This document shows positions 1-23,819 of a stretch of 23,819 nucleotides of DNA, one piece after another. Both the position numbers and the translations under genes were made by a program. Numbering within the stretch: position 1 is the stretch's first letter; every line of letters begins with the position of its first letter. The DNA comes from Candidatus Hydrothermarchaeales archaeon (GTDB lineage: Archaea > Hydrothermarchaeota > Hydrothermarchaeia > Hydrothermarchaeales > JAZGAD01): contig JAZGAD010000013.1 of the NCBI GenBank assembly GCA_036444275.1, positions 1 to 23,819 on the forward strand, read 5' to 3'. Under the pieces are notes generated by a model that searched no databases, had not been told where the DNA came from, and saw nothing but the letters and a program-made list of their open reading frames with translations.

Positions 1-925
1 TAAACACCCACGTCTCTCTACTGGGCTTTAGCTTCGATATCTCTAAGATCTCGTCCCTGCTGCAGTGGGGGCATCCAATACAGACAATATCTACATCTCC
101 ATCGCAGGTGTTCAGAGAATCACTTGCGTCTGCCAGCTCCTTTCTGCCCAGAACTAGCTTTTCTACCTTTTCCTCTTTGCAGTCTGGCGTAACTCCCTCG
201 ACGTGGAACATGGATATGCCACCGGTTGCCAAGGCCGCGCCTAGAACCTTCATCTCATCCATGCTAGGCCGTATACCCTTGAAGATAGGGATTCCGTTCA
301 TCTTCGCAACGTGATAGCCCATGGCAGAGTACCCCCAAGCCCCTCGGAGCTCTTCCTCGACCTCAACAATGAAGGTTCCCCTCCTGTTTTCTTCAAGGTG
401 AAGTCCATAACATGGGATCTTTCCCAGCATGGCCGCTGCTAAGGCAGAGATGCCGCTCTCCCGGTTCGTACGCGCTCCCAAAACAGAATTGGCGAATGCC
501 ACTGCACTCGATTCTGCCCATGCTATATCCGCTCCATATGTAGGCTGGTTCCCAGCCAGGTAGGGCGTGCATGTACAGCTCTTTTGGACGCCCATCTTGT
601 GATATACATCTATTATCTCCTTCTGCTTCTCAGCGAAAGCTCTTGGAAAACCTAGTTCTTGCCATGCCTCAAGGTCTACTCCAGCTGGATTAGAAGTAGT
701 TGGAACCCTAACTTTTGTGCCAGTTGCCGCCCACTCATGAAGCAGCTCTAAGCCAGCCTCTCCAATAGTCTTATAGGATACCCCTGACACATGGGCGCTG
801 GCGATAGATACTAAGCCTGAAGCGTCCTTGATGTCCCCTAGCGCGACGAGAAGCTCCATTGCTCTACGCAGCCCGTCTCCACTCTCGCCTTCTAGGATTC
901 CTTCCTCTTCCTTTGTAAGATACAT
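1..925 (-). CDS. Aconitase X catalytic subunit (phosphomevalonate dehydratase large subunit-like); 3' end lies outside the window
   Basis: Not in the ORF track because it runs off the edge. Manual translation from ATG at 925 gives MYLTKEEEGILEGESGDGLRRAMELLVALGDIKDASGLVSIASAHVSGVSYKTIGEAGLE, later SCTCTPYL, AESSAVAFANSVLGARTNRESG and GCPHCS, typical of AcnX/DUF521. Lies directly downstream of the UbiD-family gene. Confidence 0.9.
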   Translation of the reverse strand, partial: MYLTKEEEGILEGESGDGLRRAMELLVALGDIKDASGLVSIASAHVSGVSYKTIGEAGLELLHEWAATGTKVRVPTTSNPAGVDLEAWQELGFPRAFAEKQKEIIDVYHKMGVQKSCTCTPYLAGNQPTYGADIAWAESSAVAFANSVLGARTNRESGISALAAAMLGKIPCYGLHLEENRRGTFIVEVEEELRGAWGYSAMGYHVAKMNGIPIFKGIRPSMDEMKVLGAALATGGISMFHVEGVTPDCKEEKVEKLVLGRKELADASDSLNTCDGDVDIVCIGCPHCSRDEILEISKLKPSRETWVF

Positions 926-967
926 ATTCCTACCTAGATATCAAATTTTAAATGCCTATTCCTCTCC

Positions 968-2221
968 CTATATGGACGCTCTCTCGAAGGTGCCCTTCTT
1001 ATCAAGCGGCTTCGTGGCATCCAAGCCTACTTTTGTAGTAATACTATTATGTGCACTTGGATCAAGAGAGGAGCCCTTCACATTTTTAAACATGGTTATA
1101 TCTCTATCAGCCTGAAATCTCGTTGCCAAAGCGAGCTCCACGTCAGTGGAATCAAAGATGTCTATGTCTTCGTCGACTATTACCACGTGCTTCATGCTGG
1201 GATGAGCCTCAAAGGCAGCGGCTATGGCTTTCCTGGCATCCTCGTCTCCCTGTTTCTCGATAGCTACAACGCCGTGCAACCAGTTTGCACCTCCCTCGGT
1301 GAGGCAGACATTACTCGCCTTCGCTACCTTGGCAACACCTGCGTAGATGCTGGGCTCTCTAGGCATGCCCATGAATATCTTATGCTCCTTGCTAGAAGGT
1401 AAGAGAGCGTGGTAGATGGCGTTCTTCCTGTGTGAGACACAGCTTATCTCGACTACAGGTTGCTGCCTAGCGATATCATAGGTGCCGGTTATATCAACGA
1501 ATGGACCCTCTTCTACCCTTTCGTTCGGCAGTATCCTGCCCTCTATGACGATCTCAGCAGAACTTGGCACTTTTAGGTCTACGGTCTTGCACTTAGCAAG
1601 CTCCAAGGGCTTATCTAAGAGGGCTGACGCCAATCTGAACTCGTCGTAGCCTAATGGTACGGAGTAGGACGCAGAGTACAACACGAGGGGATGCACGCCT
1701 AGGGCAATAGCTACCTCCAAGGGCTTTCCATTCTCCTCGGCCTTCTTGTGGTACAGATACAGGTGCCTTTCCACCAGTCTTATGGCAACGTGTTCCTCAT
1801 CGAGCACTTGGAAACGGTGGACCGAGACGTTCCTTCCGTATTCAGGGTCTCTGGCTATCACTATGCCCGCTGTTATGAATTTCCCGGCGTCGCCCTTGAA
1901 ATGATGAAGTATGGGTAGTGCACTCAGGCCCTTCTCTTTTACTTCATGACAGCTTTCATCATCGCTCAGTATTGGCTCTACTGGTTTCCCAACGGCTTCG
2001 AGCACTCTGCCTATGTAGCCCCCTTTGTCGGTGCCAAGAGCAGAACAGAGACGCTCTCTCGTAGGGCAGAGGTTGCCGACAGCTTTCAAGCTACTGTCCT
2101 TGCAGTTCTCGAAGAAGACCGTCTTTTCTGGGTTTTCGTGTAGGATTTTCGCCATCTCCAGATATGGGGAGACCTCCCCTTTAATGACGATCTCCTTTTT
2201 GAGAAACCCCTTCAGGTCCAT
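968..2221 (-). CDS. UbiD-family prFMN-dependent decarboxylase, probably trans-anhydromevalonate phosphate decarboxylase
   Basis: 417 aa with RNVSVHR, EIVIEG, EEGPFVDITGTY, VDEDIDIFD and GSSLDPS motifs. Context with acnX and ubiX. Confidence 0.9.
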   Translation of the reverse strand: MDLKGFLKKEIVIKGEVSPYLEMAKILHENPEKTVFFENCKDSSLKAVGNLCPTRERLCSALGTDKGGYIGRVLEAVGKPVEPILSDDESCHEVKEKGLSALPILHHFKGDAGKFITAGIVIARDPEYGRNVSVHRFQVLDEEHVAIRLVERHLYLYHKKAEENGKPLEVAIALGVHPLVLYSASYSVPLGYDEFRLASALLDKPLELAKCKTVDLKVPSSAEIVIEGRILPNERVEEGPFVDITGTYDIARQQPVVEISCVSHRKNAIYHALLPSSKEHKIFMGMPREPSIYAGVAKVAKASNVCLTEGGANWLHGVVAIEKQGDEDARKAIAAAFEAHPSMKHVVIVDEDIDIFDSTDVELALATRFQADRDITMFKNVKGSSLDPSAHNSITTKVGLDATKPLDKKGTFERASI

Positions 2222-2329
2222 GGCTTAATACTTGTACGAGGAGTTATTTAAATATCCTGGGAGCTGATTTTAAGCCCGGCAGACCTGATTTGGACCCTCG
2301 CTGAAACTTCCGAAGTCACAGGACCCCCA

Positions 2330-2635
2330 TCATTCTGCCCTGACAGAGACTTCCATGGTATCCGGATCGAACTTTATCTTCACCTTCGCCCCTAGCTTGA
2401 ATATAGTCTTGAGCTCTTTGGGGAATGTCACGCCGATGGAGTTCCCGATCTTCACCACGGTCCTCTCTTCCTCGATGTCTTTTAAGAACTTCTTCTGGAG
2501 TTTAATGGCGTCGTCTAGGTTTATCAAGGACTTTCCGCAGGTGGGACAAGTGTAGATTAGGACCTTCTCTCCGAGACGAGTTTCCCTTTTTTCTTCCATT
2601 TCAGTTTCGCAATCTCCACACTTCATACTATCCAA
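2330..2635 (-). CDS. Zn-ribbon plus AbrB/MazE-domain protein, putative antitoxin or regulator
   Basis: N-terminal CGDC...CPTC (YgiT/MqsA-like Zn ribbon); C-terminal VVKIGNSIGVTFPKEL matches the AbrB/SpoVT swapped-hairpin signature. The start may be the ATG at 2626. Confidence 0.75.
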   Translation of the reverse strand: MDSMKCGDCETEMEEKRETRLGEKVLIYTCPTCGKSLINLDDAIKLQKKFLKDIEEERTVVKIGNSIGVTFPKELKTIFKLGAKVKIKFDPDTMEVSVRAE

Positions 2636-2900
2636 ACTTCCTTTTCTTTGTCGTTATGCCCACGGTCACAGGCTCGATATACTCGTCCCTATCATAGAAT
2701 ATGACATAGATGACTTTCTTCTTGATCGACAAGACGGCACGGTATTTCCTCTTGCCTTCTCTGTATATCTCGCCGTAGAGGATTGCGTCCTTAGCTTTCT
2801 CAAAGTTCACTCTGTAGATGTTCCTCATTACAAAGTGTTCAATGTCTGCAAGTATGGGCTTCTTTCTGAGTTTCTCAGCCTCGCCTTCATCGAGCTTCAT
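2628..2900 (-). CDS. Small basic protein, putative toxin (DUF4258/BrnT/RelE-like)
   Basis: 90 aa, basic, with an early His (IEHF), AILYGEI and C-terminal beta-strands (VIYVIFY, IEPVTV). Coupled to the downstream AbrB gene. Family call is inference. Confidence 0.55.
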   Translation of the reverse strand: MKLDEGEAEKLRKKPILADIEHFVMRNIYRVNFEKAKDAILYGEIYREGKRKYRAVLSIKKKVIYVIFYDRDEYIEPVTVGITTKKRKFG

Positions 2901-2914
2901 TGAAAACCACTTCT

Positions 2915-2960
2915 GTTATAACAACTAATTATAACTAGTAATTATAACTAGTATAAAAAT
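2915..2960 (-). promoter_or_regulatory. TATA box plus tandem 13-bp operator-like repeats
   Basis: TTATAAC at 2916, 2929 and 2942; AATTATAACTAGT is exactly duplicated (2927-2939, 2940-2952); TTTTTATA on the minus strand at 2952-2959. Confidence 0.6.
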
Positions 2961-3042
2961 ATTGTGTAGAGTAGAACATACGGAACAGGAGACTTCTTTC
3001 CTCACCCAGTCCACTAATCTTTTTTTACTCTCTGGAAAAGTT

Positions 3043-3579
3043 CTATGGACCTCCCCATCTGGTGAAGAGATCATTCTCTATATCCAGAACATCTAGAATC
3101 TTACCTACGATGAAGTCCACTAAGTCCTCTATGTTTTTTGGATTGTGATAGAAGGCGGGCATAGCCGGAAGTATCGTTACCCCAAGCCTCGAGAGCTTCA
3201 GCATATTCTCTAAGTGTATAGCATTGAGTGGTGTTTCTCGTGGCACTATGACTAACTTTCTCCCCTCCTTGATGACCACATCAGCGCTTCTTGTTATGAG
3301 ATTAGAAGCCAGACCATTGGCGATCGCTGCTAGGGTCTTCATGCTGCACGGCGCTATAACCATAGCATCTATATGATGCGAGCCGCTGGAAAAGGGAGCC
3401 TCTATATCTTCTTCACTATAGCACTTCTCTTTTGTTTCGAGTTCGTGAGCTACTATCTTCTTGGCTGCATCAGAGAGGATACAGCTCACATCTATCCCCT
3501 TTTCCCCGAGGACTTCAAGTAAGCGGAACCCATAAACTACACCACTGGCACCGGTTATCGCCACCAAGATCCTAGGCAT
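3043..3579 (-). CDS. ubiX: Flavin prenyltransferase UbiX
   Basis: ITGASG, SSGS, IAPCSMKTLAAIANG, RETPL and PAFY motifs. Confidence 0.95.
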   Translation of the reverse strand: MPRILVAITGASGVVYGFRLLEVLGEKGIDVSCILSDAAKKIVAHELETKEKCYSEEDIEAPFSSGSHHIDAMVIAPCSMKTLAAIANGLASNLITRSADVVIKEGRKLVIVPRETPLNAIHLENMLKLSRLGVTILPAMPAFYHNPKNIEDLVDFIVGKILDVLDIENDLFTRWGGP

Positions 3580-3650
3580 CTCTTATCTCCTTCTTTTCTC
3601 TATTCAAACGGTTATCTTTAATATATTAATCTCTATTTATTATTAAGAAA

Positions 3651-4490
3651 ATGCAAACTGAAATCGAGGTAAAGCAGGTGGATCTAGGGAAATCTATTCT
3701 TATAGTCCTATTGGCCATCCTGTTAGGCTATGCTGCATTCACATATCTGGCTGAGCCTAAAATAGCGGTGATACAACTCAGCGGAACCATAGACAGGACA
3801 ACAACAGATAACACCGTAGCAATGCTGAGATACGCTAAAGATAGGGATGCCGTGAAAGCAGTAGTTTTGAGAATTAATAGCCCCGGTGGGAGTGCTTCCT
3901 TAAGCGAGGAGATATACATGCATGTGGTCTCCCTGAAAAAAGAGAAACCAGTAGTAGCGTCCATAGACCAGATAGGCGCAAGCGGCTCATATTACGCAGC
4001 TATAGGGAGCAATATTATCTATGCGAAGCCCACCTCAATAGTCGGGAGCGTTGGAGTAGTAACTAGACTGCCATCTCCAGAGGAGCTGGATGAAGATAGC
4101 CTTACTTCAGGCCCCTTGAAAGAGCTAGGAACTACACGCAGGGATTGGGCATATCAGGCGCAGGAAGCTGCCGAGACATTTCTCAAGTCAGTCATACTTG
4201 AGAGAGGGGGCAAGCTCAAGATTACTGAAGAGGAGCTGGCCAGCGGCGGGATATACATAGGCACAAAGGCATGGAGACTTGGTTTAGTAGACAAGATCGG
4301 TTCCACTGAGGATGCGCTGGATGCAGCTGCAGACCTAGCCGGTCTCAGGAGGTATTCGATAGTGGATGTGAATGAGGAGCTAGATATCAAGGAGCCCATC
4401 GCCGTCTTCCAGGTGAACGAGAGCGCATTGGAAACTAGCAACACTGCTCCGGTGCATTACTTCTTGTACCTAGCGAGGGCGGAGCGATGA
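3651..4490 (+). CDS. sppA: S49-family signal peptide peptidase SppA (short form), membrane anchored
   Basis: N-terminal TM helix; LRINSPGGS, GASGSYY (catalytic Ser region), VGSVGV, SGPLK (Lys) and GLVDKIG. Confidence 0.85.
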   Translation: MQTEIEVKQVDLGKSILIVLLAILLGYAAFTYLAEPKIAVIQLSGTIDRTTTDNTVAMLRYAKDRDAVKAVVLRINSPGGSASLSEEIYMHVVSLKKEKPVVASIDQIGASGSYYAAIGSNIIYAKPTSIVGSVGVVTRLPSPEELDEDSLTSGPLKELGTTRRDWAYQAQEAAETFLKSVILERGGKLKITEEELASGGIYIGTKAWRLGLVDKIGSTEDALDAAADLAGLRRYSIVDVNEELDIKEPIAVFQVNESALETSNTAPVHYFLYLARAER

Positions 4491-5869
4491 AGAAGATCAC
4501 TGCTTTCATTGTGGTTTTAGCACTGGCTATTTTAGTCCAAGTCCTATTCCATTACCACGGCTTCTACTCGCCCCCTCCTATGGGAAAGCTGGACTTCAGG
4601 GAGATCAGCGTGCTTAAGGCTCCATCCAAAGAGTTCCGGGATGAATTCCTTGTAGGCAGGGGGACAGTGCTCTTTGACTTCGCCCATGAGAACAACGTCG
4701 AGTTAGACGACCTTAATGTACTGATCTCTAGGGTAGCTGCCAGGGGGTACTCAGTAGAATACCTAGAGGATGCTGAAGACCTAAAGGAGAAGCTTAAATA
4801 TGCTAATTCCTTTGTCGTGGTCTCGCCTAGCGAAACCTATTCGCAGCATGAAAGGAACCTAGTAGAGAAATTCGTGGAGAAGAAAGGCAAGCTCCTCTTA
4901 ATCCAAGACCCCTCGCGAAAAGGATTTATAAATACTCTAGCTGTGGAATTCGATCTCTTCTTCGACAGCGGCTACCTCTACAACCAGGTGGAGAATGACG
5001 GCAACTATCAATATATCTTCCTAGAAGACTTTCCATACGACGAGATAACAGATGGGCTGGATAAGGTCGCCTTCTATGCCGCTTCTCCTATTACAGCTCA
5101 GGGTAAGGCTTTAGCTTTTACCAGTGAGAACACCTATTCTTCTATCAGGCCTAAGCAGAAGTTCACGCCTATCGTTCTAACAGGGGGTAATGTCCTAGCC
5201 ATAGGCGACATGACCTTTATGATGGAGCCCTATAACTCTGTCTACGATAACAACCGCTTGGTCTCTAACATAGCAGATTTCCTGACAAGTGAAGGTAGAG
5301 TATTCCATGTGGACGATTATCCATACTACTTGGGGGGAGAGTACTTCGTGATATACTCCGAGGAATCCCTTCTAGGTGATGGGATAAAGCTGAAAAACCT
5401 CTTGGGTAAAAAAGCTAGGCTTAGACAGATAGATCCAGAATTCAACGATGCCCTCATCCTGGGATCCTACGACACTTCCGGCGTGGGGAAATATCTAAAG
5501 GACGCAGGTGTATCCATAAATAACGAAATCATAGTCGGGGGTATTGGAGCTTTAGAGAAGGAAGGAAGCTTCTTGATTGCCTTAACCTCAGAGGAAGGGA
5601 GAAATGTACTGCTTGTGCTAGGCGATGATGAAGACGGGGTAGAGGAAGCTATCGATGCGCTAGACGAATTAGAGGAGAATCTGCTGACGAATTTCTTAGT
5701 ATATTCCGCATACGCGCCGGGAAAGGAACCGGAGAATGTATCTGTGGCGCCAGAGGCTGAAGTTGAAGCTGAAGAAGAGGTGCCTGTTAATGAAACCTCT
5801 GGAGAACTTGAAGAAGTGAAGGTAGTGATTGGGAAGGGCGAGAAAGAAGTTGTGGTTTATATTAGGTAA
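4487..5869 (+). CDS. Membrane-anchored extracellular protein with a DUF4350/GldG(GIFT)-like domain and an acidic tail
   Basis: N-terminal hydrophobic anchor; VLFDFAHEN, FVEKKGKLLLIQD, VLAIGD and DNNRLVSNIADFL resemble GATase-like GIFT/DUF4350 domains. ATGA overlap with sppA. Confidence 0.55.
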   Translation: MKKITAFIVVLALAILVQVLFHYHGFYSPPPMGKLDFREISVLKAPSKEFRDEFLVGRGTVLFDFAHENNVELDDLNVLISRVAARGYSVEYLEDAEDLKEKLKYANSFVVVSPSETYSQHERNLVEKFVEKKGKLLLIQDPSRKGFINTLAVEFDLFFDSGYLYNQVENDGNYQYIFLEDFPYDEITDGLDKVAFYAASPITAQGKALAFTSENTYSSIRPKQKFTPIVLTGGNVLAIGDMTFMMEPYNSVYDNNRLVSNIADFLTSEGRVFHVDDYPYYLGGEYFVIYSEESLLGDGIKLKNLLGKKARLRQIDPEFNDALILGSYDTSGVGKYLKDAGVSINNEIIVGGIGALEKEGSFLIALTSEEGRNVLLVLGDDEDGVEEAIDALDELEENLLTNFLVYSAYAPGKEPENVSVAPEAEVEAEEEVPVNETSGELEEVKVVIGKGEKEVVVYIR

Positions 5870-6052
5870 GGTTTTGCTGATTTTCAGATTGGTGTTAAAC
5901 GGTTCTGTTAAATTTAAGGTTGATGTTCAACACGGTTGGTAAGAGTTCAGTTGGTGGTTCTGATAAGGTTTATTAAGAGCGGTAATGGATTCTTTGTGTA
6001 GAGGAAAAATAAAGGGAGTACCAGAAAAGTGGGGTCTATCAGAGATGGGTTA

Positions 6053-6547
6053 ATGAAGATAAGTATTTCCCTAACTCTTTTTATATTGTACGCTTTTGTT
6101 CAAGCAAAATATCTTCATACTGAATTTAAGTATTGGTATTCCCCTTTTTTGTATATAATAATACCAATTCTTCCATGGTCGAACAAAATTTTTTATTATA
6201 CGCCTGGGTTTTTAAAAGAGTTTTTTAAAGAGGAAGGCTTAACTAGAAGATCAACCATTTTAGGTACTTTTTGGGGGTTTATTAGTTTCTGGTTAATTCC
6301 AAGGACTATTAGTGGTGGAACGACATTAGAGTTTTGGATTCAAAAATTTCCTGATATTGTACAAATTCCTTTATCTCTACCATCTTATGTCCTGTTCAAA
6401 GTTGGTTTAATGGACTTTTTCCAGGGTGGTTGTACCGATGCATGTTTTCATATGATAATACTGATACCAGTATTCATATTAATTTCAGCCATGTTAGGTG
6501 CCTCTATAGGTTACGGAATTTCTAAAATTTACCTCAAGGTGAAATAG
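6053..6547 (+). CDS. Hypothetical multi-pass membrane protein (AT-rich)
   Basis: ORF with several hydrophobic segments. ATG at 6053 preferred over GTG at 6029. Confidence 0.6.
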   Translation: MKISISLTLFILYAFVQAKYLHTEFKYWYSPFLYIIIPILPWSNKIFYYTPGFLKEFFKEEGLTRRSTILGTFWGFISFWLIPRTISGGTTLEFWIQKFPDIVQIPLSLPSYVLFKVGLMDFFQGGCTDACFHMIILIPVFILISAMLGASIGYGISKIYLKVK

Positions 6548-6860
6548 ATGAAGATATGGAAGAAGTGGGCTATAATAGGTGGAGTTTGGGGGTTTAGTTA
6601 GTTTTTTTGGCAGTTTTGCCATAGGATGTGGAGAGGAACGTAATTTGTTATTTCATGAAAAAATTATATTCCTTCCTATGGAAGTTGTAGTTATTTTTGG
6701 TGAAACACTCTTTAGGCTGGGAATCATTAATTTTCTCAGAACTATTTCTAGACTTCTTGCGTATCTTCTTTTCCCTATTCTTAATCCGATCACACTTTCT
6801 ATCCTTTTTGGTGTTGGCATAGGCATAATTATTGGCTCTTTGATTGAAAAATACAAGTAA
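6548..6860 (+). pseudogene. Membrane protein paralogous to the C-terminal half of the upstream gene, with a +1 frameshift near 6588-6598
   Basis: ATG at 6548 directly follows the upstream stop and reads MKIWKKWAIIGGVWGFS-stop. Removing one base near the G5 run (6588-6592) joins it to the 6579..6860 frame (LVSFFGSFAIG...). Confidence 0.55.
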
Positions 6861-6875
6861 AAGAAAAAATTAGAG

Positions 6876-6895
6876 GTAGGAGTCTAAACTCCTAT
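6876..6895. terminator. Hairpin between convergent genes
   Basis: TAGGAGT-ctaa-ACTCCTA, a 7-bp stem, preceded by an A-run (U-run on the minus strand). Confidence 0.35.
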
Positions 6896-7011
6896 TCTCC
6901 AACAATCTCCTAGCTAACTTCTCCTTATCACCGTTCCTAGCCCTCATGCTCTGCCTTATCAACTCCTCCCCTTTCTTTTCACCAAGACCAGGGTATACCA
7001 ACTTCCCACGC

Positions 7012-8235
7012 TTAGGACATTAAGTAAGATTCCAATCGCTCACATACCTGCGAGACCTTCTCTACGTTTTCCCTTGGGGTGTATACTCCGAAGCTCCACT
7101 GACTCTTCTGAGCATCCATCAATATATCCATCAGAGGAGATAGCTCTTTTATCTTGAAGACCTCTCCATCTTTAACTACTAGGGTCTCAAGTTCCTGGTA
7201 GACAGGAAGGGGAGGAATATCCAGTATCAGGTACCCTTCTTCTAAACCGCACTCACCAGCGATATCGGCTTCTAGAGCACGCCACCTTGAGACTTCCTGT
7301 CTAAGATTTAAGAGTGCATCCCTCATCTGCGGATCGACATCCCGCCACTCACCGACGTACGCCCTTTTAAAGAGCTTCCTTGCGTCCAGCCTAGCACCCA
7401 TCTCCTCTATATAGCCAGAAGCGCCCCTAAGGAGGCACATTGCATCATGGTCATCCATTTCGTAGAGGCTTCTACAATCAACGAGCCCGTCGCTTATCGC
7501 TCGCTCCATAGCCCTAAGGAACATGGCGTCAGCTATCCTGCTGGCATGATGCAAATATACAGTCGGTGTCATCAAAAACCTAGCTACCATCAGCGCTTCT
7601 ACTGCCTGAAGTCCACCCTCTGTTATCACGATGGAGTCCTCGAATACTTGTAGGGTATTTACGAGGCGGTCCAGGTCTATTACACCGTAGGCAACACCCG
7701 TATGGTGGGCATCCCTCACCAAGAAGTCCATTCTATCCACATCGAATTCACTGGATATGAGCTTCCCGAGATAGCCACCTCGCCCCATGATCAACTCACC
7801 TACTTCCTCAGGCTTCAAGCCTCCTTCCATCAACCTCTTTGATATGCCTGCACCACGAACCACATCCATAGTTACCTCCTCGTGGCTCATACCCATGTAA
7901 CGCTCCAAGAGCTCCTCTGACGTGTGGGAGAGCGGTCCATGCCCTAGGTCATGGAGGAGTGCCGCCATCCTTATCTTGTTCTTCTCGTCTATTGCTAGCT
8001 CCAGCTTGTCAGCGATCCTGCCAGCAAGATGCAGAGCGCCTATAGAATGCTCGAACCTTGTGTGATTCGCACTTGGATAGACTAAGTTGGTCATTCCCAA
8101 CTGCTTGATCCTCCTGAGCCTCTGAAACTCAGGCGAATCTACAACACTCATCTCTAGATCGGTGAGAAACACATCACCGTGCACTGGATCTCTAATAACC
8201 TTCGTCTTTCCCGGTCCTAACGCACTGTCGCTCAT
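7012..8235 (-). CDS. HD-domain phosphohydrolase (COG1078, dNTPase/SAMHD1-like)
   Basis: IRDPVHG, FQRLRRIKQLG, HTRFEHSIG, ALLHDLGHGPLSH, DVDRMDFLVRD and VYLHH. Confidence 0.92.
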   Translation of the reverse strand: MSDSALGPGKTKVIRDPVHGDVFLTDLEMSVVDSPEFQRLRRIKQLGMTNLVYPSANHTRFEHSIGALHLAGRIADKLELAIDEKNKIRMAALLHDLGHGPLSHTSEELLERYMGMSHEEVTMDVVRGAGISKRLMEGGLKPEEVGELIMGRGGYLGKLISSEFDVDRMDFLVRDAHHTGVAYGVIDLDRLVNTLQVFEDSIVITEGGLQAVEALMVARFLMTPTVYLHHASRIADAMFLRAMERAISDGLVDCRSLYEMDDHDAMCLLRGASGYIEEMGARLDARKLFKRAYVGEWRDVDPQMRDALLNLRQEVSRWRALEADIAGECGLEEGYLILDIPPLPVYQELETLVVKDGEVFKIKELSPLMDILMDAQKSQWSFGVYTPRENVEKVSQVCERLESYLMS

Positions 8236-8246
8236 CTAATAGCACC

Positions 8247-8651
8247 TCATTCTCCTATTACCTGAAGCATTACCTCTCTCTTCCTCGGTCCATCAAATTC
8301 AGCGAGGAAGACCCTCTGCCAGGTTCCCAACTGCAGTCTACCCTTGTATATGGGAATTGATTTGCTGCCTCCGCATAGGACTGCGCGTAGATGCGAATCG
8401 GCATTATCATCTATACGGTCGTGCTCATATCCAGAGCCCTTTGGCGCTAGAGTATCGAATAATCTCTCCAAGTCCCTCAATAATCCCGTTTCGTTCTCAT
8501 TGATTATTACTCCCGTAGTAGTGTGCCTTGTATAGATGTTTAATAACCCTTCTTTTACTCCTGCTTCACCCACGAATTTCTCGACTTCCCCAGTGAGGTC
8601 GAGGAATTGCGTCTTCCTCTTGGTATTTACTGATAGAATCTTGGACGCCAT
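8247..8651 (-). CDS. yjbQ: YjbQ/UPF0047 family protein (secondary thiamine-phosphate synthase-like)
   Basis: HTTTGVIINENE, NADSHLRA and LGTWQRVFLAEFDGPR. Start moved to the ATG at 8651 to avoid overlapping thrS. Confidence 0.9.
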   Translation of the reverse strand: MASKILSVNTKRKTQFLDLTGEVEKFVGEAGVKEGLLNIYTRHTTTGVIINENETGLLRDLERLFDTLAPKGSGYEHDRIDDNADSHLRAVLCGGSKSIPIYKGRLQLGTWQRVFLAEFDGPRKREVMLQVIGE

Positions 8652-8706
8652 CTCCAGCCCAATAAGTTTATAATCATAGATTGATTTAAGTTTTGCCGGT
8701 GCTGCA

Positions 8707-10560
8707 ATGAGAATTCTGCTCATTCATGCTGATCATATAGGGTATAAGGTGAAAAGCAAGACTCGGGTAGCTGAAGAGATTTCCGACGAACTTAAGGCGC
8801 AGGAGGCAGACGAAGCCCTTGTTGTATTCACGGCAGTCGAGGCAAGCGATGAGAGCGACTCTGGAAAGGCGGTGAATGAAGCATGCAGCGAGATAGAAAA
8901 GGTATTCAAGAATGTCAAAGCCGAGAGCATCTTCCTATATCCATATGCTCACTTGAGCTCGTCACTCGCAAAGCCCCAGGCAGCGGCGAAAATCTTAAAA
9001 GATATGGAGAAAAAACTAGGAGAAAAGTACCCGGTGAAGCGTGCGCCCTTTGGCTATTACAAGGCATTCGAATTGAGCTGCAAGGGACATCCGCTGGCCG
9101 AGCTGTCGAGGCAAATAACGGTTGGGGGGGAGAAGGAGAAAGTATCTGAGGCGGTTGAAGCTGAGAAGAAGCTGAAGTCCGAGTGGTTCATTCTGCATGA
9201 GGGGAAGCTCATCCCGGCTGCAAAATTTGACTTTACGAATTATCCGAGCTTGAAGACCTTCTATAACTACGAGACTACAGGCACTAGGGCTATGCAGAGG
9301 GAGCCGCCCCACATAAAGCTCATGAAGGAGCATGAGTTCGTGGACTATGAGCCGGGCTCGGATCAGGGCAATTTGAGGTGGTATCCAAAAGGAGAGCTAA
9401 TCAAGAAACTCCTTGAAGAACACGTTTCCAATATCCTGATTGATAACGGAGCAATGGAAGTGGAGACGCCTATAATGTACGATTTCCATCATCCGCAGCT
9501 GCGGAAGTATCTGGACCGCTTCCCGGCTCGGCAGTATGTAGTGAAATCTGATGATAAAGAGTACTTTCTGCGTTTCGCAGCCTGCTTTGGGCAGTACCTC
9601 ATGAAGCACGACATGAACATGTCCTATAGGCATTTGCCCATTAAACTCTACGAGCTCACTCACTACTCTTTCAGGCGGGAGCAGAGCGGGGAACTAGCCG
9701 GGCTTAAGAGGCTGCGGAGCTTCACTATGCCTGATATGCATACGCTCTGCAGGGACGTTGATCAAGCCAAGAAGGAATTCATAGAGCAGTACAAACTGAG
9801 CATGCAGTGGATGCGCGATATAGGCTTGCAGTATGACGTAGCCATGCGCTTTGTGAAGGACTTCTACACCGAGAACGAGGCCTTCATTAGGGAGCTTGCA
9901 GATATCGTTGGGAAACCTATCCTCGTCGAGATGTGGGAGCAGCGCTTTTTCTACTTCATTATGAAATTCGAATTCAGCATCAACGACGCCCTGGAGAAGG
10001 CTGCCACGTTATCTACTGTGCAGATAGACGTTGAGAACGCTGAGAGATTCGGCATAACTTATACCGCTACGGACGGCTCTAAGAAGCATCCCCTGTTGCT
10101 GCACGCCAGTATCTCTGGAGGCATAGACAGGAACCTCTACGCCATCCTGGAGCATGAATGGATGAAGGCACAGCGGGGCGAGAAACCATCTCTTCCTTTG
10201 TGGCTATCTCCGACGCAGGTACGGATTGTCCCTGTGTCAGACGAGCAGCTTGCGGCATGCAAGTCCCTGTTAAAAGATTTAGAAGATGCCAAGATAAGGG
10301 TCGACCTAGATGACGAAAACCTGACCCTCGAGAAGAAGATAAGGCGGGCCGAGAAGGAGTGGATACCGTACATTGTGGTCCTAGGCAGGAAAGAGTTGGA
10401 GAGCGGTGGACTCTCGGTAAGGATTCGGGAAGAGAAGGGAAAGGTAGAAAAGATGAATAAGGAGGAGCTCGTCCGCAGAATCAAAGATGCAACTGCGGGA
10501 AAGCCCTTCAGGAAGCTTCCACTGCCAAGCATGCTGTCTAAGCGGCCTACGTTCAGATAA
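8707..10560 (+). CDS. thrS: Threonine--tRNA ligase, archaeal type with N-terminal editing domain
   Basis: MRILLIHAD, YPYAHLSS, CKGHPLAELSR, LRFAACFG, FRREQSGEL, FTMPDMH and LPLWLSPTQVR. Confidence 0.97.
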   Translation: MRILLIHADHIGYKVKSKTRVAEEISDELKAQEADEALVVFTAVEASDESDSGKAVNEACSEIEKVFKNVKAESIFLYPYAHLSSSLAKPQAAAKILKDMEKKLGEKYPVKRAPFGYYKAFELSCKGHPLAELSRQITVGGEKEKVSEAVEAEKKLKSEWFILHEGKLIPAAKFDFTNYPSLKTFYNYETTGTRAMQREPPHIKLMKEHEFVDYEPGSDQGNLRWYPKGELIKKLLEEHVSNILIDNGAMEVETPIMYDFHHPQLRKYLDRFPARQYVVKSDDKEYFLRFAACFGQYLMKHDMNMSYRHLPIKLYELTHYSFRREQSGELAGLKRLRSFTMPDMHTLCRDVDQAKKEFIEQYKLSMQWMRDIGLQYDVAMRFVKDFYTENEAFIRELADIVGKPILVEMWEQRFFYFIMKFEFSINDALEKAATLSTVQIDVENAERFGITYTATDGSKKHPLLLHASISGGIDRNLYAILEHEWMKAQRGEKPSLPLWLSPTQVRIVPVSDEQLAACKSLLKDLEDAKIRVDLDDENLTLEKKIRRAEKEWIPYIVVLGRKELESGGLSVRIREEKGKVEKMNKEELVRRIKDATAGKPFRKLPLPSMLSKRPTFR

Positions 10561-10690
10561 CGTTTTGTATACCTTCGAGATGCTCCACCCTACCCTGTCG
10601 ATAATCTTCCCTCGCCTTTTTAATAGACTTTAAAATTATGGAAAAAGAACACACACATCGTATTGATAAATTTCACTCTACTTAGGATAT

Positions 10691-11116
10691 TTACAATAAT
10701 TTCGGCAATACTGCATTTACTATCCCAAAAACGCATAAAATTACTACCCATTGGCTAGGCACTAGAGTGAATAACCATAGCGTTTTTACATTTGTCGCAC
10801 CGTCAGCACCTTTGGGTTTTTCTAGAGGAATAAAAAATATCGCAAAAGCAGCAAAGACCAATGCAGCGAGAAGCATGATTAGAGAAGATTTTGGTAAAAT
10901 GTCTATACCTTTGTCTATGGTAAAGCCAAGGAAGACTATGATTGCTGCTAAAAAATAGGAATTGTAAGTATTCATCGCGCGAATATCATTAATACACTCA
11001 TCAAAAGATCTACTATCAGTTTTAATTTTTTTAATCCAATATCGATAGGTCCAACTAGCAGAAAATATACAAGTGCCGATTGCAATGGTGCTTAAAATCA
11101 TATCTATCGAACTCAT
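10691..11116 (-). CDS. Hypothetical four-TM membrane protein (AT-rich, cassette-like)
   Basis: 141-aa ORF with four hydrophobic segments; GAGGA Shine-Dalgarno-like sequence upstream. Confidence 0.65.
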   Translation of the reverse strand: MSSIDMILSTIAIGTCIFSASWTYRYWIKKIKTDSRSFDECINDIRAMNTYNSYFLAAIIVFLGFTIDKGIDILPKSSLIMLLAALVFAAFAIFFIPLEKPKGADGATNVKTLWLFTLVPSQWVVILCVFGIVNAVLPKLL

Positions 11117-11152
11117 ATTTTCATCCTCTACAGACTCGTAATATTTATGGTC

Positions 11153-11464
11153 TTATTCCTTAAACATCTGCAGGTCAAGTAATCTGGCACTATGAATAAC
11201 CCGCATTATGATTACCTTTGAGCTTTGAATGCGAAAAATGGTTCTGTAATTGGCATAGATAAGATGACGATATTCTTGCCCTAATTCCGTTGCTTCGGGT
11301 ATAATTGGACAGCGCATAGGAAAATTCTCTAACGAATCAATCTGGTGCTCGATCTCTTCAACCCATTTGCTAGCAGCATTTGGGTTATCTTGGGAAATAT
11401 ATTCAACGATCGATGTTATATCGGACTCAGCTACTGCGGTAATTTCAACATGAAACTTACGCAC
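11153..11464 (-). CDS. RelE/ParE family toxin
   Basis: VEITAVAESDI..I.EYISQDNPNAA, LENFPMRC, YRTIFRI and IMRVIHSAR. Overlaps the antitoxin stop. Confidence 0.88.
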   Translation of the reverse strand: MRKFHVEITAVAESDITSIVEYISQDNPNAASKWVEEIEHQIDSLENFPMRCPIIPEATELGQEYRHLIYANYRTIFRIQSSKVIIMRVIHSARLLDLQMFKE

Positions 11465-11729
11465 TGCCTTTAAGCTCCTTTAGAAAGTCTCGCGCCGGAC
11501 GAGTCCGCCCTTCTTTTACATCTGCTTCAGCTTCAGCTAATAAAACACCAAGATTTAATGCCTTCAATTTTTTCTCAAAAACTGCCGCATCAAGCAGTAC
11601 GACGTCTGGCTTTCCGTTAACGGTGACAACAATAGGACGGCCAGTACTGTGTAACTGCTCAAAAATTTCACGTGTCTTTTTCTTTAACTCGGAAACTGAT
11701 TTGATATCTTCAGTAATGCTTACAGGCAT
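11457..11729 (-). CDS. Phd/YefM family antitoxin
   Basis: IKSVSELKK...GRPIVVTVNGKPDVVLLD is the Phd fold signature; C-terminal AEADVKEGR. Confidence 0.9.
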   Translation of the reverse strand: MPVSITEDIKSVSELKKKTREIFEQLHSTGRPIVVTVNGKPDVVLLDAAVFEKKLKALNLGVLLAEAEADVKEGRTRPARDFLKELKGSA

Positions 11730-11760
11730 TTTATTTCACATCCTTTTTAATACCCTATTT

Positions 11761-11783
11761 AATACTGATTATAATGCAGTATT
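11761..11783 (-). promoter_or_regulatory. Palindromic operator enclosing TATAAT, upstream of the Phd/ParE pair
   Basis: AATACTG-attataatg-CAGTATT; further TAATAC half-sites lie nearer the start codon. Confidence 0.6.
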
Positions 11784-11941
11784 CCTTCACAAAGACAAAC
11801 AATTTAAAAAATGGGTCCGATTTCATGAATTTTATACTTTTTGTAAGGAGAGGATTTCAGCTTTCCTTCTCCAATCTTTATTATCAAATTTAGATACAGA
11901 TAAATGTTTTGAAATTCTTAAGGCGTCCCGAAGTCGATTGC

Positions 11942-12035
11942 GTATAACGTTTTCGAGCGTATCTGAAGTCCCGAGCGAAGCGAGGGATTTGGGCGGAGGT
12001 GCGAAGCACCGTAACCAGATACCCACCTGTTATCT
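11942..12035 (-). mobile_element. attC-like integron recombination site (94 bp)
   Basis: Minus strand reads AGATAAC (R'')-aggtg-GGTATCTG...CAGATACG...GTTATAC (R'), with two internal GCGAAGC mini-hairpins. A GC-rich island in AT-rich DNA, 31 bp after the stop of the 12067..12474 ORF. Confidence 0.75.
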
Positions 12036-12066
12036 GCTGTATGACGCATCCTACATTAATATCTCT

Positions 12067-12474
12067 TCAATCATCAGATACATAAATGTAATCTGTTGCC
12101 TTCAAATCTGTTCGAGCAAATCCTATGTCACGTCTAATTTCAACTAGCAATTCACCTACAAGCTTTTGATCTTCCAGTGAGAGTTTTCTTGAAGTTTTCA
12201 GTTTTTCAACTAATTTATTTGCCGACCTTATAACATTATCAGGTGCATAAAGCCAAATGAATGAATACTCAAAGAAGAATAGATCTATATGCTCACTTCC
12301 TCCCTCTCGCAAACTCTTCAAACAGAGGATAAGATTGCGATAATGTTCTCGTTTGTCTTTGAATATTCTCGTCTCAGACTCACTCTTCTTATCTAAATAG
12401 TATTTGACAAGGTAACCACCAATTCCTCCAAAGAAAAGAGTGAACAACGGAATTACAATCTGCTTCCAATCCAT
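12067..12474 (-). CDS. Hypothetical protein with an N-terminal TM helix, integron-cassette ORF
   Basis: 135 aa with WLYAPDNVI and LLVEIRRDIG; GGGGTG Shine-Dalgarno-like sequence. Fills the space between the attI-like and attC-like sites. Confidence 0.75.
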   Translation of the reverse strand: MDWKQIVIPLFTLFFGGIGGYLVKYYLDKKSESETRIFKDKREHYRNLILCLKSLREGGSEHIDLFFFEYSFIWLYAPDNVIRSANKLVEKLKTSRKLSLEDQKLVGELLVEIRRDIGFARTDLKATDYIYVSDD

Positions 12475-12512
12475 GGTATTTACACCCCTATGTACGATAC
12501 GTCAATTTTTGT

Positions 12513-12590
12513 GTCATATGGCAGATAACTCGTTCATATACGAAATTCGTGTTATCTCTCATTTTGGCAGTATATACGAACTTTTCGATT
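12513..12590 (-). mobile_element. attI-like site / 5' boundary of the cassette
   Basis: Minus strand: TTCGTATAT...GATAAC-acgaat-TTCGTATAT-gaacga-GTTATCTGCCATATGAC, that is an inverted core pair plus a 9-bp direct repeat. Confidence 0.5.
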
Positions 12591-12775
12591 ATTTTCTTTT
12601 ATCGCACCTTCATCATCAAATCAAGCGAGCTCTTAATTCCTCCTTAAATCTTTCATAGCGATATTAGTATAAATTTCTGCCTTTTGGTAACGGACGACGA
12701 AGCATAGCATGATGTAAAACGAAATTGGTTAACTTTTGATTAAATTTAAATACTATTGATGATAATGTTGGCTGC

Positions 12776-13240
12776 ATGAAGCTTACTCACCTCACTGAAA
12801 AAGGGGTAAGGATGGTAGAGATATCTGGGAAAGGGGATATCAAAAGGAAAGCAAAGGCCAGCGGCAAGATCAGACTACGAAAAGAGACCATCGCCAGAAT
12901 AAACGCTGGGGAAGTAGAGAAGGGAAATGTCCTCACCACGGCACAGATAGCAGCTACGCTGGCGGTTAAGAAGACCCCAGAACTGATACCCCTCTGCCAT
13001 CCTCTCCAGATAACCGGGGTAGACGTGCAATTCAACGTTGGAGAAGATGAGATAGAGACGACAGTCGAGGTTACATGCATCGCTAAAACCGGCGTTGAGA
13101 TGGAAGCCATAACCGGCGTTGCAACTGCCCTCTTAACTATCTGGGACATGGTTAAGTCTGTAGAGAAAGACGAGGCTGGACAGTATCCAATAACTGAGAT
13201 ATCTGAGATAAGGGTCCTGGAGAAGGTCAAGGGTGAATGA
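12776..13240 (+). CDS. moaC: Cyclic pyranopterin monophosphate synthase MoaC
   Basis: LTHL...[26 protein letters not shown] and TIWDMVKS. Confidence 0.96.
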
Positions 13241-13243
13241 AAA

Positions 13244-13780
13244 ATGAAGACATCTGAGAAACATAAAGAACTGGCACCGAAGAGTGTTAGGGCAGCTGTC
13301 GTCACCGTATCTGACTCGAAATTCGACTATCTGTGGAGCAGTGCAAAAGAGCTGGAGGAAACCAAGGATGTATCAGGGAAACATATTATGGATGCCTTGG
13401 AGAAAGCCGGCCACGAGATAGCCTTCTACACGATAGTACCTGACCACGAGGGGGTAATAGTAGAGATGATAGACCACATAGTGGCTACATACGCTCCAGA
13501 CATCATTATTACAACTGGCGGGACAGGCATAGCGAGGCGCGACGTAACAGTTGAAGCAGTGCAGAGTATCTTCGAGAAGGAGGTAGACGGCTTTGGGGAA
13601 CTATTCAGAAGGGAGAGCTTTGAAAAAATGGGAGGAGCTGCCTTGCTCACCAGGGCACTGGCAGGAGTATACCAGGATACGGTCATATTCTCTCTACCCG
13701 GCTCCCCTGATGCAGTTAAAACAGGCATGAAGATCATTCTGAAGGAAGCTGGACACCTTGTCAAACACCTACGAGAGTGA
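13244..13780 (+). CDS. moaB: Molybdopterin adenylyltransferase, MoaB/MogA family
   Basis: VTVSDS, D.SG, TTGGTGIARRDVTVEA, GFGELFR and LPGSP. Confidence 0.92.
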   Translation: MKTSEKHKELAPKSVRAAVVTVSDSKFDYLWSSAKELEETKDVSGKHIMDALEKAGHEIAFYTIVPDHEGVIVEMIDHIVATYAPDIIITTGGTGIARRDVTVEAVQSIFEKEVDGFGELFRRESFEKMGGAALLTRALAGVYQDTVIFSLPGSPDAVKTGMKIILKEAGHLVKHLRE

Positions 13781-13784
13781 TGTT

Positions 13785-14714
13785 ATGGTAACGAAAATTT
13801 ATGACAGGTTTAATAGGCCTTTGGTGAGCGCACGCATCTCGGTAACGCATAGGTGCAATCTGAACTGCCTATACTGCCATCGAGAGGGCGTCTCCGATAA
13901 CTCGCGGGAGGAGATGACCCCAGAGGAGATTGTAAGGGTAACCAGCATCTTAGCTAAGTATGGCATGAGCAAGGTGAAGATTACTGGCGGCGAGCCCCTT
14001 CTCCGCAGCGATATATGTGAAATCGTAGATGGCATTTCAGGTGTAGATGGTATAGAAGAGGTCTCGATGACTACGAATGGCGTCTATCTTGCCGGGTATG
14101 CTTCCAAGCTGAAAGACTCTGGCTTGAAGAGGGTCAACGTCAGCTTAGACACCCTGAATGCTAGGACCTTCAGGAAGATTACAAGAGGTGGAGGTCTCGC
14201 GGGCGTGCTAAGAGGCGTGGATGCAGCGGTAGACGCTGGTCTGAGGCCTGTGAAGCTGAATATGGTGGTTATGAATGGTATAAACGAGGATGAGATCGAG
14301 AGGATGCTAGAGTTTTCCTCCAAGGATGATGTGATCCTCCAGCTGATAGAGCTTATGACCACGGAGGGAGGCTTCTTCAGGGAGCACTTCTATGACCTAG
14401 ACGAAGTGGAGAGCAGCTTTGAGAGAAAGGCAAAAGATGTTATCACGAGGAGGTTTATGCAAGGACGCAAGAAGTACTTGTTGAACGGCGTTCAGGTTGA
14501 GGTTGTGAAGCCAATGCATAATACTGAGTTCTGCTCCCACTGTAGCAGGATGCGGATTACGGCTGACGGTAAATTCAAACCCTGCTTGATGAGGCGCGAC
14601 AACCTCGTGGACTTCTTATCCGAGATGAGGAATGGATCCTCAGATGCCAAATTAGAGGAGCTCTTTAAAGCCGCTGTTGATAGGAGAGAGCCCTTCTTCG
14701 TAGAGAAAAATTAA
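13785..14714 (+). CDS. moaA: GTP 3',8-cyclase MoaA (radical SAM)
   Basis: CNLNCLYCHREG, TGGEPLLR, NVSLDTL and FCSHCSRMRITADGKFKPCL. ATG at 13785 preferred over TTG at 13758. Confidence 0.96.
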   Translation: MVTKIYDRFNRPLVSARISVTHRCNLNCLYCHREGVSDNSREEMTPEEIVRVTSILAKYGMSKVKITGGEPLLRSDICEIVDGISGVDGIEEVSMTTNGVYLAGYASKLKDSGLKRVNVSLDTLNARTFRKITRGGGLAGVLRGVDAAVDAGLRPVKLNMVVMNGINEDEIERMLEFSSKDDVILQLIELMTTEGGFFREHFYDLDEVESSFERKAKDVITRRFMQGRKKYLLNGVQVEVVKPMHNTEFCSHCSRMRITADGKFKPCLMRRDNLVDFLSEMRNGSSDAKLEELFKAAVDRREPFFVEKN

Positions 14715-14730
14715 TGGGGGTTGTAGTGAG

Positions 14731-15060
14731 ATGAAACTTGAGAAACTCCTCAGCATCCCAGCTGTTGTAATTGGCATTGGCCTGCTCTATGTGGGCTATT
14801 TCGAGATAGATGTAGTCTATCTCTTTTTTTACTTTTTCTTAGGGCTAACAATACTCCTTCTAGGCCTATTGATCCTCTTCGGATACGGTACAGCGCCTGC
14901 TAAGTCGTTGAAGACTGATGATGCAAAAGGAAAAGAAAATGAAAAAGAAAAAAATGTAGAGGGCGAAATTGCGAAAGTACAAGAGCACTGTCCTAATTGT
15001 GGAGCCGCTATCCTCTCTGCCGGAAAGTTCTGCGGGACCTGTGGGGAACCATTGAATTGA
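14731..15060 (+). CDS. Membrane protein with a C-terminal zinc ribbon
   Basis: Two TM segments, a charged linker, then CPNCG...FCGTCG. Confidence 0.8.
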   Translation: MKLEKLLSIPAVVIGIGLLYVGYFEIDVVYLFFYFFLGLTILLLGLLILFGYGTAPAKSLKTDDAKGKENEKEKNVEGEIAKVQEHCPNCGAAILSAGKFCGTCGEPLN

Positions 15061-15075
15061 ATAGATAACTAAACT

Positions 15076-15330
15076 TCAGTTACCCTTTTCTTCTTTCGGG
15101 GCTTCATCTTTTGAACTTTCGAATAACTCGAGCCTTTGCTTCAGAAGCGTAATCTTTTTATCGCTTATCTCGTGGTAGGATGCAAGCTTATTATGCAGCT
15201 GTTTCATCCTGATAGCGAGGAGGAAGCTGAAGGTGAGGGATAAAATTAGGAGCGAGTATATTCCGCTTATAGAAAAACTTAACAGATCTTCTACCATCGT
15301 TACCAATGGCCAGAATCTAGATATCAGCAT
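15076..15330 (-). CDS. Small hypothetical protein (one TM plus a coiled segment)
   Basis: ORF with a hydrophobic stretch and a charged tail. The start may be the internal Met (MVEDLL). Confidence 0.45.
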   Translation of the reverse strand: MLISRFWPLVTMVEDLLSFSISGIYSLLILSLTFSFLLAIRMKQLHNKLASYHEISDKKITLLKQRLELFESSKDEAPKEEKGN

Positions 15331-15503
15331 AAATAGTTTATGGGGAGACGAAATACTTCTAGATCTAGAAGAGGAATAACTCCATTACGTACTTTTTAAA
15401 GGCGTATTTCTTGTATGAACAGAAGAAAGGTATATTAATAGTTGCGAGGATACCCCGAGTTAGTGGCAGATTGCCGACTTGGTTGACCGTTTAATATTCA
15501 AAT

Positions 15504-15578
15504 GGCCACGGTAGTGTAGCTTGGTTAGCACAAGGGGCTGTGGATCCCTTAGCCCGAGTTCAAATCTCGGCCGTGGCC
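15504..15578 (+). tRNA. tRNA-His (GTG), intronless, G-1 genomically encoded, CCA not encoded
   Basis: Acceptor stem GCCACGG/CCGTGGC with C73; anticodon arm AGGGG-CTGTGGA-TCCCT; T arm CCGAG-TTCAAAT-CTCGG; G at 15504 is the -1 position. Confidence 0.96.
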
Positions 15579-15621
15579 CTCACGAAAGAACTGTAAGGAA
15601 CAAGCAGTGATCAAAATAACA

Positions 15622-15647
15622 TGCCCCTTCTGATCCAGTTGGGGGCA
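15622..15647. terminator. GC hairpin between the tRNA and the convergent fmdE-like gene
   Basis: TGCCCC...GGGGCA inverted repeat. Confidence 0.3.
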
Positions 15648-15681
15648 GCAAAGTATTGTGCATATGATCTATTGAATTACT

Positions 15682-16275
15682 CTACTCATCTGCTCGGCAC
15701 GCCTTACAGATTTTCCTAGCTCCCTCCAGCTTCAAATATCCCGTCAATACTACCTCGCCGCATTCAGTGCATATCACATACTCCAGCGACGGCACTCCCT
15801 CAGTGTAAATCGCCTCACCTTTAGTAACAGTGAAGAGATCTTCATCCTGCATTTTTTCCAAGTCATTAACTATCCGCTGCCCCCATTGAAGCAGATCCCT
15901 TGCCTCCTTTTCTCTTTCCGTAGGTGGAAGGGACTTCACCTCCTTCCCGCGAATGCCGTAGCTGAGGGTGTCCTCCAGTATTTGGTTTTTGACCCTGATT
16001 CTTATTGTTTTATTAGATGCGAGGTCATGAAATGAGCAGGCGAATTTTCCATGCTCCTTGTAAGATAGGTTGTTCTTGCCATAGGTGGTGCCGCAGGCAT
16101 ACTGTATGCCGTCTGCGAGGCAGTTCCTGAACTCTACTGCAGCGAGGAGCTTAACCCCTTTCTCCCTATCCCTATCCAGCTCCTTCAAGGCTTTCTCTCC
16201 CATCCTCAAGCCCAAGTAAAACATCGGGCAAAGGTGCCCATGGAACTTCACAGCCTCTTCTAATTCCAGGCCCAT
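15682..16275 (-). CDS. FmdE-family protein with a C-terminal zinc finger
   Basis: FHGHLCP..YLGLRMG, CLADGIQ, TYGKNNL, GKFA, and C-terminal CTECGE...CKAC. ATG at 16275 preferred. Confidence 0.88.
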   Translation of the reverse strand: MGLELEEAVKFHGHLCPMFYLGLRMGEKALKELDRDREKGVKLLAAVEFRNCLADGIQYACGTTYGKNNLSYKEHGKFACSFHDLASNKTIRIRVKNQILEDTLSYGIRGKEVKSLPPTEREKEARDLLQWGQRIVNDLEKMQDEDLFTVTKGEAIYTEGVPSLEYVICTECGEVVLTGYLKLEGARKICKACRADE

Positions 16276-16312
16276 GCAACAAGCTTTTATCTCCACAAAT
16301 AAAGGTTTTTGT

Positions 16313-17020
16313 ATGAAGAGTGATGTCGAGGAGTACTACTCAAGGAGGGCTCATACTTATCACGACCTAGATAAGCCCAATACTATAGTAGCCTGCGTCA
16401 GAGCAATAGGCATAGAAGACCACTTAGAGATAATCGCGCCTAAGCCAAGCGAAAAGATACTAGACATGGGCTGTGGATCAGGTAGATTCCTAAAGCCTTT
16501 TTCCATCGCCAAGGTATACGGCATAGACTTTACGATTAAAATGCTGCAAAAGGCGAAGGATAGCGGTGTGCCCCTAGTTCGCGGGGATGTGGAGCACCTG
16601 CCGTTCAAGAGCAACGCATTTGATATAGTACACTCAGCTGGGCTGCTGGGCGTATACAGATCAAAAAAGATACTCGCTGAAGCTGCAAGGGTGGCGAAAA
16701 AAGGTGGAAAGATGTATGTGAGCTTCCCGGCTACTCCAAGCGCTAGTGGTGTCGCTGTGAAACTCTTCCAAAGGTTCTATAACCCAGCCTTGCTTGATTA
16801 CTGGTATACAAAAGGCGAGATAAAGGAGATGCTACCGGGAGGAGTAATAGTTTTAGATATTCATCGTCTGGGATGGGAACCCCCATTCCAGCGCATCTAC
16901 AGGTATGTGGGGTCTGAGAGGCTGGTCAAACTCTTCTTGTACCTCGAGAGGAATCTGAGAGATAAGCCTATGTTCAAGTACTTCAGGGCCCGCTTCCTCT
17001 TGGAGGTCGTGAAGGAGTAA
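16313..17020 (+). CDS. Class I SAM-dependent methyltransferase
   Basis: ILDMGCGSG, GIDFT..ML, GDVEHLPF...FDIV and RVAKKGG. ATG at 16313 preferred. Confidence 0.9.
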   Translation: MKSDVEEYYSRRAHTYHDLDKPNTIVACVRAIGIEDHLEIIAPKPSEKILDMGCGSGRFLKPFSIAKVYGIDFTIKMLQKAKDSGVPLVRGDVEHLPFKSNAFDIVHSAGLLGVYRSKKILAEAARVAKKGGKMYVSFPATPSASGVAVKLFQRFYNPALLDYWYTKGEIKEMLPGGVIVLDIHRLGWEPPFQRIYRYVGSERLVKLFLYLERNLRDKPMFKYFRARFLLEVVKE

Positions 17021-17081
17021 TTCGATGCCAGCAGACCCTACTTAGAATTATTTATACACGTTATAATACAACGTATACAAT

Positions 17082-17381
17082 ATGCCCACGGTATCCGTTA
17101 GACTGGATGAAGGCACTCTCAAGGATCTGCAATTCCTCATGAAGGACTATAAGGCTGATAGATCAGAAGTCCTGAGAAGGCTTCTAGACAGAGGTTTAAA
17201 ACAGGCAAAAATAGAGAAAGTCTTAGGGCTACTGCGTGAACACAAGATCTCCATCGGGAAGGCAGCAAAACTCGCGGGAATTACGATTTACGAGATGATC
17301 GAGCTCTGCAAGGAGCACGAGATCCACATAGGCTACACGAAGGAAGACCTGTATCGGGATTTGGAGAGATTCAGGATTTAA
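17082..17381 (+). CDS. UPF0175-family antitoxin with an N-terminal ribbon-helix-helix
   Basis: TVSVRLD...DRSEVLRRLL (RHH), then ISIGKAAKLAGITIYEMIEL (UPF0175). Confidence 0.85.
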   Translation: MPTVSVRLDEGTLKDLQFLMKDYKADRSEVLRRLLDRGLKQAKIEKVLGLLREHKISIGKAAKLAGITIYEMIELCKEHEIHIGYTKEDLYRDLERFRI

Positions 17382-17393
17382 GAGGGTGAGTCT

Positions 17394-17900
17394 ATAAAGG
17401 CTGTCTTGAACTCAACTCCATTGATCTACCTCGGGAAGGTCGGGAAGCTGGAGCTTTTGAAAGATTACGACGAGGTTTTTATTTCTCCAACGGTCTATGA
17501 GGAGACCGTCAGCAAAGGCATTGAGAAAGGCTTCCTCGACGCGAAGATTATTCAAAAGGCCGTCGATGGGGGCATGGTTAAATTAAAAAAACTTAATACA
17601 GAGCAGAGCAAAGAAGCGCTGGAACTAACGAAATTCGCAGGTATAGAGCTCGGCGAGGCTGAGGCGATCATACTTGCAAAGGACTTGAAAGCAGAGCTAC
17701 TGATAGACGACGTTGTCGCCCATGGCGTTGGGAGGACCTTTGGGATGGAACCCTTATGGACCACTAGCTATATCTTAAAGTTAGTCAGTAAAGAGAGGCT
17801 CACCAAAACTGGGGCTAGAGAGATCATAGAAAAACTCGTAGAAGCCGGCTATCGAATAAGCGAAGACGTACTTGTAGAAGTCCTACGAAGACTAGGTTGA
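17394..17900 (+). CDS. DUF3368-type PIN-domain toxin (VapC-like); start uncertain (ATA at 17394 or TTG at 17406)
   Basis: KAVLNSTPLIYL, VYEE, LGEAEAIILA, LLIDD and GYRIS. Paired with the UPF0175 gene. Confidence 0.85.
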   Translation: MKAVLNSTPLIYLGKVGKLELLKDYDEVFISPTVYEETVSKGIEKGFLDAKIIQKAVDGGMVKLKKLNTEQSKEALELTKFAGIELGEAEAIILAKDLKAELLIDDVVAHGVGRTFGMEPLWTTSYILKLVSKERLTKTGAREIIEKLVEAGYRISEDVLVEVLRRLG

Positions 17901-17936
17901 ATACTCTTTTAAAGTGGGCGAACGCCATTACGCATA

Positions 17937-18173
17937 CTATTCCTGCGGCTTTGAAGCAGGCGTATACCCAGTAACAACATTATTACTCTGGATAAAATAC
18001 AGTGGAAACCCAGTTATAGGGTCCTTTTCTTCTGTCCTAAAGATGCTTGTTACAATGATCTTAAGCCGTAAGACATTGCCGTCACTCAAGCTGTACTCGT
18101 TCCACTCTTCCTTCATCGGCTCGAAGTCAATCTGCTCAGCTTCTACAACTCTTCCACCCATATTTATTTTCAT
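17937..18173 (-). CDS. Small beta-rich hypothetical protein, last gene of the methyltransferase/AAA operon
   Basis: 78 aa with EEWNEYSLSDG...DPITGFPLY; strong GAGGAGGT Shine-Dalgarno; 11 bp after the AAA stop. Confidence 0.8.
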   Translation of the reverse strand: MKINMGGRVVEAEQIDFEPMKEEWNEYSLSDGNVLRLKIIVTSIFRTEEKDPITGFPLYFIQSNNVVTGYTPASKPQE

Positions 18174-18184
18174 TTTGTACCTCC

Positions 18185-19066
18185 TCAGAAATTGTACTTG
18201 TGGATGCAGTCTTCACCATATATTTTATCATATCCACGTACCATCACCGGTGTCAACCATGGTCTAACTTTCCCCAATGCATATTCCAAATCATCGGCAG
18301 ACAGCACTACTGAATCATTGTCTTTTCCCAATACATGTAGCTTCGCCTTTCTGCAAAGTGCCTCTATATCCCAGCCCACGTAGTACTCTGTCTGCTTCAC
18401 CAGCTTCTTTAAGTCAACACTGGGGAGCTTCGCGTCCTTCAAATAGTACTTGAATATCTCCAGCCTATCCTCCTCGCCTGGCCTAGGAACATAAATCTTC
18501 CTCCCCAGCATGCTCGTCCTCGTGAACGCTTGATCTAACACATCGATGCGGTAGCACGAAGCAGCTACAATAACATCAGGCATAGACGCGACCTTCTCAA
18601 CCTCCTCATGCACAGCACGGTGCACTTCGTCGCTCCCAAATTTATCAGGCTTGCCACTGGTAGAGCTGTCGTCCCAAGCATAATCAACATCCTTCCTCGG
18701 ACAGAGCCAATCGATGTCCATCAAGTGCAATACACAAGGCCTGTTCTCCACGGCGAACTTAAAGCCGTCTCTAATTACCCTCGGGTGATCTGTACATTCC
18801 CTACCTCTGATTATTACGTAGCTCACCCCAGCTTCTCCAGCAGCGGCCTCAATCATGTGCCCCTTGCCAGTACCAAGCGGTCCCCAGACGACCACGCCTG
18901 TTGGAGGAGTTATACCAGCGCGCTCCAACACCTCTGGATATACTAGGGGCACTACAATCATGTCATTGAACTTCTCCTTCACAGAAGCGTAGCCAGCTAT
19001 CTGGTCGAAACTGAACTTGGGATTCCTGACGTCCAAATAGGTGTGCTCATAAACCTTAGCCTTCAT
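18185..19066 (-). CDS. Single-domain Cdc48-like AAA+ protein; Walker A Lys kept, Walker B and Arg finger degenerate
   Basis: GVVVWGPLGTGKG, PCVLHLMDID, ASCYRID, FTRTSMLGRKIYVPRP and YVGWDIEALCRKA. Confidence 0.85.
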   Translation of the reverse strand: MKAKVYEHTYLDVRNPKFSFDQIAGYASVKEKFNDMIVVPLVYPEVLERAGITPPTGVVVWGPLGTGKGHMIEAAAGEAGVSYVIIRGRECTDHPRVIRDGFKFAVENRPCVLHLMDIDWLCPRKDVDYAWDDSSTSGKPDKFGSDEVHRAVHEEVEKVASMPDVIVAASCYRIDVLDQAFTRTSMLGRKIYVPRPGEEDRLEIFKYYLKDAKLPSVDLKKLVKQTEYYVGWDIEALCRKAKLHVLGKDNDSVVLSADDLEYALGKVRPWLTPVMVRGYDKIYGEDCIHKYNF

Positions 19067-19082
19067 TTATTCCCTCGATGAA

Positions 19083-19943
19083 TCAATACATGTAGCGGTG
19101 TTTGCACTCTTCCCTAAAGATCTCTTCATGGTGCTTCACCACAGCTGGGTCAAGAGCTGGTGGAACCTTCTTCACAGCGTCTTTAAAGTGCGTCAACGCT
19201 ACCTCCTGAAAGTCGTCACCCTTATCTTTTATCGCCAGCAATGCTGCCTCCCTAACCAGTGATAGGAGGTCACCTGAGGAATAGCTCTCTGTCATCTCTG
19301 CTAGTTTTTCTAGCGACACATCCTCGCATATGGGCATATTCTTAAGGGACAATTTGAAAATCTCGATCCGATCGTAGTAGTCTGGGGCAGGAACATACAC
19401 CTTGCGGTCTATCCTCCCATTCCTGAGCAGAGCTGGATCTAGGAGTTCCGGGCGCTGTGTGGCGCCAAGCGTGATCACGTCTTCACGTTTTGCTATCTTG
19501 TCTATCTCTGAAAACAAAAGCCTAGTAATAACAGAAGAAGCCCACTTCTCATCTGCCGTCTCTACCTCCCGCCTTGGGGCTAGAATCTCTATATCACCAA
19601 TGAAAACGACACATGGAGCTAATTCAGATGCCTTCTCATACAAGGTGGAAATATGCTCATTATCCCCCATTAGATCCATAGCCTTCGCTGAGATGTAGTT
19701 ACAGCCTGCAGATTCCGCCGCTGCTTCACCAAGGGCACCAAAACCACTGTTAGAAGGCCCCCACATTAGCACGCCTATATGTGGCTTAACACCGGCCTTC
19801 TTAAAGGTCTCTGGGTACTTCAAAGGCAGGGATACTAGTTCCTCCAGGCGTTCCTTTACCTCCTTGAATCCAGCTATAGCTTCCCAGGACAACTTAGGCT
19901 CCTTCACCTTGAAATATTCCCCTGGGTCAAGCACTTCACACAT
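19083..19943 (-). CDS. Single-domain Cdc48-like AAA+ protein; Walker A Lys lost, Arg finger intact
   Basis: GVLMWGPSNSGFG, PCVVFIGDIE, GATQRPELLDPALLRNGRIDRKVYVPAPD and YSSGDL. Confidence 0.88.
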   Translation of the reverse strand: MCEVLDPGEYFKVKEPKLSWEAIAGFKEVKERLEELVSLPLKYPETFKKAGVKPHIGVLMWGPSNSGFGALGEAAAESAGCNYISAKAMDLMGDNEHISTLYEKASELAPCVVFIGDIEILAPRREVETADEKWASSVITRLLFSEIDKIAKREDVITLGATQRPELLDPALLRNGRIDRKVYVPAPDYYDRIEIFKLSLKNMPICEDVSLEKLAEMTESYSSGDLLSLVREAALLAIKDKGDDFQEVALTHFKDAVKKVPPALDPAVVKHHEEIFREECKHRYMY

Positions 19944-19980
19944 CTATCAACACCTACATATTTGCTCCAAAATTTTCCAT

Positions 19981-21036
19981 CTAACTACCGTATTTCCTCG
20001 CAGCTTCTACCAGTGCATGGATATTTTCAAAGGGCGTTCCAGAATGTAGACCACAGCTACTGGAGACAATGTAGCCTTTTTTTCCAGCTCCCTGGATGCA
20101 CTCCTTGACCTTTGAATCTATATCCTCCTTGCTTCCCTTGAATATTAATTCTACGGAGACATTCCCAAATAATGCAACCTTGCTCCCTACTTTTTCCCGA
20201 GCTTGCTCTAGCGGGACACTCTCGTCTATGCTCAGACACCTAGCCCCAGTAGTAGCGAGTTCCCCAAGTATCTCTGACGTGTCTCCGCATATGTGGATTA
20301 TTACGCTACCGCCATACTTCCCAAGAGCAGAGCACACCTTCTTCTCATAGGGATATGCGAACTCACGATAATGCCTGTGGGAGATAACCTGGCATGCAGC
20401 CGATGGGTCTTCCATCATTATCCCATGTGTACCAGTATCTATCTGCCTCTTGCCAACTTCTATCGCTATGTCAGCCATGAAGTCCAACAACTTGTGGGCA
20501 TCCCTAGGCGAGGTCACCAGATCAAACATAAAGTTCTCCATGCCACGCATCCACTCAGCAGCATAGTGAAAGGGAGCCGGAACCTTGCTGCAGATATAGA
20601 CTCTATCTTTCGTAAGTTCTAAAAGCGTAGCTAGCGGCTGCATTCGCTCGGCACTAAAGTCAGGCACCTCTAATTCGTCTAGGGTAGAATAGTCTTTCAG
20701 CGCTGGTTCAACTACAGCAGGTCCACCTTCCAGAGGTATCTTGAGCTTTGGGCCCAGCTCAGTTGGGAGTACTACGTAGCCATCTTTGGTTTCCATACTA
20801 CGCTTCTCCTTCTCGGTCACGCCCTGAATTGGCTGGTGATTAAAGATCCAATCATATTTGTACTTCTCCAGGGCTGCAAGCTGTCCCTTTACGTAGAGCT
20901 CGTTGTCAGTCACGTATTCCCACGGCTTAACTCCTAAAACCTTGGAGGCATGAGGCACATTCACCATAGGTGCAACCGGTACCAAGTCAGGCTCTTGTAG
21001 GTCCATTGCAGCCTGAAAACGCTCCCTCGAATTCAT
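19981..21036 (-). CDS. MtaA/CmuA (UroD superfamily) Zn-dependent methylcobamide methyltransferase
   Basis: MNSRERF...PDLVPVAP, the HICG Zn motif, GNV and SSSCG. Start set at ATG 21036, 4 bp after the corrinoid gene stop. Confidence 0.85.
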   Translation of the reverse strand: MNSRERFQAAMDLQEPDLVPVAPMVNVPHASKVLGVKPWEYVTDNELYVKGQLAALEKYKYDWIFNHQPIQGVTEKEKRSMETKDGYVVLPTELGPKLKIPLEGGPAVVEPALKDYSTLDELEVPDFSAERMQPLATLLELTKDRVYICSKVPAPFHYAAEWMRGMENFMFDLVTSPRDAHKLLDFMADIAIEVGKRQIDTGTHGIMMEDPSAACQVISHRHYREFAYPYEKKVCSALGKYGGSVIIHICGDTSEILGELATTGARCLSIDESVPLEQAREKVGSKVALFGNVSVELIFKGSKEDIDSKVKECIQGAGKKGYIVSSSCGLHSGTPFENIHALVEAARKYGS

Positions 21037-21040
21037 ATTT

Positions 21041-21694
21041 TCATCTGCCTTTTGAGTGCATAGCCTGCAACTCACGCATAATCTCCTCGAACAAACGGAC
21101 TGCCTTCCCAGCATCGCTGGCATAGCCATTGGCTCCTATTCTCTTGCAATAGGGATCAGAAACTGCTGCACCACCGATGATGAATTTCACACTATCCTTC
21201 AAACCCTGTCTCTCAAACTCCTCGATTACTCCCTGCATCTTATCCATAGTGGTAGACATCATTGCCGAAAGAGCAACGACATCGGGCTTTATCTCTTTCA
21301 CCTGCTCCACAAAAGCTTTAACAGGTACATCCCTACCTAGGTTGTGGACCTCGAAGCCGGCGCCCTCCAAGAACATGGCTACCAAATTCTTGCCTATATC
21401 ATGAACGTCCCCCTCAACTGTGCCGATCACTACCCTGCCACGGTTGTCGTCGTCGCTGGTGAAAAGTCTAGGACGCAGCAACTCTAGTGCCTTCTGCATT
21501 GTATGGGCAGACAGCAATACTTCAGGCACAAAATACTCCCTGTTTTCGTATTTATTTCCAACTTCTTCCATACCGCTAGTCAGCTCTTGCAGGACCTCGT
21601 CAGCCTCACGCGTCTCCAAGGCATCCGCTACGAGTTTTGAGATTCTGGAAATATCTCCCTTTATTATAGCCTCCTCTATTGCATCAACTCTCAT
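21041..21694 (-). CDS. Corrinoid (B12-binding) methyltransferase protein, MtbC/MttC-like
   Basis: Cap domain with EYFVPEVLLSA; GTVEGDVHDIGKNLV (DxHxxG), LSAMM and IIGGA. Confidence 0.95.
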   Translation of the reverse strand: MRVDAIEEAIIKGDISRISKLVADALETREADEVLQELTSGMEEVGNKYENREYFVPEVLLSAHTMQKALELLRPRLFTSDDDNRGRVVIGTVEGDVHDIGKNLVAMFLEGAGFEVHNLGRDVPVKAFVEQVKEIKPDVVALSAMMSTTMDKMQGVIEEFERQGLKDSVKFIIGGAAVSDPYCKRIGANGYASDAGKAVRLFEEIMRELQAMHSKGR

Positions 21695-22706
21695 TAGCTA
21701 CCCTTACCATCTCTTTTATGTTATCTCCATTTGCATTGGCCGGTACCACACAACCAGAGCTAAGAACGACTTTATCCTGAAGTCTAACGACAGCCTCAGA
21801 TGCCCTTCTAACTTCTTCTTTGCTCCCGTCTACCAGCAATGCTGGAGAGACATTTCCCCAAACAGCTGTATGCTCATGCACCTGGACAATGTCCATAACT
21901 TCGTCCACGCTTATACAATCTGCACCTGTGGCAATCATATCTCCTAATATTTGCTTCACATCACCGCATATATGGAAGATTACAGGCACTTGGATCTCAT
22001 CTATCAGGGCTTTTTCATAAGGCAGAGCAAACTTTCGATAATCCCCGGGGGAGATTACGCTTCCAGAGGCAGCCGGGTCCTCGACGTAAAGAGCGTCTGC
22101 TCCAGCATCGACTTGGGCTTTCGCATATTGAGTACAGTACTCCAAAGCAAAGTCTAGGAATTCATATGCAGAGGCTTCATCGGTCTTCATAGCAAGTAGG
22201 AATGACTCTAAGTCGTATAGAAAGGTCGAAGCAAGGGTGAAGGGACAACGCATGTTGCCGCATACAAAGTCCTCTTCCTGCATTAGGCGGATAGGTGACA
22301 TACGCTCCTCGTCTGGCACTGGAATCTTGAGTTCTTTAAGTTCTTTACTAGAGGATACAGCGCTCTTCACCAACTGCGGCTGTCCCTGCGGGAAGACCTT
22401 GTATTTCACGCCTAGCTCTAGTGTAAGGATAGCATGATCGCTAGAGAACTCTACTCCCTCCCTTTCTTTTCCTGTTACTGCGCCAAAGAATTGATGAGCC
22501 CACACCCAATCGTAGCCGTAATATTCCCGTGCATGAATCTGTGCTTGGGCATATCTCTCGCTGTCAAGGAGATATTCGAGAGGTTTAATTCCAGAAAGCT
22601 TGGAGGAATGGCCGAGGTTTATAAGTGGTGCAACTGGAACGCGGTCTGTGACCTTGCCAAAAATTGACTCCAGAACGATCATGTCTTTATGTCTATGAAA
22701 GAACAT
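21684..22706 (-). CDS. Second MtaA/CmuA (UroD superfamily) methyltransferase
   Basis: DRVPVAP, CPFTLA, EDPAASGSVISP, FHICGD, WGNVSP and SSGC. Overlaps the corrinoid gene start by 11 bp. Confidence 0.85.
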   Translation of the reverse strand: MFFHRHKDMIVLESIFGKVTDRVPVAPLINLGHSSKLSGIKPLEYLLDSERYAQAQIHAREYYGYDWVWAHQFFGAVTGKEREGVEFSSDHAILTLELGVKYKVFPQGQPQLVKSAVSSSKELKELKIPVPDEERMSPIRLMQEEDFVCGNMRCPFTLASTFLYDLESFLLAMKTDEASAYEFLDFALEYCTQYAKAQVDAGADALYVEDPAASGSVISPGDYRKFALPYEKALIDEIQVPVIFHICGDVKQILGDMIATGADCISVDEVMDIVQVHEHTAVWGNVSPALLVDGSKEEVRRASEAVVRLQDKVVLSSGCVVPANANGDNIKEMVRVANES

Positions 22707-22785
22707 ATAAATTTTTAATTAAGTGATTATTGATGTATATTGAGCAAGTTGTATTTTAAATCAAAGTATAGAGAGATGTCTAAGT

Positions 22786-23819
22786 ATGTTTACAGATTTT
22801 AAAAGCCAAACAGAAAGCGTGGTCCTACAAATCTTGAAAAAACATAGTCTAGAGGCTGAGATAATCCTAGAAGAACCGCCTTCGGGGTTTGGAGAACTGG
22901 CAACTCCTATATGCTTTGACTTGGCATCGGTGTTGAAGAAATCCCCCAAGGATATAGCAGAGGAATTCACTCTAGCAGCCGATATCTCTAAAGCTTCGTT
23001 CATTAGGGCGGTGAAAGCTGTAAATGGCTACCTCAATTTTTACCTAGATTACGAGAAATTCACCCCCATCTTGATCAAGGAGCTAAGGGCACTTGATAAG
23101 GACTATGGGAGGATGAAAAAGAAGGAGAAAGTAATACTAGAGCACACTTCAGCTAATCCAGATGGAGCACTCCACATCGGTCATGGGCGGAATGCAGTAA
23201 TAGGCGATACCCTAGCTAGGATAATGCGTTTCGCAGGCTACGACGTGGAGACCCAGTTTTATGTCAATGATATGGGAAAGCAGCTCGCCATAGTGGTCTT
23301 CGGCCTGCGGAAACTGAAGCTTGACAGATCCAAGAAGAAGGACCACGCCATAGCAGAGGTTTATGCTAAGGCAAATTCTATGCTAGAGGAAGATGCAAGT
23401 TGCGAAGAAGAAATATCTAAGCTCCTGAGAGACTACGAAGATGGGGATGAAGGTGTAAAAAAAGAATTTGAGGATGCATCTGGATACTGTCTGGAGGGTA
23501 TAAAGGAGACACTTGGCCGGATGGGGGTAACATACGATTCCTTCGTGTGGGAGAGCCGATTTGTCAGGGACTTATCTGTCAAGAAGATTTTAGACAGATT
23601 AAAGAAGGTGAAATACGCCAAGAGTGAGGAGGTCCTTTATCTCGACTTGAAGAGCTTCGGCATCGACAAGGAGCTGATTCTCACCAGGAAGGATGGGACC
23701 TACTTGTATACCACACGGGATATTGCATACCACATATGGAAGTCAGAGAAGGGCATGGTCATCGATGTATTGGGGGCTGACCACAAGCTTGTTGCAAAGC
23801 AGTTGCAGGCTGTGATGAA
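22786..23819 (+). CDS. argS: Arginine--tRNA ligase; 3' end lies outside the window
   Basis: Not in the ORF track. ATG at 22786 gives MFTDFKSQ...GELATPICFDLA...NGYLNFY...EHTSANPDGALHIGHGRNAVIGD...YVNDMGKQ...RKDGTYLYTTRDIAYH. Confidence 0.96.
   Translation, partial: MFTDFKSQTESVVLQILKKHSLEAEIILEEPPSGFGELATPICFDLASVLKKSPKDIAEEFTLAADISKASFIRAVKAVNGYLNFYLDYEKFTPILIKELRALDKDYGRMKKKEKVILEHTSANPDGALHIGHGRNAVIGDTLARIMRFAGYDVETQFYVNDMGKQLAIVVFGLRKLKLDRSKKKDHAIAEVYAKANSMLEEDASCEEEISKLLRDYEDGDEGVKKEFEDASGYCLEGIKETLGRMGVTYDSFVWESRFVRDLSVKKILDRLKKVKYAKSEEVLYLDLKSFGIDKELILTRKDGTYLYTTRDIAYHIWKSEKGMVIDVLGADHKLVAKQLQAVM

Follow-up and report, generated by a model that had tools for sequence, protein, structure and literature searches.

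Two housekeeping genes separated by a block of short co-oriented genes, with an attC-like palindrome among them, raise the question of whether this archaeal locus is an integron cassette array or acquired DNA of another kind. An earlier note, made from the sequence, had described the interval between thrS and moaC as a cassette-capture locus. In the stretch of 23,819 nucleotides analysed here (the window), a cassette array is not demonstrated. Our reading, to which we give a probability of roughly 0.55, is that of an AT-rich islet acquired horizontally, with a toxin-antitoxin pair and one solitary palindromic element.

The islet and its cargo

On the left, the block is flanked by thrS (8707..10560, plus strand), encoding an archaeal-type threonyl-tRNA synthetase (Pfam tRNA-Thr_ED, 7.9e-50, with tRNA-synt_2b and HGTP_anticodon) whose C-terminus, PTFR-stop, is shared with that of L003. 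On the right lies moaC (12776..13240, plus strand; Pfam MoaC, 5.4e-49), followed 3' by a moaB-like gene with a MoCF_biosynth domain and then by moaA (Radical_SAM/Mob_synth_C). The intervening DNA is compositionally foreign: in 400-nt windows, its G+C content is 0.345-0.412 across 10601-12800, against 0.515-0.520 before and 0.495 after (35-41% in the block versus about 50% in the flanks). Together with four minus-strand ORFs (10691-11116, 11153-11464, 11457-11729 and 12067-12474), these values bear out the earlier description of AT-rich, co-oriented short ORFs. The islet thus delimited (10621..12775, unstranded; about 2.15-2.2 kb) ends at the moaC start, and its left edge is inferred to follow a GC-rich stretch and a run of five T at about 10608-10620.

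The delimitation also draws on the sharing of contigs by thrS and moaC in relatives. The match lists of two protein searches, with MoaC and with ThrS, have 12 contig sizes in common, the smallest being 2,964 nt (P0059 and P0180), of which the two genes would take up 2,340 nt, so that no more than 624 nt remain. These equal-sized contigs, a basis of size and not of sequence, suggest that thrS and moaC are adjacent in relatives; therefore, the block looks like an insertion and probably is one. A Pfam scan of 31 ORFs in the window, each 90 aa or longer, retrieved no recombinase, integrase or transposase domain, in line with the lack of an integrase noted before, and neither IntI nor attI was found in the window.

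The four minus-strand genes of the islet encode ParE, Phd/YefM and two membrane proteins, of 141 and 135 aa. Pfam recognises the toxin-antitoxin pair as Phd/ParE; the earlier note had named such pairs as common cassette cargo. The ParE/RelE-family type II toxin (11153..11464, minus strand; ParE_toxin, 1.6e-15, 57.8 bits versus a cut-off of 23) shares 33% identity with the ParE from an integron cassette of Vibrio (L055); it is preceded, with an 8-nt overlap, by the gene of the Phd/YefM-family antitoxin (11457..11729, minus strand; PhdYeFM_antitox, 1.1e-13; NCBIfam phd_fam, 1.4e-8). Phd/ParE cassettes also occur in archaeal attC arrays, according to a survey of such arrays (PMC9668308). ORF141 (10691..11116, minus strand), taken from the ORF list, is a small predicted multi-pass membrane protein belonging to no family above threshold in Pfam, PADLOC, PHROGs or NCBIfam, and a search for a plasmid homologue found none. 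Its sub-threshold match to NCBIfam MPN396 (E 0.006, 14.5 bits versus a cut-off of 1100) was rejected as a chance match, and its Atlas neighbours (best 0.90) are leads only.

ORF135 (12067..12474, minus strand), a conserved small protein with an N-terminal membrane helix, has 41 homologue clusters, from 94, 93, 90, 89, 88, 87 and 86% identity down to 47%, while the nearest non-self ThrS reaches only 77%. The family is present in archaeal and bacterial records; its named relatives are from a Hydrothermarchaeota MAG, Ignavibacteriae and Geminicoccaceae, bacterial homologues are 53-57% identical, and Leptospira plasmids carry relatives at 30-33%. Its Atlas neighbours are bacterial. None of the 41 contigs equals in size any contig in the ThrS or MoaC lists. 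From these identities, the bacterial homologues and the contig mismatch, we infer that ORF135 may be a mobile gene.

The attC-like palindrome downstream of ORF135

The palindrome (11942..12035, unstranded) begins 31 nt past the ORF135 stop, in the polarity of the ORF, and reads on the minus (ORF) strand AGATAAC, 6 nt, GTATCTG, two hairpins, CAGATAC, 10 nt and GTTATAC. The TAAC (11945-11948) and GTTA (12029-12032) cores and the GTATCTG (11959-11965) and CAGATAC (12016-12022) boxes lie where they had been reported, and the two small hairpins between the inner boxes correspond to the branched tip. The inner boxes form a perfect 7 bp, the AAC/GTT cores stand at the correct ends, and the R''/R' boxes are complementary at 5/7 positions. 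Within the palindrome, a conserved 63-nt core (11958..12020, unstranded) consists of the 7-bp closing stem and two hairpins tipped on the plus strand with GCGAAGC (11975-11981 and 12001-12007); its three-way fold has z-scores of -1.02 and -1.27. By translated search, this core recurs in protein record P0282 (19/21 residues identical, library E = 3e-4), adjoining an unrelated gene with a Cu_amine_oxidN1 domain; therefore, the palindrome is not noise. Judged from residues alone, the L-T before the P0282 core and the R-Y after it would fit a TAAC placed 5 nt ahead of the left box and a GTTAY placed 8 nt beyond the right one.

The tips also recall attC sites. GCTTCGC, as read on the ORF strand, recurs with the same polarity at the tips of true attCs (in L055-L057 it occurs 27 times, 10 of them inside attCs confirmed by the model), and mini-hairpins with GCGAAGC also tip the attCs of aadA1, psp and dfrA and six from Shewanella. 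The motif GCGNAGC has been reported to form a DNA mini-hairpin of extraordinary stability (PMC13037366). On these grounds, ORF135 and the palindrome could be a genuine integron-type cassette, left from a decayed attC cluster or orphaned at a secondary site, with its IntI lost or acting in trans and its non-canonical attC evading models trained on bacteria. The cores, the 7-bp L box, the branched tip, whose mini-hairpins fall on what would be the bottom strand, the placement and orientation of the site behind the ORF135 stop, a cassette start complementary to the R'' side and the conservation of the core in a second context all fit this explanation, as does the report of archaeal attC clusters, with a clustered-attC array in a Hydrothermarchaeota MAG among them (PMC9668308).

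Nevertheless, the covariance models speak against it. The earlier note had proposed such a check, for which two in-house attC models served as proxies. R1, trained on 22 attCs from Vibrio and Shewanella (paired cells 82.3%, a share equalled by 0/500 shuffles), recovers 7/10 held-out class 1 attCs and gives no match outside arrays in 122 kb. R2, with filters off, recovers sites from the attC clusters of two distant phages: Tetrasphaera phage TJE1 gives three (20.1-24.9 bits) and Polaribacter phage P12002L gives one (16.3 bits). It has 0 matches in 812 kb of MAG loci. Under settings that recover these out-of-clade attCs at 16-25 bits (filters off, E up to 10), neither model matches 11942-12035, and when 11900-12080 is scored by itself the best value is 1.5 bits, so that the palindrome stays below 2 bits with models whose miss rate for true attCs is about one quarter to one third (3/10 class 1, 1/2 tested in P12002L) and whose training sites were all bacterial. 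As judged by these proxies, this is the first of the two outcomes that the earlier note had named as refuting its claim.

The geometry is also at odds with a cassette. The spacers are 6 and 10 nt with zero bulged (extrahelical) bases, against 5 and 6 nt and two bulges in control attCs, and the extra spacer bases fall on the R'/L' side in ORF orientation, opposite to the controls. Furthermore, the R'' and L'' boxes pair locally with each other. The single-stranded fold suggested as a check did not help the cassette claim: as ssDNA, the 94- and 126-nt stretches are no more stable than shuffles (z = 0.03 and 0.19; on repetition, -0.01 and -0.05, where 124/300 and 134/300 shuffles were equally stable or more so), in a test that separates true attCs poorly, since the z-scores of 30 of them have their median at -2.14 and reach up to +0.20. 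No attC was found at the other ORF junctions of the islet, of which ParE/ORF141 measures 36 nt and ORF141/thrS reaches no more than 3.6 bits under the attC model, so that the candidate site is single.

In the published archaeal survey, integrons are defined by IntI and/or at least two attCs within 4 kb, singletons being excluded (PMC9668308). With one candidate site, no IntI, no attI and silent models, the thrS-moaC locus falls outside that definition, and the claim of a cassette block is not supported. Of the attC-like palindrome itself, the outline, the polarity and a conserved core stood, and the model score, the spacers and the bulges did not. The cores, 7-bp boxes, polarity, GCTTCGC tips and the repeat start at GTT/AAC are attC-fitting features that have not been explained away. 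All considered, a true cassette seems to us unlikely, if a serious candidate, and for the element itself two classes come into question: an attC that is degenerate or non-canonical, and a palindromic repeat of the MITE/REP type.

Repeats around ORF135 and their significance

Two inverted-repeat arms (both unstranded), one downstream of ORF135 and overlapping the R''-like box (12029..12048), the other upstream (12510..12529), are complementary at 17/20 positions and begin exactly at GTT/AAC. The 15/17 match noticed earlier (12029-12045 / 12513-12529) is present and forms part of this repeat. It had been taken as expected of a circular cassette opened at G|TT; the repeat exceeds the predicted 7-bp R box and is therefore not specific to such an opening. 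Indeed, in the 30 control attCs pairing ends at about 7 bp, and the 17/20-type inverted repeat is foreign to them, which also counts against a cassette.

A 21-bp palindrome, CAGATAC-N6-GTTATCTG (12016..12036, unstranded), has a second copy at 12075-12095, where the 3' part of the ORF135 gene lies; z-scores of -3.33 and -2.25 were obtained for the hairpin. The pattern search retrieved two sites versus 0.05 expected for a pattern defined after both had been seen. GTTATCTG itself has five copies in the window versus 0.77 expected, an unremarkable count because shuffled windows average 87.5 different 8-mers with at least five copies; the occurrence at 10554-10561 was rejected as a repeat copy, being the final thrS codons TTC AGA TAA plus C. 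Upstream of ORF135, a 35-nt palindrome, AGATAAC-N21-GTTATCT (12523..12557, unstranded), scored 9.4 bits with R1 (E 2.4) and 9.2 bits with R2 (E 2.5). It was discarded as an attC, being too short and comprising an R-box-like pair only, of which the models align just the 7-bp ends.

These repeats could be double-strand sites of another recombinase or transposase, either as a 501-bp unit with 20-bp terminal inverted repeats (12029-12529) or as Xer/dif-like core sites with two inverted 7-8-bp arms around a 6-bp spacer. The inverted repeat brackets ORF135 exactly, CAGATAC-N6-GTWATCTG occurs twice, 59 nt apart, and dif is described as two inverted arms around a 6-bp spacer (PMC2958812). However, no target-site duplication was seen at 12028/12530, the arms measure 7-8 bp instead of 11 bp, the spacer of the site upstream of ORF135 is 21 nt long rather than 6, the second 21-bp copy lies inside coding sequence conserved as protein (TDYIYV), and the window encodes no such enzyme. 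In addition, the inverted repeat is statistically marginal, and we hold this explanation to be highly improbable.

Repeats matching at 17/20 positions or better, their arms no more than 1 kb apart, arise in 19/200 dinucleotide-shuffled islands, although the region-pair test gave 0/300 shuffles. The layout of TAAC...GTTA with 7-nt complementary inner boxes within 12 nt is present once in the window; after shuffling, one or more such layouts arose in 4.6% of 500 islands and in 21.5% of 200 windows. Corrected for the look-elsewhere effect, the repeat and the layout are only marginal against chance. This result would also suit ordinary transcript or regulatory features (3'-UTR stem-loops, an ORF135 mRNA processing signal, or operators such as that of Phd-ParE) with a coincidental likeness to attC, as would the position of the element within the 337-nt gap from the ORF135 stop to the phd start and the tandem 21-bp palindromes, whose identical half-sites typify operators. 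Against it, the recurrence of the core beside the unrelated Cu_amine_oxidN1 gene of P0282 favours a portable element over a local operator, the element, with 210-320 nt between it and the phd start codon downstream, is remote for an archaeal promoter or operator, and no Rfam family was retrieved, permissive thresholds included. We find a regulatory origin quite improbable.

Under the preferred reading of an acquired islet, the DNA would have been inserted between thrS and moaC of a Hydrothermarchaeota-like archaeon, and ORF135 and the palindromic element of about 95 nt may have arrived jointly as a mobile unit. By analogy with its family, the Phd/YefM-ParE pair would penalise loss of the islet, which is probably static now because the window holds no recombinase.

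Comparison with known systems

The islet resembles attC sites and CALINs, including those of archaeal MAGs (Ghaly et al., 2022; PMC9668308), in its co-oriented short ORFs and toxin-antitoxin cargo, in a palindrome 3' of an ORF with AAC...GTT cores, complementary boxes and a branched tip with GCTTCGC on the top strand and in belonging to an archaeal phylum with such a cluster reported. It differs in having one candidate site where the same source requires at least two within 4 kb, in lacking IntI/attI, a covariance score and extrahelical bases, in spacers of 6 and 10 nt rather than about 5 and 6, and in a 17/20 repeat that runs beyond the R box.

Xer/dif core sites likewise have two inverted half-sites around a 6-bp spacer and bracket a small gene; in the islet, however, the arms are 7-8 bp versus 11 bp, the second spacer is unlike the first, and the window has no Xer gene. 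Modules bounded by dif sites are known from Acinetobacter plasmids. MITE/REP-like repeats share the short GC-rich palindromic unit, terminal inverted repeats of 7-11 bp, internal hairpins and a core kept in unrelated context with differing flanks, whereas here there is one further copy only, detected by translation, and no target-site duplication was seen. Finally, although no integrase, tRNA target or direct repeats mark the insertion here, the locus resembles islets stabilised by type II toxin-antitoxin pairs (Phd/YefM-ParE) in its foreign composition, its place between two conserved housekeeping genes, its overlapping antitoxin and toxin genes and its cargo of no known function.

The islet between thrS and moaC

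The interval between thrS (8707-10560, plus strand) and moaC (12776-13240, plus strand) is best read, with a probability of roughly 0.55, as an acquired toxin-antitoxin islet accompanied by a solitary, conserved palindromic element, which may be a divergent attC or a MITE/REP-like repeat. The G+C content of this block is 0.345-0.412, against approximately 0.50-0.52 in the flanks, and its four short ORFs are all located on the minus strand, in agreement with the AT-rich, co-oriented ORFs described in the earlier note. ORF141 (10691-11116) is a predicted multi-pass membrane protein without family, while ORF135 (12067-12474), also without family, presents an N-terminal membrane helix; neither of them retrieved a match in Pfam, PADLOC, NCBIfam, PHROGs or the PDB. 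Between them are a ParE-family toxin gene (11153-11464; Pfam 1.6e-15), separated from ORF141 by 36 nt, and a Phd/YefM antitoxin gene (11457-11729; Pfam 1.1e-13) located upstream of the toxin gene with an overlap of 8 nt. The adjacency of the two domains, the antitoxin-first order and scores above the curated cut-offs (antitoxin 51.2 vs 29.8 bits, toxin 57.8 vs 23 bits) identify a type II toxin-antitoxin system of the Phd/YefM-ParE type. The island gave no blastn match to plasmids and phages, and Rfam searches at gathering and permissive thresholds retrieved nothing relevant.

The block seems to be absent from relatives. Twelve contig sizes are common to the MoaC and ThrS protein-match lists, from which we infer that the contigs of equal size are the same contigs. 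In the smallest case (2,964 nt, protein records P0059 and P0180), thrS and moaC already fill 2,340 nt, and a 2.2-kb block therefore cannot separate them; further short contigs with both genes measure 5,829, 6,152 and 7,902 nt by the same reasoning. The two genes thus seem to be adjacent in relatives, and the block would be an insertion. In a one-genome-per-species collection, the nearest ThrS sequences (68-72% identity) belong to Hydrothermarchaeota-type MAGs; MoaC was found in none of the 54 loci retrieved by the ThrS scan, and the three loci L001-L003 showed no synteny with the window downstream of thrS. The window is archaeal, and its ThrS contains the archaea-specific editing domain (Pfam 7.9e-50).

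ORF135 appears to be mobile cargo of the block. Its family, which is well conserved (alignment A5), comprises 41 homologue clusters, several of them at 86-94% identity, including one from a Hydrothermarchaeota MAG, whereas the closest non-self ThrS in the protein search is only 77% identical. Bacterial members from Ignavibacteriae and Geminicoccaceae are found at 53-57% identity, the neighbours of ORF135 in the Atlas are bacterial, and distant homologues (30-33% identity, 15 records) are carried by Leptospira plasmids. Nevertheless, a MoaC 96% identical to that of the window is present on a 751-nt contig. Fragmentary assemblies thus include close relatives, which may be the source of some of the ORF135 copies of near-identical sequence.

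Elsewhere in the window, a second AT-rich islet (5870-7010, G+C 0.32-0.37) contains two plus-strand ORFs (6029-6547 and 6579-6860) for which Pfam, PADLOC, NCBIfam and PHROGs gave no family. At 2330-2900 (G+C about 0.40), two small minus-strand ORFs overlap by 8 nt, and one of them weakly matches a "putative addiction module antidote" (3.1e-5, below cut-off); this may be another toxin-antitoxin pair. A UPF0175 gene adjoins a DUF3368 gene at 17082-17900, neighbours that are often annotated as a toxin-antitoxin-like module. Finally, the gene of a B12-binding corrinoid protein between two URO-D-family genes (19981-22706) looks like a methyltransferase system, unusual in this lineage.

The palindromic element downstream of ORF135

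Read along the ORF strand, the element at 11942-12035 is composed of AGATAAC, 6 nt, GTATCTG, two hairpins, CAGATAC, 10 nt and GTTATAC. Its R''-like box begins at 12035, after a gap of 31 nt from the ORF135 stop codon (12067-12069) and in the same polarity, which is the position of an attC site relative to its cassette gene. The outer boxes AGATAAC and GTTATAC correspond to R'' and R', with AAC...GTT and 5/7 complementary positions; GTTATAC is also the R' box of a Shewanella attC (record L057, 35285-35362). The sequence features on which the earlier note relied were all recovered at their positions, and the 15/17 inverted match to the region upstream of ORF135 extends to 17/20 (12029-12048 vs 12510-12529). 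Outer cores, inner boxes, position and polarity agree with an attC. We consider a single genuine cassette with a non-canonical attC a tentative, rather doubtful reading.

The internal geometry argues against this single cassette. The inner boxes GTATCTG/CAGATAC pair perfectly over 7 bp, yet the spacers measure 6 and 10 nt (2 and 6 nt under extended pairing, compared with 5/6 or 3/3 in the controls), the L stem is free of bulges, and surplus bases are found on the R'/L' side in the ORF orientation. In contrast, the spacers of control attCs measure about 5 and 6 nt, and two bases bulge out on their L'' side. According to a review, the choice of the recombined strand is directed by the unpaired spacer, by extrahelical bases and by the variable tip (PMC8946536).

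Whether the palindrome exceeds chance expectation depends on the test. The layout of boxes was reproduced in 4.6% of the shuffled islands (n = 500) and 21.5% of the shuffled windows (n = 200); a second match to one fixed 17-mer appeared in 0/100 shuffles, and 19/200 shuffled islands contained, at any position, inverted arms within 1 kb that matched at 17/20 or better. Features that are purely regulatory or due to chance are a quite improbable explanation of the locus. The single-stranded fold, proposed earlier as a check, is no better than that of shuffles (z ~0); however, 30 true attCs folded alike (median z -2.14) reach values up to +0.20, and fold stability was therefore given little weight and rejected as a discriminator.

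Three further candidate signals were dropped. The 8-mer GTTATCTG occurs five times in the window, which is ordinary, as shuffled windows contain about 88 different 8-mers with at least five copies; its copy at the end of thrS belongs to the thrS reading frame (F, R, stop), and the same final residues are present in a relative. The resemblance of the palindrome region to the junction on the thrS side was not significant (24/300 shuffles), and neither was ATAACGTTTT, common to both regions (12/100).

The pattern CAGATAC-N6-GTWATCTG, defined after both copies had been seen, occurs at 12016-12036 and 12075-12095. Both 21-bp palindromes form small hairpins (z -3.33 and -2.25) and have the appearance of sites bound by a protein on double-stranded DNA, as operators or as recombination sites of the core type. 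As the conserved TDYIYV at the C-terminus of ORF135 is encoded by the second copy, this copy may be a coding-sequence coincidence; it could otherwise be a relic duplication of the ORF135 gene end. Sites of another recombinase are a highly improbable explanation of the locus. In a dif site, inverted arms of 11 bp are separated by 6 bp (PMC2958812), whereas the arms here are 7-8 bp, and no recombinase was found among the scanned window ORFs. A Xer/dif-like assignment was accordingly rejected.

Covariance models and the definition of integrons

As proxies for IntegronFinder's own attC model, we built two covariance models, R1 and R2, from arrays whose accessions were drawn from a study of integrons in phage genomes (PMC9892861). 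Thirty attCs were extracted from a Vibrio array, from a Shewanella array together with a second attC cluster, and from two class 1 arrays. R1 was built from 22 Vibrio and Shewanella sites; 82.3% of the cells of its R-box/L-box structure are paired (0/500 shuffles as high), and each of the 7 L-helix pairs shows changes on both sides. It recovered 7/10 held-out class 1 attCs and three Shewanella sites not previously listed, with no match in 122 kb outside the arrays. R2, to which the class 1 sites were added, gave 0 matches in unrelated MAG loci totalling 812 kb. With filters off, it detected three sites in the actinobacterial Tetrasphaera phage TJE1 (20.1, 23.8 and 24.9 bits), each directly after an ORF, and one in the Bacteroidota phage P12002L (16.3 bits). 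As the default filters left only one of these phage sites, the window was also searched with filters off. Clusters of at least two attCs have been reported in both phages, and IntI1 is reported to recombine 5/6 tested sites from these and a third phage (PMC9892861); our phage matches were equated with the published sites solely by their position after ORFs.

Neither model matched 11942-12035 at E up to 10 in the whole window with filters off. Within 11900-12080 alone, the best alignment was 19 nt long with 1.5 bits, and the palindrome thus stays under 2 bits with these proxies for the covariance-model check proposed in the earlier note. The unequal spacers, the absent bulge and the surplus bases on the opposite side explain this failure. 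R1 and R2 miss about 1/4 to 1/3 of true sites and were trained on bacterial sites only; their silence is real evidence against an attC, but not decisive.

The only weak match, with 9.4 and 9.2 bits (E ~2.5), was to a 35-nt palindrome at 12523-12557, which is aligned at its 7-bp ends only and is shorter than any attC; the ORF141/thrS junction reached at most 3.6 bits. A 16-nt hairpin at the edge of a phage attC cluster (record L060, 306-321), formed solely by two inverted R-box-like heptamers and scoring 14.1 bits, resembles this 35-nt palindrome.

The published definition of archaeal integrons asks for IntI, for two or more attCs within 4 kb, or for both, singletons being excluded (PMC9668308); the default of IntegronFinder 2 is identical, with the remark that single attCs can be real (PMC9024848). 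In the window, one candidate site was found by eye rather than two less than 4 kb apart, and Pfam detected no recombinase, integrase or transposase domain, hence no IntI-type tyrosine recombinase beside an array, in any of the 31 scanned ORFs with 90 aa or more. The locus therefore fails the published archaeal definition, and a cassette array is not demonstrated for the thrS-moaC block. The absence of an integrase from the window, noted earlier, holds among these ORFs; the cassette-capture locus proposed there has a single candidate site. In the Vibrio phage record L055 (23843-28053), an integron integrase is located directly after thrS-infC-rpmI-rplT; the thrS neighbourhood that it has in common with the window is most likely a coincidence.

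The conserved core and its relation to known attCs

A 64-residue minus-strand reading across the element was searched against 1.84 billion representative proteins and gave three matches at E ≤1e-3, two of which were repetitive proteins with 41% identity. The third, P0282 (E 3e-4), agrees at 19/21 residues over exactly nt 12020 to 11958 and diverges on both sides, so that the match, a core of 63 nt, spans both inner boxes and everything between them. Of its two mismatches, one would be located in a hairpin loop and the other where G-T pairing would still be possible. Downstream, P0282 presents a Cu_amine_oxidN1 domain (4.4e-12), showing that the context of this core differs from that in the window; this domain is mostly bacterial. 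Given particular codons, the residues flanking the core would fit TAAC 5 nt before and GTTAY 8 nt after it, which is only a lead. A MITE/REP-like repeat would be expected in numerous scattered copies bounded by terminal inverted repeats; apart from the P0282 copy, recovered by translated match, no further core or element was found in the window, in 58 loci, or in plasmids and phages. Two occurrences of GTATCTG...CAGATAC, in loci L045 and L053, were discarded as unrelated by eye.

The hairpin tips provide a second link to attCs. GCGAAGC occurs twice on the plus strand, the would-be bottom strand, at the tips of both hairpins, and extraordinary stability has been described for the DNA mini-hairpin GCGNAGC (PMC13037366). 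Many control attCs have the complement, GCTTCGC, at their tips, in every case on the top strand, so that the bottom strand, which is the recombined one, would carry the stable GCGAAGC mini-hairpin. Of the 27 occurrences of GCTTCGC in records L055-L057, 10 are located inside model-confirmed attCs (L057 6/11, L056 3/12, L055 1/4), and the attC tips concerned span three unrelated types, namely class 1, Shewanella and Vibrio. The agreement of tip polarity with the controls, together with the recurrence of the element with a conserved core in P0282, is consistent with an attC-like nature.

It is conceivable, although unlikely, that the ~95-nt element is a divergent attC with unequal spacers, no bulges and a double mini-hairpin tip, missed by current models, whose core is common to an archaeon and a probably bacterial context. 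It would then mark ORF135 as a single cassette that crossed between domains and was left next to thrS, at a non-attI site, by a trans-acting integrase. A working attC would place an orphan cassette beside a core gene of an archaeal chromosome and would represent a type of attC missed by present detectors, so that surveys of archaeal integrons would undercount. As the evidence stands, we favour a routine small acquired toxin-antitoxin islet, of which the compact, conserved palindromic element is the useful residue.

Even a true attC would be preceded by the archaeal attC clusters already reported, a precedent that the earlier note had invoked. One of them belongs to Hydrothermarchaeota, with TIR-like and caspase domain cargo (PMC9668308), and this listed cargo differs from that of the islet between thrS and moaC.

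Follow-up and report, generated by a model that had tools for sequence, protein, structure and literature searches.

Anaerobic C1 metabolism receives methyl groups through corrinoid methyltransferases, whose known helpers are ASKHA-type activases. In the MtaABC, MtsAB and Mto systems, described together with RamA, a protein with B12-binding_2 and B12-binding domains is flanked by methyltransferases of the MtaA/CmuA (URO-D) family. The locus studied here has the same arrangement, and its genome has a RamA homologue. It differs from those systems in three respects: both methyltransferases are URO-D proteins that reach no equivalog cut-off, the operon has two AAA genes as fixed members, and RamA lies outside it, save as a neighbour in one genome (G010). 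The AAA proteins belong to the AAA plus AAA_lid_3 fold family, like the D2 domain of Cdc48, VAT and p97. There are also known hetero-oligomeric AAA rings in which active subunits are combined with inactive ones. Another relevant family is FmdE (FwdE, PF02663) of formylmethanofuran dehydrogenase operons, for which, to our knowledge, no function has been established since the 1990s although structures have been solved.

The window, that is, the whole stretch of 23,819 nucleotides analysed, belongs to a metagenome-assembled genome of a deep-sea archaeon of the Hydrothermarchaeota. Coordinates and Pfam domains bore out the original prediction of six tightly packed minus-strand genes, encoding an MtaA-like (URO-D) protein, a corrinoid protein, a second MtaA-like protein, two AAA proteins and a 78-aa ORF, with computed gaps of -11, 4, 37, 16 and 11 nt (table 1). 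For MT2 the ATG at 21036 was taken as the start, as the alignment with orthologues begins at residue 1 of this 351-aa product; the longest frame begins at 21129. SD-like sites precede AAA_A, AAA_B and the 78-aa ORF, and the AT-rich region upstream of MT1, read by eye, is likely to be the operon promoter. On the operon's strand, 1.9 kb past AAA_B, there is an FmdE gene; the interval holds a SAM methyltransferase gene (SAM-MT) and a toxin-antitoxin-like pair.

Table 1. Features of the corrinoid methyltransferase locus and its flanks (positions in the window)
Feature	Position	Strand	Properties
AT-rich upstream region, TATA-like stretches	22707..22785	-	read by eye; candidate promoter
MT1, URO-D/MtaA-like methyltransferase	21684..22706	-	340 aa; His-x-Cys ... 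Cys zinc-type motif; Pfam URO-D 2.3e-52
Corrinoid protein (Cor)	21041..21694	-	217 aa; Pfam B12-binding_2 + B12-binding 4.6e-18/4.5e-27
MT2, URO-D/MtaA-like methyltransferase	19981..21036	-	351 aa; Pfam URO-D 1.9e-66
AAA_A, single D2-like AAA module	19083..19943	-	286 aa; Pfam AAA + AAA_lid_3
AAA_B, single D2-like AAA module	18185..19066	-	293 aa; Pfam AAA + AAA_lid_3
78-aa ORF	17937..18173	-	strong GGAGG ribosome-binding site
SAM-dependent methyltransferase (SAM-MT), class I, Methyltransf_11	16274..17020	+	convergent on operon
FmdE-family protein	15682..16296	-	Pfam FmdE 1.5e-31

Judged from its family matches, the locus encodes a three-component corrinoid methyltransferase (MT1, Cor and MT2). 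The URO-D proteins were nearest to MtaA/CmuA-type methylcobamide methyltransferases (NCBIfam, 158–172 bits under a cut-off of 244; with TIGR01463 and PRK06252 taken together, 143–172 bits against cut-offs of 235–244). For MT1 the nearest NCBIfam model was methylcobalamin:CoM methyltransferase (158 bits, below cut-off) and the nearest PDB structure was MtaA (4ay7, 1.2e-18). Cor has the PF02607 and PF02310 domains, carries the Asp-x-His-x-x-Gly lower-ligand motif and is MtgC/MtbC-like, scoring 191 bits with pyl_corrinoid (TIGR02370, cut-off 215). Because both URO-D methyltransferases fall below every equivalog cut-off, family matches assign neither the substrate nor the acceptor.

We surveyed 38 Hydrothermarchaeota genomes for this arrangement. 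AAA_B adjoined AAA_A, MT2 and Cor in all nine genomes that have it (G000, G005, G009, G010, G017, G023, G024, G026 and G032), that is, in the source genome and eight others, spread over five families of the phylum. The MT2–AAA_A spacing was 7–128 nt and protein identity 50–70%, and recurrence on this scale is far more than chance. No gene of the unit was better conserved than MT2 (67–78% identity among orthologues, against 48–66% for MT1); MT2 occurred in 11 of the 38 genomes, and the two beyond the AAA_B set end at contig breaks. Thus, within Hydrothermarchaeota, the proposal that the AAA pair is dedicated to this methyltransferase held as co-inheritance in one operon. The searchable literature yielded no description of a fixed AAA pair in such an operon, nor of any AAA–corrinoid methyltransferase link, as had been stated at the outset. 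The small protein, originally counted as part of the device, fared otherwise: the 78-aa ORF had no Pfam, NCBIfam or PADLOC family and was absent from all eight other AAA_B genomes, and its single homologue in the phylum was in a genome (G036) without the AAA cluster. It probably is a genuine gene, but it does not belong to the conserved unit.

By their motifs, AAA_A and AAA_B each consist of a single free-standing AAA+ module that descends from the Cdc48 D2 type and has lost motor features. A third paralogue, AAA_C, is encoded on another contig, and CDC48 was the best NCBIfam model for all three. The best solved match to AAA_B was Thermoplasma VAT (5vc7/5g4g, residues 278–539 or 454–715, 3e-58). 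However, Cdc48, VAT and p97 have an N-D1-D2 architecture of about 730 aa, whereas each protein of the pair is one module of 286–293 aa with a 9–11 residue insert after Walker B and a new invariant Cys-x-His-x-Tyr-x-Phe/Tyr C-terminus. CDC48 scores in this group are 140–220 bits (D2 half, 214 bits for AAA_A and 140 bits for AAA_B), far from the TIGR01243 cut-off of 802. The aromatic-hydrophobic-Gly pore loop 1 is deleted in both proteins, the alignment showing a 5-residue deletion relative to the genome's own Cdc48 D1, Cdc48 D2 and PAN. AAA_A has lost Walker A (no Lys) and ends in Cys-x-His-x-Tyr-x-Tyr. AAA_B has a G-K-G Walker A, a Met-Asp Walker B in place of the acidic pair and no second Arg finger, and ends in Asp-Cys-x-His-Lys-Tyr-Asn-Phe. 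In contrast to these degenerate Walker motifs, AAA_C is nearly intact, with GKT and the Walker B glutamate kept.

These features were consistent across homologues. Walker A was lost in 7/7 AAA_A and intact in 6/6 AAA_C sequences, Walker B was Met-Asp in 49/49 readable of 54 archaeal B-type proteins, and the tail Cys, His and Tyr were invariant in 20/20 and 23/23 aligned sequences. The Walker A Lys of AAA_B was kept in 50 of 52 readable archaeal sequences, so AAA_B may still bind nucleotide and perhaps hydrolyse it slowly; the loss of function suggested for the pair is read from motifs. The 10 genomes with AAA_C-type matches were also those with AAA_A, and AAA_C divergently adjoined an MT1 in G023, G026 and G032. 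In the tree, AAA_A was the sister of AAA_C (99/93), and AAA_B fell in a clade with a bacterial FmdE-linked family (100/99). The Cdc48-like character first ascribed to the pair is therefore limited to one D2-like module each, and the single module, the deleted pore loop and the degenerate Walker motifs speak against a Cdc48-like unfoldase. PAN carries a coiled coil/OB domain at its N-terminus and ends in a hydrophobic-Tyr-X motif. The pair has no N-terminal domain and ends in Tyr-Met-Tyr or Tyr-Asn-Phe with Tyr third from the end, and PAN model scores were 170–174 bits (AAA_A) and 123–125 bits (AAA_B) against an NCBIfam cut-off of 500; an identity as PAN was rejected. The Iet/IetA anti-phage ATPase was likewise rejected (AAA_A and AAA_B: NCBIfam IteA 42–49 bits, cut-off 510; PADLOC IetA 41–47 bits).

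AAA_A, AAA_B, AAA_C and their bacterial homologues make up, on sequence criteria, an unnamed family of stand-alone degenerate AAA proteins linked to FmdE, which we define here by a size of about 290 aa, the pore-loop-1 deletion, a degenerate Walker A or B and a C-terminal [DE]-Cys-x-His-x-Tyr-x-[FY]; all four groups share these features. The bacterial sister family of AAA_B is large and has lost the Walker A Lys, which was replaced by Ile, Met or Val in 64/64 readable of 66 bacterial-type proteins. A Pfam-confirmed FmdE-domain gene lay directly downstream in 52 of the 66 bacterial loci with room for one (47 by a strict start test), mostly at gaps of -56 to +34 nt, whereas FmdE was not detectable in the other 14. 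Among Archaea, FmdE was at most 3 kb from AAA genes in G000, G005, G009, G024 and G041. The window FmdE has a Phe-His-Gly-His-x-Cys-Pro metal motif as well as a zinc finger at its C-terminus, and its orthologues (49–63% identity) were present in 9 of the 38 genomes. By this gene linkage, FmdE is a family-level partner of these AAA proteins in Bacteria and Archaea; in the window and in the 52 bacterial loci its companion is a degenerate AAA protein instead of Fmd/Fwd subunits. Cultured bacteria carrying the pair include, by source name, Desulfuromonas versatilis, Geothermobacter ehrlichii and Deferrisoma camini. FmdE structures have been solved (2glz, 2gvi, 3d00), and Zn (or Zn/Ni) is reported in the N-terminal domain at His-His-Cys-Cys (PMC2954224); the terms AAA, ATPase and neighbor are absent from that paper.

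The original prediction was to be judged on whether AAA orthologues are generally unlinked to methyltransferases. At the family level they are, being linked to FmdE instead. In the locus sequence available, methyltransferase genes were found in none of 80 bacterial homologue loci from metagenomes, nor around the closest extra-phylum orthologues, which come from a MAG labelled Methanocellales; that of the G041 homologue had neither methyltransferase nor corrinoid genes. Since none of the 80 bacterial loci shows a methyltransferase gene in this sequence, the general function of the family cannot be specific to corrinoid enzymes.

Based on these results, we tentatively favour, at a little short of even confidence, the reading that the AAA pair is a non-threading hetero-oligomeric scaffold, or a metal- or cofactor-handling adaptor, that works with FmdE and was recruited to this methyltransferase. 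AAA_A, AAA_B and AAA_C would assemble into a hetero-oligomeric ring in which no subunit but AAA_C, if any, turns over ATP; the ring would thread no substrates and would act as a nucleotide-gated scaffold or adaptor, its invariant Cys-x-His-x-Tyr tails touching a partner or a metal. Like mixed-activity AAA rings, these are co-encoded paralogous modules with unequal ATPase-motif integrity, whereas bacterial members are a single, fully degenerate copy. Because FmdE is a conserved partner with a His-His-Cys-Cys metal site, we take AAA proteins and FmdE to form a putative device for assembly or for the handling of a metal or cofactor, recruited by this lineage to a zinc- and cobamide-dependent methyltransferase as its putative client, with reductive reactivation falling to the genome's RamA. 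Besides the bacterial loci without FmdE, the absence of methyltransferase genes from the bacterial locus sequence and the Walker A Lys kept by archaeal AAA_B, two genomes count against this reading: G031 has FmdE, SAM-MT and p142 without AAA or MT2 orthologues, so the modules are separable, and Ca. Pyrohabitans (G026) has the FmdE module on one contig, AAA_C on a second and the A-B operon on a third. A stronger version, in which a hetero-hexameric, largely catalytically silent ring and FmdE insert or exchange metal or cobamide in corrinoid methyltransferases via the Cys/His tails, we regard as unlikely.

The strongest alternative, a serious possibility although a rather unlikely one, is a single larger pathway comprising the methyltransferase trio, AAA_A/B/C, FmdE, SAM-MT, zinc-ribbon p142, p94, a variant radical SAM enzyme and a 651-aa unknown protein. 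The corrinoid enzymes would then be catalytic steps and not AAA clients, for example in methylation or maturation of a cofactor, protein or metal(loid). FmdE, SAM-MT and two small unknown proteins do co-occur with the archaeal AAA cluster (of the 38 genomes, FmdE in 9, SAM-MT in 8 and p142 in 10, all but G031 being AAA/MT2 genomes). The neighbourhood recurs in G005, G009, G017, G024 and G041, SAM-MT adjoins AAA_B in G005, G009 and G041, and an ArsP_1-type permease lies at +2 in 14 bacterial loci. However, no product can be named, the available G041 and bacterial locus sequence is without corrinoid genes, and G031 again separates the FmdE module from AAA and MT2. Moreover, the sole invariant Cys of SAM-MT is in the SAM-binding Gly-Cys-Gly motif, and it has no ArsM-like cysteines.

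The role first proposed, an ATP-driven chaperone or activase (with the 78-aa protein) that loads, repairs or reactivates cobamide in place of RamA/RACE, now seems decidedly unlikely. It would fit the strict AAA–Cor–MT2 linkage, the lack of any paper on such a link and the absence of a RACo/RamA gene from the window, which our Pfam search upheld. RamA is not missing from the genome, however: PF14574 scored 326 bits on another contig (G000:C12) and passed its cut-off in all but one of the 11 genomes with MT2, the source genome included, and in G010 RamA is the divergent neighbour of MT1. AAA_A and AAA_B matched only AAA and AAA_lid families in Pfam, with no ASKHA RACo_C_ter domain, and Pfam and NCBIfam showed no Fe-S or redox motif. 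The lost pore loop, the Walker decay, the homologue loci without methyltransferase genes and the lack of conservation of the 78-aa ORF also argue against it.

Toxin-antitoxin-like genes lie near the operon. That the AAA genes are functionally unlinked, as general proteostasis or proteasome-associated factors or a defence module travelling with the methyltransferase genes, is very improbable: CDC48 and PAN are the nearest named families, PADLOC gives weak IetA matches (41–55 bits) and those toxin-antitoxin-like genes are close by, but adjacency is kept across five families at the spacing and identity given above, the pair lacks an N-domain, an OB/coiled coil and a penultimate-Tyr C-terminus, IetA scores stay far under CDC48 scores, and the genome separately encodes a Cdc48 of full length with two domains (754-aa frame, C12) as well as a PAN-like gene (C19).

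The wider result may outweigh the operon itself. A compact AAA family of Bacteria and Archaea, in which the threading loop is gone, the ATPase site has decayed, a new invariant Cys/His tail has appeared and FmdE is mostly present, is a candidate for inclusion among the few AAA+ pseudo-enzymes, and FmdE gains a concrete candidate partner. Because cultured bacteria carry the AAA–FmdE pair, the question is within reach of bench work. If maturation by a ring with FmdE were true, no earlier maturation factor of B12-type enzymes would have come from the classic clade of AAA+ proteins, and FmdE would acquire a function, while a counterpart in bacteria would serve other metalloenzymes.

A canonical corrinoid methyltransferase trio carries two degenerate AAA modules as fixed members of its operon in one phylum, and the partnership of this AAA family with FmdE, a small metal-site protein (PF02663), is ancient and cross-domain. 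ORF calls on the window recovered the six minus-strand ORFs of the original prediction at their predicted positions, and the intergenic gaps of -11, 4, 37, 16, and 11 nt were confirmed, given an MT2 start at the ATG at 21036; this start is supported by orthologues whose alignments begin at the first residue of the 351-aa form. In gene order, the Pfam matches were URO-D (MT1), B12-binding_2 plus B12-binding (the corrinoid protein, Cor), URO-D (MT2), and AAA plus AAA_lid_3 twice (the single-module proteins AAA_A and AAA_B); no Pfam family matched the last gene, a 78-aa ORF. According to NCBIfam, both URO-D proteins were nearest to methylcobamide:CoM methyltransferases (MtaA/CmuA), below every cut-off, Cor was nearest to MtgC/MtbC-type proteins, and both AAA proteins were nearest to the second half of CDC48. 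SD-like sites precede AAA_A (GGTG), AAA_B (GAGGG), and the 78-aa ORF (GGAGG), and a TATA-like AT-rich stretch lies upstream of MT1, signals with which a single six-gene operon would fit. The 37-nt gap between MT2 and AAA_A also contains a possible promoter element, an A/T stretch about 25-32 nt before the ATG, beside the GGTG site; across related loci this gap ranges from 7 to 128 nt, and it is shorter than 20 nt in five of nine.

The conservation of the unit was investigated in related genomes. Searching 41 of them with AAA_A picked out, in ten genomes, a group of proteins of ~290 aa and 46-57% identity, sharply set apart from all other matches, which were Cdc48/PAN-like and at most 42% identical. 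When the six proteins were mapped on fetched flanks, the order Cor-MT2-AAA_A-AAA_B was identical in G005, G009, G010, G017, G023, G024, G026, and G032; at the G001 locus the contig end falls inside AAA_A. AAA_B orthologues were present in 9 of 38 phylum genomes (8 of 21 genera), without exception in this unit, and MT2 orthologues (67-78% identity) in 11, namely the nine AAA_B genomes, G001, and G013, whose contig stops 290 nt beyond MT2. MT1 lies immediately upstream of Cor in G000 (the genome of the window), G001, G005, G010, G017, G023, and G024, the last as a C-terminal end alone at a contig edge; in G026 and G032 its orthologue is on a different contig, divergently adjoining a third AAA paralogue, AAA_C. 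Presence is all-or-none and patchy within genera (e.g., 2 of 5 and 1 of 3), the mark of an accessory module whose genes are inherited together. The 78-aa ORF, predicted to belong to the unit, does not, being absent from the other eight AAA_B genomes; its sole homologue in the phylum is a 127-aa ORF in G036, a genome without the AAA cluster. In three genomes, one or two TAG codons stand in frame within other URO-D/MtaA-like matches, which may represent two genes, a gene that is broken, or translation of TAG as an amino acid; a preprint treating archaeal TAG recoding mentions Hydrothermarchaeota (10.1101/2024.09.30.615893).

The AAA proteins form three paralogue lines. AAA_A has lost the P-loop Gly-Lys-Thr (7 of 7 sequences). 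AAA_B keeps the P-loop Lys, with Gly/Ala replacing Thr; at Walker B, Met-Asp replaces Asp-Glu, sensor 1 is Tyr, and the second arginine finger is lost. AAA_C, found in the same ten genomes as AAA_A and with exclusively archaeal relatives above 58% identity, has Gly-Lys-Thr in 6 of 6, keeps the Walker B Glu (Asn-Glu), and has Tyr at sensor 1. Judging from these motifs, two of the three modules are unlikely to hydrolyse ATP. Alignment with Cdc48 D1, D2, and PAN of the same genome showed that the five residues of pore loop 1 (Lys-aromatic-hydrophobic-Gly-Glu) are missing from all three. An insert follows Walker B (9-11 residues in AAA_B and AAA_C, shorter in AAA_A), and a C-terminal Cys-x-His-x-Tyr-x-Phe/Tyr is invariant in 20 of 20 sequences of the three lines. 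Among solved structures, Thermoplasma VAT comes closest, with its D2 domain (3e-58). Since pore loop 1 is missing, the Walker motifs are degenerate, and only one module is present, the Cdc48-like nature originally proposed was not borne out: these are single modules without a threading loop rather than unfoldases. Among the best 150 matches of a profile search with all three lines, most were multi-domain Cdc48-like proteins and two were single-domain (295 and 303 aa). In an IQ-TREE phylogeny of 32 sequences, in which two of the three outgroup rows held one padding-derived stop codon each, A and C were sisters (99/93) and B joined a bacterial family (100/99). A defence-system role for the AAA pair was considered and rejected, the IetA/TRIP13 matches being weak.

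A length-restricted search with AAA_B returned 54 archaeal-type proteins at no less than 57% identity and many bacterial proteins of 292-293 aa at 35-43% identity, with the source names Deferrisoma camini, Geothermobacter ehrlichii, Desulfuromonas versatilis, Firestonebacteria, and Verrucomicrobiota. The bacterial proteins also have the insert after Walker B and the C-terminal tail, here Asp-Cys-Pro-His-His-Tyr-x-Phe; their Walker A Lys is replaced by Ile/Met/Val in all 64 readable sequences, and Walker B reads Ser-Asp. A heme-regulatory Cys-Pro reading of this tail was dropped because its Pro is not conserved in the archaeal lines. A metagenome scan for the bacterial family gave 80 loci (L067-L146); in none of them did MT1, Cor, MT2, or an additional AAA gene find a match. 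Co-occurrence of the AAA subfamily with B12-binding and UroD-family genes, the check originally proposed, was seen in the phylum (nine of nine AAA_B genomes) but not at these bacterial loci. The next gene downstream on the same strand encodes a ~155-aa protein in 32 of the 45 loci where a +1 ORF was called, and Pfam identified this protein as FmdE. Of the 66 loci extending 450 nt or more downstream, 47 had an FmdE match by HMM search; five further loci have an FmdE open frame starting within the AAA gene, giving a total of 52, and 14 have none. The two genes mostly overlap (spacing -56 to +34 nt). An ArsP_1-type predicted permease stands at +2, behind the pair, in 14 loci, with FG-GAP/ASPIC, NosD/beta-propeller, and CarboxypepD_reg proteins beyond it, a context hinting that the bacterial pair may serve an envelope or metal-related function. 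These FmdE proteins conserve His-Gly-His-x-Cys-Pro-Met, a second Cys, and an Asp, and the His/Cys site is the Zn or Zn/Ni site of solved FmdE structures (PMC2954224); the terms AAA, ATPase, and neighbor are absent from that paper. A two-chain complex prediction for AAA_B (23-row alignment) and the window FmdE (20-row) scored 0.00 in both runs and counts neither way.

Locations of features mentioned in the text (G, genome; C, contig; L, fetched locus; plain positions refer to the window)
Feature	Location	Strand	Remarks
SAM-dependent methyltransferase (SAM-MT)	16274-17020	+	just outside operon
FmdE-family gene	15682-16296	-	just outside operon
UPF0175 + DUF3368 (PIN-like)	17082-17900	+	between SAM-MT and AAA operon end
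MoaC, MoaB/Mog-type protein, MoaA	12776-14714	+	1-3 kb from FmdE gene
ParE/Phd toxin-antitoxin pair	11153-11729	-	
AAA_C	G000:C20:5006-5878		
MazE/PIN toxin-antitoxin pair	G000:C20:4305-5005		directly downstream of AAA_C
p142 + p94	G000:C20:7381-8090 (L048)		orthologues in G001, G005, G009, G017, G024, G041
~650-aa protein	L056:3645-5597; L036:6102-7985; L039:9397-11274; G000:C48:16846-18684		
Variant radical SAM	L056:6250-7323; L032:9962-11026; L035:7307-8359; L038:20-853		
p142-FmdE-SAM-MT block	G031:C45:10953-12966		Pyrohabitans genus
RamA frame	G010:C32 (L039):7560-9359	+	
MT1 beside RamA	G010:C32 (L039):6524-7516	-	
URO-D/MtaA-like with TAG	G031:C18:2851-3654; G032:C84:2770-3573; G026:C14:85757-86560		

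Archaeal AAA genes have FmdE neighbours as well. In a Methanocellales-labelled MAG of 0.8 Mb (G041, locus L056), FmdE, a variant radical SAM, AAA_C, and AAA_B form one array, convergent on a second radical SAM, FmdE, the small proteins p142 and p94, and SAM-MT; no URO-D match was found in this incomplete genome. AAA_B is adjoined by SAM-MT and FmdE in G000, G005, and G009, and AAA_C by p142, a zinc-ribbon protein, and p94 in G000, G001, G005, G009, G017, and G024, and by the variant radical SAM and an AsnC-type HTH gene in G005, G009, and G017. The variant radical SAM matched NF045502 above cut-off (164-178 bits) and an MSMEG_0568-like family below it; no copy was found in G000 (81% complete). 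A 651-aa protein (~650 aa, 40-47% identity) lies near the cluster in G005, G010, and G041 and on another contig in G000, with no Pfam or NCBIfam match. For p142, an N-terminal Cys-x-Cys ... Cys-x-x-Cys ribbon and an invariant Phe-Leu-Ala-His-His-Phe-Asp were seen. Neither p142 nor p94 has a Pfam or NCBIfam family, and the ESM Atlas gave best feature scores of 0.89 and 0.83, respectively, with no named family. The p142 model was confident (pLDDT 84.4, pTM 0.81); Foldseek found no PDB match at E <= 0.001 (E > 0.1), and a VIA wide search reached a best Z of 5.2 over 45-49 residues of beta-propeller-blade-like strands. SAM-MT was rejected as an arsenite methyltransferase (47 bits vs. a cut-off of 263), and its sole invariant Cys is within the SAM motif.

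Across the phylum, p142 was found in 10 of 38 genomes, SAM-MT orthologues in 8, and FmdE orthologues (49-63% identity) in 9; these lie in AAA/MT2 genomes, with the sole exception of G031, where the three genes occur without AAA or MT2 orthologues. The misses in G001, G013, G032, and partly G024 concern genomes 62-82% complete. This overlap counts for, and G031 and the lack of a URO-D match in G041 count against, the main rival explanation, that the entire gene set is a single pathway with the corrinoid enzymes as catalytic steps, which we regard as rather unlikely.

The window itself is contig C13 of a 1.49-Mb MAG, 81% complete, and further encodes AcnX, UbiD/UbiX, archaeal ThrRS, MoaC/MoaB/MoaA, ArgRS, and two toxin-antitoxin-like pairs. 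The UPF0175/DUF3368 pair matches the PADLOC candidate system PDC-S70 (38 and 62 bits), and its position looks like a variable insertion site, since a PNPOx gene occupies it in G005. FmdE-MoCF_biosynth domain fusions are noted in the FmdE structure paper (PMC2954224), and the proximity of the Moa genes to FmdE may be coincidence, because FmdE of G005 has no such neighbours.

The original prediction of a dedicated AAA chaperone or activase started from the absence from the window of RamA, the ASKHA-type reductive activase of corrinoid proteins (PF14574). RamA is not missing from the genome: PF14574 gave 326 bits on G000:C12, and it exceeded its cut-off in 23 of 38 genomes. Of the 11 genomes bearing MT2, 10 had such a match, and G024, which lacked one, is 62% complete. 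In G010 a RamA frame divergently adjoins MT1; the whole-genome match has one in-frame TGA, and the ORF call is open for 599 aa. The AAA genes are fixed beside Cor, but with RamA encoded in most of the same genomes an AAA chaperone replacing it appears improbable. Mere hitch-hiking of the AAA genes with the methyltransferase genes, viewed beside the invariable unit in the phylum, is more improbable still.

In the literature searched, no paper tied AAA proteins to corrinoid methyltransferases or FmdE; supplementary tables of the Hydrothermarchaeota genome papers may list these genes, Tables S13 and S15 being the ones that PMC6775978 cites on methyl-transfer genes. In the accessible parts of two Hydrothermarchaeota genome papers, the methyl-transfer content is mtrH/mtrA and 'methyl transferases of methylamide compounds' only. 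The methyltransferase part is of a known kind; what is new, as far as can be told, is the accessory AAA pair fixed beside it, together with the AAA-FmdE family.

Our preferred reading, held tentatively and at somewhat less than an even chance, is that a non-threading AAA ring acts with FmdE, the methyltransferase being its client and RamA the reactivator. The AAA modules, probably including AAA_C, would assemble into a ring that could not thread polypeptides and would have at most one competent ATPase type. The invariant Cys/His tail and the His/Cys site of FmdE point to metal/cofactor handling or docking. The client or pathway partner in Hydrothermarchaeota would be a zinc- and cobamide-dependent methyltransferase, and reductive reactivation would be carried out by RamA. 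The p142-FmdE-SAM-MT block of G031, without AAA_A, AAA_B, AAA_C, or MT2, amounts to a natural 'deletion' by which these functions might be told apart.

Follow-up and report, generated by a model that had tools for sequence, protein, structure and literature searches.

Two adjacent genes on the minus strand of the window, by which we mean the whole stretch of 23,819 nucleotides analysed, encode paralogous AAA proteins. Both are complete open reading frames: A (19083..19943) encodes 286 residues and B (18185..19066) encodes 293, and 16 nt separate the stop codon of A from the start codon of B. The pair forms the 3' end of a methyltransferase-corrinoid protein-methyltransferase operon on the same strand. 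Directly upstream of A lies the gene for MT_382, an MtaA/CmuA-like URO-D methyltransferase (19981..21129; the true start is likely the ATG at 21036, giving 351 residues), preceded by the genes for a corrinoid (B12-binding) protein (21041..21694) and, first in the operon, a second MtaA/CmuA-like URO-D methyltransferase, MT2_340 (21684..22706). Following B after 11 nt is an open reading frame of 78 residues with a GGAGG-like site (17937..18173, minus strand), for which we found no homologue in its own genome or the archaeal loci and no Pfam or NCBIfam family; since it has no homologue in the relatives, it is probably outside the system. The window also holds a class I SAM-dependent methyltransferase gene (Methyltransf_11; 16274..17020, plus strand) divergently paired with the gene for an FmdE-domain protein (PF02663; 15682..16296, minus strand), the latter conserved beside B-lineage genes of both bacteria and archaea.

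A and B are single-module classic AAA proteins, nearest to the D2 module of Cdc48/VAT. Their only Pfam domains are AAA (PF00004; A 70.6 bits, B 53.3 bits, gathering cut-off 21.2 bits) and AAA_lid_3 (A 39.4 bits, B 39.2 bits, cut-off 27.2 bits); neither matches CDC48_N, and with only about 12-15 residues ahead of the AAA module there is no N-domain. AlphaFold2 models have a pLDDT of 90.5 for A and 94.4 for B, and in these models the C-terminal tail and an insertion that B carries at about residues 122-145 are ordered. The closest PDB folds to the model of B are Cdc48/p97 D2 and PAN, with a Foldseek probability of 1.00 to p97 D2.

An earlier note, made from the DNA alone, had pointed out degenerate catalytic motifs in both proteins, and the reading frames are as it gave them, with all the motif strings that it quoted present in the translations. 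In A these are GPSNSGFG (62-69), FIGDIE (114-119) and ALLRNGRIDR (171-180): the P-loop is dead, and both Arg fingers (R174, R177) are present. In B they are GPLGTGKGH (62-70), HLMDIDW (114-120) and FTRTSMLGR (181-189), with a P-loop lysine (Lys68) not followed by Thr or Ser, Met116-Asp117 at Walker B, Tyr172 at sensor 1, R183 as Arg finger 1, Met186 in place of Arg finger 2 and Trp232 at the sensor-2 position. Neither protein thus carries the canonical Walker A (GxxGxGK[TS]) and Walker B (hhhhDE) of classic AAA proteins, A having Gly-Asp and B Met-Asp at the latter. A begins with Met-Cys and ends in EECKHRYMY, with Cys280 and His282, and B ends in EDCIHKYNF, with Cys287 and His289.

We followed these positions through a family alignment of 191 sequences, divided by clade into A (18), B (52), a third archaeal paralogue that we call C (49), AC-type proteins (8) and bacterial proteins (64). 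A P-loop of the form GK[TS] occurs in 0 of the 18 A sequences and in every C (49/49) and AC-type (8/8) protein. Both Arg-finger positions are arginine in all 18 A sequences, so that the earlier reading of A as a subunit without a Walker A lysine, suited to acting in trans, extends to its orthologues. For B that reading stands in part: the P-loop described as kept has its lysine in 50 of 52 sequences (Arg in the other 2), but the next residue is never Thr or Ser (0/52; G, A, W or M in 52/52), and the Arg-finger loss concerns finger 2, which is Met in 52/52, but not finger 1, which is Arg in 52/52. Sensor 1 of B is Tyr in 52/52, in agreement with the reported loss of the Asn. The bacterial B-type proteins have a P-loop lysine in 0/64. 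Finger 1 is Lys in 44/49 and finger 2 Arg in 49/49 of the C sequences, while AC-type proteins have Arg at finger 1 in 6/8 and at finger 2 in 8/8. An xD in place of the Walker B DE is present in A and B as claimed but varies among A orthologues, where the Asp position is D, G, N, S or R and the Glu position holds E 11 times, D 6 times and N once among the 18. In C, Walker B is Asn-Glu and the sensor-1 Asn is replaced by Tyr; because of these two replacements its site may not hydrolyse ATP despite the canonical P-loop.

Two features are common to all clades. One is a gap of five residues at pore loop 1 (the W/Y-x-G-E-S columns) in 191/191 sequences, which for A and B was read from an alignment with Cdc48 D1/D2 and PAN of the same genome; the other is a tail of the form C-x-H-x-[Y/S]-x-[F/Y] in 188/191. 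As the earlier note had proposed, A and B are unlikely to be unfoldases, since they have neither a pore loop nor an N-domain. The family spans bacteria and archaea and has invariant residues of its own. A profile search of 1.84 billion representatives, in which the family members were P0017, P0245 and P0344 only, found no fused form, a weak test swamped by multi-domain Cdc48-type proteins; a word search for longer forms, likewise a weak test, gave one Cdc48-like protein and no fusion, and the ESM Atlas gave generic AAA clusters only. P0241 is an ordinary triple-AAA Cdc48.

The motif states are kept among orthologues from several families of the order, the degenerate states being conserved in 10 of its 35 genomes. 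Each gene offers 3-5 unsaturated pairs for dN/dS, and on these A has 0.04-0.26, B 0.13-0.17 and C 0.07-0.17. From this conservation and purifying selection it follows that A and B are not decaying genes, in agreement with the earlier note, which had argued against decay from the intact reading frames.

The gene for C lies on another contig of the same genome (G000:C20:5006-5878), and C was found in 10 of the 10 genomes that bear the set. It alone of the three paralogues has a canonical P-loop. In one phylogenetic tree, B and the bacterial proteins form one clade (support 100/99) and A and C another (99/96). In a second tree the AC-types, pre-duplication proteins with a P-loop and both Arg fingers, branch off before A and C separate (97/97); there A groups with C as its sister (93/81), on a long stem of 0.27. 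In G047 and G048 (2.1-2.2 Mb) the short forms are AC and B only, and at two further loci (L107 and L108) an AC-type gene is immediately upstream of B. These trees and the AC-type proteins show that A and C are duplicates of an AC-type protein that underwent complementary loss, and B is part of an older lineage that includes the single-copy bacterial proteins. By the earlier note, canonical motifs in orthologues, as a sign of lineage-specific decay, would have refuted its reading; this applies in part, as the pre-duplication relatives of A do have canonical P-loops, although its true orthologues do not (0/18).

The B lineage is tied to FmdE and a SAM methyltransferase. In five of five bacterial genomes the B-type gene is single-copy, and an FmdE gene lies 3' of the bacterial gene in 42 of the 52 loci whose sequence extends far enough, the gap having a median of 20.5 nt; corrinoid or URO-D genes are nearby in 0 of 61 bacterial loci. 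FmdE and SAM-methyltransferase genes flank the basal archaeal B-type gene, and in L108 FmdE is in one operon with AC and B. The FmdE/SAM-methyltransferase pair occurs in 8 of the 10 set-bearing genomes versus 1 of the 25 others (G031, where the AAA set is absent), and was not found in set-bearing G001 (80% complete) and G032 (82% complete). The FmdE protein of the window has the FHGHxC metal site and C-terminal zinc finger of the published structures, in which, according to the excerpted text of PMC2954224, this motif binds Zn or Ni. The same excerpt reports that the neighbours of PF02663 genes are mostly metal transporters, and mentions no link of FmdE to AAA proteins ('ATPase' has 0 matches in it). 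Our literature search found no paper joining FmdE/PF02663 with the AAA family.

A and its AC-type relatives are tied to a single MtaA-like URO-D methyltransferase. The order corrinoid protein-methyltransferase-A-B is kept in 10/10 loci. A and B are 3-16 nt apart at six of eight loci, and at the other two their longest-ORF calls overlap. A and C occur in 10 of the 35 genomes and B in 9, the tenth having its A gene cut by a contig end. MT_382 orthologues that co-occur with the AAA set are at least 66% identical, and are present in the 10 set-bearing genomes and in G013 (there 290 nt from a contig end). In the basal lineage the AC gene has as its neighbour an MT_382 orthologue of 68% identity, differently oriented: in G047 and G048 the AC gene adjoins this orthologue, and the B-type gene, elsewhere, adjoins FmdE and the SAM methyltransferase. 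The 12.5-kb contig of L108 carries the AC-B pair without any URO-D or corrinoid gene, so the methyltransferase link is not universal. We stress that the co-occurrence counts overstate the support, because related genomes are not independent. None of the terms AAA, Cdc48, FmdE, corrinoid and MtaA appears in the main text of two published descriptions of Hydrothermarchaeota genomes, whose supplements (e.g. Table S15 of PMC6775978, on methyltransferases) may list the genes.

The paralogue set and its operon linkage point to an undescribed helper machine. We propose, with a probability of about 0.5, that it is a non-threading hetero-oligomeric AAA scaffold or chaperone serving a metal- or cofactor-dependent methyltransferase system, in which ATP would be bound only by C and sensed by A. 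A and B would be two of three specialised subunits, C being the third, derived from a Cdc48/VAT D2-type module. The ancestral state would have comprised two genes, an AC-type with a canonical P-loop and both Arg fingers and a B-type with a remodelled pocket. On duplication of AC the copies would have lost complementary parts: A would have retained the trans-acting Arg fingers, the N-terminal Cys and the CKHRYMY tail while losing nucleotide binding, and C the P-loop and the Walker B Glu, with Arg finger 1 lost and the tail changed. B would be a non-catalytic subunit with a Trp-lined pocket. The hetero-oligomer might act as a nucleotide-gated scaffold or chaperone rather than an unfoldase and, together with the Zn/Ni-binding FmdE and the SAM methyltransferase, might help to put together, or to keep in order, the metal or cofactor centre of the corrinoid methyltransferase system with its MtaA-like enzymes, the C-x-H-x-Y-x-F/Y tail serving as a metal- or partner-binding element.

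The earlier note had instead cast A and B as reciprocal partners in an obligate alternating A3B3 ring, in which the sites of B, half of the total, would be competent and the fingers supplied by A. The two genes are indeed adjacent and tightly coupled in 10/10 loci, the finger and P-loop states of A together with the lysine of B are those that such a ring calls for, and an alternating AC/B ring is plausible for the ancestor, given that basal B-type proteins still have RRGR fingers and AC-type proteins the full P-loop. The pocket of present-day B speaks against competent sites, however, as it has no Mg-binding Thr/Ser and carries Met-Asp, a sensor-1 Tyr and a sensor-2 Trp, and the bacterial B orthologues, single-copy and without the lysine, are a poor fit to a half-competent ring. 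Moreover, the complementary losses of A and C imply that the reciprocal partner of A is C, its sister in the tree and the sole bearer of a canonical P-loop, rather than B. A ring of A and B alone is thus quite unlikely. In a looser arrangement, B, alone or as a homo-oligomer, would have FmdE and the SAM methyltransferase for partners, as in bacteria, A and C would serve the URO-D methyltransferase, and the adjacency of A and B would join two modules of one pathway. Here the single-copy state of the bacterial genes is a point in favour, because of which B may act without A or C, and so are the separate AC and B loci of the basal genomes, each with its own neighbour, which weaken the case for an obligate AC-B complex. 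Nevertheless, AC or A directly precedes B at very short gaps in L107, L108 and the 10 set-bearing genomes, and A, with both trans-acting fingers and no nucleotide site of its own, is sensible only beside another AAA subunit, so that we regard full separation as unlikely.

The position of A and B at the 3' end of the corrinoid operon, and the strict co-occurrence of the set with that operon, would also suit an ATP-dependent accessory to corrinoid reductive activation that replaces or assists an activase of the RamA/RACo type. Replacement is rejected: a RACo/RamA homologue (PF14574) is encoded in the same genome (G000:C12:51700-52479) and in 9 of the 10 set-bearing genomes, the exception being G024 (62% complete), so that nothing is missing. 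The lack of corrinoid or URO-D genes beside the bacterial relatives, the absence of any redox domain or Fe-S motif, and the presence of at most one paralogue that could bind ATP make an activating role highly improbable. Lastly, degenerate catalytic motifs might mark relaxed or decaying Cdc48 duplicates without any separate function, or else an ATPase linked to defence or toxin-antitoxin systems, as toxin-antitoxin-like pairs flank the genes in the window and lie beside C, and PADLOC gives weak matches to IetA (1e-11 to 1e-15). This has scarcely any credibility, because dN/dS is well under 1, residues specific to the family are invariant, the family extends over bacteria and archaea, the flanking pairs are not conserved neighbours, and the PADLOC and NCBIfam anti-phage matches are far weaker than generic Cdc48 matches and under cut-off. 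The NCBIfam model for the anti-phage protein IteA, for example, reaches 42-49 bits where the cut-off is 510, beside PADLOC IetA matches of 1e-11 to 1e-13; as a defence system, the set gave only weak, generic AAA matches.

A bolder generalization is speculative and on balance unlikely: the short AAA proteins as a whole (A, AC and C, B and the bacterial forms) could be an unrecognised class of largely ATP-independent metallochaperones or maturation scaffolds that hand metal or a metallocofactor between FmdE-type proteins and clients or exporters, by way of the Cys-x-His-x-Tyr tail and the Trp-lined pocket. If so, their clients in Hydrothermarchaeota would be Zn/corrinoid methyltransferases, and in Desulfuromonadales and relatives a metal efflux permease of the ArsP/SO_0444 type; in the A/C split, nature would have divided a single AAA active site between two genes.

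The set is a clear-cut case from nature in which a duplication and complementary losses have placed the cis part (P-loop) and the trans part (Arg finger) of one AAA site on two paralogues, and, as the undivided ancestor type is extant, the origin of obligate AAA heteromers becomes directly testable. An unnamed family of many bacteria and of Hydrothermarchaeota that has shed every threading element would illustrate non-unfolding uses of the AAA module. FmdE-domain proteins, whose function has been open since the structures of 2010, gain a conserved partner, and the genes draw attention to accessory factors without which the MtaA-like corrinoid methyltransferases of these uncultured archaea may not be expressed successfully.

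Among known systems, the Cdc48/VAT/p97 D2 module is the closest to A and B. The best PDB sequence match is VAT D2 (per-domain E of 1e-54 for A and 5e-33 for B), the best fold matches, for the model of B, are CDC48A/p97 D2 and PAN, the domains are Pfam AAA and AAA_lid_3, and the second region of homology is recognisable in both. Unlike Cdc48, VAT and p97, A and B consist of one module of about 290 residues and lack both the N-domain and D1; pore loop 1 is deleted, an insertion sits at the pore-loop-2 region, and the Walker and sensor motifs are degenerate. The CDC48 family model TIGR01243, the best NCBIfam match, gives 214 bits for A and 140 for B against a cut-off of 802.65, and only at profile positions 445-733, its D2 half, and models for proteasome-activating AAA proteins (PAN, archaeal Cdc48) score 174/170 and 123/125 bits against a cut-off of 500. 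The HbYX motif is C-terminal, with a penultimate Tyr. In A and B a C-x-H-x-Y-x-F/Y tail replaces such an end, and an HbYX proteasome-docking tail is rejected, the Tyr being at -3 (HRYMY, HKYNF).

FmdE-domain proteins are a partner family, FmdE itself not being AAA. RamA and RACo also use ATP and are encoded at a comparable place in the operons of corrinoid methyltransferase clusters, but their fold is ASKHA plus Fe-S, whereas A and B match AAA domains only. Mixed rings of active and inactive AAA+ subunits include the clamp-loader delta/delta-prime, Rpt1-6, Pex1/Pex6 and Yta10/Yta12, in which subunits that lack ATP binding still give trans-acting residues or structure. These rings translocate or load substrate and keep pore loops or DNA-binding elements, whereas the A/B/C family is without any known substrate-engaging loop. 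In the torsin system, torsin has no Arg finger, and LAP1/LULL1, which cannot bind nucleotide, supplies the Arg. That the torsin AAA+ ATPase is activated by this AAA-like partner is described in the excerpted text of PMC4358337. Torsin belongs to a different AAA+ clade and to the eukaryotic ER lumen, whereas here three paralogues come from recent duplication in one lineage. The principle is nonetheless alike, as A, without nucleotide motifs, keeps its Arg fingers, and C keeps its P-loop and has lost one finger; by its motifs A would be an Arg-finger-donor pseudo-ATPase, in functional analogy rather than homology to LAP1.

The genes for the two short AAA proteins, A and B, stand in a closely packed minus-strand row, which runs from an MtaA/CmuA-like URO-D methyltransferase (21684-22706) through a B12-binding corrinoid protein (21041-21694), the second MtaA-like URO-D methyltransferase MT_382 (19981-21129), A (286 aa; 19083-19943, 37 nt beyond MT_382) and B (293 aa; 18185-19066, 16 nt beyond A) to a 78-aa ORF (17937-18173, 11 nt beyond B, with a GGAGG-like site) that belongs to no family and has no homologue in the relatives or in its own genome. 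The longest MT_382 ORF shares 89 nt with the corrinoid gene; the alignment with its relatives begins only at residue 14-31, upstream stops are flagged in 6 of 10, and the true start is likely the ATG at 21036. By eye, both URO-D proteins show H-x-C followed farther on by another Cys, which we take to resemble the Zn site of MtaA. A UPF0175/DUF3368 gene pair (17082-17900, plus strand), matching the PADLOC candidate system PDC-S70, lies between B and a SAM methyltransferase gene. Farther off are a ParE toxin/Phd-YefM antitoxin pair (11153-11729, minus strand) and a row of aconitase X, a UbiD-family decarboxylase and a flavoprotein of UbiX-like prenyltransferase fold (2-3579, minus strand), the latter unrelated to the AAA finding.

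A and B match AAA and AAA_lid_3 in Pfam and nothing else, and only the D2 half of the CDC48 model, far under the family cut-off. Aligned with Cdc48 D1/D2 and PAN of the same genome, both lack exactly five residues at pore loop 1, carry an insertion after Walker B and have only ~12-15 residues ahead of the AAA module. The AF2 models are confident (B: pLDDT 94.4, pTM 0.91; A: pLDDT 90.5, pTM 0.87), with the insertion and C-terminal tail of B both confidently ordered. Foldseek related the B model to CDC48A/p97 D2 and PAN, VAT D2 is the closest sequence with a solved structure, and the ESM Atlas, with generic AAA clusters, is in agreement. Every motif string quoted in the earlier note occurs in A and B where it was placed; the absence of a pore loop and of an N-domain is borne out, as is the loss from B of the sensor-1 Asn. 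The alignment to canonical modules therefore confirms the observation, with three refinements: B does keep the P-loop Lys, but without the following Thr/Ser; its reported Arg-finger loss is true of finger 2, now Met, but not of finger 1, retained as R183; and its sensor-1 residue is Tyr. The reciprocal loss ascribed to A and B is real but sets A against C, a third short AAA paralogue on another contig (G000:C20:5006-5878).

The substitutions are conserved among orthologues: a census of 191 family proteins finds the degenerate motif states clade-wide. The P-loop GK[TS] is present in 0/18 clade A proteins, all 18 of which have Arg at both fingers, while all 52 clade B proteins have Met-Asp as Walker B residues, a sensor-1 Tyr, R/M fingers and a Trp in the place of sensor 2, with P-loop Lys in 50, Arg in two and the Thr/Ser in none; the pore-loop deletion is universal (191/191). 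On the few pairs that are not saturated, Nei-Gojobori dN/dS ranges over 0.04-0.26 in A, 0.13-0.17 in B and 0.07-0.17 in C, similar to the neighbouring methyltransferase (0.05-0.14), and median pairwise identities within clades are 55%, 63% and 69%, respectively. The low ratios and the clade-wide states argue against decay, and that the A/B/C family is conserved and neo-functionalised is close to shown. A search of 41 related genomes put A-type genes in 10 genomes, the own genome counted, each with the order corrinoid gene-MT_382-A-B to the extent that contigs reach; nine of the order's 35 genomes contain B, and in the tenth, G001, the contig stops inside A.

Paralogue C is present in all 10 A-bearing genomes. 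Its P-loop is canonical (GPPGGGK[TS], 49/49), its Walker B pair is Asn-Glu and its sensor-1 residue Tyr; Lys replaces Arg finger 1 in 44/49, finger 2 is Arg in 49/49, and the tail reads C-x-H-C-Y-L-F. An IQ-TREE phylogeny has two groups, one of B and bacterial homologues (100/99) and one of A and C (99/96); Cdc48 and PAN, the outgroups, join between them. Among the matches to C were eight undivided proteins, here termed AC-type, which unite A and C features: a canonical P-loop with Asn-Glu, R-x-G-R fingers (finger 1 Arg in 6/8, finger 2 in 8/8), a Met-Cys start in 4/8 and the tail CKHRYMY in six or CPHRYQY in the other two. In a second tree these diverge before the A/C split (97/97), with A and C as sisters (93/81) and a long stem (0.27) to A. 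Gene neighbourhoods fit the same sequence of events: B lies directly downstream of the AC-type gene both in L107, a metagenomic contig, and in L108, and two genomes of 2.1-2.2 Mb (G047, G048) hold exactly two short forms each, one AC and one B-type; the 0.8 Mb genome of L108 holds AC, B and an ambiguous open frame of 341 residues (44% identity). Duplication of AC followed by complementary loss is the best account. A would have kept the trans-acting fingers, N-terminal Cys and tail and lost nucleotide binding, while C would have stayed able to bind nucleotide, with finger 1 lost and the tail altered; the true reciprocal pair is A and C. Beside C lie a diverged second UPF0175/DUF3368 copy (36% and 28% identity; L022 6038-6862) and a PIN/MazE pair, and in L013 a radical SAM gene is near.

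B is older and has bacterial orthologues. As a query it returned ~53 archaeal clusters (57-83% identity) and then many bacterial proteins of 292-293 aa at ~40% identity, from records named Deferrisoma camini, Geothermobacter ehrlichii, Desulfuromonas versatilis, Nitrospirota, Firestonebacteria and Verrucomicrobiota. Like B, these have the pore-loop deletion and the insertion, with a conserved Trp in it; sensor 1 is Tyr, Trp occupies the sensor-2 position and the tail reads DCPHHY-x-F. Their P-loop has Ile, Met or Val for Lys (64/64) and keeps the Thr, and the gene is single-copy in 5/5 genomes searched. In 42 of the 52 loci whose downstream sequence extends for 600 nt or more, a same-strand gene for an FmdE-domain (PF02663) protein directly follows (median gap 20.5 nt); the other ten comprise seven titled Nitrospirae/Nitrospirota, one actinomycetotal and two with a permease directly next. 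The next gene usually encodes an ArsP_1-family permease, whose closest NCBIfam models are SO_0444 (Cu/Zn efflux) and SaoE, with scores below their cut-offs. No corrinoid or URO-D gene was found in the 61 bacterial loci. In five loci (L082, L087, L039, L044, L049) FG-GAP/ASPIC, CarboxypepD_reg/DUF4198 and PQQ-like propeller proteins lie downstream and multihaem cytochromes or a TonB-dependent receptor upstream, neighbours which suggest that the AAA-FmdE-permease genes are part of a larger envelope metal-handling locus.

There are two old archaeal links, of the A/AC lineage with MT_382 and of the B lineage with FmdE and the SAM methyltransferase. MT_382 orthologues (at least 66% identity) occur in exactly the 10 genomes bearing the A/B/C set plus G013, where the contig end is 290 nt away; related genomes are not independent in such counts, and four genera (g3, g11, g13, g18) mix presence and absence of the set, the methyltransferase tracking it each time. 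An MT_382 orthologue of 68% identity adjoins the AC gene of the basal lineage in divergent orientation. Orthologues of the window's pair of divergent FmdE and SAM-methyltransferase genes (15682-17020) occur in 8/10 set-bearing and 1/25 other genomes; the pair flanks a basal B-type gene, and the L108 operon runs unknown gene, FmdE, radical SAM, AC, B. That operon is headed by a 651-aa protein of no family, and FmdE genes paired with radical SAM genes stand on either side of AC-B (3645-12331). Just past the window's FmdE gene lie a tRNA (15505-15578, plus strand) and a molybdenum-cofactor row of MoaC, MoaB/Mog-like and MoaA (12776-14714, plus strand). Molybdenum formylmethanofuran dehydrogenase operons are where FmdE was originally described, and with this row nearby a Mo/W link is conceivable. 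The FHGHxC motif is invariant in 34 aligned neighbour FmdE proteins; passages of the FmdE structures paper describe it as binding Zn/Ni and most PF02663 genes as neighbouring metal-ion transporters (PMC2954224). Near the cluster in two relatives is an NMT1/THI5-like substrate-binding protein with an ABC permease (L013 11177-12929, L015 2499-4216), which may be a methyl-donor uptake system. In another, ~1 kb from the methyltransferase/AAA cluster, is a RACo/RamA homologue (G010:C32:8622-9362) whose one in-frame TGA may reflect either an error of sequencing or recoding.

Since A cannot bind nucleotide and keeps both Arg fingers under selection, it can be understood only next to an AAA subunit that does bind nucleotide; C alone fits this description, co-occurs in 10/10 genomes and has lost precisely a finger, which makes it the candidate partner. 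ATP would bind C and be read by A, while B, probably co-translated with A and with invariant Trp residues lining the pocket that holds its conserved Gly-rich loop, would be a structural or ligand-binding subunit. Given the fingers of A, the complementary state and co-occurrence of C, and the co-translation and pocket of B, we favour hetero-oligomerisation of A, B and C, with a probability of about 0.6. The assembly should switch or scaffold and not thread, because pore loop and N-domain are absent and even C has Tyr at sensor 1. More tentatively, the association with FmdE in bacteria as in archaea, a Cys/His tail that never varies and the Zn/corrinoid clients hint that the system might handle a metal or cofactor. 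Our literature search, supplements apart, found no paper linking FmdE with an AAA protein or describing this family, and weak searches yielded no fused forms.

By fold and descent A and B are classic-clade AAA proteins; judged by the features that define Cdc48, PAN and unfoldases, they belong to none of these. One working analogy is the clamp-loader delta-prime subunit. The other is Torsin with LAP1/LULL1 (PMC4358337).
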